DNA of 64,000 nt from the NCBI GenBank assembly GCA_964599565.1, contig CAZRFE010000002.1, forward strand, positions 9,646 to 73,645. Direction: 5' to 3'. This stretch comes from an uncultured Gammaproteobacteria bacterium. GTDB lineage: Bacteria > Pseudomonadota > Gammaproteobacteria > Natronospirales > JAJUFS01. The notes beneath the pieces are model-generated. The model did not search any database. It saw only the letters and a list, made by a program, of their open reading frames with translations, and was not told the origin of the DNA. Within the stretch, counting starts at the first letter, position 1. The number at the start of each line of letters is the position of its first letter. Both the position numbers and the translations under genes were made by a program. Below are positions 1-64,000 of the stretch, one piece after another.

Positions 1-148
1 GCGTTGCGAGCACGTCGAACTCGGGTCCCGTCAGCCCGAAGCGCTTGATGTCGCCCATGCTGAACTCGCTGAACGCCTGGTAGGCGCGCACCACTTCGCG
101 AATCACGGCAAGCGCAGGCTCGCGGGCACACTCTTTCGTACGGTCCAT
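1..148 (-). CDS. MarR-family transcriptional regulator, N-terminal fragment (gene continues beyond the window start)
   Basis: Own translation of the reverse strand from the ATG at 148: MDRTKECAREPALAVIREVVRAYQAFSEFSMGDIKRFGLTGPEFDVLATL. This resembles the N-terminal region of MarR-type regulators. Only about 49 codons are visible. Confidence 0.45.
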   Translation of the reverse strand, partial: MDRTKECAREPALAVIREVVRAYQAFSEFSMGDIKRFGLTGPEFDVLAT

Positions 149-215
149 CAGACGGTCTTTCTCTACGGGATAGTCCAGCATTGATAAGTCCATGCCTGTT
201 TCAAGTCAAGCCGCT

Positions 216-1304
216 TCAGTAAGCGACACCGATGCCGAAGTGAAAACCGATGTCCGGCGTGTTGTTGAAATTCACAACATTTTCCGTGAGCGCGAACGTG
301 TAATGCAGTGCGCCGCGGCGATGCCGGATGCCGGCGCTCAGCTGGTACTGGTTCGCCGCAAGCTCGGGATCGGTGTCGCCACGGAAGATGCTGCGTGCCG
401 CGGTCGCCTGCAGCACGACGCTCGTCTGCGGTGCAACGCGCCGCTCCCACGCCGCCGTGATGCTCGGAATGTGCCGCCGCATCGCGCCGAAACTGTCGGA
501 GCCGCCGAACCACACATGGTTCAGGCTGAAATAAAGGCCGTCGTCCGCCCACTGGCGCTGGAAGGAAACCTGCGCGCCGATGTCCGCATGCCCGGATGAG
601 AACAGGGGATCGCTCGCGCCGAGCGGCAGTTTCGCCGCGACTTCCAGCACCACGTCCCACGCGCCGGCGGAAAGGCCGCGCTTGCGAAGACCGATCACCG
701 GATCCGCAATCCCGGTGCCGCGCGGTGCTTCCGCGAACGCCACCTCGTGGTCGCCCACCTTGAAGAAACCCTGGAACCGGTCCTGCGCGACAAGATCCCG
801 GCCGAAATCGCTGAACCCGGCCTTGCGGTGAAAACTCTCGATGGCTGCGTCCAGCGAACCGCCGTGATAGCGATGCACGGGCAGGATGCCGTACACCGCC
901 AGCGATTCCGACACACCGTAGTGGAAGGAAAGGCTGAGCACGGAAATGGAGCCATCGAAATAGAAGGCATCGCCGTCCAGCGCTGCCAGCGCCGCGAAAT
1001 CCGCGTCCGCCAGCGGCGCGCGCGTGCCCCGCGCCTCCAGGTAGTCATGCACGTTGCCGCTCATGATGAAGGTGTTCGTGTACGAGACGTTCGCCTCCGC
1101 CGCCCAGCCCTCCGGGTAGCGCGCGGCGGCGCTCGCGGGCAGGAAGTCCAGCCGCTGAAGCGCGAACGGCGTGAGATCGCGCAGCCGCAACGGGCCGAGC
1201 AGGCCGGAATCGTCAGTTTCCGATGCCTGTGCAGAAAAGCTCGCCGTCCCGGCGATCACCAGGAACAGCAGGACTTTCAACCACTTGTATGAACGGTGCA
1301 GCAT
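216..1304 (-). CDS. Secreted putative outer-membrane beta-barrel protein (DUF3187-like by recollection)
   Basis: 362-aa ORF with an N-terminal signal peptide (KVLLFLVIAGTASFSAQA). It has alternating beta-strand-like segments and a C-terminal aromatic residue (GIGVAY), typical of an OMP beta-signal. The family name is from memory only. Confidence 0.6.
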   Translation of the reverse strand: MLHRSYKWLKVLLFLVIAGTASFSAQASETDDSGLLGPLRLRDLTPFALQRLDFLPASAAARYPEGWAAEANVSYTNTFIMSGNVHDYLEARGTRAPLADADFAALAALDGDAFYFDGSISVLSLSFHYGVSESLAVYGILPVHRYHGGSLDAAIESFHRKAGFSDFGRDLVAQDRFQGFFKVGDHEVAFAEAPRGTGIADPVIGLRKRGLSAGAWDVVLEVAAKLPLGASDPLFSSGHADIGAQVSFQRQWADDGLYFSLNHVWFGGSDSFGAMRRHIPSITAAWERRVAPQTSVVLQATAARSIFRGDTDPELAANQYQLSAGIRHRRGALHYTFALTENVVNFNNTPDIGFHFGIGVAY

Positions 1305-1546
1305 TTATCCGAAACCATTTAATCCATTTACGGACTATTAAGTTGAAAAAGTGTCCGGCGGCACCTGCGGGGAGGGGAAGATCAGGGGGAGCTTGGCCAG
1401 GGGATAGCGGCGTCACCCCGGAGCACCCGCAGTGCCGACCGGACAGCGCAAATTATAATCCGATTTCGGACTAAATCAAGTCGGACTTTATTAATTCGTA
1501 ATATTTCTGGTGCGTCCGACTTTTTCGGGGAACCGCCGGCTGCGTT

Positions 1547-3025
1547 ATGCTCGCGGGCGTTTTCACCCCCGTTTTCCTTCCGTCCCGGAGAACCCTGCCC
1601 GTGCACCCCCGCCCGCTCGCCTTCGTCGATCTCGAGACCACCGGCACGCATCCGCGCGTCGACCGCATCATCGAGGTCGGCGTCGTGCTGGCGGAGCCGG
1701 ACGGGACTTTTCGCGAATGGCAGAGCCTCATCGATCCGGACGTCTCGATTCCGCCGTTCATCGAGAACTTCACGGGGATTTCCAATGCGGACGTCGTCGC
1801 GTCACCGCGCTTCGAGGAGATCGCCGACGAACTCGCCGCGCTGCTGGAAGACCGCGTGTTCGTCGCGCACAACGCGCGCTTCGACTACGGCTTCCTGCGC
1901 CATGCATTCCAGCGCGCCGGGTTGAAGTTCCATCGCCAGCCGCTGTGCACGGTGAAACTCTCGCGGCGGCTTTATCCCGCATACACGCGTCACAACCTCG
2001 ATGCGCTCATCGGCCGTCACGCACTCGACGTCTCCGACCGGCACCGCGCGCTCGGCGACGCCAGGCTGATCCACCAGTTCCTGGATGTCGCATTCCGCGA
2101 ACATGGCGAGGCAACCGTGAACGCCGCCATCGGCGAACTCATCAAGCGTCCCGCCCTGCCGCCGCACCTGCCCGCCGCCGAGATCGACGCGCTCGCGGAG
2201 ACGCCGGGCGTCTACCGCTTCTACGACGAGAACGGCCTCCTTTTATATGTGGGCAAGAGCGTGAACGTGCGCTCGCGCGTGCTTTCACATTTCTCCGCGG
2301 ACCATGCAAGTAGCAAGGAAATGCGTCTCGCGCAGCAGGTGCGGCACGTGGAATGCACGACGACAGCAGGCGAACTCGGCGCGCTGCTGCTTGAGAACCG
2401 CGAGATCAAGGAACGGCTGCCGACGCTCAACCGCCGCCAGCGGCGCACGGAAAGCCTGCTGTCGCTGCAGCTTGCAAAGGATGCTGCCGCGGAACCCGTG
2501 GTGAAGATCGTTCATGTCGCAGCCTCCGACTTCGACAACGCAGGCGCACTGCACGGCTTGTTTCGCACGAAGCGTCTCGCGGAGAACGCGCTGCGCGAAC
2601 TGTGTACCGAACACGGGCTGTGCCCGCGAAAGCTCGGGCTCGAAGCGCGCGGCGCGAAGGGACAGCCGTGCTTTGCACGGCAGCTGAAGAAATGCCGCGG
2701 CGCCTGCGAAGGCGCGGAGCCGGAACTGAAACATCACATCCGGCTGATGCAGGCGCTGGGGAAACTGAAACTCAAGGCGTGGCCGTATCCCGGGCGCATC
2801 GGCATCCGCGAAAGAAACCCCGACGGCGGCACGGACATCCACATTCTTGAGAACTGGTGCCATCTCGGCACGATCCGCGAACGGGATCTGCAGGGCGACC
2901 TGTTCGATTCATCGAAACTGGAAGGCGCGTTCGACCTGGATACCTACCGGATACTCGTGCGCTACCTGCATGGCAGGAAACGCGAACTCGATATCGTTCG
3001 CCTCGGCGAACCGCAGCCCGCCTAG
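1547..3025 (+). CDS. DEDDh 3'-5' exonuclease (DnaQ/epsilon-like) fused to a GIY-YIG (UvrC/Cho-like) nuclease domain
   Basis: The N-terminus has exonuclease motifs FVDLETTG, FVAHNARFDYGFL and HRALGDA. The middle has a GIY-YIG motif (GVYRFYDENGLLLYVGKSVNVRSRV, ELGALLLENREIKE). The true start may be the internal GTG near 1601. Confidence 0.8.
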   Translation: MLAGVFTPVFLPSRRTLPVHPRPLAFVDLETTGTHPRVDRIIEVGVVLAEPDGTFREWQSLIDPDVSIPPFIENFTGISNADVVASPRFEEIADELAALLEDRVFVAHNARFDYGFLRHAFQRAGLKFHRQPLCTVKLSRRLYPAYTRHNLDALIGRHALDVSDRHRALGDARLIHQFLDVAFREHGEATVNAAIGELIKRPALPPHLPAAEIDALAETPGVYRFYDENGLLLYVGKSVNVRSRVLSHFSADHASSKEMRLAQQVRHVECTTTAGELGALLLENREIKERLPTLNRRQRRTESLLSLQLAKDAAAEPVVKIVHVAASDFDNAGALHGLFRTKRLAENALRELCTEHGLCPRKLGLEARGAKGQPCFARQLKKCRGACEGAEPELKHHIRLMQALGKLKLKAWPYPGRIGIRERNPDGGTDIHILENWCHLGTIRERDLQGDLFDSSKLEGAFDLDTYRILVRYLHGRKRELDIVRLGEPQPA

Positions 3026-3034
3026 CGGCGTTGT

Positions 3035-3280
3035 TCAGTCCTTGAGTTTCTTCGGCTTCACCTGCACGACTTTCGTACTGAGCTTTCCGGTAATCATCCA
3101 GCAGCAGTATTCGGGATATGCGAGCGCGATCTTCTCAATGATCTCGAAACCGGGTTTCCGCCGGCCGCTCTCGACCGCCACCAGTGTCTGTTCCTTCAGT
3201 CCGTGCTTGCGCGAAAAGAGCGTACGCCCAAGCCCCGTGGATTCACGCAACATTCGAATCCGTTCACCAATGGTTGACAT
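3035..3280 (-). CDS. XRE/Cro-C1-type HTH repressor (phage P2 C-like position)
   Basis: MSTIGERIRMLRESTGLGRTLFSRKHGLKEQTLVAVESGRRKPGFEIIEKIA is a classic HTH_XRE pattern. The ATG at 3280 is preceded by AGGAAA. The ORF-track start at 3307 is a TTG without an RBS. GC is locally lower than in the flanks. Confidence 0.7.
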   Translation of the reverse strand: MSTIGERIRMLRESTGLGRTLFSRKHGLKEQTLVAVESGRRKPGFEIIEKIALAYPEYCCWMITGKLSTKVVQVKPKKLKD

Positions 3281-3318
3281 CGATCGCTTTCCTGTTACGA
3301 TTGGCAAAGGGTATGACG

Positions 3319-3350
3319 AGTGTCAAACCCATTGTGATTTAGTGTGAAAC
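3319..3350. promoter_or_regulatory. Two direct repeats AGTGT(C/G)AAAC spaced 22 bp start-to-start, in the divergent repressor/Cox-like intergenic region (candidate operators)
   Basis: agtgtcaaac lies at 3319-3328 and agtgtgaaac at 3341-3350. The first repeat contains a perfect TTGACA hexamer on the minus strand. Confidence 0.4.
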
Positions 3351-3373
3351 AAAGTGACGGGAGTCTAGCCGAC

Positions 3374-3619
3374 ATGGAATGTTGCGGCCTAGCGAAGCCT
3401 TGCCTTTTCCCTGGCGTTGCCCTCCTCAGCCCCGTTGTCAGCAAGGAACGCTTCGCGGAGATTTCCGGGCTGGAAGTCGGCGTCGTGCGCGGCATGCTGG
3501 ACCGGGGATACCTTCCGGCCATGAAGATCGGCCGCCATCGTCTCGTGAACCTCTCCGCGCTGCATGCGCAAAGCCTGGCTTGCCTCGCCGCGCGCGAGCA
3601 ATCAGCGCCGGGACGATGA
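3374..3619 (+). CDS. Cox/excisionase-like small DNA-binding protein
   Basis: SKERFAEISGLEVGVVRGMLDRGYLPAMKIGRHRLVNLSAL resembles the P2 Cox HTH (…YQEFAKLIGKSTGAVRRMIDKGKLPVI…) as I recall it. It is divergent from the XRE gene. The start is uncertain (GTG 3344 or ATG 3374). The 3' end overlaps the nfi 3' end by 18 nt. Confidence 0.5.
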   Translation: MECCGLAKPCLFPGVALLSPVVSKERFAEISGLEVGVVRGMLDRGYLPAMKIGRHRLVNLSALHAQSLACLAAREQSAPGR

Positions 3620-4267
3620 CAGCCTGTCCGCCGCACGTATCGGTTCGGGCAACCGGTAGCGCGTCGTGAAGCGGAGCACGAGTTCGGTTGCGGTGTCCAG
3701 GCTGACGCGGTTTCCAACGGAGACATACACCGGTTTCACGTTCGCGCGCGTGCGCAGCACGCGGCCGATGATTTCATCCTTGTCGATGAGCGGCGTCGAG
3801 TCGCCGCGCGCGTTGCCCGGTTCATCATGCTTTCCCGTCAGGCGCGACTTGCCGACGCCGAGCGCCGGCAGTCCCGTGATCACGCCGAGGTGCGCGGCGA
3901 TGCCGAGCCTGCGCGGATGCGCGATGCCCTGGCCATCGCAAAGCAGGAGATCGGGAAGTTCCTGGAGGCGTTCGAACGCGCCGAGCAGCGCGGGAATCTC
4001 GCGGAACGAAAGCAGGCCCGGCACGTAGGGAAAGCGCGTCGGTTCACGGTGCAGAACGGACTCGATGACGTCGAGCGAGTCTGCGTCCATCACGACGATG
4101 GCGGCGCGCGTGACGGTGCCGTTGTCTTCAAAGCCCGTATCCACGCCCGCCACGCGCCGGATGGCGCCGAAATCGTCACGCGCGATCACGCGCGGCGCGA
4201 TTTCCTTCTGCAGCGCGATTGCTTCGCGCGGCGAGAGATTCCAGCCGTGTTCGAAGGCAAGCTTCAT
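3602..4267 (-). CDS. nfi: Endonuclease V
   Basis: From the internal Met: MKLAFEHGWNLSPREAIALQKEIAPRVI…VAGVDTGFED…YVPGLLSFREIPALL…LLCDGQGIAHPRRLGIAAHLGV. This gives full-length similarity to Nfi. The start codon overlaps the upstream GATase stop. Confidence 0.9.
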   Translation of the reverse strand: MKLAFEHGWNLSPREAIALQKEIAPRVIARDDFGAIRRVAGVDTGFEDNGTVTRAAIVVMDADSLDVIESVLHREPTRFPYVPGLLSFREIPALLGAFERLQELPDLLLCDGQGIAHPRRLGIAAHLGVITGLPALGVGKSRLTGKHDEPGNARGDSTPLIDKDEIIGRVLRTRANVKPVYVSVGNRVSLDTATELVLRFTTRYRLPEPIRAADRLSSSRR

Positions 4268-4968
4268 GCGTGTTCGAGCCCGGCGAGCCATTCGTTGAAG
4301 AAATGCGCAGCGTTGTGTTGCAGCGTCTCGCCGTGCCGTGCGGCATCCGCGCGCAGATCGCGCAGAGGCGGACTCGATGGATTCCGAAGCGCGCGGTAAT
4401 GCCCGACGTACCACGACTCCAGTCCTTCGGGCGTCACTTCCGGATGAAACTGCACGCCGAGCAGGTTTGCGCCGACGGAGAACGCCTGGTGCGGGCAGTC
4501 GGGCGTGGATGCGAGCGGCACGCCGTGCTCGGGAAGATCGAAGGCATCGCCATGCCAGTGGAACACGGGCGCACCGGTGAAGTGACGCAGCACGGATTCG
4601 CTGCCGGATGCCGTCAGCGTGAGCGGCAGCCAGCCGACCTCGCCGCGCACCGCGGGTGCGACGCGCGCACCGAGCGCGCGCGCCATCAGTTGTGCGCCAA
4701 GACAGATGCCGAGCGTCGGCAGGTTGTGTTCGAGACGCCGCTCGAGCAGGCGAAGCTCGCTCGCGAGAAACGGATAGTCCGCTTCATCGTTCGCGCTCAC
4801 CGGACCGCCGAGCACGACCAGGAGATCGGGTTCTGCATTCTCGATGTCCGCAGCCGCCGCGCGCGGCGCTTCGATGTAGCGCACGCGGTAACCGGCATGC
4901 AGCAGGATGTCTTCGAAGGTGCCGAGATCCTCGAACTCAAGATGACAGATGGCGATGCATTCGCGCAT
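4264..4968 (-). CDS. Class-I glutamine amidotransferase (GMP-synthase-like GATase domain protein)
   Basis: The nucleophile elbow LGICLGAQLMA and GVQFHPEVT (His-x-Glu) are present. The ATG at 4968 is preceded by AAGGAAA. The ORF-track start at 4998 is a TTG. Confidence 0.85.
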   Translation of the reverse strand: MRECIAICHLEFEDLGTFEDILLHAGYRVRYIEAPRAAAADIENAEPDLLVVLGGPVSANDEADYPFLASELRLLERRLEHNLPTLGICLGAQLMARALGARVAPAVRGEVGWLPLTLTASGSESVLRHFTGAPVFHWHGDAFDLPEHGVPLASTPDCPHQAFSVGANLLGVQFHPEVTPEGLESWYVGHYRALRNPSSPPLRDLRADAARHGETLQHNAAHFFNEWLAGLEHA

Positions 4969-4994
4969 GCGTGTTTCCTTCGCGTGAAACGCGG

Positions 4995-6053
4995 TCAAAG
5001 AAGGCTTTGCTGGCCGGAGAGATCCGGTGCGCGAAAGCGCGTGACGTCGAGCACGGGGCGCGGCGCGAGATTCATGCCGTAGCGCCGGCAGGCAAGACGA
5101 AACCGCTTGCGGATCATTTCCGCGTATTCGCCTGTGCCGCGCATGCGTTCGCCGAATTCGCTCGCGTAATCCTTGCCGCCGCGCGACTGGCGCACCAGCG
5201 ACATCACGTGCTCGGCGCGCATCGGCAGGTGCGTCTCAAGCCAGTCCTGGAACAGCGGCGCGACTTCATGCGGCAGGCGCAGGAAGATATAGCTCGCCCA
5301 GCGCGCACCCGCCGCGCACGACGCTTCCACGATGGCTTCCATCTCGCTGTCGTTGACGAACGGAATGACCGGCGCGACCAGCACGCTCACGGGCACGCCC
5401 GCGGCGGTGAGTTCGCGAACGACATCAAGCCGTGCGCCGGGCGACGCAGCGCGCGGTTCCAGTGTGCGTTTCAGTTCCGGCTGAAGCGTGGTGAGGCTGA
5501 CGGCCACGCTCGCAAGATGATTGCGCGCCATGTCCGCGAGCAGGTCGATGTCGCGCAGGATGAGATTGCCCTTGGTGATGATCGTCACCGGATGCTCGCA
5601 CTCCGCGAGCACTTCGAGGCATTCGCGCGTCACCCGGTAACGTTTCTCGATCGGCTGGTAGGGATCGGTGTTCGAGCCGATGTTGATCACGCGGCACTGG
5701 TAACCGCGCCGTGCAAGCGTTTCGCGCAGCAGCCGCGCGGCGTCGCGCTTGTAATAGAGAATGCTTTCGAAATCCACGCCCGGCGAGAGATCGACATACG
5801 CGTGCGACGGACGCGCGTAGCAGTAGATGCAGCCGTGCTCGCAGCCGCGGTAGGGATTGATGGATTGCTCGAAGGGAATGTCCGGCGAGTCGTTGCGCGT
5901 GACGATGCTGCGCGCACGTTCGCCGCGCACTTCCGTTGCCACGCTGTCGGGCACGGCTTCGCGTTCCGTGCTGCGCACGGTTGTCGCGAAGCGCCCGGCG
6001 GGATTGAGTGTTGCGCCGCGGCCGCGGCGGACGTGGCGTTCGTGTTCGGACAT
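4995..6053 (-). CDS. PA0069-family radical SAM protein
   Basis: The motif CEHGCIYCYAR matches CxxxCxxC. The N-terminus GRGATLNPAGRF is typical of this family. It is the first gene of the radical-SAM/GATase/nfi string. Confidence 0.85.
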   Translation of the reverse strand: MSEHERHVRRGRGATLNPAGRFATTVRSTEREAVPDSVATEVRGERARSIVTRNDSPDIPFEQSINPYRGCEHGCIYCYARPSHAYVDLSPGVDFESILYYKRDAARLLRETLARRGYQCRVINIGSNTDPYQPIEKRYRVTRECLEVLAECEHPVTIITKGNLILRDIDLLADMARNHLASVAVSLTTLQPELKRTLEPRAASPGARLDVVRELTAAGVPVSVLVAPVIPFVNDSEMEAIVEASCAAGARWASYIFLRLPHEVAPLFQDWLETHLPMRAEHVMSLVRQSRGGKDYASEFGERMRGTGEYAEMIRKRFRLACRRYGMNLAPRPVLDVTRFRAPDLSGQQSLL

Positions 6054-6149
6054 GCAGGCATTGTTCTATTCCGCGCGCTCGCCCGCAAGCGCGCTCGCCG
6101 CAGCCGGCCAAAGGTGTCAGACTGATCGCCCCGCACAAGGAGAATGCCC

Positions 6150-7136
6150 ATGAATCCGAACCTTACGGGTGAGCGCAGCTGGCGCGGTGCGCGCCTGTTC
6201 GGCGGCGCACTTGTCATCCTGCTGTTGCTGATGATCGTCATCGGCTGGTACTGGTCGCGCACGCCGGATGTCGCATGGATCGACAACCAGGTGGACGGCA
6301 CGGCGGCGCCGGTCGGACATGCAAGTTCCGACGCGCTGGTGAAGGTTGTCGATGTGCTGCTTGAGAAACCCGGCGGCTGGCTTTCGAACGACGTGACGCC
6401 GCCGTCCGTGCTGCTCGATAACATGCCGAGCTTTGAATATGGCGCCATCATCCAGGTGCGCGATTTCAGCCGCGCGCTCAGGAACGATTTTTCACGTTCG
6501 CAGACGCAGTCGCTGGAGGATCGCGATCTTGCGGTCGCGGAGCCGGCGTTCAACTACAACCACCGCTCCTGGCTGTTCCCGCGCACCGAAGCGCAGTACG
6601 CCGAAGGCCTGGAAGCCGTGCGCCGCTACCAGGCGCGGCTTGCGAACGGCAACGCGGAGTTCTTTGCGCGCGCGGACAACCTGCGCAACTGGCTTGCGAT
6701 CGTCGAGAAGCGGCTCGGCGATCTCTCGCAGCGCCTGACGGCGAGCGTCGGGCAGCGGCGCGTCAACACCAATCTCGCAGGCGACCGCACGGCGGCTGCG
6801 ACATCCGGCGAACTCGATGACGTGATCGTGAAGACGCCGTGGCTTGAGATCGACAACGTGTATTACGAGGCGCGCGGCAGCGCGTGGGCGCTGATTCATT
6901 TCCTGCGCGCCGCGGAACTGGATTTCGATGAGGTGCTGAAGGACAAGAACGCCGCGATCAGCATGCGCCAGGTGATCCGCGAACTGGAAGCCACGCAGCA
7001 GTCGCTGATGAGCCCGATGGTGCTGAACGGTTCGGGCTTCGGGCTGTTTGCGAATCATTCGCTGGTGATGGCGTCTTACCTCTCGCGCGCAAACGCCGCG
7101 GTGATCGATCTGCGCGACCTGCTCGGCCAGGGGTAG
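6150..7136 (+). CDS. Membrane-anchored conserved hypothetical protein (DUF2333-like by recollection)
   Basis: It has a single N-terminal TM segment (LFGGALVILLLLMIVIGWYW) and a long soluble domain. The AAGGAGA RBS fits the ATG at 6150 better than the ATG at 6144. Confidence 0.65.
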   Translation: MNPNLTGERSWRGARLFGGALVILLLLMIVIGWYWSRTPDVAWIDNQVDGTAAPVGHASSDALVKVVDVLLEKPGGWLSNDVTPPSVLLDNMPSFEYGAIIQVRDFSRALRNDFSRSQTQSLEDRDLAVAEPAFNYNHRSWLFPRTEAQYAEGLEAVRRYQARLANGNAEFFARADNLRNWLAIVEKRLGDLSQRLTASVGQRRVNTNLAGDRTAAATSGELDDVIVKTPWLEIDNVYYEARGSAWALIHFLRAAELDFDEVLKDKNAAISMRQVIRELEATQQSLMSPMVLNGSGFGLFANHSLVMASYLSRANAAVIDLRDLLGQG

Positions 7137-7166
7137 GAACGGCTTCAGCCGCGATCTCTTGTTGAA

Positions 7167-7198
7167 GAAAAAAGCCGGGAGAATCCCGGCTTTTTTTC
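7167..7198. terminator. Bidirectional rho-independent terminator
   Basis: The sequence is aaaaaagccggga-gaa-tcccggcttttttt, a hairpin flanked by an A-run and a T-run. It lies between two convergent genes. Confidence 0.7.
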
Positions 7199-7231
7199 TC
7201 TGATGGGAATTGCGGCGAAAGCCGCCGTCGC

Positions 7232-7876
7232 TCAATGACTGTACCTGCTCCCCCGCGACGGCACGACGCGATCCGCGCGGCGCCGGCCCGCGGATTCGCG
7301 CCGCTCCTGCTCGCGCACCTGCTGGCGAATCTGCCAGCCCATTTCCGCGAACCGTTCGTCGGTCGGCGTCTGTGCAACGTGGCTCGTGTAATCCGTCAGC
7401 GTCTTCATGGCGACGGCGAGAATGACTTCAAGCACGTGATGTTCCTCGAAGCCCGCGGCGAGAAACGCATCGATGTCGTCTTCCTCGAGCTGGCCGCGCC
7501 TGACGACGACCCGCTGCGCGAAACGGCGCAGCGCTTCCAGCCGTTCGTTGTTCGGGACGGGATAGCTCTCGCGCAAGGCATCGAGCTCGTCTTCATCCAG
7601 CCCCGCACCGCGGGCGGCGTACGAGTGCGCGGCGATGGAATACTCGCTGCGGTGTTCGCGGCTTACCGCGAGCAGCACGGCCTGCTGCTCACCGGCGGAC
7701 AGGCTGGTGTCATGCACGAGCTTGTTGAGTGCCGCGCAGGCGCGCAACGCAGATGGCGAATGCGCGAGCACACGATAGAGATTCGGCAGGAAACCCATCT
7801 CGTGCTCAAGCGAATTCATCACGTCGCGCGAGGCGTCCGGTGCGTGGGCGCGATCCAGCGGCTGGAGAATCTTCAT
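7232..7876 (-). CDS. Carboxymuconolactone decarboxylase (AhpD-like) family protein
   Basis: FLPNLYRVLAHSPSALRA…LLAVSREHRSEYSIAAH is typical of the CMD/AhpD-like fold. There are two CMD-like repeats. Confidence 0.7.
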   Translation of the reverse strand: MKILQPLDRAHAPDASRDVMNSLEHEMGFLPNLYRVLAHSPSALRACAALNKLVHDTSLSAGEQQAVLLAVSREHRSEYSIAAHSYAARGAGLDEDELDALRESYPVPNNERLEALRRFAQRVVVRRGQLEEDDIDAFLAAGFEEHHVLEVILAVAMKTLTDYTSHVAQTPTDERFAEMGWQIRQQVREQERRESAGRRRADRVVPSRGSRYSH

Positions 7877-7962
7877 GGCGTGTCTCCGTCATGCGGACAC
7901 TATCGCCATGCGTTCGATGGGGAGAAAAATCAAGGGGGAAAGACGTTCTTCCGCAGCGCTTG

Positions 7963-10203
7963 TTACATATTCGCCGCGCGCTTGACGCGCACGCGCGGAT
8001 TGTCCGCGATCCAGCGTATGAAGTTCTCGTTCGACATTGGCTTGCTGATGAGATGGCCCTGCACTTCGTGACAGCCCTGCCGCGACAGGAAGAAGAGCTG
8101 CTCGAGCGTCTCGACGCCTTCCGCGATCACTTCGAGATTGAGCTTGTGTGCAAGCGCGATCACCGCGCTTGCAATCGCCGCGTCGTTCACATCCGTCGTG
8201 ACGTCGCGCACGAAGCTCTGGTCGATCTTGAGCTTGTGAATCGGGAAGCGCTTGAGATAGTTGAGCGATGAATAACCCACGCCGAAATCGTCGACCGAGA
8301 TCGTCACGCCGAGCGCGTTCAGCTTCTCAAGCGTCTTGACGGTCGATTCGATCTTGCTTGCGAGCGTGCCTTCGGTGATCTCGATGTTCAGCCGCCGCGG
8401 GTCGAGCCCCGTCTCATCGAGTATGCGCGCAATCTCGCCGACGAGGTCGCGCTTGGTGAACTGCTTCGATGAGAGATTCACCGCGACGCGCACCGGCGGC
8501 AGGCCGAGCGCATGCCAGCCGACGGCGTGACGGCATACCTCGCGCAGCACCCAGTCGCCGACATCGACAATCATGCCCGTTTCTTCCAGCAGCGGAATGA
8601 ACAGCTTCGGCTCGACGATGCCGTGCTCGGGATGCTGCCAGCGAAGCAGCGCTTCCACGCCGACGACCTCGGAGGTGTCGATCGACACCTGCGGCTGGTA
8701 ATACATGACGAATTCGCGGCGCTCCACCGCGCGCCGCAGCTGCTGCTCGAGTTCAAGACGCGCGGTGTCCTGCTCGCCCTCCACCTCGGAATAGAAGCGA
8801 TAGGTGTTCTTGCCGTCCTGCTTCGCGCGGTACATCGCGCCGTCCGCCTTGCGCAGCAGCGAATGCACGTCGCCGCCGTCCGCCGGATGGCGCGCAATGC
8901 CGATGGAACCGGTGACATACATTTCGCGGCCATCGACGAGAAACGGTGCGGCGAGATCGCGGATGATCTTGCGCGCCACCTTGCCGATGTCGCTCATGGA
9001 ATTCATGCCTTCGAGCACGATGGCGAACTCGTCGCCGCCGAGACGCGCGACGGTGTCGTGCTCGCGGACCGTCGCCTGCAGGCGCGCGGCGACTTCACCG
9101 AGGAAGCGGTCGCCGAAATGGTGGCCGACGGTGTCGTTGATCATCTTGAAGCCGTCAAGGTCGATGAACATGACGGCGACGGCGCGATCGTCGCGCTGCG
9201 CGCGCGCGAGCGCCTGCGCGACGCGGTCGAGCAGCAGCACGCGGTTCGGCAGGCCCGTCACGGCATCGTGGTGCGCCATGTATTCAAGCTTTTCCTGCGC
9301 GCGGATGCGCTCGGAGATGTCGACGCCCGTGGCGATGAAATGCGTGATGCGCCCGTGCGCGTCCTTCAGCGGCGTGATGGTCTTCTCTTCGTGGTAGACG
9401 CTGCCGTCCTTGCGCCGGTTGACGAGTTCGCAGCGGTAGACTTCGCCGTTCTGGATGGCGCGCCACATGGCATCGAACACGCCCGTATCCTGCTCGTCGG
9501 AACGCAGGATGTCGGGCGTCTTGCCGAAGACTTCTTCGCGCGTGAAACCGGTGATGGATTCGAAGGCGGGATTGACGTATTCGATCCTGCCTTCGCGATT
9601 GGTGACCATGACCGCATCGGCGGCGTGCGTCAGCGCGCTTGAAAGCTTCAGCATTTCCGCCTGCGCGCGCCGGCGCTTGTAGACTTCCGTCTTCAGGCGC
9701 TGGCGCTCCTCGCGCAGTTCGGCCTGCGCGGCCATGAGCTTGTCCTTCAGTGTCGCGGTCTGCTCCGTGAGCCAGTTCTCGCGCTGCTGCAGGTGGCCGA
9801 GCGCTTCATTGAAATGCTCGTAAAGCTCCGCGAACTCCGCGACTTCCGCAGCCGGCAGGCGCTGCGCGTAGTTGCGGCCTTCGCCGAGGTCGCGCAGCGA
9901 TGCGGCGAGCACGGTGAGCGGATCGCCAAGCTCGCTGCGGAAACGACGGGCAATGAGATGCGCCTGGATGCGCACGACGGCAACGATCAAGACTGCAACG
10001 GCGAGATAGCTCAGGAAACGCTGGTGATTGGGCGCGCCGTCGTCGAGCAGGACGTATTCAATCAGGCAGAACGCCGCGAACGCGGCGCCCAGGGCGGCCA
10101 GCGCAGTCAGCAACAGTGCCTTGTTGATACCGGCGGACGATGCCGCCTTCGACGTTCGCTCGCGCAAACCGTTGTCCCCCCGTGCCGACGATGCCGACGG
10201 CAC
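7963..10203 (-). CDS. Membrane sensor protein with HAMP-PAS-GGDEF-EAL domains (c-di-GMP cyclase/phosphodiesterase)
   Basis: It has N-terminal TM segments and a PAS domain (VMVTNREGRIEYVNPAFESITGF). The GGDEF motif is intact (RLGGDEFAIVL). EAL motifs are intact (VEALLRW, DDFGVGYSSLNYL, KIDQSF, EGVE, QGHLISKP). Confidence 0.9.
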   Translation of the reverse strand: MPSASSARGDNGLRERTSKAASSAGINKALLLTALAALGAAFAAFCLIEYVLLDDGAPNHQRFLSYLAVAVLIVAVVRIQAHLIARRFRSELGDPLTVLAASLRDLGEGRNYAQRLPAAEVAEFAELYEHFNEALGHLQQRENWLTEQTATLKDKLMAAQAELREERQRLKTEVYKRRRAQAEMLKLSSALTHAADAVMVTNREGRIEYVNPAFESITGFTREEVFGKTPDILRSDEQDTGVFDAMWRAIQNGEVYRCELVNRRKDGSVYHEEKTITPLKDAHGRITHFIATGVDISERIRAQEKLEYMAHHDAVTGLPNRVLLLDRVAQALARAQRDDRAVAVMFIDLDGFKMINDTVGHHFGDRFLGEVAARLQATVREHDTVARLGGDEFAIVLEGMNSMSDIGKVARKIIRDLAAPFLVDGREMYVTGSIGIARHPADGGDVHSLLRKADGAMYRAKQDGKNTYRFYSEVEGEQDTARLELEQQLRRAVERREFVMYYQPQVSIDTSEVVGVEALLRWQHPEHGIVEPKLFIPLLEETGMIVDVGDWVLREVCRHAVGWHALGLPPVRVAVNLSSKQFTKRDLVGEIARILDETGLDPRRLNIEITEGTLASKIESTVKTLEKLNALGVTISVDDFGVGYSSLNYLKRFPIHKLKIDQSFVRDVTTDVNDAAIASAVIALAHKLNLEVIAEGVETLEQLFFLSRQGCHEVQGHLISKPMSNENFIRWIADNPRVRVKRAANM

Positions 10204-10345
10204 TTCCCCGAGCCGTGAAGACCGGTTGAACCGTTGCGTCCAGCCTCACGCTTATACCAAACCGCATTGCAGGGAACCAGCGCGCGCATTCCTTTCCGCG
10301 CGCGCATCGCTACACTGGCCTGCCGTCTCGAGGAGAAAAGACACG

Positions 10346-10849
10346 ATGACAGCCATATCCGCGCCGAACCGCATGCAACGCCAGCTGGCCGGTCTCGACG
10401 CCGTTCCCGCATTCCTGCGCAAGCGGCTGCGGCAGTGGTTGATGCACCGCGCCGTACCGTTCACCGGCACGGCGGGCGTCGCGTTCGAGCGTCTCGATGC
10501 GGACGGCGTGACCCTGCAGCTCGCGAATCGCCGGCGCGTGCAGAACCATATTCACGGCATTCACGCCTGCGCCACCGCGCTGCTCGCCGAAACGGCGTCC
10601 GGCCTCGCGCTCGGCATGCACATTCCCGATGACCGCCTGCCGCTGCTGAAGTCCATGACCATCCGTTACACGCGGCGTGCGGAAGGCGGACTCACGGCAA
10701 GCGCAGCGCTGACCGCGGAACAGCGCGCCGCACTGCATGCATCGGAAAGGGGCGAGGTGAACATCGCGGTCAGCGTCCACGACGATTCGAATGAAACACC
10801 GGTGGAATGCGAAATGATCTGGGCGTGGCGGCCAAGGCAGCAAAACTGA
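10346..10849 (+). CDS. Hotdog-fold thioesterase-like protein (DUF4442/PaaI-like)
   Basis: The ATG at 10346 is preceded by AGGAG. NHIHGIHACATALLAETASG is typical of PaaI/DUF4442 hotdog proteins. The upstream part of the ORF-track entry overlaps the previous gene and is discarded. Confidence 0.65.
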   Translation: MTAISAPNRMQRQLAGLDAVPAFLRKRLRQWLMHRAVPFTGTAGVAFERLDADGVTLQLANRRRVQNHIHGIHACATALLAETASGLALGMHIPDDRLPLLKSMTIRYTRRAEGGLTASAALTAEQRAALHASERGEVNIAVSVHDDSNETPVECEMIWAWRPRQQN

Positions 10850-10852
10850 ATG

Positions 10853-10881
10853 AAAAAACCCCGCGATGCGGGGTTTTTTTT
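10853..10881. terminator. Bidirectional rho-independent terminator
   Basis: The sequence is aaaaaaccccgc-gat-gcggggtttttttt. It lies between convergent genes. Confidence 0.75.
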
Positions 10882-10897
10882 CCTGGTCGTTTACGCG

Positions 10898-12823
10898 TCA
10901 GTCGCTTTCGCGCCGCGTCGATGCCTTGTACAGGAACACGCCGAGCGCCGCGACGACGAGCAGGCCCGGCAGTCCGCCGAACGGCGCGTCCGCAATCGCG
11001 ACGACATCGCGCTCGCCGGACAGCACGATCGGAATCGCCATGATGATGCCGAGCAGTGCCTCGCCGGTGATGAGTCCCGCCGCGACGAGCGTGCCGTTGC
11101 GCAGATTCACCTTGCGATGACCTGCGTTGTCGTTGCGCACGTTCCAGCGCTCGACGATGTGCGCGAGGATGCCGCCGAGGAGAATCGGCGTCATCAGTTC
11201 AAGCGGCAGGTAGATGCCGATCGCCGCCGCCAGCACCGGCACGCGGAACGTCGCGCCGCGCTTCTCGAGCCACTGGTCGAAGAGGATCGTGATCACGCCG
11301 ATCACCGCACCCGTACCCACCATGCTCCACGGCAGGTCGCCGCCGAACACGCCGCGCGCGACGCTCGCCATCAGCGTCGCCTGCGGCGCGGTGAGCGAGT
11401 TCGGGTGTTCCGGCGTCGCGGGACCGAAGCCGTAGGCCTGCAGCAGCAGGTTCAGGATCGGCGTCATCACAAGTGCGGAGGCGAACGCGCCGACGGCGAG
11501 CATCGCCTGCTGTTTCCACGGCGTGGCGCCGACGAGATGGCCGGCCTTGAGATCCTGCAGGTTGTCGCCGCCCATTGCCGATGCCACACACACCACCGCA
11601 CCGATCATGATGGCCGCCGCTGCGCCGTTCGCCGCTTCCGGACCCATCATCGCGAGCAGCACGAGCGCGGAGAAAAGCAGCGTCGCGATCGTCATGCCGG
11701 ACGTCGGGTTGTTCGACGAACCGACAAGGCCCGCCATGTACGACGACACGGCCGCAAACAGGAAACCTGCGACGACCATGATCACCGCCATCGCGAGCGC
11801 AACGCCCGCGGACTCGACGATGTTGTGATACAGGAAGTAGATCGGCACGATCATGAGCACGCTGCCGATCGTGATCCATGACATCGGCAGGTCGCGCTCG
11901 GTTTCCGGCACGCCTTCCCAGCCGCCTTTCGCGCGGCTCGCCGCACGCGCGCTGCGGATGCCGGAGAGCAGCGAGTGGCGCATCGCGATCAGCGACCACA
12001 CGCCGCCGACGAGCATCGCGCCGACGCCGATGTAGCGAATCTTCGTGTTCCAGATTTCATAGCCGAGATCGAGCGCCGCGGGGTTCGATGCGACGAACGC
12101 CGCGATGTGCGGATCGAGCGAAGGATTGCCGGAGAAGAGCGGCACGAACACATACCACGCGAGCGCACTGCCGGAGAACACGACGATCGCGATGTTGAGC
12201 CCCACGATGTAGCCGACGGAGAGCAGCGCAGGCGAGACGTTCGTGCCTGCGTACCACACGCTGCGTCCGACGTATGCCGCCGCTTCCGCGGTGCCCGTCC
12301 AAAGATGCAGGCCGGTCTCGCAGAATTTCGCGAACGCACCGCCGAGTGCGGCGAACGCAAGGAACTTCACGCCGCCGCCCTTGCTGCCGGCCTTCAGCAC
12401 TTCGGCCGTCGCCATGCCTTCGGGGAACGGCAGTTTCTGCTCGAGGATCAGCGCACGGCGCACGGGCACGGAGAACAGCACGCCGAGCACGCCGCCGAGA
12501 CCTGCGATCGCCGTCACCCACCAGTAGTCGAAGTGATCCCAGAAGCCGATGAGATACAGCGCAGGCACGGTGAAGATGACGCCTGCCGCGACCGCTTCGC
12601 CCGCGGACGCCGTCGTCTGCACGATGTTGTTTTCAAGAATGGTGTGCTTGCGGAAAAGCCGCAGCACACCCATGGAAATCACCGCCGCCGGAATGGACGC
12701 CGATACCGTCATGCCGGCGAACAGGCCGAGGTATGCGTTCGCACCCGCGAGCACGATCGCGAGCAGGATGCCCAGTATCACCGCCTTGACGGTGACCTGT
12801 GCCATGGATTCCTGGTTGTTCAT
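10898..12823 (-). CDS. OPT-family oligopeptide transporter
   Basis: 641-aa polytopic membrane protein. The N-terminus ILGILLAIVLAGANAYLGLFAGMTVSASIPAAVISMG and length are characteristic of bacterial OPT transporters. Confidence 0.9.
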   Translation of the reverse strand: MNNQESMAQVTVKAVILGILLAIVLAGANAYLGLFAGMTVSASIPAAVISMGVLRLFRKHTILENNIVQTTASAGEAVAAGVIFTVPALYLIGFWDHFDYWWVTAIAGLGGVLGVLFSVPVRRALILEQKLPFPEGMATAEVLKAGSKGGGVKFLAFAALGGAFAKFCETGLHLWTGTAEAAAYVGRSVWYAGTNVSPALLSVGYIVGLNIAIVVFSGSALAWYVFVPLFSGNPSLDPHIAAFVASNPAALDLGYEIWNTKIRYIGVGAMLVGGVWSLIAMRHSLLSGIRSARAASRAKGGWEGVPETERDLPMSWITIGSVLMIVPIYFLYHNIVESAGVALAMAVIMVVAGFLFAAVSSYMAGLVGSSNNPTSGMTIATLLFSALVLLAMMGPEAANGAAAAIMIGAVVCVASAMGGDNLQDLKAGHLVGATPWKQQAMLAVGAFASALVMTPILNLLLQAYGFGPATPEHPNSLTAPQATLMASVARGVFGGDLPWSMVGTGAVIGVITILFDQWLEKRGATFRVPVLAAAIGIYLPLELMTPILLGGILAHIVERWNVRNDNAGHRKVNLRNGTLVAAGLITGEALLGIIMAIPIVLSGERDVVAIADAPFGGLPGLLVVAALGVFLYKASTRRESD

Positions 12824-12845
12824 GGATGTCCCCTTCGACCCCTTC

Positions 12846-12880
12846 GGAAAAAACGCCCCGCCGTTGTCGGCGAGGCGTTT
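12846..12880 (-). terminator. Rho-independent terminator downstream of the M2 peptidase gene
   Basis: The minus strand reads aaacgcctcgccgacaacggcggggcgttttttcc, a GC-rich hairpin followed by a T-run. Confidence 0.5.
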
Positions 12881-12905
12881 CGCTTTCGTTCTTGTCTTTA
12901 CGAGA

Positions 12906-14843
12906 TCACCAGCCGCACTGCTTGCCCTGGTTCTTCTCGTCCAGGTATTTCTTCAGCGGCGCAAAGTATTCCAGCAACGGCTCGCCGCTCATCTCGCGCG
13001 AACCGGTGAGTTCGGCGAGCGTGTCCTGCCACGGCTGGCTCGCGCCCTTTTCCATCATCGCGTGGAAACGCTTGCCGGCTTCCTCGCTGCCGAAGAACGA
13101 GCACTGGTTCAGCGGACCTTCGTGCCCGGCGGCATCGCACAGCGCCTTGTAGAACTGGAACTGCAGGATGCGCGCAAGGAAGTAGCGCGTGTACGGCGTG
13201 TTGCCGGGGATGTGATATTTCGCGCCCGGATCGAAATCCGCTTCCGAACGCGCAACGGGTGCTGCGACGCCCTGGTACTGCTCGCGCAGTTCCCACCAGG
13301 CGGCGTTGTAACGCTCCGGCGGCACTTCGCCGGCGAACACCTTCCAGCGCCACTGGTCGATGAGCTTGCCGAACGGCAGGAACGCGACCTTGTTCAGCGC
13401 CATCTTCATCTGGTTGTTGATGATCGCGCGCTCGTCCATGGATACGCCTTCGACGAGACCCTGCGATTCGAGGTATTTCGGCGTCATCGCAAGCTCGATG
13501 GTGTCGCCGATCGCCTCGTGGAAGCCATCATGCGCCGCGCCCTGGAAGATCGGCTCCTGCACGTTGTACGCGAGGTCGTAATAAAGGTGTCCAAGCTCGT
13601 GGTAGACCGTCGTCAGGTCTTCATGCACGGGCTCGATGCACATCTTGATGCGCACATCGCCTTCCATGTTCATGTCCCACGCGGAGGCGTGGCAGACGAC
13701 GTCGCGATCGCGCGGCTTGAGGAACATCGAGTTCTGCCAGAACGATTCCGGCAGCGAACCCATGCCCATGGACTTGTAGAAATTCTCGGCGGATTTCACC
13801 ATTTCGAGCGCGATGTATTCATCGGCCTGGCGCTGGATCTCGACCACATCCTGCGGATAGGTGTCGCCACCGCGCGCCTTCATCAGTTCGTCGGAACGGT
13901 CGTTGCGCGTCTTCTCGAGCGCCGCGGTGACGTTCAGATCGGAAACGCCGGGATACGGCTCGACGAGCGGATAGATGTTGCCCCACTCCTGCGCCCACAT
14001 GTTGCCGAGCAGGTGCGCGGGAATCGGTTCGCCCGCGGGTACCTTCTCTGCGCCGTATTCCTGCGCGAGCTCGTCGCGCACGTAGCAGTGCAGCGCGTCG
14101 TACAGCGGCTTCACTTCACCCCACAGGCGTTCGACTTCCGCGGCGAATTCATCCGCCGGCATGTCGTATCCCGAGCGCCACAGTGCGCCGGTGTCCTCGT
14201 AGCCAAGTTCCTTCGCGCCTTCGTTCGTGAGCTCGACGAAACGCTTGTACTTCTCCTGCATGGGCGAGGAGATGGTGCGCCAGCCGACCCAGGCCTCCAG
14301 CTTGTCCTCGTAGCTTGCCTTCGGATCGTCGATGACATTCTCGAGTTCGCCGAGGCTGTAGCAGGTGCCGCCCTCGTCCTCGGGGCAGTACTTGCCGGCG
14401 CCGTACATCGCTTCAAGCGATGCGGCGAGCTGCGCAAGTTCCGCGACCTTCTCGGGCGCGGACGGCGCGGGCATCGACGTGCCGGTCTGCAGCAGCTGGA
14501 TCGCACGCGCCGTCGGTGCGGAAAGCTCAAGCCCGCCGAAACGCTTCGAGGCTTCCACCGTCTTCGCCAGCCAGTTGAGATAGTCCTCGTTCGACTTCGC
14601 GCTGAGATACTGCGTGTCCGGCGTGATGTAGGTCGCGGCCACCCAGGCGGCCTTGCCGCTTTCGACCGTCATCGCGCGCAGGTCCTTGTTGACCTTGGCC
14701 ACGAAGGCGTCGGCTTCCGCAACCGTGGCCTGGCTTGCCGCCGCGGCTTCTTCACCGCCTGCGTTCGTGCCTGCATCCTGCCCGCAGGCAGCGAGCAGCA
14801 GCGTGACGGCGGCGAATCCCGTGATCCGTGAGAAATGTTTCAT
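12906..14843 (-). CDS. M2-family zinc metallopeptidase (peptidyl-dipeptidase A, ACE-like), lipoprotein
   Basis: The internal Met start gives MKHFSRITGFAAVTLLLAACGQ, a lipobox. It has an HEXXH site (VYHELGHLYYDLAY), and the length and overall sequence resemble bacterial ACE homologues. Confidence 0.85.
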   Translation of the reverse strand: MKHFSRITGFAAVTLLLAACGQDAGTNAGGEEAAAASQATVAEADAFVAKVNKDLRAMTVESGKAAWVAATYITPDTQYLSAKSNEDYLNWLAKTVEASKRFGGLELSAPTARAIQLLQTGTSMPAPSAPEKVAELAQLAASLEAMYGAGKYCPEDEGGTCYSLGELENVIDDPKASYEDKLEAWVGWRTISSPMQEKYKRFVELTNEGAKELGYEDTGALWRSGYDMPADEFAAEVERLWGEVKPLYDALHCYVRDELAQEYGAEKVPAGEPIPAHLLGNMWAQEWGNIYPLVEPYPGVSDLNVTAALEKTRNDRSDELMKARGGDTYPQDVVEIQRQADEYIALEMVKSAENFYKSMGMGSLPESFWQNSMFLKPRDRDVVCHASAWDMNMEGDVRIKMCIEPVHEDLTTVYHELGHLYYDLAYNVQEPIFQGAAHDGFHEAIGDTIELAMTPKYLESQGLVEGVSMDERAIINNQMKMALNKVAFLPFGKLIDQWRWKVFAGEVPPERYNAAWWELREQYQGVAAPVARSEADFDPGAKYHIPGNTPYTRYFLARILQFQFYKALCDAAGHEGPLNQCSFFGSEEAGKRFHAMMEKGASQPWQDTLAELTGSREMSGEPLLEYFAPLKKYLDEKNQGKQCGW

Positions 14844-14981
14844 GGCGATTTCCTGTTGTTGCAGTCGGGCCGGAAAAATGCGTTCGAGTGTATTCCGCGC
14901 CGCGTTGCGCGACAAATCAGGCATGCGGCGACGCAAAAGAAAAGGCCGCCCGGGGGCGGCCTTTCCGTAAGGCGTGACGGG

Positions 14982-16490
<1,509 letters not shown>

Positions 16491-16716
16491 TTCCCCTGAA
16501 AAATCAACGTATTTGGCTGTAACCGGTTAAATGCGACGCCCAAGGATTCCCGCTTCTATCGGCCGCGTCAACTTTGTAACGCTGCAACAATCCGTGAAAT
16601 GCCGTGGATTCTGGGCCCTGGCGCCACCTATTCGGGGGATCGAGTGCGTGAATCACCTTGCCGCAGTCGGGCCACCCCCTTATAACGGCTGCCTGTCGAA
16701 CGAACGGAGATATCCG

Positions 16717-19665
16717 ATGCGCACCTGGCTTTCCTTGCTCGTCATCGCCGTCGCCGCGGCCGGCTGCAGCCGCCCCGACGCGCCCGAAAAGGCACCGGAT
16801 ACGGCGGCGCTCCAGCGCGGAAACGGCATCTTCAGCCAGCCTTACCTGGAAACGACGCTCGAGAACGGGCTGAAGGTGATCATCGTGCCGACGGACTACC
16901 CCGATGTCGTCACGCTGCAGATTCCCGTGCAGACCGGCTCGCGCAACGAAGTGGAACCCGGCAAGTCAGGTTTCGCGCATTTCTTCGAGCACATGATGTT
17001 CCGCGGCACGGAACAGTATCCGGCCGAGGTATACCGCGAGATTCTCAAGAACGCCGGTGCCGACCAGAACGCCTACACCTCCGACGACCTCACGAACTAC
17101 CACGTGACGTTCACGAAGGCCGATCTTGAAACCGTCATCAGGCTCGAAGCCGACCGCTTCCGGAATCTTGAATACACGGAAGACCAGTTCCGCACCGAAG
17201 CGCTCGCAGTGAAGGGCGAGTACCTGAAGAACGCCGCGAACCCCGTCTCGAAGATCTTCGAGCGCATCCGCGATCTCGCCTTCGAGACGCATCCCTACGA
17301 GCACACGACGATCGGCTTCTTCGAGGACATCGAGAACATGCCCGAGCAGTTCGCGTACTCGCACGAATTCTTCGACCGCTGGTACACGCCGAAGCAGACG
17401 ACGGTGATCCTCTCCGGCGACCTCGACCCCGCGCGCACGCTTGCACTCGTCGAACAATATTGGGGCGGCTGGCAGACCGGCGAAGACAAGGCCATCGACA
17501 TTCCGCAGGAAGGCGCGCCGGCAGGACCGCAGTACGAACACATCCAGTGGGAATCGCCGACGCAGCCCTGGGTGGTGGTGGCGTTCCGCGGCCCGGCGTT
17601 CGACGCCGCGGCGAAGGACATGCCGGCGATGGATCTCATCGGCGCGCTGTATTTCTCGGATACATCTGATCTCTACCGCGAACTCGTGATCGAGAAACAG
17701 CTCGCGGACAATCTCTCGACGTATTTTCCGAACCGCAAGGATCCGAACCTGCTGATGGTTCTCGCGCGGCTGAACACGCCGGATGCAGCGCGCGAAGTCA
17801 GCGGACGCATTCTTGAAACGCTCGCGCGCGCACGCTCCGAGCTCGTCGATGCACAGAAGCTCGCGGACACGAAGTCCAACCTGAAGTACGCGTTCGCCGC
17901 GGCACTCGACAACTCCGAGGCGATCGGTGCAACGCTCGCGGGATTCGCGCATTTCGAGCGCAACCCGGTCGAGACGGTCAACACGCTCTACGGCACGTAC
18001 GACGCACTGACCGCGAAGGACCTGCGCGACTGCGCGAACCGCTATTTCGTCGATGCGAGCCGCACGATCATCACGCTGTCGAACACCGCATCGCTCGGCA
18101 TGAACGATCTGCCGTCGCTTGACGGGATGGTCGCGCAGCGAAGCGAAGCCGCGAACGCCCCATCCGCGGCAGGCGATGCGTGGAGCGATGCCGCGAACCG
18201 CGCGGCGATTGCAGAACGGAGAAATCCCGCGCCTGCGGATATCCAGACCGTCGAGCTGCAGGGCAACGCGGATCTCGTCGACGTCAACATCCTGTTCAAG
18301 GTGGGCGCTGCGCAGGACCCGGCCGGAAAGAAAGGTCTCGCCGCGCTGACAGCGATGATGGTTTCGCAGGGCGGCACGAAGTTCCATGACATCAACGCGG
18401 TGAATCGCGCGCTGTATCCGCTGGCGGCGGGTTTCATGCCGCAGGTCGACAAGGAGATGACCTCGTTCCGCGGTACCGCCCATCGCGACAACCTCGATGC
18501 GTATTACGCGGTGATCTCCGAGCAGCTGCTGAATCCCGGCTGGCGCGAGGAAGACTTCCAGCGCATCCGCACGCAGATGCAAAACGGCATCCGCACGAAC
18601 CTGCGCGGCAACAACGACGAGGAATTCGCGAAGGAAGCGCTGTATGAAACCATCTACGGCGATGCGCACCCGTACGGCAGCTACAACGGCGGTCATGCGG
18701 CCGACCTCGCAGCGCTCACGCTCGATGACGTGAAGCTTTTCTACGCGAAGCACTACACGCCGGCGAATCTCGTGCTCGGACTCGCCGGCGGATACACGGA
18801 CGAATTCCGCGAACGCATGATCGACGATCTCGCCGCGCTGCCGCAGGGCGGTGAAGCGGAGCTTGCGCTTCCGGCACCATCGGCGATCGACGGCAACCGC
18901 GCGCTCATCATCGAGAAGGACACGCAGGCTGTTGCAGTGTCGTTCGGTTTCCCGATCGACGTCGTGCGCGGTGACGGCGACTGGGTTGCGCTGTGGCTTG
19001 CGCGGAGCTGGCTCGGCGAGCATCGCTCCTCGAACAGCCATCTCTACCAGCGCATCCGCGAACTGCGCGGCATGAACTACGGTGATTACGCATACATCGA
19101 GTACTTCCCGCGCGGCATGTACCAGTTCCAGCCTGATGCGAATCTCGGCCGCCACCAGCAGATCTTCCAGGTCTGGCTGCGCCCGCTGCGCTCGAACAAC
19201 GACGCGCACTTTGCAACGCGCGTCGCGATCCACGAAATCGGCAAGCTGATCGAGAACGGCATGACGAACGAGGAATTCGAAGCGACGCGCAATTTCCTCG
19301 ACAAGTACGTGGCGCAGCTTGTCAGCACGCAGGGCCGCCAGCTCGCTTATGCAATGGATTCGCGTTACTACGGCATCGATGCGTTCACCGATTACGTGCG
19401 CAACGGTCTCGCGGAACTGACGCCGGAGAATGTCAACGCCGCGATACGCCGTCACCTGCGGACGGACAACATGCAGTTCGTCTACGTGACACGGGACGGC
19501 GGAGACCTGCGTGAAAGGCTCGCGGGCAACGTGCCGTCACCGATGCAGTACGGCGCCGACATGCCGGCTGCGGTGCTCGCGGAAGACCGCGTCATCGAGA
19601 CGCTGGATGTCGGCATCGACGAGAAGGACATTCGCACCGTTCCCGCGGAACGCCTGTTCGAATGA
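16717..19665 (+). CDS. M16 (pitrilysin) family zinc peptidase, tandem M16 units, lipoprotein
   Basis: The internal ATG at 16717 gives MRTWLSLLVIAVAAAGCS, a lipobox. It has the inverted zinc motif HFFEHMMFRGT (HxxEH) and a second inactive-type M16 half. Confidence 0.85.
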   Translation: MRTWLSLLVIAVAAAGCSRPDAPEKAPDTAALQRGNGIFSQPYLETTLENGLKVIIVPTDYPDVVTLQIPVQTGSRNEVEPGKSGFAHFFEHMMFRGTEQYPAEVYREILKNAGADQNAYTSDDLTNYHVTFTKADLETVIRLEADRFRNLEYTEDQFRTEALAVKGEYLKNAANPVSKIFERIRDLAFETHPYEHTTIGFFEDIENMPEQFAYSHEFFDRWYTPKQTTVILSGDLDPARTLALVEQYWGGWQTGEDKAIDIPQEGAPAGPQYEHIQWESPTQPWVVVAFRGPAFDAAAKDMPAMDLIGALYFSDTSDLYRELVIEKQLADNLSTYFPNRKDPNLLMVLARLNTPDAAREVSGRILETLARARSELVDAQKLADTKSNLKYAFAAALDNSEAIGATLAGFAHFERNPVETVNTLYGTYDALTAKDLRDCANRYFVDASRTIITLSNTASLGMNDLPSLDGMVAQRSEAANAPSAAGDAWSDAANRAAIAERRNPAPADIQTVELQGNADLVDVNILFKVGAAQDPAGKKGLAALTAMMVSQGGTKFHDINAVNRALYPLAAGFMPQVDKEMTSFRGTAHRDNLDAYYAVISEQLLNPGWREEDFQRIRTQMQNGIRTNLRGNNDEEFAKEALYETIYGDAHPYGSYNGGHAADLAALTLDDVKLFYAKHYTPANLVLGLAGGYTDEFRERMIDDLAALPQGGEAELALPAPSAIDGNRALIIEKDTQAVAVSFGFPIDVVRGDGDWVALWLARSWLGEHRSSNSHLYQRIRELRGMNYGDYAYIEYFPRGMYQFQPDANLGRHQQIFQVWLRPLRSNNDAHFATRVAIHEIGKLIENGMTNEEFEATRNFLDKYVAQLVSTQGRQLAYAMDSRYYGIDAFTDYVRNGLAELTPENVNAAIRRHLRTDNMQFVYVTRDGGDLRERLAGNVPSPMQYGADMPAAVLAEDRVIETLDVGIDEKDIRTVPAERLFE

Positions 19666-19681
19666 CATGACCACGCTCACG

Positions 19682-19709
19682 AAAAAGCCCCGCATGCGGG
19701 GCTTTTTTT
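19682..19709. terminator. Bidirectional rho-independent terminator
   Basis: The sequence is aaaaagcccc-gcatgc-ggggcttttttt. Confidence 0.75.
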
Positions 19710-19846
19710 CATTGCTGCGTTCGCTGTTCGTGTGGCGATGGATGCTCGGCGCCATCTGATGCGGCTTCCGCCGCTTCCACGACCACCAGCGCGATCACGA
19801 GCAGGAAAAAGGCCGCGAAACAGTACTGCTTTACCACACTTCTCAT
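19709..19846 (-). CDS. Possible small single-pass membrane protein (45 aa)
   Basis: MRSVVKQYCFAAFFLLVIALVVVEAAEAASDGAEHPSPHEQRTQQ. The start is preceded by AAAGGGGG. It ends at the bidirectional terminator. No recognisable family. Confidence 0.3.
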   Translation of the reverse strand: MRSVVKQYCFAAFFLLVIALVVVEAAEAASDGAEHPSPHEQRTQQ

Positions 19847-20003
19847 CAAAGCCCCCTTTTTATCGCCATGTCCTGTCTTTGTATTTCGCCCGATCATAGA
19901 AACCGGAGGCGCAGGAGGTAAAGCGGGTTTTCACGATTTCCGCGTAAGAATTTTCCTACACACGCAGGCGGAACCGCGCAGACCTCCTTTTGCGTCGCGG
20001 AGG

Positions 20004-20684
20004 TCAGTGACGTCGCGAAGCGTGTGCCAGCGTACGCCCGGACCTGTCCTCGCCGCAGACCGTGCGCACCGTTGCTGAAAGATCGCGCAGCGCGACAACC
20101 CTTGGCGTGACGATGCCGCGATGCGCGGGCAGCGCAATGGCGTAGATGCCTTCCGCCGGGAAATCGAGCCGGTAATCCATGATGTAAGGCTGTGTGTAAC
20201 GCGTGCCGCGCACGCTGCCCGGCCGGTCGACGTAGACCAGCATGGTGCTTGCCGCGGTGCTGGCGCGAAGGCCGGTGCGGTAGTTGTCGCATGCCGGATT
20301 GTCGATCGCCGGTTCGTAGAAAGCGCCGATGCGTGCAATGCGCAATCCGCGCGGGGACGCAAGCTCGCCGGGGTTCGCGTCATCGCTTGCCGCGAGGCGC
20401 GCATGCCGCTCGACATCGGCCGACAGCGCATCCAGCGGTATGCGTACTTCGTCGCGTCCCGGCTTCGAGCGGAACAGTTCGACGTCGCTGGTCTTGCCGA
20501 GCAGCCGGCCGGGAATCGGCTTCAGGAACAGGCTTCCCTCCGGAACATGCACGCCGCGCTCGATGGTGATCACGAAATCGGATTGCGCGGGCAGGATACG
20601 TGCCTCCTGCCCGGTGCAGCCGCTCACCAGGTACGCGATGAAAAAAGGCACTGACGCTCGTGCAATGCTTGATGCCCTGCGCAT
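20004..20684 (-). CDS. Hypothetical lipoprotein
   Basis: MRRASSIARASVPFFIAYLVSGCTGQE contains a lipobox (LVSGC). No recognisable family. Confidence 0.6.
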   Translation of the reverse strand: MRRASSIARASVPFFIAYLVSGCTGQEARILPAQSDFVITIERGVHVPEGSLFLKPIPGRLLGKTSDVELFRSKPGRDEVRIPLDALSADVERHARLAASDDANPGELASPRGLRIARIGAFYEPAIDNPACDNYRTGLRASTAASTMLVYVDRPGSVRGTRYTQPYIMDYRLDFPAEGIYAIALPAHRGIVTPRVVALRDLSATVRTVCGEDRSGRTLAHASRRH

Positions 20685-20918
20685 GGTGCGCAGCGGGCGT
20701 GGCAGACGCATCGAATCCGGCTCCGTCGACAGGAAGAACTTGCCGGCGGCGCTGCGAGGGTGTCCAGGGAAGCGCGCAACGCCGCTGCAGCTTCACGCTA
20801 CGCGGATGCGGGATACGGGAAATACGCGCGACCGATGATCGGCCGCGGCAGGATGCGGGAGAAAAGCCGGCGGATTACAGGATCAACGGAGGAAACTGAG
20901 TGCTTCTGCTCAGCAGGT

Positions 20919-21689
20919 TCAGGCGTCGTCGCGCTCGCGTTCACGCTTCTGCGCTTCGACTTCCTGCCAGCCGCGCACGAACGTCCGGCTCATGACGATG
21001 CCGATCTCGTAGAGTGCGTACATCGGCAGCGCGAGCAGCGTCTGCGAGATGACATCCGGCGGGGTGAGGAACATGCCGATGACGAAACAACCGAGCAGCA
21101 CGTAGGCTCGCTTCTCGACGAGTGCCGTCGGTGTCGTGAAGCCGCTCCACACGAGCAGGACTGTCGCGATCGGCACTTCGAACGCGACGCCGAAGGCGAA
21201 GAACATGGTCAGCACGAAATCGAGGTATTCGCTGATGTCCGTCGCCATCAGCACGCCTTCGGGCACGACGGCAGTCATGAAGCTGAACACCATCGGCAGC
21301 ACGAACAGGAATGCGAACGCAACGCCTGCGTAGAAGAGCGCGATGCTGGTAACGAGCAGCGGCGCGAACAGCCGTTTCTCCTGCTTGTACAGTCCGGGCG
21401 CGATGAACGCCCATACCTGGAACAGAAGGTACGGCATGGCGATGAAGATCGCGATGACGAATGCAAGCTTGAACGGCGTCAGGAACGGTGTCGCGACGTT
21501 CGTCGCGATCATGCTTGCGCCTTCGGGGAGATAGTCGCGCAGCGGTCCCGCGATCAGCGAGAACAGCCGTCCTGCAAACGGCGCAAGCACCGCGAACACG
21601 ATGACGACCGCGACGACCGCACGCAGCAGGCGCGAGCGCAGTTCGTTGAGATGCGCAAGCAGGCTGTCGCGCCGCTCGACGCCGCTCAC
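20919..21689 (-). CDS. tatC: Twin-arginine translocase subunit TatC
   Basis: LLAHLNELRSRLL…FKLAFVIAIFIAMPYLLFQVWAFIAPGLYKQEKR gives full-length TatC similarity. Confidence 0.95.
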   Translation of the reverse strand: MSGVERRDSLLAHLNELRSRLLRAVVAVVIVFAVLAPFAGRLFSLIAGPLRDYLPEGASMIATNVATPFLTPFKLAFVIAIFIAMPYLLFQVWAFIAPGLYKQEKRLFAPLLVTSIALFYAGVAFAFLFVLPMVFSFMTAVVPEGVLMATDISEYLDFVLTMFFAFGVAFEVPIATVLLVWSGFTTPTALVEKRAYVLLGCFVIGMFLTPPDVISQTLLALPMYALYEIGIVMSRTFVRGWQEVEAQKRERERDDA

Positions 21690-21898
21690 TGGTCTTTCCC
21701 GTCGCGTTCTTCGCGCGCGGACTTTTCCTCGCGCTCGACTTCGCGTTCAAGTTCGCTGCGCACGGTGGCGAGCGTTGCCTTCGCGCGGCCGGCGAACCGG
21801 CCGAGCGTGCGCATGATGCCGGGCAGCCGCTCGGGGCCTGCAATGACGAGCGCGAGCACGGCGATGAGCACGAGCTCGCTGAAACCGACGTCGAACAC
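21686..21898 (-). CDS. tatB: Twin-arginine translocase subunit TatB (short, 70 aa)
   Basis: MFDVGFSELVLIAVLALVIAGPERLP is the TatB N-terminal signature. A charged amphipathic tail follows. The stop overlaps the tatC start. Confidence 0.8.
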   Translation of the reverse strand: MFDVGFSELVLIAVLALVIAGPERLPGIMRTLGRFAGRAKATLATVRSELEREVEREEKSAREERDGKDQ

Positions 21899-21901
21899 GG
21901 G

Positions 21902-22102
21902 TTACTTCTCGTCGTCCGCGTCACGCCGCTCGATGTTGCGGCGATGCTGCTCTTCCTCGCCGTCCTTCATCGAATCCTTGAAACCCTTCACCGCGCCGCC
22001 GAGATCGGAGCCGATGTTCTTCAGTTTCTTCGTGCCGAAGATCAGCACGACGATCACGAGAATGATGAGCAGCTGCCAGATGCTGATGCCGCCGAATCCC
22101 AT
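21902..22102 (-). CDS. tatA: Twin-arginine translocase subunit TatA
   Basis: The internal Met gives [42 protein letters not shown]. The long N-terminal extension in the ORF track is spurious. Confidence 0.9.
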
Positions 22103-22167
22103 GTTGTTTCTCCTGCCTGGTGTGTTGCCTGTCCGGACGGACAGGGCGATCGATGTTCGCGCGGATG

Positions 22168-22935
22168 TCACAGACGAATGTCGAATCCGCGCATGGCGAG
22201 ATATTCCTTCACGCCGCTGACGGTGTGCTCGCCGGAATGAAACACGCTCGCGACCATGACGCCGTCGGCGAGCCCCGCGCCGAGTACTGACGCGATGTCC
22301 TCCGGTTCGCCCGCACCGCCGGCGACGATCAACGGCACGGTGCTGATCGCGGCGGCCGTTTCCACGAGCAGGGTGTCGAAACCCTTGCGCGTGCCGTCGC
22401 GGTCGAGGCTTGTCAGCGCAATCTCGCCCACGCCGTAATCCGCCAGCCGTTCGATCCACGTGCGTGCGTCCATGCCGGTCGCTTTCCTGCCGCCGTGCGT
22501 GAGAACTTCCCACGTCGTTTCCGCGCCCTTCTTCCGCCGCACGTCCACGGCGCCGACGATGCATTCGCCGCCGAAACGGTCGACGGCGCGCGGCACGAGC
22601 TCGGGGTCGATCACCGCGGCGGTGTTCAGCATGACCTTGTCGGCGCCCGCGTTCAGCATGCGCCTTACGTCCTGGCAATTGCCAATGCCGCCACCGGCCG
22701 TCACCGGCACGAACACGCGCTCGGAAATGCGCGACAGCACGCCGGCGAGCACGTCGCCGCGATCGCCGCCGCCGGTGACGTCAAGCATGGCGAGTTCGTC
22801 CGCGCCCTGCTCCTCGAACGCGCGTGCAACGGCCACGGGGTCGGCGCGGTCCTCGACATCCTGCATGCGGATGCCCTTCACGACACGGCCCTTGACGATG
22901 TCGAAACAGGGAATGATGCGGCGGGCAACGCCCAT
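22168..22935 (-). CDS. hisF: Imidazole glycerol phosphate synthase cyclase subunit HisF
   Basis: [53 protein letters not shown] and ASVFH are all present, so the canonical HisF motifs including both catalytic Asp are intact. Confidence 0.9.
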
Positions 22936-22936
22936 G

Positions 22937-23638
22937 TCAGCGCGCGTCCTCGACAAGGCGCCGCGCCGCGGCCATATCCATGTCGCGCAAGGCGCTGTTG
23001 ACGATGACGCCTGCCACGGAAAGCGCGCACGCAGCTTCCAGCGCGGCGCGCGAATCGATGCGGCCGCCGACGAAGATGTCCACGCTGACGGCTTCCGCGA
23101 TCTCGCGCACCCGCGCCTCGTCCAGCGCGGCTGGCGCTCCTGCCCCGTCCACGTCCTGGTAGACCAGTCCATCCACGCCATCCGACTGGAAATGCCCGGC
23201 GAGATCGACGAGATCATGGTTGGAAAGCTTGGAATGCGCATCGCCGATCAGCCGGCCGTCGCGAACCTTCATGCCGACGAGGATGTGACCGGGAAACTCC
23301 AGGCACAGGTCCTTGAGCACGTGCGGGGCGCTGGCAGCGCGGTGTCCGAGCACAAGCCAGTGCGCACCGGCATCAAGATGCGCCTGCACGTGATCCTCCT
23401 CGCGCACGCCGCTCGCGACCTGCAGCGAAACGCCGTCCATGTGCCGCGCCAGGCGTTCGACCAGTGCAAGGCCCGCCGGCGCCTCGCTCGCAAGGCTGTC
23501 TTCATCCACGAGCTGCATGCGCGTGATGCCCGCCGCCGCGAGCCGCGCGGCGAGGTCTTCCGGCGTTTCACGGTGCGGCTGGCCATCGGGCCCGACGATC
23601 TGCCCTTGCTTCAGCGCAAGTTGAGGTATCAGCAGCAT
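22937..23638 (-). CDS. HisA-like (beta/alpha)8 protein, divergent, with catalytic Asp positions substituted
   Basis: It sits between hisH-like and hisF. The overall HisA/HisF-fold pattern is present (MLLIPQLALKQGQIV, LQVASGVR, WLVLGHRA, LVYQDVDGAG, FVGGRI, GVIVNSAL). Ala replaces the beta1 Asp and Lys replaces the beta5 Asp. Confidence 0.7.
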   Translation of the reverse strand: MLLIPQLALKQGQIVGPDGQPHRETPEDLAARLAAAGITRMQLVDEDSLASEAPAGLALVERLARHMDGVSLQVASGVREEDHVQAHLDAGAHWLVLGHRAASAPHVLKDLCLEFPGHILVGMKVRDGRLIGDAHSKLSNHDLVDLAGHFQSDGVDGLVYQDVDGAGAPAALDEARVREIAEAVSVDIFVGGRIDSRAALEAACALSVAGVIVNSALRDMDMAAARRLVEDAR

Positions 23639-23672
23639 CTTCCACTCCCCTTGAACGGTTTCGTCTTTCGCG

Positions 23673-24284
23673 TCATTCCGCAGGCTCGCCGTTCCCGTTG
23701 ATGAAATTCGCGAGGAACCGCAAGCCATTGTCATGGCTGACTTCCGGGTAGAACTGCACGCCGACGAAGCGCTCCCGCGCCAGCACGGCGGGAAATTTCT
23801 CGCCGTGCTCGGTCGTCGCCATGACGAGATCTCCCGCCGCCCGCGCACGGCGCCGGTGCGCGAAATAGAACCAGGCATCCTGTGGCACGCCGTCCCAGCA
23901 GGCGTGTCCGCTGCAGCAATGCACGCGGTTCCAGCCCATGTGCGGCAGGCGCACGTCCGCGCTGTCGCCGGCGTTCAGCGGCAGCGTCTCGAAATCCATG
24001 AGGCCAAGTCCCTGCCTGCCGAGCGCGTGCATGCCGACGCTGATGGCGAGCAGCGGTTTCTCGCGCATGAGTTCGGGAAGTAGATCGGCGATGCCGAGCC
24101 GGCGCAGTTCGTCCACGCAGTCGTTCAGCTTGCCGCCGCCCGGCAGCACGACGCAGTCGGCGCGGCGCAGGGCGTCGGGGTCGGAACAGCGAAAGACCGT
24201 CGCGCCACCGCCCGCCTTGAGCAGGGCTTTCTCCACGGCCTGCAGGTTGCCTAGGCCGTGATCGATGATGGCGACGCGGGACAT
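23673..24284 (-). CDS. HisH-like glutamine amidotransferase-fold protein with a non-canonical triad (Ser/Tyr/Glu)
   Basis: MSRVAIIDHGLGNLQAV, LPGGG, LPHMGWN and FYFAH are HisH-like. The elbow reads LLAISVGMH (Cys to Ser) and the C-terminus reads GVQFYPEVS (His to Tyr). Confidence 0.75.
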   Translation of the reverse strand: MSRVAIIDHGLGNLQAVEKALLKAGGGATVFRCSDPDALRRADCVVLPGGGKLNDCVDELRRLGIADLLPELMREKPLLAISVGMHALGRQGLGLMDFETLPLNAGDSADVRLPHMGWNRVHCCSGHACWDGVPQDAWFYFAHRRRARAAGDLVMATTEHGEKFPAVLARERFVGVQFYPEVSHDNGLRFLANFINGNGEPAE

Positions 24285-24406
24285 GATGAATTCCGATAGG
24301 GATGGTTCGGAGCGTGAAAGGAACCGGAGGTTGTGGCGCAGCAACGGTCAGTGACGGATGCGGCTAGTCTATTACGCCCCATCCGGAAGGCAAAGGTTTG
24401 GCGCAA

Positions 24407-24844
24407 TCACGATGCGAGCCAGAACGTGACGGGGCCGTCGTTGACGAGGCTGACCTGCATGTCCGCGCCGAAACGCCCGGTGGCGGTCCGCACGCCGCTG
24501 GCCGCCGCCGCGCCGCAGAGCAGTTCGAACAGCCGACGCCCCGCATCCGGCGACGCCGCCGGCGTGAAGCTTGCGCGCGTGCCCTTGCGCGTGTCGGCAG
24601 CGAGCGTGAACTGCGGCACCAGCAGCAGCTCGCCGCCGATGTCACGCACGCTCAGGTTCATGCGGCCGTCGCCGTCCGCGAACACGCGGTAGCCGAGGAG
24701 GCGTTCAAGCAGGCGTCGCGCATCGGCGTCGGTGTCGTCCTTCTGCACGCCGACGAGCACCAGCAGGCCGCGGCGGATGGTGGCAATGGTTTCATCGGCA
24801 ACGCGAACCTGCGCGGATTCCACCCGCTGCAGCAACCCGATCAT
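24407..24844 (-). CDS. dtd: D-aminoacyl-tRNA deacylase
   Basis: [15 protein letters not shown]…RGLLVLVGV…MNLSV…[24 protein letters not shown] is full-length Dtd, 145 aa. Confidence 0.9.
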
Positions 24845-25788
24845 CCGAGCAATGCCTTCAGCCGGTCCACGGCGCGCAGCAGTGCCGCGGTGATGCCCGG
24901 CTCTGTCGCGGAATGGCCCGCATCCGCGACCCATTCGAACGCCGCCTCCGGCCAGGCAAGATGCAGCGCCCATGCCGCCTCCGGCGGGCACACCATGTCG
25001 TAGCGGCCCTGGATGATCGCGCCGGGCAGGTGGCGGATGCGGTGGATGTCACGCAGCAACTGGTCCGGCTCGAGGAAACAGCGGTTGATGAAGTAATGCA
25101 CTTCCAGGCGCGCGAGCGCGGCGGCCCGGTCGGGCTCGGAAAACCGGCGGATGGCGTCCTCGTCCGGCCGCAGGGTGGAGGCGCGCGTCTCCCAGATCGT
25201 CCAGGCGTGCGCGGCGCGGTTGCGCACCTCCGGGTCCGGATGATCCAGCATGGCCGCGTAGGCGTTGACCAGGTTCTCGCGCTCGGCCACCGGCACGGGC
25301 GCGAGGAAGTCGGGGTAATGCTCGGGATAGATCTGCGGCGCGCCGTGGTAATAGAACCAGTCGAACTCGGCTTCGCGCGCAAGGAAGATGCCGCGCAACA
25401 CCAGCGCCGTGACGCGCGCGGGGTGTTTCTCGGCATAGGCGAGCGACAGCGTCGAACCCCAGCTGCCGCCGAACAGCGCCCAGCGCTCGATGTCCAGCGT
25501 CTCGCGGATCGCTTCCATGTCATCGACAAGATGCCAGGTGGTGTTCGCGCCGGTTTCCGCAAAGGGCGTGGAGCGGCCGCAGCCGCGCTGGTCGAACAGC
25601 ACGATGCGCCAGAACGCCGGATCGAAGAAGCGCCGGCTGCGCGCATCGCTGCCCCCGCCCGGCCCGCCGTGCACGAACAGCACCGGAACGCCGTCGGGAT
25701 TGCCGCACTCCTCCACGTATATCGTGTGCCCCTCGCCAACCGGCAGCATGAAATGCCGGTACGGCTCGATCTCGGGATACAGCTGCAT
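24841..25788 (-). CDS. pip: Prolyl aminopeptidase (proline iminopeptidase, S33)
   Basis: LYPEIEPY…[11 protein letters not shown]…[11 protein letters not shown]…[13 protein letters not shown]…HYF are present. The internal Met start is at 25788. Confidence 0.9.
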
Positions 25789-26059
25789 CTGCTCGCCTCG
25801 AATTTTCGCCCGCCGCAGTGTAGCCCAGCGCGTCGCGAGCTTCAGCGTTCGCCAGGACGCAGGCTTCAGCAAATGCTTACACGCCGCCACGCGCCGCGCT
25901 GATAGGCGATCCCCTGCATGCGTGGGAAGCTGGCATCGCCTCGGGTTCGCAAGGTGGCGAACGTCAGGGATGAGCGAGGGACGGGACCGGGCCACGGACG
26001 AGCAGGACGCCGGTCCCATTGCACTACGCACTCAATCACCTCCAGCCATGAAGGCACTT

Positions 26060-26087
26060 GCCCCGGTTTTCACCGGGGCTATTTTTT
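26060..26087 (+). terminator. Strong rho-independent terminator with no upstream CDS (orphan; leader/attenuator or sRNA 3' end)
   Basis: The sequence is gccccggt-tttc-accggggc followed by tatttttt. It lies 50 nt upstream of the DUF3667 start codon. No T-run follows the hairpin on the minus strand. Confidence 0.6.
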
Positions 26088-26136
26088 GTCCATGCCGCAG
26101 GCAGGACGATGATAGTGTTTCGGGCGGGGGATCGAG

Positions 26137-26955
26137 ATGTCCGGACATGACTGCCTGAACTGCGGAACACGCCTGCACGGTCCCTGGTGCCATACCTGCG
26201 GACAGAAGCAGATCGCACCTGAAGACCGCACGCTGAAAGCGTTGCTCGGCGAACTTTTCAGCGCTCTCACCGATGTCGATGGCCGCGTGATTCGTTCCTT
26301 TCACTGGCTGCTGTTCCGCCCGGGCCGGCTCGCGCACGATTACCTTCACGGCATCCGCGCGCGTCATCTCTCGCCCGTCTCGCTGTTCCTTGCCGTCAAC
26401 GTGCTGTATTTCTTCGCGCCCAGCCTGTCGGACTTCAACCTGCCCCTGCACGACCACCTGCACGGGCATTTTCATTCCGCGTTCGCGAACATGCTCGTCG
26501 ACGCACGGCTCGCCGAACGCAACACCGACCTTGATACCTACGAGGACATCTTCCATGCAGAGGAAAACAACCTCGCGAAGCTGCTGATACTGTTTCACGT
26601 GCCCCTGCTGGCCGCGGGTCTTTGCCTGCTGCACTATCGCTGCCGCCGCCCCGCTGCGGATCATGTGCTGGTGGCATTCTGGTTCATGGCATTCGCGCTG
26701 CTGCACCTTCAACTCACGCCGCTGCTGCTGCTTGCCTGCGCCTGGCTCGTGCAGGCCACACGGTTTTCACAATGGCTGCTCAACATCGTGCTGCTCGCGC
26801 CGCTGCTTGCCTGGACTTTCTTCCTGCTCAAAGGCGCGTACGCCCAGGGCAACCGGCTGGCGGCCATCAAGACGCCGCTCGTCATCGGCGTCGCGCTGGG
26901 ATCGCATCTCGTTTACCGCGCTATCCTGTTTCTTGTCACTTTCGCGCGCACCTGA
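26137..26955 (+). CDS. DUF3667-like membrane protein with an N-terminal zinc-ribbon
   Basis: The N-terminus is CLNCGTRLHGPWCHTCG (CxxC…CxxC). A conserved LLFRPGRLAHDYLHGIRARHLSPVSLFL segment and several TM helices follow. Confidence 0.7.
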   Translation: MSGHDCLNCGTRLHGPWCHTCGQKQIAPEDRTLKALLGELFSALTDVDGRVIRSFHWLLFRPGRLAHDYLHGIRARHLSPVSLFLAVNVLYFFAPSLSDFNLPLHDHLHGHFHSAFANMLVDARLAERNTDLDTYEDIFHAEENNLAKLLILFHVPLLAAGLCLLHYRCRRPAADHVLVAFWFMAFALLHLQLTPLLLLACAWLVQATRFSQWLLNIVLLAPLLAWTFFLLKGAYAQGNRLAAIKTPLVIGVALGSHLVYRAILFLVTFART

Positions 26956-26980
26956 ACGCGCGCCCAACCGGAGAGACACG

Positions 26981-28081
26981 ATGAAACGCCGAGACTTCGT
27001 CAAGGCACTGGGCGCAGGCTCGCTGCTTGCAGGCGGGCTCGCCGCCTGCGGCAGGAAGCAGGATGCGGATGCCGGCAGCGCCGCTCGCAGCAACGAGACC
27101 TTCACCTGGCGCATGGTCACCACCTGGCCGGAAAACTTTCCGGGACTCGGCACGGGTGCTGCGCGCCTCGCGGATGCGATCACCGCGATGTCCGGCGGGC
27201 GTATCCAGGTGAAGGTCTACGCCGCCGGCGAACTCGTGCCTGCACTTGAAGCATTCGACGCGGTATCGCAGGGCACGGTCGAGCTCGGTCACGGCGCCGC
27301 GTATTACTGGAAAGGCAAGGCGCCTGCCGCGCAGTTCTTTGCCGCTGTTCCCTTCGGCATGAACGCGCAGGAAATGAATGCCTGGCTGTATTACGGCGGC
27401 GGCATCGATCTGTGGAAGAAAGTCTACGAGCCGTTCGGCATCCTTCCCGCACCGGCCGGCAACACCGGCGTGCAGATGGGCGGCTGGTTCAACAAGGAAA
27501 TCGCGAGCGTCGCCGATCTTGCGGGACTGCGCATGCGCATTCCGGGACTCGGCGGCGAAGTGCTTGAGCGCGCCGGCGGCGTGCCGGTGACGCTGCCCGG
27601 CGGCGAGATATTCACCTCGCTCAAGACCGGCGTGATCGATGCCACCGAGTGGGTTGGTCCGTGGAACGATCTCGCCTTCGGCCTGCACCAGGCGGCGAAA
27701 TACTATTACTACCCCGGCTGGCATGAAGCGGGCTCCACGCTCGAATGCCTGATCAACAGGACGGCGTTCGAGAAGCTTCCCGACGACCTGCGCGCGATCG
27801 TGCTGCGCGCGTGCGAAGCCATCAACCTCGACATGCTCTCGGAATTCACCGCGAAGAATCCCGGCGCGCTCGATGCGCTCAGGAACGAACATGGCGTCGA
27901 CGTGCGGCCGTTTCCCGCCGAAGTCATGCAGCGGCTGAAATCGATCTCGCGCGACGTGCTCGCGGAACTTGCAGCATCCGATCCGCTTGCGAAGGAAGTG
28001 CACGATTCCTATTTCGCGTTCTTCGCGAAGGTGCGCGCGTGGCACGAGGTTTCGGAGCGCGCTTACTTCGAGATGCGATAA
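26981..28081 (+). CDS. TRAP transporter substrate-binding protein (DctP family), Tat signal
   Basis: The ATG at 26981 follows GGAGAGA. MKRRDFVKALGAGSLLAGGLAAC contains a twin-arginine motif. The body is DctP-like (WRMVTTWPENFPGLGTGA…). Confidence 0.85.
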   Translation: MKRRDFVKALGAGSLLAGGLAACGRKQDADAGSAARSNETFTWRMVTTWPENFPGLGTGAARLADAITAMSGGRIQVKVYAAGELVPALEAFDAVSQGTVELGHGAAYYWKGKAPAAQFFAAVPFGMNAQEMNAWLYYGGGIDLWKKVYEPFGILPAPAGNTGVQMGGWFNKEIASVADLAGLRMRIPGLGGEVLERAGGVPVTLPGGEIFTSLKTGVIDATEWVGPWNDLAFGLHQAAKYYYYPGWHEAGSTLECLINRTAFEKLPDDLRAIVLRACEAINLDMLSEFTAKNPGALDALRNEHGVDVRPFPAEVMQRLKSISRDVLAELAASDPLAKEVHDSYFAFFAKVRAWHEVSERAYFEMR

Positions 28082-28097
28082 CGCAGCCGCGTGACAG

Positions 28098-29459
28098 TTA
28101 CAGCGCGCCGGGCAGCCATGTGGCAAGCGCCGGCCACAGCGCGACGATCGCGAGTACCAGCAACTGGATGGCGACGAACGGCACCACGCCGCGATAGATG
28201 ACGCCGGTGGTGACTTCCGCGGGTGCTACGCCACGCAGGTAGAAGAGCGAAAAGCCGAACGGCGGCGTGAGAAACGATGTCTGCAGGTTGAGCGCGACGA
28301 GCACGCCGAGCCAGACCGGATCGACGCCCATCGCAAGCAACGCCGGACCGACAATCGGCACGACGACAAACGTGATCTCGATGAAGTCGAGCACGAAGCC
28401 GAGCAGGAACATCACCAGCATGACGACGATGAGCGCGCCGGTGACGCCGCCGGGCAGATCCGACAGCAGCGCGCGCACGGCATCGTCTCCACCGAAGCCG
28501 CGGAACACGAGCGAGAATATCGACGCGCCGATCAGCACGAGGAACACCATGCTCGTGATGCGCATGGTGCTGCGCATGACCTCGTGCAGCATGTCCACGC
28601 TGAACTGGCGGTACGCAAGCGCGAGCAGCAGCGCGCCGACGGCGCCCACCGCCGCGGCTTCCGTCGGCGTTGCAACGCCGGCGATGATCGAGCCGAGCAC
28701 CGCGACGATCAGCAGCAGCGGCGGCAGCAGCGCCTTCACGATCTGCCTTCCGAGCGGCCGCGCTTCGCCGTCCGCCATCGCCGGCATGCGCTGCGGCGAC
28801 AGCACCGCGACTGCGCCGAGGTACACCGCGAACAACGCGACCAGCAACAGGCCGGGCAGCAGCGCGCCGAGGAAAAGATCGCCGACGGAAACCGTCTCCA
28901 CCGAAAAGCTTCCCTCAAGGCGCTGCGATTCCTGGTACGCCGTCGAGATCACATCGCCGAGCAGCACGAGAACGATGGACGGCGGAATGATCTGCCCGAG
29001 CGTGCCGGCCGCCGCGATGGTGCCCGCCGACAGCGCGGGATCGTAACCGCGCCGAAGCATCACGGGCAGCGAAAGCAGACCCATCGTCACGACCGTCGCA
29101 CCGACGATTCCCGTGCTTGCGGCAAGCAGCGCACCGACCATCAGCACCGACAGGCCGAGCCCGCCGCGCAGCCAGCCGAACAGCCGCGCCATGGTGTCGA
29201 GCAGTTCCTCTGCGATGCGCGAGCGTTCCAGCACCACGCCCATGAACACGAACAGCGGCACGGCGACAAGCGTTTCGTTCGTCATGATGCCGAAGACGCG
29301 GTTCGCAACCGTATCAAGCAGGAAGAGATCGAATCCGCCCGCCATCCAGCCGATGCCCGCGAAGATCAGCGCGACGCCGGCGAGCGTGAACGCAACCGGG
29401 TAACCGGCGAGCAGCAGCACGATGACAGCGCCGAACATCGCAAAGGCAAGCCACGTCAT
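28098..29459 (-). CDS. TRAP transporter large permease (DctM)
   Basis: 453-aa polytopic protein with full-length DctM-like sequence. It overlaps dctQ by 4 nt. Confidence 0.9.
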   Translation of the reverse strand: MTWLAFAMFGAVIVLLLAGYPVAFTLAGVALIFAGIGWMAGGFDLFLLDTVANRVFGIMTNETLVAVPLFVFMGVVLERSRIAEELLDTMARLFGWLRGGLGLSVLMVGALLAASTGIVGATVVTMGLLSLPVMLRRGYDPALSAGTIAAAGTLGQIIPPSIVLVLLGDVISTAYQESQRLEGSFSVETVSVGDLFLGALLPGLLLVALFAVYLGAVAVLSPQRMPAMADGEARPLGRQIVKALLPPLLLIVAVLGSIIAGVATPTEAAAVGAVGALLLALAYRQFSVDMLHEVMRSTMRITSMVFLVLIGASIFSLVFRGFGGDDAVRALLSDLPGGVTGALIVVMLVMFLLGFVLDFIEITFVVVPIVGPALLAMGVDPVWLGVLVALNLQTSFLTPPFGFSLFYLRGVAPAEVTTGVIYRGVVPFVAIQLLVLAIVALWPALATWLPGAL

Positions 29460-29959
29460 CCGCCATTCCTTCGCAGCACATCGATGGAACGCAGCAGCAA
29501 CGCGATGCCCTGCAGCGCGATCAGCACCGCGGTCACGGGAATCACGGTTTTAAGGAGATAGACCCACGGCAGCCCGCCAGGCTCGCGCGACGCTTCCAGC
29601 ACACGCCATGATGCGGCGACGTAATCGAGGCTCGTGACGAACAGCAGCGTCGCGAACGGCAGCAGCAGCAAGATCGTGCCGGCGATGTTCACGCACGCGC
29701 GCCGGCGCGGGCCCCAGCGATGGTAGAAGACATCGACGCGCACGTGCGCTTCATGCTTGAGCGCGCAGGCCGCACCGAGCATGAACACGAACGCGTGGAA
29801 GTACGTGACGGACTCCTGCATCGCGATGGATCCGGCGCCGAACGCATAGCGCATCACGACGATCGCGAACGTGACCAGCACCATGGCGAGCGTGCACCAC
29901 GCAATGCCGCGTCCGATCCATTCGTTCAATGCATCGATGAGATCCGCGGCGCGCATCAC
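29456..29959 (-). CDS. TRAP transporter small permease (DctQ)
   Basis: 167 aa with 4 TM segments, immediately upstream of and overlapping dctM. Confidence 0.8.
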   Translation of the reverse strand: MMRAADLIDALNEWIGRGIAWCTLAMVLVTFAIVVMRYAFGAGSIAMQESVTYFHAFVFMLGAACALKHEAHVRVDVFYHRWGPRRRACVNIAGTILLLLPFATLLFVTSLDYVAASWRVLEASREPGGLPWVYLLKTVIPVTAVLIALQGIALLLRSIDVLRRNGG

Positions 29960-30687
29960 AGCTCGAGCATCAGTTCGCGTTCTTCGCGCGACGGTTCGAA
30001 CCCGCGGCCGCCGTAGTGATCGAAGATCGCCTGCACGACCTCGTCGGGCGTTTCCGCCATCGTGAGCAGGCCGAGATCCGCAGGATCGATCATGCCTTCG
30101 CCGGCGAGCGATTCGCGGAACCAGTCGAGCATTCCCTTCCAGAACGTCGCCTTCACGAGAACGACGGGAATGCGCCGGCTCTTGCCGGTCTGGATGAGCG
30201 TGAGAATCTCCGCGAGTTCATCGAGCGTGCCGAAGCCGCCGGGCATCACGATGTACGCCGAGGCGTACTTCACGAACATGACCTTGCGCGAGAAGAAATG
30301 GCGGAAGTAGAGCGCGATGTCCTGGTAGGCGTTTGCCGCCTGCTCGTGCGGAAGCTGGATGTTGAGCCCGACCGACGGCGATTTTCCCTGCGACGCGCCC
30401 TTGTTCGCCGCTTCCATCAATCCCGGTCCGCCGCCGGTGATGACGGAAAAGCCCGCGTCCGACAATGCGCGCGCGATCGCGACCGTGAGCTCGTAGTCCG
30501 GATGCTCGGGCTTCGTGCGCGCAGAACCGAACACGCTCACCGACGGCCGGATGGTGACGAGCTGCTCATAGCCTTCCACGAACTCGGCCATGATCTGGAA
30601 GATCTTCCACGACTCGCGCGTCAGGCTTTTCTCGTGCTCCGCCGTGCGGTGCAGGCGTTCGTGAAACTTCTCGTCGCGTTGATTCAT
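29956..30687 (-). CDS. LOG-family (TIGR00730) nucleotide phosphoribohydrolase-like protein
   Basis: VSVFGSAR…VITGGGPGLMEAANKGA…YIVMPGGFGTLDELAEILTLIQTGK carries the PGGxGTxxE signature. The stop overlaps the dctQ start. Confidence 0.85.
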   Translation of the reverse strand: MNQRDEKFHERLHRTAEHEKSLTRESWKIFQIMAEFVEGYEQLVTIRPSVSVFGSARTKPEHPDYELTVAIARALSDAGFSVITGGGPGLMEAANKGASQGKSPSVGLNIQLPHEQAANAYQDIALYFRHFFSRKVMFVKYASAYIVMPGGFGTLDELAEILTLIQTGKSRRIPVVLVKATFWKGMLDWFRESLAGEGMIDPADLGLLTMAETPDEVVQAIFDHYGGRGFEPSREERELMLEL

Positions 30688-30765
30688 CTGTCCGTGTCTC
30701 CTAGCGTCATGCGATGACGCTGCCAGTTTTCGCGGCGCCTGTCCCGTGCGCAGGACAGTCCGCGC

Positions 30766-32217
30766 CTACTTTTTCCAGAATGCCGGGGTGAACAATATCA
30801 GCAACGTGAATATCTCGAGACGTCCGAGCAGCATCGCGAGCATCAGCACCCACTTCGATGCATCCGGAATGCCGGCGTAGTTCGTTGCGACGTCGCCAAG
30901 ACCGGGACCGAGATTGTTCAGGCAGGCGGCGACCGCGGAGAATGCGGTGACATGGTCGAGCCCGAGCGCCATGCAGACGATCATCAGCAGCGCGAAGACG
31001 ACAACGTACATCGAGAAGAAACCCCACACCGCGGAAACGATTCTCTCCGGGACCGCGCGGTCGCCCATCTTCGCGGCGAACTGCGCGTGCGGATGCACGA
31101 GGCGGCGCATTTCGCGCACGCCCTGTTTTGCGAGCAGCAGCCAGCGGATGACCTTCATGCCGCCGCCGGTCGAATACGCGCAGGCGCCGATGAAGCTGGA
31201 AAGGATCAGCAGCACGGGCAGCATCGCAGGCCAGCCCGCGAAATTGTCCGCCGCGAAACCGCTGGTCGTCATGATCGAAACGACATGGAACATGCCATGG
31301 CGAATCGACAGGCCCGTGTCATCGTGATGGCTGCTGACGGACAGCCATGCCGCAACGAACACCATCAGCCAGAACAGAAGCAGGATGTACGCCCTGAATT
31401 CCGGGTCACGCCAGTAATGCTTCAGGCTGCCGCGCTGGAATGCCTGGAAATGCAGTGCGAAGTTCACGCCGCCGAGAACCATGAAGACCATCGCCACGTA
31501 TTCGACGGCGGTGTTTGCGAAGTACCCGATGTTGAGATCGTGCGTGGACAGCCCGCCGAGGGAAACCGTGGAGAACGCATGGCTCACCGCGTCGAACCCG
31601 TTCATGCCGGCGATGCGGTACGCGATCGCGCACACGACGGTGAACAGCACATAGATGAACCACAGCGTCTTGGCCGTCTCGGTGATGCGCGGCGTGAGCT
31701 TGGTGTCCTTGGTCGGACCCGGCGTTTCCGCGCGATACAGCTGCATGCCGCCCACACCGAGCAGCGGCAGGATGGCGACGGCAAGCACGATGATGCCCAT
31801 TCCTCCCAGCCACTGCAGCCACTGGCGATAGAACAGGATCGATTCCGGCAGCACGTCGAGACCGACGATGAGTTCCGACCCTGTCGTCGTCAACGCGGCG
31901 ATGGACACGAAGACGGCATCCGTCACCGAGAGCGCGAGACTGCCGCTGAACAGCAGCGGCACCGCGCCCGCGGTGCCCAGCACCGACCAGAACAGCGCGA
32001 CGATCAGCGCGCCATCGCGGCGGCGCAGGTCGCGGTGCACGCCGCGCACGGGCAGCCACACCAGCGCACCGATGATGAACACGACGAGAAAGCCTTTCAG
32101 GAACGTGTCGTATTCGCCGTCGCCGTACAGCATCGCAACGCCGGCGGGCGGCAGCATCGCGATGCTGAAGATCATCAGCAGCATGCCCAGCACGCGTTGC
32201 ACGGCGGCGACGTTCAT
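30766..32217 (-). CDS. trkH: Trk-type potassium uptake protein TrkH, paralogue 2
   Basis: 483 aa. All four P-loop filter segments are present (ALTTTGSEL, TVSLGGLST, IMTTSGFAA, CLNNLGPGLG). Confidence 0.9.
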   Translation of the reverse strand: MNVAAVQRVLGMLLMIFSIAMLPPAGVAMLYGDGEYDTFLKGFLVVFIIGALVWLPVRGVHRDLRRRDGALIVALFWSVLGTAGAVPLLFSGSLALSVTDAVFVSIAALTTTGSELIVGLDVLPESILFYRQWLQWLGGMGIIVLAVAILPLLGVGGMQLYRAETPGPTKDTKLTPRITETAKTLWFIYVLFTVVCAIAYRIAGMNGFDAVSHAFSTVSLGGLSTHDLNIGYFANTAVEYVAMVFMVLGGVNFALHFQAFQRGSLKHYWRDPEFRAYILLLFWLMVFVAAWLSVSSHHDDTGLSIRHGMFHVVSIMTTSGFAADNFAGWPAMLPVLLILSSFIGACAYSTGGGMKVIRWLLLAKQGVREMRRLVHPHAQFAAKMGDRAVPERIVSAVWGFFSMYVVVFALLMIVCMALGLDHVTAFSAVAACLNNLGPGLGDVATNYAGIPDASKWVLMLAMLLGRLEIFTLLILFTPAFWKK

Positions 32218-32221
32218 CCGT

Positions 32222-33673
32222 TCATTGCCTCCAGAATTCCGGAATGAACAGCACGAGCACCGTCAGCACTTCCAGGCGGCCGACAAGCATCGCGACGATG
32301 CCGATCCATTTGCCGAAGCCGGATACCGAGGTGAAGGTTGCATACAGTTCGCCGAGTCCCGGGCCGAGATTGTTCAGCGTTGCCGCGACCGCGGAGAACG
32401 CCGCCACCTGGCCGAGCCCAGCCGCCATGAACAGCAGCATCAGCAGCACGTAGATGATGGTGTACGCGGCGAAGAATCCCCAGATGGCTTCCATGACACG
32501 ATCGGAAACCACACGTCCGCCGAGCTTCACCGGCGCGACGGCGGCCGGATGCACGATGCGCAGGATCTCGCGCACGCCCTGCTTGTAGACCATCATGAAA
32601 CGCACCGTCTTCATGCCGCCCGACGTCGAGCCCGCACACGCGCCCATGATGCTGACGAACATCAGCAGCACCGGCAGGAACCCCGGCCAGTCCGCGAAGC
32701 TTTCCGTCGCGAACCCTGTCGATGTCATCACCGAGACCGTCTGGAACGCCGCGTTCATCAGGCGGTCGACGACGGACGCCTGCGGGTTGTGCAGCAGCAG
32801 GTAGGCGGCCGCGATCAGCGAAACGGCAAGCAGGATGAGAAGGAACGTGCGCGTCTCCGCGTGCCGGAAATACGCACGCACATCCAGCGACTGCAGCACG
32901 AGGAAATGCAGCGCAAAGCTGATGCCGCCGGCGATCATGAACACCATGCAGATGATTTCGATCGCATCGCTCTGGAAATACGCAATGCTCGCATCGTGCG
33001 TGGAGAAGCCGCCGGTCGATACGGTGGCGAATGCATGGCCGATCGCATCGAACAGCGACATCCCCGCGATCCAGTAGCCGAACGCGCACAGGAACGTGAG
33101 CAGCAGGTAGACGCGCAGGAACGCGCGCACCGTTTCGGCAAGACGCGGCGTGAGCTTGTCCTGCCTCGACGGACCGGACGTTTCGGCGCGATAAAGCTGC
33201 ATGCCGCCGACGCCAAGCACGGGAAGTACGGCGAGCGCGATGACAGCGACGCCGAGACCGCCGATCCAGTGCAGCTGCTGCCGGTACCAGAGGATCGCGT
33301 GCGGCAGTGCGTCGATGCCGGTGATGACGGTCGCGCCGGTGGTCGTCAGCCCCGACACCGCCTCGAACACCGCATCCGTGAACGGCAGGTTCGGCGCGGC
33401 GGCGAAATGCAGCGGCAGCGACGAGACGGCGCCGAGCACGACCCAGAACAGCGTGACGACAAGAAAGCCTTCGCGCACGCGCAGCTCGCGCCGGTCACGG
33501 CGGCGCGGCAGCCACAGCAGGATGCCGGCGGCAAGCGTGCCTGCGAATGTCCAGAGGAAAGGTTCCAGCGCGCCGTCGCCGTAGATGAGCGCGACCACCG
33601 CCGGCGGCAGCATCGTGGGGCTGAACGCCATGAGAAAGATGCCGACGATGCGCTGGATCAGGCCGAGCCTCAT
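32222..33673 (-). CDS. trkH: Trk-type potassium uptake protein TrkH, paralogue 1
   Basis: 483 aa. The P-loops are GLTTTGATV, TVSTGGFST, VMTSTGFAT and TLNNLGPGLG. Only a 4-nt gap separates it from paralogue 2. Confidence 0.9.
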   Translation of the reverse strand: MRLGLIQRIVGIFLMAFSPTMLPPAVVALIYGDGALEPFLWTFAGTLAAGILLWLPRRRDRRELRVREGFLVVTLFWVVLGAVSSLPLHFAAAPNLPFTDAVFEAVSGLTTTGATVITGIDALPHAILWYRQQLHWIGGLGVAVIALAVLPVLGVGGMQLYRAETSGPSRQDKLTPRLAETVRAFLRVYLLLTFLCAFGYWIAGMSLFDAIGHAFATVSTGGFSTHDASIAYFQSDAIEIICMVFMIAGGISFALHFLVLQSLDVRAYFRHAETRTFLLILLAVSLIAAAYLLLHNPQASVVDRLMNAAFQTVSVMTSTGFATESFADWPGFLPVLLMFVSIMGACAGSTSGGMKTVRFMMVYKQGVREILRIVHPAAVAPVKLGGRVVSDRVMEAIWGFFAAYTIIYVLLMLLFMAAGLGQVAAFSAVAATLNNLGPGLGELYATFTSVSGFGKWIGIVAMLVGRLEVLTVLVLFIPEFWRQ

Positions 33674-33689
33674 GCGAAACCTCGCGCCT

Positions 33690-35066
33690 TCAGTCCAGCG
33701 CCGCTTCCACCTGGAAGAGTTTCTCGACGTCGCGGATGCGCTCGCGGTTGACGAGGAAAAGTATGACGTGATCGTCGGCTTCGATGCGCGTGTCGTGGTG
33801 CGCCATCAGCACGTTGTCCCCGCGCACGACTGCGCCGATCGTGGTGCCTTCCGGCAGCGGGATTTCCTCGACCATCCGTCCGACGACGCGCGACGTCTCG
33901 CGCGTGCCGTGCGCGATCGCCTCGATCGCCTCCGCCGCGCCGCGGCGCAGCGAATGCACCATCACCACGTCGCCGCGGCGGATGTGCGTCAGCAGCGCGC
34001 CGATGGTGACCTGCTGCGGCGAGATCGCGATGTCAATGGCGCCGCTCTGCACGAGGTCGACGTACGACGGACGGTTGATCAGCGCCAGCACCTTGCGCGC
34101 ACCGAGCCGCTTCGCGAGCATCGAGGAGAGAATGTTCGCCTCCTCGTCGTTCGTCACCGCGCAGAAGACATCCGTCGCCTCGATGTTCTCCTCGACCAGC
34201 AGTTCCTCGTCGGCCGCATCGCCGGAGAGCACGATCGTCTTGTCGAGATCTTCCGAGATGTCGCGCGCGCGCTCGCGGCTGCGTTCGATCAGCTTCACCT
34301 GGTGCGTGGATTCCAGCGCGTTCGCGAGCCGCACGCCGATGTTGCCGCCACCGGCAATGATGATGCGCCGGATCGGCTTGTCGAGCTTGCGCAGTTCGTT
34401 GATGACGGAGCGGATGTCGGCGCGCGGCGCGATGAAGAACACTTCGTCGTCGGCCTCGATGACGGTGTCGCCCTTCGGCAGTATCGCCTGGCCGCGGCGA
34501 TACACGGCCGCGACGCGCGTATCGACATCGGGAATGTGGTTCTTCAGGTTGCGCAGTTCCTGGCCCACGAGCGCGCCGCCGTAATACGCCTGCACGGCGA
34601 CAAGGCGCACCTTGCCGCCCGCGAAGTCGAGCACCTGCAGCGCGCCGGGATACTGGATGAGACGGCGGATGTAATCGACGACGAGCTGCTCGGGCGAGAT
34701 CAGCATGTCGACCGGCAGTGCGTCCTGCGTGAACAGCTGCGGGGTGTTGAGGTATTCCGCGGCGCGCACGCGCGCGATCTTCGTCGGCGTGCGGTAGAGC
34801 GTGTAGCAGACCTGGCAGGCGATCATGTTGGTTTCATCGCTGTCCGTGACGGCGACGACCATGTCGGCTTCGTCCGCGCCGGCGTCGCGCAGGACATCGG
34901 GGTGCGAGGCGTGTCCGCAGACGGTGCGGATGTCGAGTCTCTCCTGCAGGTCCTGCAGGAGCTCGGTGTTGCGATCGACGACGGTGATGTCGTTCGCTTC
35001 TTCGCGGGCGAGGCTGTATGCGACGGTGGAGCCGACCTGCCCGGCGCCCAGGATCAGGATTCTCAT
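33690..35066 (-). CDS. trkA: Trk system NAD-binding subunit TrkA
   Basis: [16 protein letters not shown] and a second Rossmann motif [14 protein letters not shown] are present. It is 458 aa with two RCK units. Confidence 0.95.
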
Positions 35067-35261
35067 GGGGCGCGAACCTTACGGTGATGTCGCGTTGCCT
35101 GCAAGCATCGAATCACGCAGTCCGCCTTCTGCTTCCGGCCGTTCGTGAACGGCGCATGGTGACAGACACATTATATATGTGCATCCCGGTTTTGCCCGCT
35201 TGACGCGGGCACGGATCATCGGGACGAGTCGCCGGCGCGCGATGCTCCCGAACGCCGAGCA

Positions 35262-37448
35262 TCAGACAACTTCAAGGTTGGCGAATCCAAGCACCAGCCA
35301 CTTCGTCCCCGCATCATCGAAATTCACCTGCACGCGCGCCTGCGAACCCGCGCCTTCGTAGTTCAGCACCACCCCGTCGCCGAACTTCGGATGCCGCACG
35401 CGCGAACCGAGATTGAGTCCCTTCGGCGGCGCCTCCAGCGGCGCTGCGGCGCGGCTTGCCGTGCGGCCGGCAAAGGCAGGCCGGCTCACCTTCACCCGCG
35501 GGCGTATCTCGTAAAGAAGATCCTGCGGTATCTCGCGCAGGAAACGCGACGGCACGCCCATCTGCTCCACGCCCCACAGGCGGCGCTGCTCCGCGTACGT
35601 GAGATAGAGGTTCTTCATTGCGCGCGTCATGCCGACGTAGCACAGGCGGCGTTCTTCCTCGATGCCGAGCCCGTCTTCCAGCGAACGCTGGTGCGGAAAC
35701 AGTCCGTCTTCCATGCCGCACATGAACACCAGCGGAAACTCCAGCCCCTTCACCGAGTGCAGCGTCATCAGCTGCACGCAGTCCTCCCACTCCGCGGCCT
35801 GGCCTTCGCCGGCTTCGAGCGCGGCATGGCTCAGGAACGCCGCGAGCGGCGGCAACGCTTCATCGGCTTCGGCGACGTTCGCGGGATCGAAGCCGCGGCC
35901 CGCGCTCACCAGTTCCTCGAGGTTCTCGATGCGCGATTCCGAACGCTCGCCCTTCTCGCGGCTGTAGTGATCGATCAGCCCCGAACCCTGCACGACATGA
36001 TCGATCTGCTCGTGCAGGTCAAGGCCGCGCACCGCGACATCCATTTCATCGACAAGATCGAGGAACGACCTGAGCGCATTCGCCGCGCGCGCGGGCAGCA
36101 GGTTCTCCGCGATCACCGCCTGCGTCGCCGGCCACAGCGACAGCGCGCGCTCGCGCGCGATCGCGCGCACGAGATCCATGGTCTTCGCACCAACGCCGCG
36201 CGTCGGCAGGTTCACGACGCGCTCGAACGAGGCGTCGTCGTTGCGGTTTTCAAGCAGCCTGAGATACGCGAGCGCGTCCTTGATTTCCTGGCGCTCGAAG
36301 AACCGCAGGCCGCCGTAGACGCGGTACGGCACGCCCGCATGGATCAATGCTTCTTCGAAGATGCGCGACTGCGCGTTCGAGCGATACAGCACCGCGCACT
36401 CCGCGCGCGGCCGTCCTTCCTGCACCCACTGGCGGATGCGCTCGACGACGAACTGCGCTTCGTCCTGTTCGTTGTACGCCGCGTAAAGACGGATCGGGTC
36501 GCCTTCCTCGTCGCTGGTCCACAGGTTCTTGCCCATGCGGTCGCGGTTGTTCGCGATCACCGCGTTCGCGGCCTTGAGAATGTTTCCTGTCGAGCGGTAG
36601 TTCTGCTCGAGACGCACGACCTGCGTGCCGGGATGATCCTGCTGGAAGCGATGGATGTTCTCGACGCGCGCGCCGCGCCAGCCGTAGATGGACTGATCGT
36701 CATCGCCGACGACGAAGGGTTTTCCTGTCTCGCCGACGAGCAGCTTCACCCATGCGTACTGGATGGTGTTCGTGTCCTGGAACTCGTCGACAAGCACGTG
36801 CCGGAACCGGCCGTGGTAATGCGCGAGCAGCTCCGGGTTGTCGCGCCACAGTTCGAGTGCGCGCAGCAGCAGTTCCGCGAAATCCACGAGGCCTGCGCGG
36901 TCGCACGCTTCCTGGTATGCGGCATAAAGCTGCACCATCTGGTTGTGCACCGGATCGTGTCCGCCGGCGATGTGTCCCGGCCGCAGGCCTTCATCCTTCT
37001 TCGCGTTGATGAACCACTGCACCTGCTTCGGCGGCCAGCGCGATTCGTCGAGGTCCAGCGACTTGACGATGCGCCTTACCTGCCGCAGCTGGTCTTCCGA
37101 ATCGAGAATGCTGAAACCCTGCGGCAGGCCCGCCTCGCGCCAGTGCATGCGGAGCAGCCGGTGGGCGATGGAATGGAACGTGCCGATCCACATCGCGCCG
37201 GCCGGCGTGCCGATGAGCTGCTCGATGCGATGGCGCATCTCGGCGGCAGCCTTGTTCGTGAAGGTGACGGCGAGAATGGAGAACGGCGAAACGTTCTCCA
37301 CGTTCACAAGCCAGGCGATGCGATGTGTCAGTACGCGCGTCTTGCCGGAACCCGCACCCGCCAGCACGAGCACGGAGGGTGAATTCGCGGTAACGGCTTC
37401 GCGCTGCGCGTCGTTGAGCGGTTCGAGGATTGCAGTGACGTCTTCCAT
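35262..37448 (-). CDS. uvrD: DNA helicase II UvrD
   Basis: LNDAQREAV…VLAGAGSGKTRVL…, VDEFQDTN, YRSN, VTLMTLHSVKGLEF and LCYVGMTRA are present. It is 728 aa. Confidence 0.95.
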   Translation of the reverse strand: MEDVTAILEPLNDAQREAVTANSPSVLVLAGAGSGKTRVLTHRIAWLVNVENVSPFSILAVTFTNKAAAEMRHRIEQLIGTPAGAMWIGTFHSIAHRLLRMHWREAGLPQGFSILDSEDQLRQVRRIVKSLDLDESRWPPKQVQWFINAKKDEGLRPGHIAGGHDPVHNQMVQLYAAYQEACDRAGLVDFAELLLRALELWRDNPELLAHYHGRFRHVLVDEFQDTNTIQYAWVKLLVGETGKPFVVGDDDQSIYGWRGARVENIHRFQQDHPGTQVVRLEQNYRSTGNILKAANAVIANNRDRMGKNLWTSDEEGDPIRLYAAYNEQDEAQFVVERIRQWVQEGRPRAECAVLYRSNAQSRIFEEALIHAGVPYRVYGGLRFFERQEIKDALAYLRLLENRNDDASFERVVNLPTRGVGAKTMDLVRAIARERALSLWPATQAVIAENLLPARAANALRSFLDLVDEMDVAVRGLDLHEQIDHVVQGSGLIDHYSREKGERSESRIENLEELVSAGRGFDPANVAEADEALPPLAAFLSHAALEAGEGQAAEWEDCVQLMTLHSVKGLEFPLVFMCGMEDGLFPHQRSLEDGLGIEEERRLCYVGMTRAMKNLYLTYAEQRRLWGVEQMGVPSRFLREIPQDLLYEIRPRVKVSRPAFAGRTASRAAAPLEAPPKGLNLGSRVRHPKFGDGVVLNYEGAGSQARVQVNFDDAGTKWLVLGFANLEVV

Positions 37449-37637
37449 CGCGGCAGTTTAACAGAGTGCCGTTGCGGCCCTTGCGCGGCTAGAATGCTGC
37501 ACGCGGACAAATCGCCGGAAAATCATGCCGAAGCACCGCGCCGGACGTCGCGAGCATTGCGGGCATCGGGGAATGTTCCGCGCGAAGCGCGCACTCCTGT
37601 TACTTTGCGACATCCTTCACCCGGAGCCTTGCACCCG

Positions 37638-38165
37638 ATGGATCTGAACACGCTTGCCAATCTCGCTGAAATCTTCGGCGCGCTGACCATCGTCGGCGGT
37701 GCGGTGTTCGCCATCCTCCAGATGCAGCAGGCGCGCCGGCAGCGTCGCGACGCCGCGGCGATCGCGTTCATCGATTCGGTGCAGGACGGCGAGTTTGCAC
37801 GCGCCTACCTGCGCGTGCTGCAGCTGCCGGATGAAATTTCCGTCGCGGAGCTGCGCGAGCGCGACACGAAGTTCGAGGAAGCAGCGATCTTTCTTGCGAC
37901 GAACTTCGAGACCGTGGGCCTGATGGTCTACCGCGATCTCGTCGAGTTCGAGATCGTGCGCGACCTGATCGGCGATGCCGTAGTCGCGATCTGGCGCAAG
38001 CTCAAGCGCTGGACGCTGGAGCAGCGCGGCCTGCAGGCGCGCGAGACGGTGTTCGACTGGTTCGAATGGCTCGCGCGGCAGCTCGAGGACGACCACGCGC
38101 AGGAAAGCCACCGCGCGGTTTTCGTCCTGCGTCGCAAGTGGCGCCCGCGCCGCTCGATCTTCTGA
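37638..38165 (+). CDS. Hypothetical N-terminally anchored protein (DUF4760-like by recollection)
   Basis: The ATG at 37638 gives MDLNTLANLAEIFGALTIVGGAVFAILQMQQARRQRR, a TM segment followed by a helical domain. The family assignment is uncertain. Confidence 0.55.
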   Translation: MDLNTLANLAEIFGALTIVGGAVFAILQMQQARRQRRDAAAIAFIDSVQDGEFARAYLRVLQLPDEISVAELRERDTKFEEAAIFLATNFETVGLMVYRDLVEFEIVRDLIGDAVVAIWRKLKRWTLEQRGLQARETVFDWFEWLARQLEDDHAQESHRAVFVLRRKWRPRRSIF

Positions 38166-38166
38166 C

Positions 38167-38796
38167 ATGAATCCCCTCTACACGCGCACCGCGCTTTTCG
38201 CCTGGCTGACGGTGTTCGTCGCGGTTTTCGCATGGTCTGCCATCGCGCCCGCCGACCGCGCGACATGGTGGCTTGAGGTCGTGCCCGCGCTTGCCGGATT
38301 TGCGCTGCTCGCCGCCGTGTACCCGCGCTTTCGCTTCACGCCGCTCGTCGCCTGGCTGATCCTCGCGCACGCCTTGATCCTCATCGTCGGCGGTCATTAC
38401 ACCTACGCGGATGTGCCCGCGGGCTTCTGGATGGCGGACACATTCGGCTGGGAGCGGAACAACTACGACAAGCTCGGGCATTTCGCGCAGGGTTTCGTTC
38501 CCGCGCTGATTGCGCGCGAACTCCTGCTTCGTCTTCACGTCATTGCGCGGCGGCGCTGGCTGGCCTTCATCGTGATCTCGGTCTGCCTTGCGATCAGCGC
38601 GTTCTATGAACTCGTCGAATGGTGGGTGGCGCTCCTGTCCGCGCAGGCCGCCGATGCCTTCCTCGGCACGCAAGGTTATGTATGGGACACGCAATCGGAC
38701 ATGGCCTGGGCGCTCGCGGGCGCACTGCTCGCGCTCTGTCTGCTTGCCGGCGTCCACGACCGCCAGCTCGCCGCGCTTGCGGAGAAATCACGCTAA
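38167..38796 (+). CDS. DUF2238 (YjdF-like) membrane protein
   Basis: YDKLGHFAQGFVPALIARELLLR…FYELVEWWVALL…QGYVWDTQSDM is typical of YjdF/DUF2238. Confidence 0.75.
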   Translation: MNPLYTRTALFAWLTVFVAVFAWSAIAPADRATWWLEVVPALAGFALLAAVYPRFRFTPLVAWLILAHALILIVGGHYTYADVPAGFWMADTFGWERNNYDKLGHFAQGFVPALIARELLLRLHVIARRRWLAFIVISVCLAISAFYELVEWWVALLSAQAADAFLGTQGYVWDTQSDMAWALAGALLALCLLAGVHDRQLAALAEKSR

Positions 38797-38821
38797 CTTC
38801 CTGCCTTTCATCCAAATTTCA

Positions 38822-38849
38822 CTTGCATTCGGGGCAAAACTGCTATGCT
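38822..38849 (+). promoter_or_regulatory. Candidate sigma70 promoter for the RRM protein gene
   Basis: CTTGCA is followed by 16 nt and then TATGCT, about 110 nt upstream of the start codon. This is a sequence match only. Confidence 0.3.
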
Positions 38850-38956
38850 TTCGGGGCGCCGACAAGCGACGCCGACGATCTTGATGTTCCGTGCCATTGA
38901 GTTGAGATTGCCGACCTGATGCGTAATGGCACGTGTCTCGATTGGATGGTTTGAAC

Positions 38957-39232
38957 ATGAATATCTATGTGGGCAATCTGCCGTACCGCATGACCGATGA
39001 TGAACTTCGCGACCTGTTCGCGCCGTTCGGCGAAGTGACCTCCGCCAAGATCATCATGGACAAGATGACGGACCGCTCCAAGGGCTTCGGCTTCGTGGAA
39101 ATGTCCGACAAGGCGGCCGCCGAGAAGGCGATCCGCGAAGTGAATGGCAAGGACATCGGCGGACGCCCGCTGCGCGTGAATGAAGCGCAGCCGCGCGAGA
39201 ATTCGCCGCGTCCGCGCTTCCGCAACGCCTGA
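38957..39232 (+). CDS. RRM-type RNA-binding protein
   Basis: RNP2 is NIYVGNL and RNP1 is KGFGFVEM. It is 91 aa with an Arg-rich tail. Confidence 0.85.
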   Translation: MNIYVGNLPYRMTDDELRDLFAPFGEVTSAKIIMDKMTDRSKGFGFVEMSDKAAAEKAIREVNGKDIGGRPLRVNEAQPRENSPRPRFRNA

Positions 39233-39322
39233 TCCGCGCAAGCCGGATCCGCTGTACCCGGACGGCGCCTTCGATGGCGCCGTTCCTTTTCACCGCACCG
39301 ATGTTTCCTGCACGGCACCTGC

Positions 39323-40102
39323 ATGTTCACTGAAATGTTCCTGCTTGCGGTCTTCGCGGCCTTCGTTTCAACGCTCACGCTGTTCTCCGGGTTCGGGCTC
39401 GGCACGCTGCTCTTGCCGGCCTTCGCACTCTTCCTGCCCGGCGCCGCCGCCGTTGCCGCGACCGCCGTCGTGCATCTCGCGAGCAATCTCTTCAAGGGTT
39501 CGCTGCTTCACCGCACTGTCGACTGGCCGCTGGTCGCGCGCTTCGGCGTGCCTGCAATCATCGCGGCGCTGCCCGGCGCGCTGCTGCTGGATGCACTGTC
39601 CGGCATGGCGCCCGTCCACACGTGGACATTTCGCGGCGAGAACGTCATGGTGACGCCGCTCTCAGTGTGTCTTGGCGGAATGATCCTGCTGTTTTCGGTC
39701 ATCGAACTTGCAGACCTTGATCGCTGGCTGCGCCTGCCGAAGGAATTTCTGCCGCTCGGCGGCGTCCTGTCCGGATTCTTCGGCGGGCTTTCCGGTCACC
39801 AGGGCGCGCTGCGTGCGGTATTCCTCGCACCGCTCGGGCTCACGGCCGCGGCGTTCGCGGCCACCCAGGCGCTGATCGCGATCGGCGTGGATGCGGTTCG
39901 ACTCCTTGTATATGGCACGGCGGACATCGGCGGGCTGAACGCCGCCACCGCGCCACTCATCGGCGCGGGAATCGCGGGCGCGATCGCCGGCGCGCTGCTC
40001 GGCCGCCGGCTGCTGCCGAAGATGACGATCACGATCGTCCGCCGCATCACCGGCGCGCTGCTGCTCGTCACAGGCGCGGGACTTGCAACGGGGCTCATCT
40101 GA
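39323..40102 (+). CDS. TauE/SafE-family anion exporter
   Basis: 259 aa with a Gly-rich TM pattern (LFSGFGLGTLLLPAF…GGLSGHQGALR). Confidence 0.8.
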   Translation: MFTEMFLLAVFAAFVSTLTLFSGFGLGTLLLPAFALFLPGAAAVAATAVVHLASNLFKGSLLHRTVDWPLVARFGVPAIIAALPGALLLDALSGMAPVHTWTFRGENVMVTPLSVCLGGMILLFSVIELADLDRWLRLPKEFLPLGGVLSGFFGGLSGHQGALRAVFLAPLGLTAAAFAATQALIAIGVDAVRLLVYGTADIGGLNAATAPLIGAGIAGAIAGALLGRRLLPKMTITIVRRITGALLLVTGAGLATGLI

Positions 40103-40103
40103 A

Positions 40104-40583
40104 ATGTTCGACGTGCGTGCACTTGATGAAACCGATTACACCGCGCTGCGCGCGGCGGTGAATGCATGGACCGATGGCGTGAACGTGCTGCCGCTGTTCC
40201 CGCGCCATGTCTTGCGGCATTTCTCCGGTACGCAGTTCATCGCGCTCGAAGACGGAAATCCCTGCGGCGTGATCAGCGGGTTCATCTCGCAGTCCGTGGC
40301 CGGCGAAGCGTACGTGCGCGTCATCGCGCTCGCGCCATCGGTGCGCGGTCGCGGTGCGGGCCGAAAGCTTTATGAACGGTTCTTCGATGCCGCACGAACG
40401 CACGGCTGCGATGTCGTGCGCGCCATCACGTCACCAGGAAACCGTGCGTCGATCGCTTTCCATCGCGCGCTCGGCTTCGACGTGGAGCCTGGCGATATCG
40501 TCATCGACGGTGTGCCTGCAACGCGCGATCACGCAGCGCCTGGCGAACACCGCGTGCTGCTGGTGAAGCGTCTTGCTGAATGA
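40104..40583 (+). CDS. GNAT-family N-acetyltransferase
   Basis: The acetyl-CoA motif is VRVIALAPSVRGRGAGRKLYERF. The start lies 1 nt after the tauE-like stop. Confidence 0.75.
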   Translation: MFDVRALDETDYTALRAAVNAWTDGVNVLPLFPRHVLRHFSGTQFIALEDGNPCGVISGFISQSVAGEAYVRVIALAPSVRGRGAGRKLYERFFDAARTHGCDVVRAITSPGNRASIAFHRALGFDVEPGDIVIDGVPATRDHAAPGEHRVLLVKRLAE

Positions 40584-40947
40584 ACCGTCGCTCGCCATCC
40601 GCGTCGATGCCGCGGGCAACGCCGTCGCGATGGCCGGCAGGCAGCAACTGCGCATCGCGTGCGCGGATGCCGGCGATTTCACCGCCGCACGTACGCTGCT
40701 CGCAGCACTCGGCGGTTGCCTCGCGGCGAGCATGGCGCCGCTGCTTGCGCGCCACGGTGCGGACATGACAACACTGCACATCGCCCTTGCCGTGCGCGAT
40801 GCAGCGCTTTCCTCGGGCGTTGACGTGACGATCACGCTGCCCGCGTGCGAAACGGCGGTGCGTACACGCTGCGAACGCGCAGCGCGCCACTGCCCGGTGC
40901 TGCGTGCGCTCGCCATTCCCGTCAACCTGCACTGGCAAACGGACTGA
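40573..40947 (+). CDS. OsmC/Ohr-family protein
   Basis: Two conserved Cys contexts are present (LGGCLAASM and RHCPVLRAL). It has a TTG start overlapping the GNAT 3' end. Confidence 0.65.
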   Translation: MLNEPSLAIRVDAAGNAVAMAGRQQLRIACADAGDFTAARTLLAALGGCLAASMAPLLARHGADMTTLHIALAVRDAALSSGVDVTITLPACETAVRTRCERAARHCPVLRALAIPVNLHWQTD

Positions 40948-40949
40948 AC

Positions 40950-41873
40950 ATGCGCTCTCACCTCAACACCTTCGGGCAACCGGGCGCCGACCGGCGCACC
41001 ATCGAACGCGCCGATGACACGTGGATCGATGCGCAGCGCGAATCGCTGGATGCGCGCTTCGTCATCGTCGATGCGCAGCGAAATCTCGTCGATGAAACGC
41101 CCGCGCTCGTGCGGCTGCCGCACGAAGCGCTGCCGCCCGGCTGGCCTGCGTGGCAGTCCGTGTTTCTCGGTCACGTGGACGATGCGCCGCTGTTTGCGCT
41201 CTCGCCGCCCGCGGAACACATTGCGCATCTCGAGCGCCACGGCCGCTTCGAGGAACTGCGTCCCGTCGCAACGTTGCTGTCCGGAACCGATGCCGCACTC
41301 GTCGCGCACGCGCGCGGCGTCATGCACTGGCATGCCACGCACCGTTACTGCGGCGGCTGCGGACATGAGCTCGACGGTGCACGCGGCGGTCATGCACGGC
41401 GCTGCATGAACGATGCCTGTGCGATGACCGAGATCTTTCCGCGCATCGATCCCGCCGTCATCGTGCTCGTGACGCACGAAGACCGCTGCCTGCTCGGCCG
41501 GCAGCACAGCTGGCCGGCGGGCCGCTATTCCTGCCTTGCCGGCTTCGCGGAAGCGGGCGAGACGCTGGAGGAAACCGTGCGCCGCGAAGTGTTCGAGGAA
41601 TCGGGCGTGCGCATCGGCGATGTCGTCTATCACTCCTCGCAGCCCTGGCCGTTCCCGCAGTCGCTGATGATCGGCTTCGAGGCGCGCGCGCAATCGCCCG
41701 ACATCACGCTGCACGATGACGAACTCGAGCACGCGCGCTGGTTCACGCGCGCGGAAATCCGCAGCGGCATCGCCGACGGCACGCTGAAGGTTTCGGCGAA
41801 ACTGTCGATCGCGTACCGGCTGCTGCACGACTGGTATGCCGAGGCCGCGGATCCGGCGGACCTTGCATGCTGA
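40950..41873 (+). CDS. nudC: NADH pyrophosphatase (Nudix) NudC
   Basis: It has a zinc ribbon (YCGGCGHEL…RRCMNDAC) and a Nudix box (GFAEAGETLEETVRREVFEESGV) followed by SQPWPFPQSLM. Confidence 0.9.
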   Translation: MRSHLNTFGQPGADRRTIERADDTWIDAQRESLDARFVIVDAQRNLVDETPALVRLPHEALPPGWPAWQSVFLGHVDDAPLFALSPPAEHIAHLERHGRFEELRPVATLLSGTDAALVAHARGVMHWHATHRYCGGCGHELDGARGGHARRCMNDACAMTEIFPRIDPAVIVLVTHEDRCLLGRQHSWPAGRYSCLAGFAEAGETLEETVRREVFEESGVRIGDVVYHSSQPWPFPQSLMIGFEARAQSPDITLHDDELEHARWFTRAEIRSGIADGTLKVSAKLSIAYRLLHDWYAEAADPADLAC

Positions 41874-42766
41874 ACCGCAACCGCCAGGTCCGGAATGCAT
41901 TTCTCGCGCTTGGTCTTGTCGCGCTCGTGTGGGGCTACAACTGGGTGGTGATGAAGATCGCGCTCGATCACAGCGGGCCGATGGATTTTTCCCTGCTGCG
42001 CAATTTCTTCGGCGCGCTGACGCTGTTCGTCGTTCTCGCGTTGCGCCGCGAGCCGCTCACGCTTCCCGATGCACCGGGCAAGGTGCTGCTGCTCGGCCTG
42101 CTGCAGACGACCGGTTTCGTCGGCCTGATCGCCATCGCGCTGACGGACGGCGGCGCGGGCAAGAGCGCGGTGCTCGCCTACACCATGCCGTTCTGGGCAT
42201 TGCTGTTCGGTGCGTGGTTTCTCGGCGAAAAGGTGCGCGGCCTGCAATGGCTCGCCGTCTTGCTCGCAGCGATCGGCGTCGTGTTTCTCATCGCGCCGTG
42301 GCAGTCGGGTTACGCGAACGTGAGCAGTCTCACGTCGCTGCTCGCCGGCCTTGTGTGGGGCGCGAGCATCATCATCGCGAAGCGCATCCCGCAATCGAAA
42401 CCCGGCGCGCTGCTCTCCATCACGGCATGGCAGATGCTCATCGGCAGCGTGCCGCTTGCATTGCTTGCGTGGTACGTGCCCGAGCAGGACATCGACTGGA
42501 CCGCGGGTTTCATCATCGCGCTTGCGTACAACGCCGTGCTCGGCAGCGCGCTCGCGTGGCTGCTGTGGCTGTATGCGCTGCGCATCCTGCCCGCGGGCGT
42601 TGCCGGTCTTGCATCGCTCGGCGCGCCCGCGGTGAGCGTGCTGGCGGCATGGATACAGCTGCACGAGACGCCGACGCTGCCGGATGCGCTCGGCATGCTG
42701 CTGATCTTCGCCGCGCTCACCGTGCTGACGCTGCGCGCACTCGCAAGACGCGCCGGCAACGCCTGA
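41867..42766 (+). CDS. EamA/DMT-family transporter
   Basis: 10-TM pattern with two EamA repeats (LVALVWGYNWVVMK…). Confidence 0.85.
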   Translation: MLNRNRQVRNAFLALGLVALVWGYNWVVMKIALDHSGPMDFSLLRNFFGALTLFVVLALRREPLTLPDAPGKVLLLGLLQTTGFVGLIAIALTDGGAGKSAVLAYTMPFWALLFGAWFLGEKVRGLQWLAVLLAAIGVVFLIAPWQSGYANVSSLTSLLAGLVWGASIIIAKRIPQSKPGALLSITAWQMLIGSVPLALLAWYVPEQDIDWTAGFIIALAYNAVLGSALAWLLWLYALRILPAGVAGLASLGAPAVSVLAAWIQLHETPTLPDALGMLLIFAALTVLTLRALARRAGNA

Positions 42767-42791
42767 CACCGTGACCCGGAGAGGACCAACT

Positions 42792-44060
42792 GTGCGAACA
42801 ATCATCCTGCTGCTCGGCCTGCTCGTGGCATTCAACGCTCCCTGCGGCGAAGCCGGCGACATCGACGCACTCCGCGCGACATTGCGCGAGGCGAATTCCG
42901 CCGATGACGGCGAGGTGCTGGCCCGCACGGCGCGACACCTGCGTCTTGCGCATCCCGGCCATCCCACCTACAGCTACCTGCTGGCGCGCGGTGAAGCGCT
43001 CGGCAGCAGGCCCGGCGAGGCATTGCAGGCTCTCATGGAACTCACCGCGCGCGGCGTGGACATGGTGCGTCATGTGGTTGACGATCCGGCGTTCGACGCC
43101 ATGCGCGCGCTGGACGGTTACACCGATCTCGTTCGACAGGCGGATGCGTTGCGCTCACCGATCGGCAATGCCGAACGCGCCTGGCAGTTCGGCGCACCCG
43201 ACACGCTGCCGGAAGCTGTTGCAGTGGACGAGCGGGGACGCGTATTCATCGGCAGCGTGCGCAAGCGGGAGATCATCGTGCGCAATGCCGATGGCACACT
43301 TGATCACTGGCGTCACCCCGCGCTGTGGAGCGTGCTGGGGCTGCACCTGTCGCCCGGTGGGCAACTGTTGTGGGCGGCAACATCCGCGATGAATGTCACC
43401 GGCGGCATCAGCGCTGCGGAACATGGACGCAGCGCACTGGTTGCACTGGACATCGCGACGGGCGAACTGCGCGCACACCATCCGTTCCCTGCCGACGGCG
43501 AACACGTACTCGGCGATTTCATTTTCATTGGCGACGACACACTGCTGGCAACGGACAGCTTCGGTGGCGGCGTGCATGCGCTCGATGTGCGCAGCGGCAG
43601 ATACATGACGCGCATCGCACCCGGCGTGCTGCGCTCACCGCAGGGCCTTGCGCGCATCGGTGATGCCGTATACATCGCCGACTACAGTCTCGGGCTTTAC
43701 CGGCTTGACCTCGCGACAGGTGAATTGTCGCGGGTGGCCGACGGCGTCGCGGCGCCCTACGGCATCGACGGCCTGTATGCCCACGATGGTGCCTTGATCG
43801 CCGTGCAGAACGGCGTGGCGCCACAACAGGTGGCGCGCTTCACGCTTTCAGAGGATGGCATGCGCATTGTCGCGCGCGAAACGCTGCTCGCGAATCATGC
43901 CGACTTCGAGGAGCCAACGCTCGGCATGGTGCGCGATGACCGCTTCCACGTTGTCGCAAACAGCCACTGGAACCATGTCACCCGCGACGGCGACCTGCCG
44001 GCCGACGGTCTCGTTTCGCCGGTGATCCTCTCCATCCCGCTGTCGCAAACGCCGCCATGA
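42792..44060 (+). CDS. Secreted hypothetical protein, probable beta-propeller (SMP-30/NHL-like) with an N-terminal helical region
   Basis: The GTG at 42792 follows GGAGAGGA. The signal peptide is VRTIILLLGLLVAFNAP. Repeated short beta-strand/turn blocks are present. The fold call is an inference. Confidence 0.55.
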   Translation: MRTIILLLGLLVAFNAPCGEAGDIDALRATLREANSADDGEVLARTARHLRLAHPGHPTYSYLLARGEALGSRPGEALQALMELTARGVDMVRHVVDDPAFDAMRALDGYTDLVRQADALRSPIGNAERAWQFGAPDTLPEAVAVDERGRVFIGSVRKREIIVRNADGTLDHWRHPALWSVLGLHLSPGGQLLWAATSAMNVTGGISAAEHGRSALVALDIATGELRAHHPFPADGEHVLGDFIFIGDDTLLATDSFGGGVHALDVRSGRYMTRIAPGVLRSPQGLARIGDAVYIADYSLGLYRLDLATGELSRVADGVAAPYGIDGLYAHDGALIAVQNGVAPQQVARFTLSEDGMRIVARETLLANHADFEEPTLGMVRDDRFHVVANSHWNHVTRDGDLPADGLVSPVILSIPLSQTPP

Positions 44061-44917
44061 TCGAAACGGTGAACGTTCCCGCTCCGGGCATCACGCTCGC
44101 GGGGAGCCTGCACCGCGACGGGAACGTTGCGGCCGCCGGCACCGTCGTGCTGATCAACAGCGCCATGGGCATGCCGCGCGGTTTCTACACGCCGCTCGCG
44201 AACTTTCTCGCGGGCGAGGGCATCGACACGCTGACATGGGATTACCGTGGCATCGGCGATTCGGTGAAAGGGTCGGTCAAGAACACGCCTTCCTCGATCC
44301 ACGACTGGGGCGAGCAGGACCTCCCCGCAATGATCGACTGGCTGCGCGCGCGTTACCCAAAGCGCCGGCTCGTCATCGTCGCGCACAGCGTCGGCGGACA
44401 GATACTCGGCATGACGCCGAAGACGAATCTCGCCGACCGGCTCGTGATGATCGGCTCGCAGAGCGGTTACTGGCGGCTGTGGTCCGGCTGGCAGCAGCTT
44501 CGCATCGGTTTCATCTGGCATGTCGTGATTCCGCTCGTTGCATATGCTGGCGGACATTTCCCCGCGCGCTGGTTCGGGCTTTCCGTCGACCTGCCGGTGG
44601 AAGTCGCGCGCGAATGGGCGCGCTGGGGACGCGATCCGGATTACCTGATGGGAAAGCATCGCCGTGCGTCCGCGATCCATTACGCGGACATCGACCGGCC
44701 GCTGCTCAACGTGTGGATCAGCGATGACGACATCGCCTCGTACGCCGCCAACCGCACGCTGCTCACCTGGTATCCGCGCGCGCAGGTGACAAACTGGAAC
44801 CTTCGCCCGGAAGATCTCGGCGTGGATCGCATCGGGCATTTCCGCCTGTTCCGCGACACCATCGGGCCGGCGTTCTGGCCGGGCCTCGTGCGCTGGATCG
44901 GCAACGGTGACGCGTAA
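44057..44917 (+). CDS. Alpha/beta-hydrolase fold protein
   Basis: The nucleophile elbow is VAHSVGG. It has an ATGA overlap with the upstream gene. Confidence 0.75.
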   Translation: MIETVNVPAPGITLAGSLHRDGNVAAAGTVVLINSAMGMPRGFYTPLANFLAGEGIDTLTWDYRGIGDSVKGSVKNTPSSIHDWGEQDLPAMIDWLRARYPKRRLVIVAHSVGGQILGMTPKTNLADRLVMIGSQSGYWRLWSGWQQLRIGFIWHVVIPLVAYAGGHFPARWFGLSVDLPVEVAREWARWGRDPDYLMGKHRRASAIHYADIDRPLLNVWISDDDIASYAANRTLLTWYPRAQVTNWNLRPEDLGVDRIGHFRLFRDTIGPAFWPGLVRWIGNGDA

Positions 44918-44935
44918 CTTTCAACAGGAGTTCCC

Positions 44936-45703
44936 ATGTGCCTGCTTGCCTTCTCCTGGAACGACCATCCCCGCTACGCGCTGATCTTCGCGGGCAACCG
45001 CGATGAGTTCCATGCGCGTCCGACCGCGGCGGCCGGCTGGTGGCCGGATTCGCCGAACGTCTTCGGCGGCCGCGATCTCGAAGCCGGCGGCACGTGGCTC
45101 GGACTGCGCCGCGATGCGCGCTTCGCGGTGGTGACGAATTTCCGCGAACCGGATCGCCGTCCTGCAGGCAAGCGCACGCGCGGCGAACTGGCAACACGCT
45201 TCCTCGCCGGCACGATGACATCCCTCGAATACCTTGAACGATTGCACGCGCACGCGGACGACTACGCGGGTTTCAATCTCGTCTTCGGCGACATCAACGA
45301 CCAGCTCTACTATTTTTCCAATCGCGCCGACGATGCCCTGCCGCTGCCGGGCGGCGTGCACGCGCTTTCCAACCACCTGCTGAACACGCCGTGGCCGAAA
45401 GTGCGCAAGCTTGAGGAACGCTTCGAGAAGGAAGCCGCGCGCGACGAACCGCGCGTGGATGCGCTGCTGGATTTTCTCGACGACCGCGAACCGGCGGACG
45501 ACGATGACCTGCCGTCCACCGGGCTTGCGCGCGACTGGGAACGCCGGCTGTCCGCGGCGAAGGTGACCGGCGCCGAGTACGGCACGCGTTCAAGTACGGT
45601 GATTCTTGTAGACCGGAACGGCGAATGCGTCTTCCACGAGCGCCGTTTTGACGTAAGCGGCGAAAACGGCGGCGATGCGCATGTGAATTTCGGACCGGCC
45701 TGA
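44936..45703 (+). CDS. NRDE-family (TANGO2/DUF833) protein
   Basis: MCLLAFSW…FAGNRDEF…GGRDLEAGGTWLG carries the N-terminal Cys and the NRDE motif. An AGGAG RBS is present. Confidence 0.8.
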   Translation: MCLLAFSWNDHPRYALIFAGNRDEFHARPTAAAGWWPDSPNVFGGRDLEAGGTWLGLRRDARFAVVTNFREPDRRPAGKRTRGELATRFLAGTMTSLEYLERLHAHADDYAGFNLVFGDINDQLYYFSNRADDALPLPGGVHALSNHLLNTPWPKVRKLEERFEKEAARDEPRVDALLDFLDDREPADDDDLPSTGLARDWERRLSAAKVTGAEYGTRSSTVILVDRNGECVFHERRFDVSGENGGDAHVNFGPA

Positions 45704-45723
45704 CGTTCCGGTAACATGCGGGC

Positions 45724-47637
45724 ATGCCCGCAGACATCCGCACGCCGCTGCCTTTCGGCAGCTGGCCTTCGCCCATCACCGCCGCACTCGTTGCCGGCAA
45801 ATCCCTACGCCTTGGCCAGCCGCAACTTCATCGCGGCGCCGTGTACTGGACGGAAACGCGGCCCGATGAAAAAGGCCGCACCGTTCTCGTGCGCTTCACG
45901 CCGGACAGCGAATGCACGGACATCGTGCCCGCGCCCTTCAGCGTGCAGAGCCGCGTGCATGAATACGGCGGCGGCGCGTTCGCGGTGCATGACGATTTCA
46001 CCTGGTTCGTGAACCGGCAGGATCAATGCATTCACGTGATCCACGATGGCGTTGCATGCCGCCTCACTGAATCCTCCACGCGCTGCTTCGCGGATCTCCA
46101 GTACGACGCACACCGTCACCGCTTGCTCGCAGTCTGCGAGGACCATGACGCCGCGCTGCCGGAAGCGCGCACCACGCTGGTTGCAATCTCGTGCACGGAC
46201 GGCGCCGTCACGACGCTGCGCGAAGGTTGCGATTTCTACAGTTCGCCGCGGCTGTCGCCCGGCGGTGGAAAGCTTGCGTGGCTGGAATGGAACCATCCCG
46301 ACATGCCCTGGGATGCAACGCGGCTTCTGATTGCGAACCTCGATGACGACGGCGCACCGGTGAACGCACGCTGCATCGCCGGCGGCGCCGGCGAATCCGT
46401 CGTGCAGCCGTTGTGGCGCAACGACGAGGAAATCCTGTTTGCATCGGATCGCAGCGACTGGTGGAACCTTTACGCATGGCGCAACGGCACCGCGCGCGCG
46501 CTGCATGCAGCGGACGCGGAGTTCGCGTTGCCGCACTGGGTGTTCGGCATGCGCAGCTACGGCCTGCGCAACCAGGACACCATCGTGTGCGCATGCACGC
46601 GAAACGGCACGTGGCATGTTGCGGAGCTCGACATCGACAGCGGCGATGTCCGCGAACTCGACCTGCCTTACACGCAGGTCGAACACCTGCATGCCGCGGA
46701 CGGCAGCGTCGTGCTGCATGCCGCGTCCGCGGAACGTCCAGCCTGCATTGCATTGCTTGATGGCGACGGCGTGCGCGAGTTGCGCCGGGCCGCGGACGTC
46801 ACGTTCGACGCCGGGTTTCTCGCAGCGCCCGAAGCGGTGAGTTTCGCAACCGGCGATGACGACATCGCGCACGGCCTTTACTACGCGCCCGCGCATCCAC
46901 ACGTTCGCGGCACGGACGGCGATGCGCCGCCCCTGCTCGTGAAGGTGCACGGCGGACCGACATCCGCAACGTCTTCCGCGCTCGATCTCAAGATCCGCTA
47001 CTGGACATCGCGCGGCTTTGCGGTACTCGATGTGAACTATCGGGGCAGCACGGGCTACGGGCGCCGCTACCGCGAAAAACTCCACGGCGAGTGGGGCGTT
47101 GCGGACGTCGCGGACTGCATCAACGGCGCACGCGCGCTCGCCGCGCGCGGACTCGCCGATCCTGACCGCCTGCTCATCAGCGGTTCGAGCGCGGGCGGCT
47201 ACACCGTGCTCGCCGCGCTGACCTTTCATGATGTGTTCGCCGCCGGCGCAAGCTATTACGGCATCGGCGATCTCGCGAGCGCGATGCGCGACACGGAGAA
47301 ATTCGAATCCCGTTACGGCGACCGCCTGATCGGCCCGCTGCCGGAAGCGGAAGCCACATGGCGCGCGCGTTCGCCGCTCCTTCACGCCGAACGGCTCACG
47401 CGGCCGGTGATCTTCTTCCAGGGGCTGGATGATCGCGTCGTGCCGCCCGACCAGTCGGAACGCATGTTCGAAGCCGCGCGCGCAAACGGCGCGGTCACTG
47501 CGTACCTGCCGTTTCCCGGCGAAGGCCACGGCTTTCGCCAGGCGCAGACCATCGAAGCGGCGCTTGACGCCGAGTACGCGTTCTACCGCGGCGTGCTCGG
47601 CCTTTCCCCGGCGCCTGCAGAAGTCGACACGCGCTGA
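45724..47637 (+). CDS. S9-family serine peptidase (prolyl oligopeptidase/dipeptidyl aminopeptidase-like)
   Basis: It has an N-terminal propeller region and a C-terminal catalytic domain with GSSAGGY, DDRVVP and GEGHGF. Confidence 0.85.
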   Translation: MPADIRTPLPFGSWPSPITAALVAGKSLRLGQPQLHRGAVYWTETRPDEKGRTVLVRFTPDSECTDIVPAPFSVQSRVHEYGGGAFAVHDDFTWFVNRQDQCIHVIHDGVACRLTESSTRCFADLQYDAHRHRLLAVCEDHDAALPEARTTLVAISCTDGAVTTLREGCDFYSSPRLSPGGGKLAWLEWNHPDMPWDATRLLIANLDDDGAPVNARCIAGGAGESVVQPLWRNDEEILFASDRSDWWNLYAWRNGTARALHAADAEFALPHWVFGMRSYGLRNQDTIVCACTRNGTWHVAELDIDSGDVRELDLPYTQVEHLHAADGSVVLHAASAERPACIALLDGDGVRELRRAADVTFDAGFLAAPEAVSFATGDDDIAHGLYYAPAHPHVRGTDGDAPPLLVKVHGGPTSATSSALDLKIRYWTSRGFAVLDVNYRGSTGYGRRYREKLHGEWGVADVADCINGARALAARGLADPDRLLISGSSAGGYTVLAALTFHDVFAAGASYYGIGDLASAMRDTEKFESRYGDRLIGPLPEAEATWRARSPLLHAERLTRPVIFFQGLDDRVVPPDQSERMFEAARANGAVTAYLPFPGEGHGFRQAQTIEAALDAEYAFYRGVLGLSPAPAEVDTR

Positions 47638-47638
47638 C

Positions 47639-49369
47639 ATGCGCTGCGCACTCGCCATGCTGTTGCTGTTGAGTGCCGGCATGACGCATGCGGCCGTCGT
47701 CGTCGACGTCGAAGGTGTCGGCGGTGCGCAGCGCGACAACGTGCTCGCGTTTCTCGGCATCCAGCAATACCGCGACCGGGACGATCTCGGCGAAGCGATG
47801 ATCCGCCGCCTGCACAGCCGCGCGCCTTCGGAAATCCAGCGCGCGCTCGTTCCCTACGGCTACTACCATGCGAAGGTCGACGCGAACCTCGAGTACCGCG
47901 GCGATACGTGGCGCGCAAGCTACGTCATCGACCGCGGCGCACCGGTGCGCATCCGCACCATCGACGTGCATGTCAGCGGCGACGAGGAAGCGCGCCGCAC
48001 GTTCCGCGACATCATCGCGGACCCGCCGCTTGCAGAAGGCGACGTGCTGCTGCATGCGGACTACGAGAACCTCAAGGCCACGCTGCTCAACCGCGCAACC
48101 CAGCGCGGCTATCTCGATGCGGCCTTCAGCGTGCAGCAGCTCGCGGTGAACACCGACACGCTGAGCGCCGCGATAGAACTCGAACTTGTGCCCGGCCCGC
48201 GCTATTACTTCGGCGAGCTGCACATCGAGCAGGACATACTCGATGACGATCTCGTGCGCCGTTATGCGAGCTTCTCGCCCGGCGATCCGCTGGATTTCGA
48301 GAAGCTGCTGGATCTCCAGTACGCGCTCACCGACAGCGAATACTTCGCCGTCGTTCACGTGGAAGCGCTGCGCGCGGAAGCCGACGAACGCCGCCGCGTT
48401 CCCGTCGCCGTGCGCGCAGAAGCAAACGAGCGCAGCCGCTACACGTTCGGTCTCGGCTACGGCACGGATACCGGGCCGCGCATCAGTCTCGGCTTCCAGC
48501 GCCGTTACGTGAACACGCGCGGGCATCGCTTCGGGATTCAGACGCAGTTCTCGGAAGTGGAGAACACCTTCTTCGCGCGTTACACGATTCCGCTCGCGGA
48601 ACCGGCGACCGAATCCTTCCAGTTTTTCACCGGCACGACGCGGCGCGAGCGCGCGGACACGGAATCCGACCGTATCGTGTTCGGCGCGAGCCGCGTGCGC
48701 ACGCTCGGCGACTGGGAACAGACGCTTTACCTGCGCGCCGAACGCGAGGACAGCATTCTCCCCGACGAGACGTTCCGCACTGAAAGCGTGATACCCGGTG
48801 CGACGTGGATGAAGATTTCCGCGGACGATCACTTCTACACGCGCGACGGCTACAAGCTGTATGCGGACCTGCACGGCTCCGCGCCCGCGCTCGGCTCGCG
48901 CACCGAGTACGCGCAGCTGCACCTGCTCGCAAAACGCATCTTTCCGTTCGGCGAGCGCTGGCGGCTGCTGCTGCGCGCCGAAGCCGCAACGACCGTGCTC
49001 GGCGACACCAGCCGCCTGCCGGTATCGCAGCGCTTCTTCGCCGGCGGCGATCAATCGGTACGCGGCTTCGATTACAACAGCCTCGCGCCCGCCGATGCCG
49101 ATGGCAACATCGTCGGCGGCCAGTACCTTGCAACCGGCAGCGCGGAGATCGAATACCGCTTCGCGGAAAGCTGGGCGGTTGCAGCCTTTGTCGACACGGG
49201 CAACGCCATGGACGACCTCGACGAGAAGCTCGAACGCGCCTACGGCGTCGGGCTTCGCTGGCTGTCGCCGGTCGGCGTCGTGCGTCTCGACCTGGCGCGG
49301 CCGGTCACCACCGACACGCTGCCCGCAAACGATATCGAGATTCACATCAGCGTGGGGCCGGACCTGTGA
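47639..49369 (+). CDS. tamA: Translocation and assembly module outer-membrane subunit TamA (Omp85 family)
   Basis: The signal peptide is MRCALAMLLLLSAGMTHA. It has POTRA-like repeats and an Omp85 barrel (RFFAGGDQSVRGF…). It lies immediately upstream of tamB. Confidence 0.85.
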   Translation: MRCALAMLLLLSAGMTHAAVVVDVEGVGGAQRDNVLAFLGIQQYRDRDDLGEAMIRRLHSRAPSEIQRALVPYGYYHAKVDANLEYRGDTWRASYVIDRGAPVRIRTIDVHVSGDEEARRTFRDIIADPPLAEGDVLLHADYENLKATLLNRATQRGYLDAAFSVQQLAVNTDTLSAAIELELVPGPRYYFGELHIEQDILDDDLVRRYASFSPGDPLDFEKLLDLQYALTDSEYFAVVHVEALRAEADERRRVPVAVRAEANERSRYTFGLGYGTDTGPRISLGFQRRYVNTRGHRFGIQTQFSEVENTFFARYTIPLAEPATESFQFFTGTTRRERADTESDRIVFGASRVRTLGDWEQTLYLRAEREDSILPDETFRTESVIPGATWMKISADDHFYTRDGYKLYADLHGSAPALGSRTEYAQLHLLAKRIFPFGERWRLLLRAEAATTVLGDTSRLPVSQRFFAGGDQSVRGFDYNSLAPADADGNIVGGQYLATGSAEIEYRFAESWAVAAFVDTGNAMDDLDEKLERAYGVGLRWLSPVGVVRLDLARPVTTDTLPANDIEIHISVGPDL

Positions 49370-49377
49370 ACGTGCGC

Positions 49378-52300
49378 ATGCGGCTTCCACGCTGGGCAAG
49401 GCGATCGCTCGCCGCGCTGCTCGCGCTCGTGCTGCTCGTCGCGGCGATTCTCGTCGCGGCGTTCCACAGCGAAACGGCGTTTCGTTTCGCGCTGGACAGC
49501 GCACGTCCCTTCATTCCCGGCGAGATCGGGTATGCCGGCGTGCGCGGCACGCTGGCCGGGCCCGTGCATGTCGACGGTCTCGATTACCGCGTGGCGGGCA
49601 CGCACATCGAAGCGCGCATGCTCGCGTTCGATCTCTCGCCGTGGTCGCTGTTTCGCGCGCGCATCCGCATCGACCGCCTCGATGCGGAGGGATTGACCGT
49701 CACGCTCGCGGATGGCGATGCGCGCACCGACGATGCACCCGCGCGCCCGCGCGACATTCTTTCCGCGCTCGCGCTTCCCGTGCACATCCAGGCGCACGAC
49801 ATCAACGCAACCGATGCGCGCGTGCTCGGCGCCGACGGCAGGACGATCGTGGAACTCGATCATCTCCGGGCCGCGCTCGACTGGAACGATCAGCGCGCCG
49901 CGCTCACCGCGCTGGATGCATCGGGCCCGCAGTTCGACGTGAAAGGCGATCTCGTGCTTGCCCTGCAGGCGCCGAACGCCACGCGGCTTTCATTGCGCGG
50001 ACACTGGAAAGGCGCGTCGTTTCCGCTGCGCGCAACCATGCGCGGCGACGGCGACGCGAACGACATGGCGCTTGCCGTCGAACTCGAGGAACCGGCGCGC
50101 GCATCGCTCGACGCAAGGCTGCACGACCTGCTCGATGCGCCGTCATGGCAAGGCACGCTCCACGTCGCAGCGCTTGAACCCGCGGCATTCGCCGCCACGC
50201 TTCCCGCAACGACGCTGCGCGGTGAATTCCGTTTCGCGGGCGACTGGAGCGATACGCGCATCGAGGGGCGCGCCAGCGGCGACTGGCCGCCGGCGAACGG
50301 CATCGATGCGACAATCGACGCCGTGGTGAACGAGAAGCGCGTGCGCGTCGATGCATTGCACGGCCGCGTTGCCGCGTTCGATGCAACCTTCGATGCAAAG
50401 GGCGACATCGACTACGCCGATGCGCTCGCCTACCGTGCCGAGGGCACGATCGCGCGCTTCACCTGGCCTGGCCTTGAACCGTTCGCGCTTCGCGATGCGC
50501 GCTTCGATGGCCGCGGTGACGCGACGCGGCTGGATCTTTCACTCACCGCCCGTGCGGGCGCGAACGCCGCGGGACGCATCGCGTTCGACGGCGGGATTGC
50601 ATTCGCGGACCTGCGGGCGAACGCGGACATCAATGCAAGCGACCTGCGTTTCGCGTTCGACGGCACGACGCTGGAAGCCGCCACGGTCTCTGCGACCGTC
50701 TCCGGCACACCGGACGATTACACCGCAACGCTCGCAACACATCTTGGCGTCAACGAACTCCCGGCCGCGGACCTGACACTGCGCGCGCGCGGCAACCGCG
50801 CGCGCATCGATACAACCATCGATGCACTTGAATGGCTCGATGGCACGGCGAACGGGCGCGTGCTGATCGCGTGGCGCGACGGCATCGAGATCGATGCCGA
50901 TGTGCACGGCAAGGCGTTCGCGCTGGCGCACATCGATCCGCGCGTCGATGGCCACATCGGCGGACGTGTCAGCATGCATGCGGCACTCGCCGGCGATCAG
51001 CCGGATATCAGCGTGGACCTGCAGGCGCTGTCGGGCGAGGTCGCGGGCACCGCGCTCCAGGGCAGCGGCGCGCTGCGCCTTGCAGGCGGACGGCTGACGA
51101 CACGCGGCGTGAACATTAGCGCGGGCGATGCGCGGCTCGAGCTGGAAGACAGCGCGAAGGGTTTCGACTTTCACATCGACGTGCCCGCATTTTCGGACGT
51201 GCACGCCGCACTCGACGGGCGCGTGACGGCGCAGGGACATTTCGAAGGCAGTCTCGATGCACCGACCGTGCAGCTTTCGCTCGACGCGCACGATCTCGCA
51301 TGGCGCGACATGCGCGCCGCAGCGCTTCGCATCGATGCAGACATCCATGACGGTGGCATCGCGGCATCGACGTTGCGCATCGACGCCGGTGCGCTCGAAT
51401 CGTCGTGGGTGAAGGCGAATGCGCTCGCACTCGAACTTCGCGGCGATCGCGCAGCGCATCGCGTTGCCTTGAACATCGAGGGCGGCGGAAACGATGGCGC
51501 GGGTGCGCTCGAGTTCGCGGCGAACGGTGCGTGGCGCGATTCGCAATGGCGCGGGCGCATCGACGCCTTGCACGTCATGCATCCCGCAACCGGTGCGTGG
51601 CAGCTCGATGCGCCTTCCCGCGAGGAGATCGTCATCGGCGGGAACATCGCGAGCGCGCCGGAGCATTGCCTGCAGGGTCCCTCGGGGCGCGCGTGCATCG
51701 GTCCTGTGCACCGGTCGCCCGATGCGTTTCGCATGAACGCGAACCTGCAGCAGCTTCCGGTCGGCATCGTCGCAGGCCTGCTGCCGGCGGGTCTCGATTA
51801 CGGCGGCGCGGTGAGCGGCGAGATGCACATCGCATCCACGCCGGCGGGCTTCGACGGCAGCGGCGAATTCCGTCTCGGTGCGGGCGCGGTGCGCCAGGCG
51901 GGCGATGACGCGGAAACCCTGCTCGGCTGGGAATCCGGCCATGCGCGCGTGAACTTCGACGGAAAGCTCGCGCGCGGCGAACTCGCCATCGAGCTGCTGC
52001 AAGGCGATCGCATCACCGGCAGCGGCACGCTTGAGCGCATCACGAACGGCAAGGACAGCGACACGCGAATCGATGCGCGCCTTGATGCATCGATCGGAAA
52101 CCTCGGCATCATTCCGGCACTCGTCCCGGAACTGAGCGATCTGCGCGGTCACGTGGACGCCGGCCTTCGCGTCGACGGCCCGCTGCGCGAACCGCGCATC
52201 CGCGGCGAGGCATCGCTGCGCGATGGCAGCGCGCGCGTGCTCGCGCTCGGTACGGAATGGCGCGAGATGGAATTCACGCTTCACGCGGAAGGCCGTGAAA

Positions 52301-53316
52301 TTTCCCTGGAAGGACACGCCGCGTCCGGCGACGGCCACATCGATGTTCGCCTCGAGGCGCGCGATGCCGGCACGCGTCTCACCGGCAAGGCCGCGCTGAC
52401 GGGCGAGAACTTCAAGGCCATCAGCACGCCGGAAGCGGATGTCGACATATCCCCGAATCTCAATCTCGCGCTGGACGGCAACGATCTTTTCATCGACGGC
52501 AGCGTGTTCGTGCCGTATGCGCGCATCACGCCGCGCGACCTTTCCACCGCCGCGCAGGCAAGCCCGGACCAGGTGATCGTGAACGCAGAGGATGCGGCGA
52601 ACGACGACCTGCGCGTGCACGCGGCGGTGACGACACAGCTCGGCGACGATGTGCGCGTGGATGCGTTCGGACTCGCCGCGCGGCTCGAAGGACGCCTGAC
52701 GGTTGCAAAGCTTCCCGGGAATCCCGCCACCGGCAACGGACGGCTCATCGTCGCCGAGGGACAGTACGAGGCGTACGGCCAGGACCTCACGCTTGCGAAA
52801 GGCGAACTCATCTATACCGGCCAGCCCCTGTCGAATCCCGGCCTCGATGTGCGCGCGGAACGCAAACCGCAAGCAGACATCATGGTCGGCGTCGCCGTGC
52901 GCGGGCCGCTGTCGCAACCCGCCACAAGCGTCTACTCCGATCCCGCGATGCCGCAGACGCAGGCACTCGCCTACCTGCTGTTCGGCCGCTCGATAGAACA
53001 GGCGACGGGCGAGGAAGAAGGACAGATCAGCGAAGCGGCGATCGCGCTCGGTCTTGGCGGGCAGAAACTGCTTGGCAACGTCGGACGCAAGCTCGGCGTC
53101 GAGGAGTTCCGCGTCGAGGAAGTCAGCGACCGCGAACGCGCGGCGCTCGTGCTCGGCAAATACCTTTCGCCGGATCTTTACGTCAGTTACGGCATCGGCC
53201 TCTTTGATGCGGTGAACACCGCGCGCATCCGTTACCGCATTTCAAGCAAGTGGACGCTGGAGGCGACATCGGGACTGAAGAGCAGCGCGGATTTCATCTA
53301 CACCATAGAAAGATAG
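49378..53316 (+). CDS. tamB: Translocation and assembly module subunit TamB
   Basis: It has an N-terminal anchor (SLAALLALVLLVAAILVAAF), about 1300 aa of repetitive beta-rich sequence, and a DUF490-type C-terminus (GKYLSPDLYVSYGIGLFD…RIRYRISSKWTLEATSG). The start could instead be the GTG at 49366. Confidence 0.85.
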   Translation: MRLPRWARRSLAALLALVLLVAAILVAAFHSETAFRFALDSARPFIPGEIGYAGVRGTLAGPVHVDGLDYRVAGTHIEARMLAFDLSPWSLFRARIRIDRLDAEGLTVTLADGDARTDDAPARPRDILSALALPVHIQAHDINATDARVLGADGRTIVELDHLRAALDWNDQRAALTALDASGPQFDVKGDLVLALQAPNATRLSLRGHWKGASFPLRATMRGDGDANDMALAVELEEPARASLDARLHDLLDAPSWQGTLHVAALEPAAFAATLPATTLRGEFRFAGDWSDTRIEGRASGDWPPANGIDATIDAVVNEKRVRVDALHGRVAAFDATFDAKGDIDYADALAYRAEGTIARFTWPGLEPFALRDARFDGRGDATRLDLSLTARAGANAAGRIAFDGGIAFADLRANADINASDLRFAFDGTTLEAATVSATVSGTPDDYTATLATHLGVNELPAADLTLRARGNRARIDTTIDALEWLDGTANGRVLIAWRDGIEIDADVHGKAFALAHIDPRVDGHIGGRVSMHAALAGDQPDISVDLQALSGEVAGTALQGSGALRLAGGRLTTRGVNISAGDARLELEDSAKGFDFHIDVPAFSDVHAALDGRVTAQGHFEGSLDAPTVQLSLDAHDLAWRDMRAAALRIDADIHDGGIAASTLRIDAGALESSWVKANALALELRGDRAAHRVALNIEGGGNDGAGALEFAANGAWRDSQWRGRIDALHVMHPATGAWQLDAPSREEIVIGGNIASAPEHCLQGPSGRACIGPVHRSPDAFRMNANLQQLPVGIVAGLLPAGLDYGGAVSGEMHIASTPAGFDGSGEFRLGAGAVRQAGDDAETLLGWESGHARVNFDGKLARGELAIELLQGDRITGSGTLERITNGKDSDTRIDARLDASIGNLGIIPALVPELSDLRGHVDAGLRVDGPLREPRIRGEASLRDGSARVLALGTEWREMEFTLHAEGREISLEGHAASGDGHIDVRLEARDAGTRLTGKAALTGENFKAISTPEADVDISPNLNLALDGNDLFIDGSVFVPYARITPRDLSTAAQASPDQVIVNAEDAANDDLRVHAAVTTQLGDDVRVDAFGLAARLEGRLTVAKLPGNPATGNGRLIVAEGQYEAYGQDLTLAKGELIYTGQPLSNPGLDVRAERKPQADIMVGVAVRGPLSQPATSVYSDPAMPQTQALAYLLFGRSIEQATGEEEGQISEAAIALGLGGQKLLGNVGRKLGVEEFRVEEVSDRERAALVLGKYLSPDLYVSYGIGLFDAVNTARIRYRISSKWTLEATSGLKSSADFIYTIER

Positions 53317-53324
53317 CGACGCGG

Positions 53325-53993
53325 TCAGGGACTGAACGCCTTCACGAGGAAATTCCTCACCGCCACCACCTCCTCCGCGCACACCGAATGCGGCATGTCG
53401 TATTCATGCCACTGCGGTGCATAGCCTTCCGCTTCCAGGTAATCGCGCGTCTCGATGCCAAGTGCGAGCGGCACGACGGGATCCTGTCGGCCGTGCGCAA
53501 GAAACAGCGGGATGTCGCGGTTTCCTGGATTGAAATGCATGCCGGTCGCTTCGGGCGACATCAGGAACGTGGACAGCCCGAGCACGCAGGCCAGCCGGTG
53601 CGAGCCTGCAAGCGCGGCGGCAAGCGCGAGCGCACCGCCCTGGGAGAAGCCCGCAAGCGCGATGCGCTCCGCGGGCACGCCGCGTTCGCCTTCGCGCGCG
53701 ATCAGCGCATCGATCGCCGCCATCGCCTTGAACAGCCCTTCGCGATCCAGCGGTCCCTTGCGTTCAAGGCTGGTGATGTCGAACCACGCGCGCATGCGGT
53801 AGCCGCCATTCAGCGTCACGGGCCGCACCGGGGCGTGCGGGAAGATGAAACGCACCGCGAGTTCCGCGGGCAGCGCAAGCTCGGGGATCAAGGGCTCGAA
53901 GTCATGGCCGTCCGCGCCGAGCCCGTGCAGCCAGATGATGGTGTGTTCCGCGGCTGCGGGTCCGTGTTCGACAGTCTGCAGTTCCCGTGACAT
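53325..53993 (-). CDS. Phospholipase/carboxylesterase-family alpha/beta hydrolase
   Basis: IIWLHGLGADGHDF…LAGFSQGGALAL…AHGRQDPVVP…MPHSV matches the Ser-Asp-His pattern of the PF02230-type family. Confidence 0.8.
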   Translation of the reverse strand: MSRELQTVEHGPAAAEHTIIWLHGLGADGHDFEPLIPELALPAELAVRFIFPHAPVRPVTLNGGYRMRAWFDITSLERKGPLDREGLFKAMAAIDALIAREGERGVPAERIALAGFSQGGALALAAALAGSHRLACVLGLSTFLMSPEATGMHFNPGNRDIPLFLAHGRQDPVVPLALGIETRDYLEAEGYAPQWHEYDMPHSVCAEEVVAVRNFLVKAFSP

Positions 53994-54090
53994 AAGCCCT
54001 CCGTCCTGCGGCGTTCCGGCAGCGAATTGCCGCTGCCCGCCACCACAGCCGTATGGTAACTTGACGCCCTTTCTAATCGGAGAAAAAACC

Positions 54091-54837
54091 ATGCTCGAGC
54101 AGCTCGCGAATCCGGAGATCTGGGTGGCGCTGGTCACACTGTCGCTGCTCGAGATCGTGCTTGGCATCGACAACATCATTTTCATTTCCATCATCAGCGG
54201 CAAGCTGCCGCAGGAGCAGCAGGCGCGTGCGCGCCAGCTCGGCCTGATGGGCGCGGTCGTCACGCGTCTCGCGCTGCTCGCCTCCGTGTTCTGGCTCGCG
54301 AAGCTCACCAATCCGCTGTTCAGCGTGTTCGGTCATGAAATTTCCGTGCGCGATCTCGTGCTGATCGGCGGCGGACTTTTCCTGCTCGCGAAGAGCACGT
54401 TCGAGATACACGGCAGCCTCGAGGTCGAGGGCAGCGAGACGCCGCACACGCCGAAGCACATCTCGTTCTGGTCCGTGATCGTGCAGATCATGATTCTCGA
54501 CATCGTGTTCTCGCTCGATTCCGTCATCACCGCCATCGGCATGGCGGACGTGCTGTGGGTGATGGCTGCCGCGATCATCATCGCCGTCGCCGTGATGCTG
54601 ATGTTCGCGGGCGTGATCAGCGATTTCGTGCACCGGCACCCGACCATCAAGATGCTCGCGCTGTCCTTCCTGATACTGATCGGCGTTGCACTCGTCGGCG
54701 AAGGCCTGGAGATGCACATTCCGAAGGGTTACATCTACTTCGCGATGGCGTTCTCGCTCGCCGTCGAGATGCTCAACATGCGGCTGCGCAAGCAGCCGGT
54801 GCGCACCGCGGAACCGAACAAGAAACCCGCGCGCTGA
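54091..54837 (+). CDS. TerC-family integral membrane protein
   Basis: LLEIVLGIDNIIFISI…ILDIVFSLDSVITAIGM carries the two TerC DN/DS motifs. Confidence 0.9.
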   Translation: MLEQLANPEIWVALVTLSLLEIVLGIDNIIFISIISGKLPQEQQARARQLGLMGAVVTRLALLASVFWLAKLTNPLFSVFGHEISVRDLVLIGGGLFLLAKSTFEIHGSLEVEGSETPHTPKHISFWSVIVQIMILDIVFSLDSVITAIGMADVLWVMAAAIIIAVAVMLMFAGVISDFVHRHPTIKMLALSFLILIGVALVGEGLEMHIPKGYIYFAMAFSLAVEMLNMRLRKQPVRTAEPNKKPAR

Positions 54838-55386
54838 ATGCATCCCGAGCTTCATACGCGGCGGCTGCGCATGCAGCCGCTGCATGCGCAGCACGGCGAC
54901 GCGCTGTTTGCGCTGTCCCGCGATCCCGAGGTGATGCGTTACTCCAGCCTGCCGCCGCAGTCGCGCGCCGAGACCGACGCGCTGCTCGCGCGCTGGATCG
55001 CGGAAGGTCGCGAAGGCAGGTCATGCTGCTGGATGTTGTTCGATGCGGATCGTTTCATCGGCCAGGTATCGCTGTTCGGCATCGATCACGACAATCATCG
55101 CGCCGAGATCGGCTACCTGCTCATGCGTGATGCGTGGAGCCTCGGTTACGCGAGCGAAGCCATTCCCGCCGCGATTCGCCATGCCTTTGGCCGGCTCGCG
55201 CTCTGCCGTCTGGAAGCCGACGTCGATCCCGGCAACCTCGCATCCTCGCGCGTGCTCGAGAAGAACGGCTTTCGCCGCGAAGGCTTCCTGCCAAAACGCT
55301 GGTTCAAGGACGGACGCTTCCATGATGCATGGCTTTACGGCCTGCTGAACGAGCGGCGCATCAACCAGCTGTCGCGGGCGACATGA
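54838..55386 (+). CDS. GNAT-family N-acetyltransferase (RimJ/RimL-like)
   Basis: LHTRRLRMQPL…AEIGYLLMRDAWSLGYASEA…NLASSRVLEKNGFRREG is present. The ATG directly abuts the terC stop. Confidence 0.8.
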   Translation: MHPELHTRRLRMQPLHAQHGDALFALSRDPEVMRYSSLPPQSRAETDALLARWIAEGREGRSCCWMLFDADRFIGQVSLFGIDHDNHRAEIGYLLMRDAWSLGYASEAIPAAIRHAFGRLALCRLEADVDPGNLASSRVLEKNGFRREGFLPKRWFKDGRFHDAWLYGLLNERRINQLSRAT

Positions 55387-56048
55387 AGACGCCTGTCGTC
55401 ATGGCCTGGAGCGGTGGCAAGGATTCCGCGCTCGCACTGTGGCGCCTGCGCAACGATCCGCGTTACACCGTCGTCGCGCTGCTCACGACACTCTCGGAAC
55501 CGTACCGGCGCATCGTCATGCATGGCGTACGTGAGAACGTGCTTGACGCGCAGGCGGCAGCCATCGGCCTGCCGCTGGCGAAGATCTGGTTGTCCGCGAA
55601 GCCCGGCAACGATGAATATGAAGCGAAGATGGGCGCGGCGCTGCGCGCGTTCCATGATCGCGGCGTTCGCCACGTCGCGCACGGCGATCTCTTTCTTGAA
55701 GACGTGCGCGCCTTCCGTGACGCCAATCTCGCGCGCCTCGGCATGAGAGGCGTCTATCCGCTGTGGGGCGAAGACACGCGCGCGCTTGCGCGCACCTTCA
55801 CGCACCGCGGCTTCAAGGCGATTCTTTCATGCGTGGATGGCGAGAAGCTCGGGCCGCAGTTCGCCGGGCGCGAGTTCGATCATGCCCTGCAGCAGGACCT
55901 GCCGGCCGGCGTCGATCCGTGCGGGGAATACGGCGAGTTTCATTCCTGCGTCTATGCGGGACCCATCCTGCGCACGCCGCTGGCATTGGTGCGAGGCGCG
56001 CGCGTCACGCGCCTCGAACGGTTTCATTACTGCGATCTTCTTGTCTGA
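55383..56048 (+). CDS. PP-loop ATP pyrophosphatase, Dph6/MJ0570-like (adenine nucleotide alpha-hydrolase)
   Basis: The N-terminal PP-loop is VMAWSGGKDSALAL. The C-terminal motif is CGEYGEFHS. It has an ATGA overlap with the GNAT gene. Confidence 0.75.
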   Translation: MKTPVVMAWSGGKDSALALWRLRNDPRYTVVALLTTLSEPYRRIVMHGVRENVLDAQAAAIGLPLAKIWLSAKPGNDEYEAKMGAALRAFHDRGVRHVAHGDLFLEDVRAFRDANLARLGMRGVYPLWGEDTRALARTFTHRGFKAILSCVDGEKLGPQFAGREFDHALQQDLPAGVDPCGEYGEFHSCVYAGPILRTPLALVRGARVTRLERFHYCDLLV

Positions 56049-56692
56049 TCGCGCGCCGCGCGCGCAACCAGTCCGTCTTCCGTCATCACGACCTCGTATC
56101 TCGCACCGTCGCGCATCGGCATGTACGCCGCGCTGCCGTAGATCGTGTCGACAAACGGCAGAAGATTTCCGTATTCCTGCGAGACCTGCCAGACGTCGAT
56201 GCCTTTCTCGCGCTCGCTGAGCCCGTAGATGCTGCGTGCGGCCTGCTGCTCGTCGCGCGTTTTCGTGTAGCGTCCGCTGAAACGCTCAAGCCGATAGCGC
56301 GGGTCGAGGCCGAGCATCGCGCCTGCGCCCTTCCATTTCAGCACGCGCGCATCGAGCTGCCATTCATCGCCGTGCACGCCGAATGCGCGCTCGTTGCCGT
56401 CCGCGGTCTGAAGCAATGCCTGGTAATGCTGCGGACCGATCTGCTGGAACGCGAGTATCGCAACCGGTTCCTCGTAGTTGAGGCGGTGATAGGTGTGCAC
56501 GTTCATGCCGATGGCGGCAAGCGCAAGCGCGATCGCGCCGATGGCGGCGCCGAATGCGCCGCGTACCGGGCCGCGCAGGAAATGGCCGCGCAGGAAACGC
56601 ACGATGCCGCTTGAGAACAGCCACAGTCCGACAGCGGCCAGCACGCCGATCACGGCAAGCCAGTAGATTCCAAGTCCGAGTACGTCGTGCAT
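56027..56692 (-). CDS. Hypothetical membrane protein (2 N-terminal TM segments plus a soluble domain)
   Basis: 221-aa ORF with the TM segments LGIYWLAVIGVLAAVGLWLF and FGAAIGAIALALAAIGM. No recognised family. Confidence 0.55.
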   Translation of the reverse strand: MHDVLGLGIYWLAVIGVLAAVGLWLFSSGIVRFLRGHFLRGPVRGAFGAAIGAIALALAAIGMNVHTYHRLNYEEPVAILAFQQIGPQHYQALLQTADGNERAFGVHGDEWQLDARVLKWKGAGAMLGLDPRYRLERFSGRYTKTRDEQQAARSIYGLSEREKGIDVWQVSQEYGNLLPFVDTIYGSAAYMPMRDGARYEVVMTEDGLVARAARDQTRRSQ

Positions 56693-56755
56693 GGCGCCTC
56701 CCGCGGGGATTCTCCGCAGGGTTTATACTGCCGCAAATTTCACGGGGCCGCGAAG

Positions 56756-56932
56756 ATGCAGTACACCTTATATATGAGAACGCTGCTGTTCGCCGTGCTG
56801 GCGCTCCTCGCGTCCGCCTGCGGGCAGAAAGGCCCGCTCGTCGCACCGCCCGGCGACCCCGCGATCGAGGCGCAGACCGTGCCCGGCGATATGCCGGCCG
56901 ATGACATGACGATTGAAGAAATCCATGACTGA
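56756..56932 (+). CDS. Small lipoprotein, LptM/YifL-like
   Basis: MRTLLFAVLALLASACGQKGPL carries the lipobox followed by the C-G-x-K-G-P-L signature I associate with YifL/LptM. The start is ATG 56756 or 56774. It overlaps the polA start. Confidence 0.6.
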   Translation: MQYTLYMRTLLFAVLALLASACGQKGPLVAPPGDPAIEAQTVPGDMPADDMTIEEIHD

Positions 56933-59681
56933 CAATGCAACCCGCCCGTTCGTGATGGTGGATGGTTCGTCCTATCTCTATCGCGCCTTCCATGCACTGC
57001 CGCCGCTTTCGAATTCGCGCGGCGAACCCACCGGCGCGCTTTACGGCGTGGCGAACATGCTGCGCCGGCTGCCGCAGGAATACGGCACGGACAATGTCGT
57101 CGTGGTGTTCGATGCGAAAGGCCCGACGTTCCGCGATGAACTCTTCAAGGAATACAAGGCGCACCGCCCGCCGATGCCCGACGATCTGCGCGCGCAGATC
57201 GAACCCCTGAACGAGCTTGTCGAAGCGCTCGGCTTTCCGATCCTGCGCATTCCCGGCGTCGAGGCCGACGACGTGATCGGCACGCTCGCGATGCAGGCGC
57301 TGAAGCAGGCGATTCCCGTCGTGATCTCCACCGGCGACAAGGACATGGCGCAGCTTGTCGCGCCCGGCATCACGCTCGTCAACACCATGACGAACCGGAC
57401 CATGGATCGCGACGGCGTGAAGGAGAAGTTCGATGTCTGGCCCGAGCAGGTCATCGATTACCTCGCGCTGGTCGGCGATACCTCCGACAACATTCCCGGC
57501 GTGCCGAAGGTCGGGCCGAAGACCGCGGCGAAATGGCTGAACGAACACGGCACGCTGGAAGAGATCATCCGCAACGCCGCGAACATCACCGGCAAGGTCG
57601 GCGAAAGCCTGCGCGACAACCTCGCGCAGCTTGCGCTGTCGAAGGAGCTGGCAACGATCCGCTGCGATGTTGCGCTGGATCGCGCGCCCGCGGATCTCGT
57701 GATGCAGCCGCAGGCAACGGAACGGCTGCGCGAGCTGTTCACGCGCTTCGAGTTCAAGGCCTGGCTTCGCCAGCTTGATGAAACGCCCGGCGATGCAAGA
57801 GCAACCGTGGTGACGGAAACCGTCGTTGCAGCGTCGGGCGGAACCGCGGCAGCGGAATCCGCCACCGTCATGCGCGGCGATTACGAGATCATCTTCACGC
57901 GGGATGCATTCGATGCGTGGCTGAAGAAACTCGAAGCCGCGGATCTCATCGCGTTCGACACCGAAACCACGTCGCTCAATTACATGGACGCCGAGATCGT
58001 CGGCGTGTCGTTCGCCATCGAAGCCGGCAAGGCCGCGTACGTTCCGCTCGCGCACGACTACATGGATGCACCCGCGCAGCTTGACCGCGCGGAGATTCTC
58101 GGCGCACTGAAACCGGTGCTTGAAGATCCGCGCAGGCGAAAGCTCGGCCAGCACCTCAAGTACGACATGCACGTGCTGCTCAACCACGGTGTGCGCCTCG
58201 CCGGTTTCGCGCACGACACCATGCTCGAATCCTACGTGCTCAATTCCACCGCGAGCCGCCACGACATGGACACGCTCGCGCTCGCGCATCTCGGCGTGCA
58301 GACGGTCACGTTCGAGGAAATCGCGGGCAAGGGAAAGAAGCAGCTCACCTTCAATGAAATCCGCATCGAGGACGCGGGGCCGTACGCCGCGGAAGACGCG
58401 GACATCACGCTTCGCCTGCACGAGACGCTGTATCCGCGTCTTGCGAAGGAACCCGCACTTCGCACGCTCTATGCAGACATGGAAATTCCGCTCGCGCCAG
58501 TGCTGATGCAGATGGAGCACGACGGCGTGCTCATCGACCGCCAGCAGCTTGCGGACCAGAGCCACGAGCTCGAGATGAAGATGGCGGATCTCGTGCGCCA
58601 GTCATACGAGGCCGCGGGCCGCGAGTTCAACCTCGGCTCGCCGAAACAGCTGCAGCAGATCCTGTTCGAGGAACTGAAGATTCCCGTGATCCGCAAGACG
58701 CCGACGGGCCAGCCGTCGACCGCGGAAGACGTGCTCACGGAACTCGCGGATGACTACGCGCTGCCGCGGCTCATCATCGAGCACCGCGGCATGTCGAAGC
58801 TGAAGTCGACGTATACCGACAAGCTGCCGGAAATGATCAACGCGAGGACCGGCCGCGTGCACACCTCGTATCACCAGGCGGTCGCGGCGACGGGCCGGCT
58901 GTCATCCGCGGACCCGAACCTGCAGAACATTCCCATCCGCACCGCGGAAGGTCGCCGCATCCGCCAGGCGTTCATCGCGCCGGACGGCGCGAAGCTGCTC
59001 GCCGCGGACTACTCGCAGATCGAGCTTCGGATCATGGCGCACCTCTCGGGCGATGCGGGCCTGCTTGGCGCATTCAAGGACGAACTCGACATTCACCGCG
59101 CAACCGCCGCAGAAATTCGCGGCAAGTCACCGGCCGAGGTGACGGACGAGGAACGCCGCGCGGCGAAGGCGATCAACTTCGGCCTCATCTACGGCATGTC
59201 CGCGTTCGGTCTTGCCAGGCAGCTCGGCGTCGGCCGCAATGAAGCGCAGCAGTACGTCGATCTCTATTTCGATCGCTATCCCGGCGTGAAGGCGTACATG
59301 GACGACACGCGCGCGCTGGCCCGCGAACAGGGTTACGTCGAAACGGTGTTCGGTCGCCGGCTCTACCTGCCGGACATCAAGGCGCGCAACGCGCAGCTGC
59401 GCCAGTATGCCGAGCGCACCGCGATCAACGCGCCCATGCAGGGCACGGCGGCGGACATCATCAAGCGCGCGATGCTCGCACTTGCCGCGTGGCTGCCGCG
59501 TTCGGGGCTGGATGCGCGGATGATCATGCAGGTGCACGACGAACTCGTCTTCGAGGTCGCGGAAAAGGACGCGGAAAAACTGCGCGCGGGCGTCGTGGAG
59601 CATATGTGCGCCGCAGCAAGCCTGAATGTGCCGCTGAAGGTGGAAACCGGCGTCGGCGACAACTGGGACGAGGCGCATTAG
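56925..59681 (+). CDS. polA: DNA polymerase I
   Basis: The 5' nuclease (VDGSSYLYRAFHA), the 3'-5' exonuclease (AFDTETTSL) and the polymerase motifs (DYSQIELR, RRAAKAINFGLIYG, QVHDELVFE) are all present. Confidence 0.95.
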   Translation: MTDNATRPFVMVDGSSYLYRAFHALPPLSNSRGEPTGALYGVANMLRRLPQEYGTDNVVVVFDAKGPTFRDELFKEYKAHRPPMPDDLRAQIEPLNELVEALGFPILRIPGVEADDVIGTLAMQALKQAIPVVISTGDKDMAQLVAPGITLVNTMTNRTMDRDGVKEKFDVWPEQVIDYLALVGDTSDNIPGVPKVGPKTAAKWLNEHGTLEEIIRNAANITGKVGESLRDNLAQLALSKELATIRCDVALDRAPADLVMQPQATERLRELFTRFEFKAWLRQLDETPGDARATVVTETVVAASGGTAAAESATVMRGDYEIIFTRDAFDAWLKKLEAADLIAFDTETTSLNYMDAEIVGVSFAIEAGKAAYVPLAHDYMDAPAQLDRAEILGALKPVLEDPRRRKLGQHLKYDMHVLLNHGVRLAGFAHDTMLESYVLNSTASRHDMDTLALAHLGVQTVTFEEIAGKGKKQLTFNEIRIEDAGPYAAEDADITLRLHETLYPRLAKEPALRTLYADMEIPLAPVLMQMEHDGVLIDRQQLADQSHELEMKMADLVRQSYEAAGREFNLGSPKQLQQILFEELKIPVIRKTPTGQPSTAEDVLTELADDYALPRLIIEHRGMSKLKSTYTDKLPEMINARTGRVHTSYHQAVAATGRLSSADPNLQNIPIRTAEGRRIRQAFIAPDGAKLLAADYSQIELRIMAHLSGDAGLLGAFKDELDIHRATAAEIRGKSPAEVTDEERRAAKAINFGLIYGMSAFGLARQLGVGRNEAQQYVDLYFDRYPGVKAYMDDTRALAREQGYVETVFGRRLYLPDIKARNAQLRQYAERTAINAPMQGTAADIIKRAMLALAAWLPRSGLDARMIMQVHDELVFEVAEKDAEKLRAGVVEHMCAAASLNVPLKVETGVGDNWDEAH

Positions 59682-59779
59682 TCCGCTGCAGCGCACCGGC
59701 GCTGGTCTAAGCTATCGATGAGAACAGTGAAAAATATTTAGTCCGGAGGGGAACTAAATTCAGACGGTCCAGTCTGAGT

Positions 59780-59897
59780 TACCGAGCGCAGCAATTGCGC
59801 TCTTCGCTCCCTCCATGAGCGAATCTGGCGTTCCGGTCTCCCCAATCGGGACGCCGTGTAACCCGGTCTCGATCCCCCTCAGGCCGGGTTTTTTTTG
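59780..59897 (+). ncRNA. sX13-like small RNA (C-rich loop hairpins plus intrinsic terminator)
   Basis: Consecutive hairpins: gagcgca/tgcgctc (59784-59802); ttcgctc-CCTCCAT-gagcgaa (59803-59823); ggcgttccg-GTCTCCCCAAT-cgggacgcc (59827-59855); and terminator aacccgg-TCTCGATCCCCCTCAGG-ccgggtt followed by T8 (59860-59896). It lies just downstream of polA. The 5' end is not determined. Confidence 0.55.
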
Positions 59898-59927
59898 CCC
59901 GCGTGCGCTTCGGCGCCGCGGGCAATT

Positions 59928-60539
59928 TTAATTCTGCCCGGTAACCTGCGCGTCTTTTGCCCAGCCGAGCCATTGCGCGAGCTGGCTGCGCGCCTCATCG
60001 ACCCCCTGCCCCGAGGTCGCCGAGAAAAGCTGGATGGACGCTGCCGGCAGGTCCCGCCGGACCTTCGCGAGCGCCTGGTTCTGGTGATTGCGGGTGAGCT
60101 TGTCGGCCTTGGTCAGCAGCGCGTGGACGGGCAGCCCTGCGTGCGCGGCCCAGGCGAGCATCTGCTCGTCGAAAGGCTTCAGCGGATGGCGGATATCCAT
60201 CACCAGCACGATGCCCGCCAGCGGTTCCCGCCCGTTGAGGTAGGCCTCCATGAGCTGCCGCCAGCGCGCCTTCACGCTGTCCGGCACCTGCGCAAAACCG
60301 TAACCGGGCAGGTCGACGAGCCGGCCGCTTTCCGGTGCGTCGAAGAAATTGATGAGCTGTGTGCGGCCCGGCGTCTTCGAGGTGCGCGCGAGTCCCTTGA
60401 GGCCCGTGATGGCGTTCAGCGCGCTCGATTTGCCGGCGTTCGAACGGCCTGCAAACGCGACTTCCGGACCGGCTGGCGGCGGGAAGCCCTCCGCGCCGGC
60501 CGCGCTGGTGAGGAACTGCGTCTGTCGAAAGTCCGGCAT
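59928..60539 (-). CDS. engB: Ribosome biogenesis GTPase YihA/EngB
   Basis: G1 is [18 protein letters not shown] and TKADK (G4) are also present. Confidence 0.9.
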
Positions 60540-60636
60540 GGTGGTGTAAAATCGCGCCTTTCAAAAGGGCGGCGAGTGTATCACGCTCCACTGCACGGCC
60601 CATTTCCACCCGAATCCAACCGCGGAGACCTGCCTG

Positions 60637-61278
60637 ATGAAATTCCTGCTTGCCCCCGTCACAGCTTTCGTGGGCGCGGTGATGCTTGCCGCAGCACCTG
60701 CCAGCGCCGGCGACAACCTCGTTGGCGGCGACGCCACCGCCGGTGAAGCGAAAGCGGCGGTCTGCGCGGCCTGCCATGGTCCGGGCGGCAACAGCATGAA
60801 CCCCGAGTGGCCGAGCCTTGCCGGGCAGCACACCGGTTACCTCGTCGAGCAGCTGAAGGCCTTCAAGCAGCCGGCGCAGGAAAGCCCGCGCTTCAACGCC
60901 ATCATGTACGGCCAGGCGCAGCTGCTGAGCGAGCAGGACATGCTCGACGTATCCGCGTACTTCACCGCGCAGCAGGCGAAGCCGGGCGCGGCCGATCCCG
61001 CGCTCGTGAAAAGAGGCGAACGCATCTACCACGGTGGCGTTCCCGCCGACGGCGTGCCCGCCTGCATCGCCTGCCACGGCCCCGCCGGCAAGGGCAACGC
61101 CGCGGCGAAATACCCCGCCGTCGCCGGCCAGCACGCCACCTACATCGTCAACCAGCTGAAGCTGTATGCCGCGGACGAACGCCGCACCGATCCGAACCAG
61201 ATGATGCGCAACATCGCCGCGTCGCTGAGCGCGGACGACATGCAGGCGGTCGCCTCGTACATGCAGGGCCTGCAGTAA
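60637..61278 (+). CDS. Dihaem cytochrome c4
   Basis: It has a signal peptide, two CxxCH sites (CAACH, CIACH) and two downstream Met-ligand regions. A GGAGA RBS is present. Confidence 0.9.
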   Translation: MKFLLAPVTAFVGAVMLAAAPASAGDNLVGGDATAGEAKAAVCAACHGPGGNSMNPEWPSLAGQHTGYLVEQLKAFKQPAQESPRFNAIMYGQAQLLSEQDMLDVSAYFTAQQAKPGAADPALVKRGERIYHGGVPADGVPACIACHGPAGKGNAAAKYPAVAGQHATYIVNQLKLYAADERRTDPNQMMRNIAASLSADDMQAVASYMQGLQ

Positions 61279-61300
61279 GCGACGCGCAGGCACAGCAGAA

Positions 61301-61325
61301 AGGGCGGCATCGGCCGCCCTTTTTC
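61301..61325 (+). terminator. Rho-independent terminator after cytochrome c4
   Basis: The sequence is agggcggc-atcg-gccgccct followed by ttttc. Confidence 0.7.
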
Positions 61326-61341
61326 GTCACTGGAGATTCAC

Positions 61342-61998
61342 ATGCACCGACTGCTTTCACTGCTCGCCGCTTTCGTCCTGCTCGCCGCACCGCTGCATGC
61401 CGCCGAGGAAGGCACGGAACAGCGCGCACTCGTCGCCGAGCGCGATTACGTTCCCGTCGTACCCGCGCAGCCGACGTCCGCGGCGCCCGGCGAAGTCGAG
61501 ATCGTCGAGTTCTTCTGGTACGGCTGCCCGCACTGCTACCAGGCGGAGAAGCACATCCAGGCCTGGCTCGCGCAGAAACCTGCGAACGTCAAGTTCACGC
61601 GCGTACCCGCCACGTTGAACCGCGGCTGGGTGCTGATGGCGCAGGCGTATTACACCGCCGAACAGCTCGACGTGCTGGACGTGATGCATCCCGCGCTGTT
61701 CGCGGCATTCCATGAAGACCGCGTCATGCTCGATACGCCGGAAAGCGTCGCGCAGTACTTCAAGGAAAAGGCAGGCGTCGAGGACGACGCCTTCGCCCAG
61801 GCGTTCAATTCCCCGACCGTTGCATCGCACGTGCAGCGCGCCGACATGCTGGCGCGCCGCTATCGCGTCAACGGCGTGCCGATGCTCGCGGTAAACGGCA
61901 AGTTCGTCACCGACCCGCGCCGCACCCGCGGCTACGCGCAGATGGTCGACGTCGCCGCCCGGCTCGCCGCGCAGGAACTTGCCGCGCAATCGGAATGA
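61342..61998 (+). CDS. dsbA: Thiol:disulfide interchange protein DsbA
   Basis: It has a signal peptide and the active site FFWYGCPHCY. Confidence 0.9.
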   Translation: MHRLLSLLAAFVLLAAPLHAAEEGTEQRALVAERDYVPVVPAQPTSAAPGEVEIVEFFWYGCPHCYQAEKHIQAWLAQKPANVKFTRVPATLNRGWVLMAQAYYTAEQLDVLDVMHPALFAAFHEDRVMLDTPESVAQYFKEKAGVEDDAFAQAFNSPTVASHVQRADMLARRYRVNGVPMLAVNGKFVTDPRRTRGYAQMVDVAARLAAQELAAQSE

Positions 61999-62019
61999 TG
62001 CGCAGGCCTTCGAACAGCA

Positions 62020-62044
62020 CGGGCGCCGCCGCGCCCGGTTTTTC
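62020..62044 (+). terminator. Rho-independent terminator after dsbA
   Basis: The sequence is cgggcgc-cgcc-gcgcccg followed by gttttt. Confidence 0.7.
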
Positions 62045-62131
62045 TGGAATGCGTAAAATTGTGTCTTTGCTCCCCAAATGGCAGAGTAAGGCCATCGAAT
62101 CGGCGAGCGGCGGCACGTGTCACAGGAACCG

Positions 62132-63667
62132 ATGAAGCAGGACCGCCCGGCGCGCTCGAACGCAATCCGGCTGGCCATTGTCTATTTCGTCGTCACGGTG
62201 CTGTGGATACTCGGCAGCGATCACCTGGCGAACCTGGTCGCGCAGAATGCCGCGCAGCTGCACATCATCCAGAGCGTGAAAGGCATTGTCTTCGTCACGG
62301 CCATGGCCGTGCTCGTCGGCATCGGCGCGGCGCGGCTCGCGGCGGCGGAAGCGGCGCGCCAGCGCGCGCTGATGTTCGCGTCGACGGATCCGGTGACGCA
62401 GCTGCCGAACGCGCGCACGTTCTACGCCGCCATCGCCGCGGCACTCGCCGAAGACGACCGCCAGTGCTGCGTGCTCGTGCTCGACGTACGCGGCTTCTCG
62501 CGCATCAACAACACCTTCGGGCGACAGACCGGCGACCAGGCGCTGTTCACCGCCGGTCACCGGCTGCGCGCGCTCGTCAATGCAAACGCAAAGGTCGCGC
62601 GGCTGGAGGAAGACAAGTTCGCGGTGCTGCTCGACGACGCCACGTCCGAGAGCGCAATGAAGTTCGCCAACCGCATCATCGATCGCTTCCGGCAGGAAAT
62701 GCGCGTCGCGGGACAAAGCCTGCTGATGGACATCAACGTCGGCTTCGCGCTTTCCGGCGATGACGGCGATCACGTCGCGAGCCTGCTGGACGCCGCCGAG
62801 CTTGCCTTGCGTGCCGCCAAGGAAAGCGGCCGCAACACCGCCTGCCGCTTCAGCCGCGAACTGATGCTCTCGCGACGCGAACATTTCCATCTCGAAACGG
62901 AACTGCGCCAGGCGCTGATCGACGGCACGCTCGCCCTGCACCTGCAGCCCGAGTTCGAGCTTGCGAGCGGACGTCTCGTCGGCGCGGAAGCGCTGCTGCG
63001 GTGGATGCATCCGAGCCGCGGCGCAATCAGTCCGGCCGTGTTCATTCCCGTTGCGGAACACGCCGGCCTCATCGAGCATGTCGGCGAATACGTGCTGCGC
63101 GCCACGTGCCGCACGCTCAGCGAATGGCGCCGCGCAGGCCTGCCGAGCCTTCGTGTCGCGGTGAACATCGCCGGCCAGCAGCTTGACGACGAACGTCTCG
63201 CCTTCTACCTCCGCCAGGCCGCGGAGGAATGGAACGTGCCGCTGTCGCTGCTTGAAATCGAGATCACCGAAACGATGGCGATGCGCAACCCCGAGCGCGC
63301 ACTGGAAGTGCTTGCGCACCTGCGCAGTCTCGGCGTGACGATCGCGCTGGACGATTTCGGCACCGGGTATTCCTCGTTGAGCTACCTGCTGCAGCTGCCG
63401 GTCGACAAGCTGAAGATCGACCGCAGCTTCATCGCGGGCCTGGAAGACGACGTGCGGCAATCCATCTTCGTTCGCACCATCGTCGCGCTCGGCCACGATC
63501 TCGGCATCAGCGTCGCCGCCGAAGGCATCGAATCCGAAACGCAGCACCGGCACCTGCTCGAACTCGGCTGCGATCTCGGCCAGGGTTATTTCCTCGCGCG
63601 GCCGATGAGCACGGACGACTTCGAACGCCTGCTGCGAAAGCACCACGACAACGACATCTCCGGCTGA
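62132..63667 (+). CDS. c-di-GMP phosphodiesterase: degenerate GGDEF domain plus intact EAL domain, membrane anchored
   Basis: The GGDEF position reads RLEEDKFAVLL. EAL motifs are intact (AEALLRW, DDFGTGYSSLSYL, KIDRSF, EGIE, QGYFLARP). The ATG at 62132 is preferred over the GTG at 62117. Confidence 0.85.
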   Translation: MKQDRPARSNAIRLAIVYFVVTVLWILGSDHLANLVAQNAAQLHIIQSVKGIVFVTAMAVLVGIGAARLAAAEAARQRALMFASTDPVTQLPNARTFYAAIAAALAEDDRQCCVLVLDVRGFSRINNTFGRQTGDQALFTAGHRLRALVNANAKVARLEEDKFAVLLDDATSESAMKFANRIIDRFRQEMRVAGQSLLMDINVGFALSGDDGDHVASLLDAAELALRAAKESGRNTACRFSRELMLSRREHFHLETELRQALIDGTLALHLQPEFELASGRLVGAEALLRWMHPSRGAISPAVFIPVAEHAGLIEHVGEYVLRATCRTLSEWRRAGLPSLRVAVNIAGQQLDDERLAFYLRQAAEEWNVPLSLLEIEITETMAMRNPERALEVLAHLRSLGVTIALDDFGTGYSSLSYLLQLPVDKLKIDRSFIAGLEDDVRQSIFVRTIVALGHDLGISVAAEGIESETQHRHLLELGCDLGQGYFLARPMSTDDFERLLRKHHDNDISG

Positions 63668-63759
63668 TCGTTTCTTCTCCTTCCGCCACCAGTCGCGTGA
63701 GCTATGCTCTTACCGTCACGAGGTTCGAACGAACCTGGCGAAACGGAGCATTCCTGGTC

Positions 63760-64000
63760 ATGGGCGCGAGCGACGTCACACTGCTGCTTCGACGCGTCAA
63801 CAGCGGCGAACGGCGCGCGTGGGACGAACTCATACAAATCGTGTACGCAGAACTGCGCCGCATGGCGCGCAGTCACATGCGGCGCGAAGCATCGGGCCAC
63901 ACGCTGCAGCCGACCGCACTCGTGAACGAAGCGTGCCTGCGGCTCATGGACGGCAACGACTGGGAAAACCGCAGGCATTTCTTCGGTGCGGCAGCCGAAG
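63760..64000 (+). CDS. ECF-type sigma-70 family factor, N-terminal fragment (continues beyond the window end)
   Basis: Own translation from the ATG at 63760: MGASDVTLLLRRVNSGERRAWDELIQIVYAELRRMARSHMRREASGHTLQPTALVNEACLRL. This matches the Sigma70_ECF-type N-terminus (…HTLQPTALVNEA.LRL). Confidence 0.7.
   Translation, partial: MGASDVTLLLRRVNSGERRAWDELIQIVYAELRRMARSHMRREASGHTLQPTALVNEACLRLMDGNDWENRRHFFGAAAE

What the first reader, a model, noticed from the sequence alone, without database searches (positions are those of the whole stretch)
22937..24284. HisH-like and HisA-like genes with substituted catalytic residues beside an intact-looking hisF, strung onto tatABC
The minus-strand order is hisH-like, hisA-like, hisF, tatA, tatB, tatC.

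The HisH-like protein keeps HisH hallmarks (IIDHGLGNL, LPHMGWN). It reads PLLAISVGMHALG where HisH glutaminases have G-I-C-L-G-M-Q, so the nucleophile Cys is Ser. It reads GVQFYPEVS where they have Q-F-H-P-E, so the triad His is Tyr and the Glu is kept.

The HisA-like protein begins MLLIPQLALKQGQIV where HisA has I-P-A-[IL]-D-L-x-x-G, so the beta1 catalytic Asp is Ala. It has LVGMKVRDG where HisA has L-D-[AV]-[RK], so the second conserved Asp is Lys.

HisF keeps both catalytic Asp (CFDIVKG, GAVDVRR) and its phosphate-binding motifs. It also keeps the residues I recall as the ammonia gate (ARRII, DELAMLD, GADKV, GVGEI).

The unrelated class-I amidotransferase at 4264-4968 retains GICLGAQ and FHPE, so this is not a general sequence-quality artefact. 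Both ORFs are full length without frameshifts. No hisB, hisI or hisE is adjacent.

Possible readings are pseudo-enzyme partners of HisF, a neofunctionalised paralogous set, or early decay of histidine biosynthesis.
Basis: partly seen in the sequence, partly recalled or inferred. Interest (0 to 1): 0.6.

Follow-up and report, generated by a model that had tools for sequence, protein, structure and literature searches.

The report
Dead HisH and HisA kept beside HisF
In a small group of uncultured soil-type Gammaproteobacteria, two histidine-pathway enzymes (HisH and HisA) have lost their catalytic residues yet are kept intact by selection next to an intact-looking HisF, so they are pseudoenzymes or repurposed proteins, not decaying genes.

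Summary
Alignments to solved structures put Ser at the HisH nucleophile Cys and Tyr at the triad His. They put Ala and Lys at the beta1 and beta5 catalytic Asp of HisA. HisF keeps every catalytic and ligand-binding residue checked.

These are not strain lesions. About 30 sequence clusters of each protein, from several MAGs, share the losses. All nine distinct relatives whose DNA was fetched have the same gene order as the window.

These are not paralogues. Close canonical relatives have pip-dtd-(fnr)-hisB-hisH-hisA-hisF-hisI-hisE-tatABC. This clade has pip-dtd-hisH*-hisA*-hisF-tatABC. So these are the native genes in place, and hisB, hisI and hisE are missing from the locus.

These are not decaying genes. 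dN/dS is 0.08-0.34, like the neighbouring housekeeping genes.

All three proteins, HisF included, changed sharply on the stem of the clade.

Most likely HisH* is a non-catalytic partner still docked on HisF, comparable to the dead glutaminase domain of CPS1. HisA* is a remodelled barrel with a new conserved pocket.

I could not test whether the organisms still make histidine.

The parts
23673..24284 (-). hisH* : HisH-derived pseudo-glutaminase (203 aa). Nucleophile Cys is Ser and triad His is Tyr. Gln-binding Q88 is His and the E96 loop is deleted. The HisF-docking residues are kept.
   Evidence: TIGR01855 135 bits, cutoff 105. Register from PDB alignments. Family statistics. AF2 pLDDT 91.6; Foldseek TM 0.88 to V. 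cholerae HisH.
22937..23638 (-). hisA* : HisA-derived (beta-alpha)8 barrel (233 aa). It lacks the beta1 and beta5 catalytic Asp. Loop 1 is shortened and the phosphate motifs are altered. New invariant polar residues lie on the catalytic face.
   Evidence: PF00977 99.7 bits, but best HisA equivalog model 86 bits against cutoff 243. Register. Family statistics. AF2 pLDDT 89.2; TM 0.83-0.86 to HisA/PriA.
22168..22935 (-). hisF : cyclase subunit (255 aa). Every catalytic, ligand-binding and gate residue checked is kept, but many strand and N-terminal-face positions are remodelled. Its ATG lies one base after the hisA* stop codon.
   Evidence: TIGR00735 273.8 bits, cutoff 294.55. PDB alignments. 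Clade against canonical comparison. Sequence read.
24285..24406 (-). 122-bp spacer between dtd and hisH*. In canonical relatives this position holds fnr (opposite strand) and hisB.
   Evidence: Synteny by tblastn. NCBIfam on L005 and L018. Sequence read.
22103..22167 (-). 65-bp spacer between hisF and tatA. In canonical relatives this position holds hisI and hisE.
20919..22102 (-). tatA (21902-22102), tatB (21686-21898) and tatC (20919-21689). These are the downstream genes of the same conserved gene string.
24407..25788 (-). dtd (24407-24844) and the proline iminopeptidase-type hydrolase pip (24841-25788). These are the upstream genes that anchor the synteny with canonical his loci.

Best explanation
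hisH* and hisA* are the native, positionally orthologous hisH and hisA of an uncultured gammaproteobacterial clade. At the base of that clade the local his operon was dismantled: hisB, hisI and hisE are gone from the locus. At the same stage HisH lost its glutaminase machinery and HisA lost its ProFAR-isomerase machinery. Since then both proteins, together with HisF, have been held by ordinary purifying selection. They are therefore pseudoenzymes or repurposed proteins, not pseudogenes.

Inferred mechanism for HisH*. It still folds as HisH and still docks on the N-terminal face of the HisF barrel. It cannot bind or hydrolyse glutamine. Whatever HisF does is therefore independent of glutamine, either using free ammonia or not using ammonia at all. 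The parallel is the dead glutaminase-like domain of ammonia-dependent CPS1.

Inferred mechanism for HisA*. It keeps the barrel and the beta6 acidic residue. Its catalytic face is rebuilt around newly invariant S48, R100, R126, H135 and D164. It therefore probably binds a different ligand, or acts as a non-catalytic subunit, and does not isomerise ProFAR.

Shown: register, clade-wide loss, orthology by position, purifying selection, the joint burst of change, and confidently predicted HisH-like and HisA-like folds. Inferred: HisH*-HisF docking, the ligand role of HisA*, and the ammonia route.
For: Register of the lost residues against solved structures.

Losses across the clade. HisH position C84 is N in 24, D in 4 and S in 2 of 30, never Cys. 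Q88 is H/L/Q. E96 is deleted in 30 of 30. K181 is I/V/T. H178 drifts (H19, Q10, Y1). E180 is kept. HisA beta1 Asp is A12/R7/T6/K3 and beta5 Asp is N25/K2/S2/T1. Six residues of loop 1 are deleted, W is replaced by H in 30 of 30, and GGG, SGG and GRALYEG are altered.

Docking residues kept. HisH N12, G122, W123, N124, Y138 and H141 are retained, as are HisF D98 and R249. The hN12-fD98 contact and the contacts of HisH helix alpha1 with HisF are described in PMC8115485.

Orthology by position. The window and all nine distinct relatives fetched (L001-L003, L081, L083, L087, L165-L167) carry dtd-hisH*-hisA*-hisF-tatABC. Relatives with canonical genes have hisB before hisH and hisI-hisE after hisF.

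Selection. dN/dS in the closer pairs is 0.14-0.34 for hisH*, 0.08-0.20 for hisA* and 0.12-0.20 for hisF. The neighbours give 0.12-0.26.

Stem burst. The ratio of clade-to-outgroup identity over outgroup-to-outgroup identity is 0.67 for hisH, 0.51 for hisA and 0.58 for hisF. It is 0.88-1.00 for dtd and tatABC.

HisF. It keeps D11, K19, D130, both phosphate sites and gate residues R5 and E167 in 32 of 32 representatives (E46 in 28, K99 as K or R in all). It changes Q123 to E, position 101 from G/A/S to M/I/L, V127 to G and A220 to G.

Folds. The models are confident and match HisH and HisA.

Precedents. CPS1 has a dead Cys-to-Ser glutaminase domain (PMC4655335). HisF alone works with ammonium (PMC11350729). 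IGP can be made without HisH in vivo (PMC5919458).
Against: No direct evidence that HisH* binds HisF or that HisA* binds anything. Complexes could not be modelled and no coordinates were available to me.

The perfect conservation of the PRFAR-type active site of HisF implies that a PRFAR-like substrate still exists in these cells. That fits poorly with a dead HisA and absent hisI and hisE, unless other copies lie elsewhere in the genome, which I could not check.

HisA* has newly conserved acidic residues on the catalytic face (E46, D164, D18). A migrated catalytic base, and so residual isomerase activity, is not excluded.

dS is high (0.5-2) for many pairs, so the dN/dS values are approximate.
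Confidence: 0.6

Rival explanations
1. Histidine biosynthesis still runs. hisB, hisI, hisE and a working hisA sit elsewhere in the genome, either relocated or acquired. HisF is a genuine cyclase that uses free ammonia. HisH* survives only as a structural or allosteric subunit of HisF, and HisA* has a side role.
For: The catalytic and PRFAR-binding residues of HisF are kept in 32 of 32 representatives. HisF alone works with ammonium. IGP can be made without HisH in vivo. Loss of the glutamine-coupled allostery would explain why 40 of 108 otherwise invariant HisF positions changed while the active site did not.
Against: Four functions (HisB, HisI, HisE, HisA) would have to be supplied from elsewhere, although all were present at this locus in relatives. 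If a whole foreign his operon had been acquired, the native hisF should also have become dispensable. No other his gene was found among the 40 long ORFs scanned in the window or in the 10-kb flanks of nine related loci.
Confidence: 0.3
2. HisA* is still a ProFAR isomerase. Its catalytic base has moved from beta1 to another strand or loop (E46, D164 or D18), so only the textbook residues are missing.
For: The beta6 acidic residue, which I take to correspond to S. enterica D176, is kept as D or E. E46 (27 of 30) and D164 (29 of 30) are conserved in the family where canonical HisA has Leu and Ser. Both lie at the C-terminal ends of strands in the model.
Against: The beta1 position varies freely between Ala, Thr, Arg, Lys and Ser, which is unlikely in a tight ProFAR pocket. 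Both phosphate-binding motifs are changed, six residues of loop 1 are deleted, and the substrate-region Trp is His. The best HisA model score is about a third of its cutoff.
Confidence: 0.12
3. These are genes on their way out. They have been dead since the pathway was lost and survive only because they lie in the transcript that also carries tatABC.
For: hisB, hisI and hisE are gone from the locus. Lost catalytic positions drift: HisH H178 is H/Q/Y and HisA beta1 is A/R/T/K.
Against: No frameshift or truncation appears in about 30 clusters of each protein down to 51-53% identity. dN/dS is 0.08-0.34, like dtd, pip and tatC. Many residues are invariant only within the family. A spacer role would not conserve the protein sequence.
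Confidence: 0.04
4. The substitutions are a sequencing or assembly artefact, or lesions private to one strain.
For: None found.
Against: The same features recur in independent assemblies from NCBI, ENA, JGI and Logan. Another GATase in the same window has an intact Cys, His and Glu.
Confidence: 0.01

Closest known systems
Canonical imidazole glycerol phosphate synthase HisH-HisF, with HisA (for example T. maritima 1GPW and 7AC8; S. enterica HisA)
   Same: Same folds, with TM 0.83-0.88 to solved HisH and HisA. Same gene order and the same chromosomal position as in related Gammaproteobacteria. The HisF active site is identical. The HisH docking residues N12, W123 and Y138 and HisF D98 and R249 are kept.
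   Different: HisH lacks the Cys nucleophile, the Gln-binding Q88 and E96, and K181. HisA lacks two of three catalytic acidic residues, part of loop 1, and has altered phosphate motifs. hisB, hisI and hisE are missing from the operon. Many HisF strand and N-terminal-face positions and Q123 are changed.
[quoted passage not shown]
   Same: It is a class-I amidotransferase module made inactive by replacement of the catalytic Cys (Ser294 in human CPS1). It is retained as part of a synthase that uses free ammonia (PMC4655335). The window's HisH* carries the same Cys-to-Ser change.
   Different: CPS1 is a fused eukaryotic enzyme whose ammonia dependence has been shown experimentally. Here the module is a separate bacterial subunit, the replacement is mostly Asn or Asp, and ammonia use by HisF is only inferred.
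HisZ, the catalytically inactive HisRS paralogue that regulates HisG (recalled from general knowledge, not tested here)
   Same: It is a pseudoenzyme kept as a partner of a histidine-pathway enzyme.
   Different: HisZ arose by duplication and works in an active pathway. HisH* and HisA* arose in place from the orthologues, with no duplicate seen, in an operon that has lost three other genes.
HisH2/HisF2 paralogues of glycan amidation clusters (WbuY/WbuZ, AglZ family)
   Same: They are second-function relatives of HisH and HisF. The window's HisF hits WbuZ (217 bits) and the AglZ/HisF2 family (176 bits).
   Different: Both scores are far below the cutoffs of 299.7 and 310. No glycan-synthesis or asparagine-synthase-like genes are nearby. 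The locus is the native his-tat locus.

Membership tests
HisH (IGP synthase glutaminase subunit, TIGR01855) | Sequence and fold membership in the HisH branch of class-I amidotransferases | tested here: met
   TIGR01855 135.4 bits against cutoff 105.4. Foldseek top hits are all HisH, TM 0.88.
HisH (IGP synthase glutaminase subunit, TIGR01855) | Cys-His-Glu catalytic triad (hC84, hH178, hE180) | tested here: not met
   The window has Ser, Tyr and Glu. In the family C84 is N24/D4/S2 and H178 is H19/Q10/Y1. The triad is defined in PMC8115485.
HisH (IGP synthase glutaminase subunit, TIGR01855) | Glutamine-binding residues (Q88, E96, S/T142; residue roles recalled, not tested) | tested here: not met
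   Q88 is H25/L3/Q2, E96 is deleted in 30 of 30, and S/T142 is R/H.
HisH (IGP synthase glutaminase subunit, TIGR01855) | Residues that dock on HisF (N12, W123, Y138), and gene adjacency to hisF | tested here: met
   N12 30/30, W123 30/30, Y138 29/30. The gene lies two genes from hisF in every locus. Physical binding was not tested.
HisH (IGP synthase glutaminase subunit, TIGR01855) | Glutaminase activity stimulated by PRFAR-bound HisF | not testable with these tools
   This needs an enzyme assay.
HisA (ProFAR isomerase, TIGR00007 / PRK13585) | (beta-alpha)8 His_biosynth fold | tested here: met
   PF00977 99.7 bits. AF2 pLDDT 89, TM 0.83-0.86 to S. enterica HisA and PriA.
HisA (ProFAR isomerase, TIGR00007 / PRK13585) | Score above the equivalog cutoff | tested here: not met
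   Best score 86.3 bits against cutoff 243; TIGR00007 77.6 bits against 228.95.
HisA (ProFAR isomerase, TIGR00007 / PRK13585) | Catalytic Asp on beta1 and beta5, plus the beta6 acidic residue | tested here: not met
   beta1 is A/R/T/K and beta5 is N/K/S/T; only the beta6 D/E is kept. Solved HisA and PriA structures with trapped ligands carry D7N, D176A or D11N (entry titles).
HisA (ProFAR isomerase, TIGR00007 / PRK13585) | Two glycine-rich phosphate-binding sites and the long mobile loop 1 | tested here: not met
   GGG is VSG, SGG is AGR, GRALYEG is NGAL--H, and six loop-1 residues are deleted in 30 of 30.
HisA (ProFAR isomerase, TIGR00007 / PRK13585) | Position between hisH and hisF in the native his locus | tested here: met
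HisF (IGP synthase cyclase subunit, TIGR00735) | Catalytic D11 and D130, loop-1 K19, both phosphate sites, and ammonia-gate residues R5, E46, K99, E167 | tested here: met
   All are present in the window. In the clade they are 32/32, except E46 at 28/32 and K99 as K21/R11.
HisF (IGP synthase cyclase subunit, TIGR00735) | Score above the equivalog cutoff | tested here: not met
   273.8 bits against 294.55. NCBI names two clade clusters (one of them partial) only 'HisA/HisF-related TIM barrel protein'.
WbuZ / AglZ-HisF2 glycan-amidation paralogues | Score above cutoff and a glycan-biosynthesis gene context | tested here: not met
   217.4 bits against 299.7 and 175.7 bits against 310. The neighbours are dtd, tatABC, peptidases and transporters.
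Pseudoenzyme (catalytically dead homologue kept by selection) | Loss of essential catalytic residues, together with purifying selection and conservation across species | tested here: met
   Actual lack of activity is not testable here.

The most novel reading that the evidence does not exclude
The clade no longer makes histidine. The HisH*-HisA*-HisF trio has been taken over for a different job. HisF uses its unchanged bis-phosphate active site on a ligand other than pathway-derived PRFAR, or senses one. Two dead enzymes serve as its regulatory or scaffold subunits. This would be a new function for the imidazole glycerol phosphate synthase scaffold, arising in place from orthologues and not from duplicates.
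Probability: 0.3. Interest if true: 0.8.

Novelty: new variant of a known kind. Interest (0 to 1): 0.6.

Why it matters
Annotation. NCBI's annotation names the clade's HisH* proteins 'imidazole glycerol phosphate synthase subunit HisH', and HisH* passes the HisH model TIGR01855. Metabolic reconstructions of these MAGs will therefore credit a glutaminase, and possibly a pathway, that the sequences cannot support.

Evolution. As I recall, well-known pseudoenzymes such as HisZ arose from duplicates. Here two adjacent orthologues lost catalysis in place, while three operon neighbours were deleted, and were then held by selection. That makes this a natural case for studying how dead enzymes are retained.

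Enzymology. The HisH-HisF pair is a leading model for allostery and ammonia tunnelling. This clade offers a natural complex with a dead glutaminase, with changes at HisF strand positions that I recall line the ammonia tunnel (position 101 G/A/S to Met, V127G, A220G) and with Q123E. It shows which parts of HisF are needed only for glutamine coupling.

Tried and rejected
Artefact or strain lesion: rejected. About 30 clusters of each protein from independent assemblies share the features.

Paralogous second his set: rejected by synteny with canonical loci.

Decaying pseudogenes: rejected by intact lengths and dN/dS.

WbuZ/AglZ-type HisF2 and the archaeal hisAF_rel family (TIGR00734, 17.9 bits against cutoff 179.85): scores far below cutoff and the wrong gene context.

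RNA elements such as a his leader or a ZTP riboswitch: no Rfam hit and no tRNA in the window. The promoter and terminator scan was no better than shuffled sequence.

Other his genes in the window: none found among 40 long ORFs scanned up to about 60.5 kb.

Intermediate lineages, with canonical residues but lost hisB or hisIE, or the reverse: none found in the GTDB genomes, the JGI metagenomes or the protein database. Each of the three families is separated from canonical sequences by an identity gap: 51 to 43% for HisA, 53 to 43% for HisH and 61 to 53% for HisF.

P0207, a 412-aa HisF-like hit: a canonical HisF with an internal duplication, and irrelevant.

Literature searches for dead HisH or HisA found nothing relevant.

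Full report
**1. What is there**

Six genes lie head to tail on the minus strand:
- hisH-like, 23673-24284
- hisA-like, 22937-23638
- hisF, 22168-22935
- tatA, 21902-22102
- tatB, 21686-21898
- tatC, 20919-21689

Upstream are dtd (24407-24844) and a proline-iminopeptidase-type hydrolase, pip (24841-25788). The hisA-like gene has a GGGGAG ribosome-binding site. Its TGA stop is followed one base later by the hisF ATG. The finding's coordinates cover exactly the hisA-like and hisH-like genes.

**2. Register of the catalytic positions**

phmmer alignments to solved HisH chains place Ser at the nucleophile Cys and Tyr at the triad His, with the Glu kept. Alignments to PriA place Ala at the beta1 Asp and Lys at the beta5 Asp. 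HisF aligns end to end with T. maritima and T. thermophilus HisF and with the reconstructed ancestral HisF-LUCA. It has R5, D11, K19, E46, D98, K99, D130, E167 and both phosphate motifs.

The curated models agree:
- HisH-like passes TIGR01855 (135 bits, cutoff 105).
- HisA-like fails every HisA model (best 86 bits, cutoff 243).
- HisF falls just short of TIGR00735 (273.8 bits, cutoff 294.55).

**3. Not a private lesion**

Each of the three proteins belongs to a discrete family of about 30 clusters at 90% identity. These come from uncultured Gammaproteobacteria in NCBI MAGs, ENA, JGI and Logan assemblies. Each family is separated from canonical sequences by a gap in identity:
- HisA-like: 51-80% within the family, then at most 43%.
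- HisH-like: 53-80%, plus one cluster identical to the window's protein, then at most 43%.
- HisF: 61-80%, plus one identical cluster, then at most 53%.

Only three GTDB species representatives and three JGI contigs carry the family, so it is rare.

HisH* in 30 representatives:
- The nucleophile position is Asn in 24, Asp in 4 and Ser in 2, never Cys.
- Q88 is His, Leu or Gln.
- The loop carrying E96 is deleted in all 30.
- S/T142 is Arg or His.
- K181 is Ile, Val or Thr.
- The triad His drifts (H19, Q10, Y1).
- E180 is invariant.

HisA* in 30 representatives:
- The beta1 Asp position is A12/R7/T6/K3.
- The beta5 Asp position is N25/K2/S2/T1.
- Six residues of loop 1 are missing.
- The Trp of DGWSK is His in 30 of 30.
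- GGG is VSG, SGG is AGR and GRALYEG is NGAL--H.

The triad is defined as hC84, hH178 and hE180, and hC84S or hC84A variants serve as non-turnover backgrounds in structural work on the enzyme (PMC8115485).

**4. Orthologues, not paralogues**

tblastn of the window's proteins against fetched loci shows the same order in the window and in all nine distinct relatives fetched (L001-L003, L081, L083, L087, L165-L167). That order is (pip-)dtd-hisH*-hisA*-hisF-tatA-tatB-tatC, followed by an M16 peptidase, a POT transporter and an M2 peptidase.

Relatives with canonical genes have a longer string. NCBIfam confirms each gene in Acidihalobacter and Ectothiorhodospira magna, and tblastn spacing agrees in Thiogranum and others. 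The order is pip-dtd-(fnr on the other strand)-hisB-hisH-hisA-hisF-hisI-hisE-tatA-tatB-tatC.

In the window the place of fnr and hisB is a 122-bp spacer. The place of hisI and hisE is a 65-bp spacer. So the three genes are the native hisH, hisA and hisF, and three pathway genes are missing from this locus. A Pfam survey of 40 long ORFs between about 200 and 60,500 found no other his gene; three ORFs at 60.6-63.7 kb were not scanned.

**5. Under selection**

Nei-Gojobori dN/dS for the closer pairs:

| gene | dN/dS |
|---|---|
| hisH* | 0.14-0.34 |
| hisA* | 0.08-0.20 |
| hisF | 0.12-0.20 |
| pip | 0.12-0.24 |
| dtd | 0.19-0.23 |
| tatC | 0.12-0.26 |

No member is truncated or frameshifted. dS is high, so these values are approximate, but they are far from neutrality.

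Both families also have residues that are invariant only within the family.
- In HisA*: G16, G19, S48, W94, R100, K109, R126, H135, D164 and E230.
- In HisH*: R3, H9, L11, Q15, A16, E18, K19 and others.

**6. A joint burst that includes HisF**

I compared clade-to-outgroup identity with outgroup-to-outgroup identity.

| gene | ratio |
|---|---|
| dtd | 1.00 |
| tatC | 0.96 |
| tatA | 0.93 |
| tatB | 0.88 |
| pip | 0.81 |
| hisH | 0.67 |
| hisF | 0.58 |
| hisA | 0.51 |

Canonical HisF proteins of the outgroups are 82% identical to each other but only 48% identical to the clade's HisF.

Of 108 HisF positions invariant in ten outgroups, 68 are kept in all clade members and 40 are fully replaced. 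With 32 clade and 85 canonical representatives:
- Kept in 32 of 32: D11, K19, D51, G80-82, D98, N103, T104, D130, E167, D176, G177, G202-203, A224, S225, R5 and R249.
- E46 is kept in 28 of 32, and K99 is Lys or Arg in all.
- Replaced: Q123 to E (32/32), position 101 from G/A/S to Met/Ile/Leu, V127 to G, A220 to G, L222 to M, A223 to V/I, V79 to A, S201 to A, L10 to F, and F23 to M/L.

From memory, several of these are inward-pointing strand residues that line the ammonia tunnel, and Q123 faces the HisH active site. I could not check this on coordinates.

**7. Folds**

AlphaFold2 models built with the family alignments are confident.
- HisA*: pLDDT 89.2, pTM 0.88, a regular eight-stranded barrel. 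The best PDB matches are HisA, PriA and HisF, with TM 0.83-0.86.
- HisH*: pLDDT 91.6, pTM 0.90. The best match is V. cholerae HisH, TM 0.88, rmsd 1.8 A.

In the HisA* model, S48, R100, R126, H135 and D164 fall at or just after the C-terminal ends of strands 2, 4, 5 and 6, that is on the catalytic face.

**8. How it most likely works**

HisH*. Shown: it cannot use the textbook glutaminase mechanism and lacks the glutamine pocket. It keeps N12, G122, W123, N124, Y138 and H141, and HisF keeps D98 and R249. The hN12-fD98 contact and the contacts of HisH helix alpha1 with HisF are described in PMC8115485. The W123-R249 hinge is from memory. Inferred: HisH* still docks on HisF as a non-catalytic subunit.

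The closest parallel is CPS1. Its ancestral glutaminase-like domain is inactive because the catalytic Cys is Ser, and the enzyme uses free ammonia (PMC4655335). HisF alone catalyses the cyclase reaction with ammonium salts (PMC11350729). IGP can be made without HisH in vivo (PMC5919458).

HisA*. It has lost the canonical isomerase apparatus but carries a conserved, different polar constellation on the catalytic face. I infer a changed ligand or a subunit role.

**9. What remains open**

The intact PRFAR-type site of HisF argues that a PRFAR-like substrate still exists. The dead HisA and the missing hisB, hisI and hisE argue that the pathway is gone. Two readings survive.

(a) Histidine synthesis continues with genes elsewhere, and HisF is an ammonia-dependent cyclase with a pseudo-glutaminase partner.

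(b) The clade cannot make histidine and the trio has been taken over for another job. The surrounding genes are rich in peptidases and peptide transporters: OPT, M2, POT, M16, S33 and S9. This is weak circumstantial support for an amino-acid-scavenging lifestyle.

A third, less likely reading is that the catalytic base of HisA* has moved to another strand.

The deciding computation is a scan of the complete MAGs for the other his genes.

**10. Novelty**

Full-text searches found no description of catalytically dead HisH or HisA. Pseudoenzymes and dead glutaminase modules are known kinds. A clade-wide conversion in place of two adjacent orthologous pathway enzymes, kept beside an active-looking third, is a new variant of that kind.

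There is also a practical consequence. NCBI's annotation names the clade's HisH* proteins HisH. It names three HisA* clusters and two clade HisF clusters 'HisA/HisF-related TIM barrel protein', and names one HisA* cluster as the ProFAR isomerase itself. Automated reconstructions of these genomes will therefore be misleading.

Noticed in passing
window 10898-19665; also L081, L083, L165, L166 downstream of tatC: A conserved block of peptide-scavenging genes lies next to the his-tat string. It holds an OPT oligopeptide transporter (10898-12823), an ACE-like M2 peptidase (12906-14936), a POT di/tripeptide transporter (14982-16490) and a 1044-aa M16 peptidase (16531-19665). The M16, POT and M2 genes recur in the same order in all clade loci looked at.
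   Followed up: partly
window 4264-6053 (minus strand): A class-I amidotransferase with an intact Cys, His and Glu (4264-4998) overlaps by 4 nt the end of a radical SAM gene (4995-6053). This looks like a two-gene operon of unknown function.
   Followed up: no
L005 7753-8526 and L018 7672-8469 (opposite strand): In canonical relatives an fnr-type regulator sits between dtd and hisB. It is absent from the same place in the dead-HisH/HisA clade, so the deletion that removed hisB also removed fnr.
   Followed up: partly
window 30766-35066 (minus strand): Two tandem TrkH paralogues (30766-32217 and 32222-33673) lie next to TrkA (33690-35066). A LOG/lysine-decarboxylase-like gene (29956-30687) and TRAP transporter genes (26663-29459) follow. 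The same neighbours appear in L081 and L166.
   Followed up: no
window 22460-23701 (+), 20760-22220 (+), 16966-19455 (-): Very long antisense 'shadow' ORFs (413, 486 and 829 aa) overlie hisA*/hisF, tatABC and the M16 peptidase gene. They are typical of 64% G+C DNA and fooled a simple GC3-based gene caller. They are not genes.
   Followed up: yes
window 20004-20711 (minus strand): A 235-aa ORF with no Pfam hit lies downstream of tatC; I suspected a lipoprotein but did not test this. It matches L001 and L002 at 53-56% identity but was not detected in the more distant clade members.
   Followed up: partly
window 44936-45703 (+) and 55329-56048 (+): Bacterial homologues of two families better known from eukaryotes and archaea: TANGO2 (PF05742, 250 bits) and a diphthamide-synthase-type ATP-binding domain (PF01902, 100 bits).
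   Followed up: no
protein P0207 (ENA contig, 2566 bp): A 412-aa canonical HisF carries an exact internal duplication of about 155 residues. It is probably an assembly artefact and is unrelated to the clade.
   Followed up: yes
L001 and L002 HisF (and 4 of 32 clade representatives): The ammonia-gate residue E46 of HisF is Gly in one sub-lineage, and K99 is Arg in 11 of 32. The gate ring may be under weaker constraint than the active site.
   Followed up: partly
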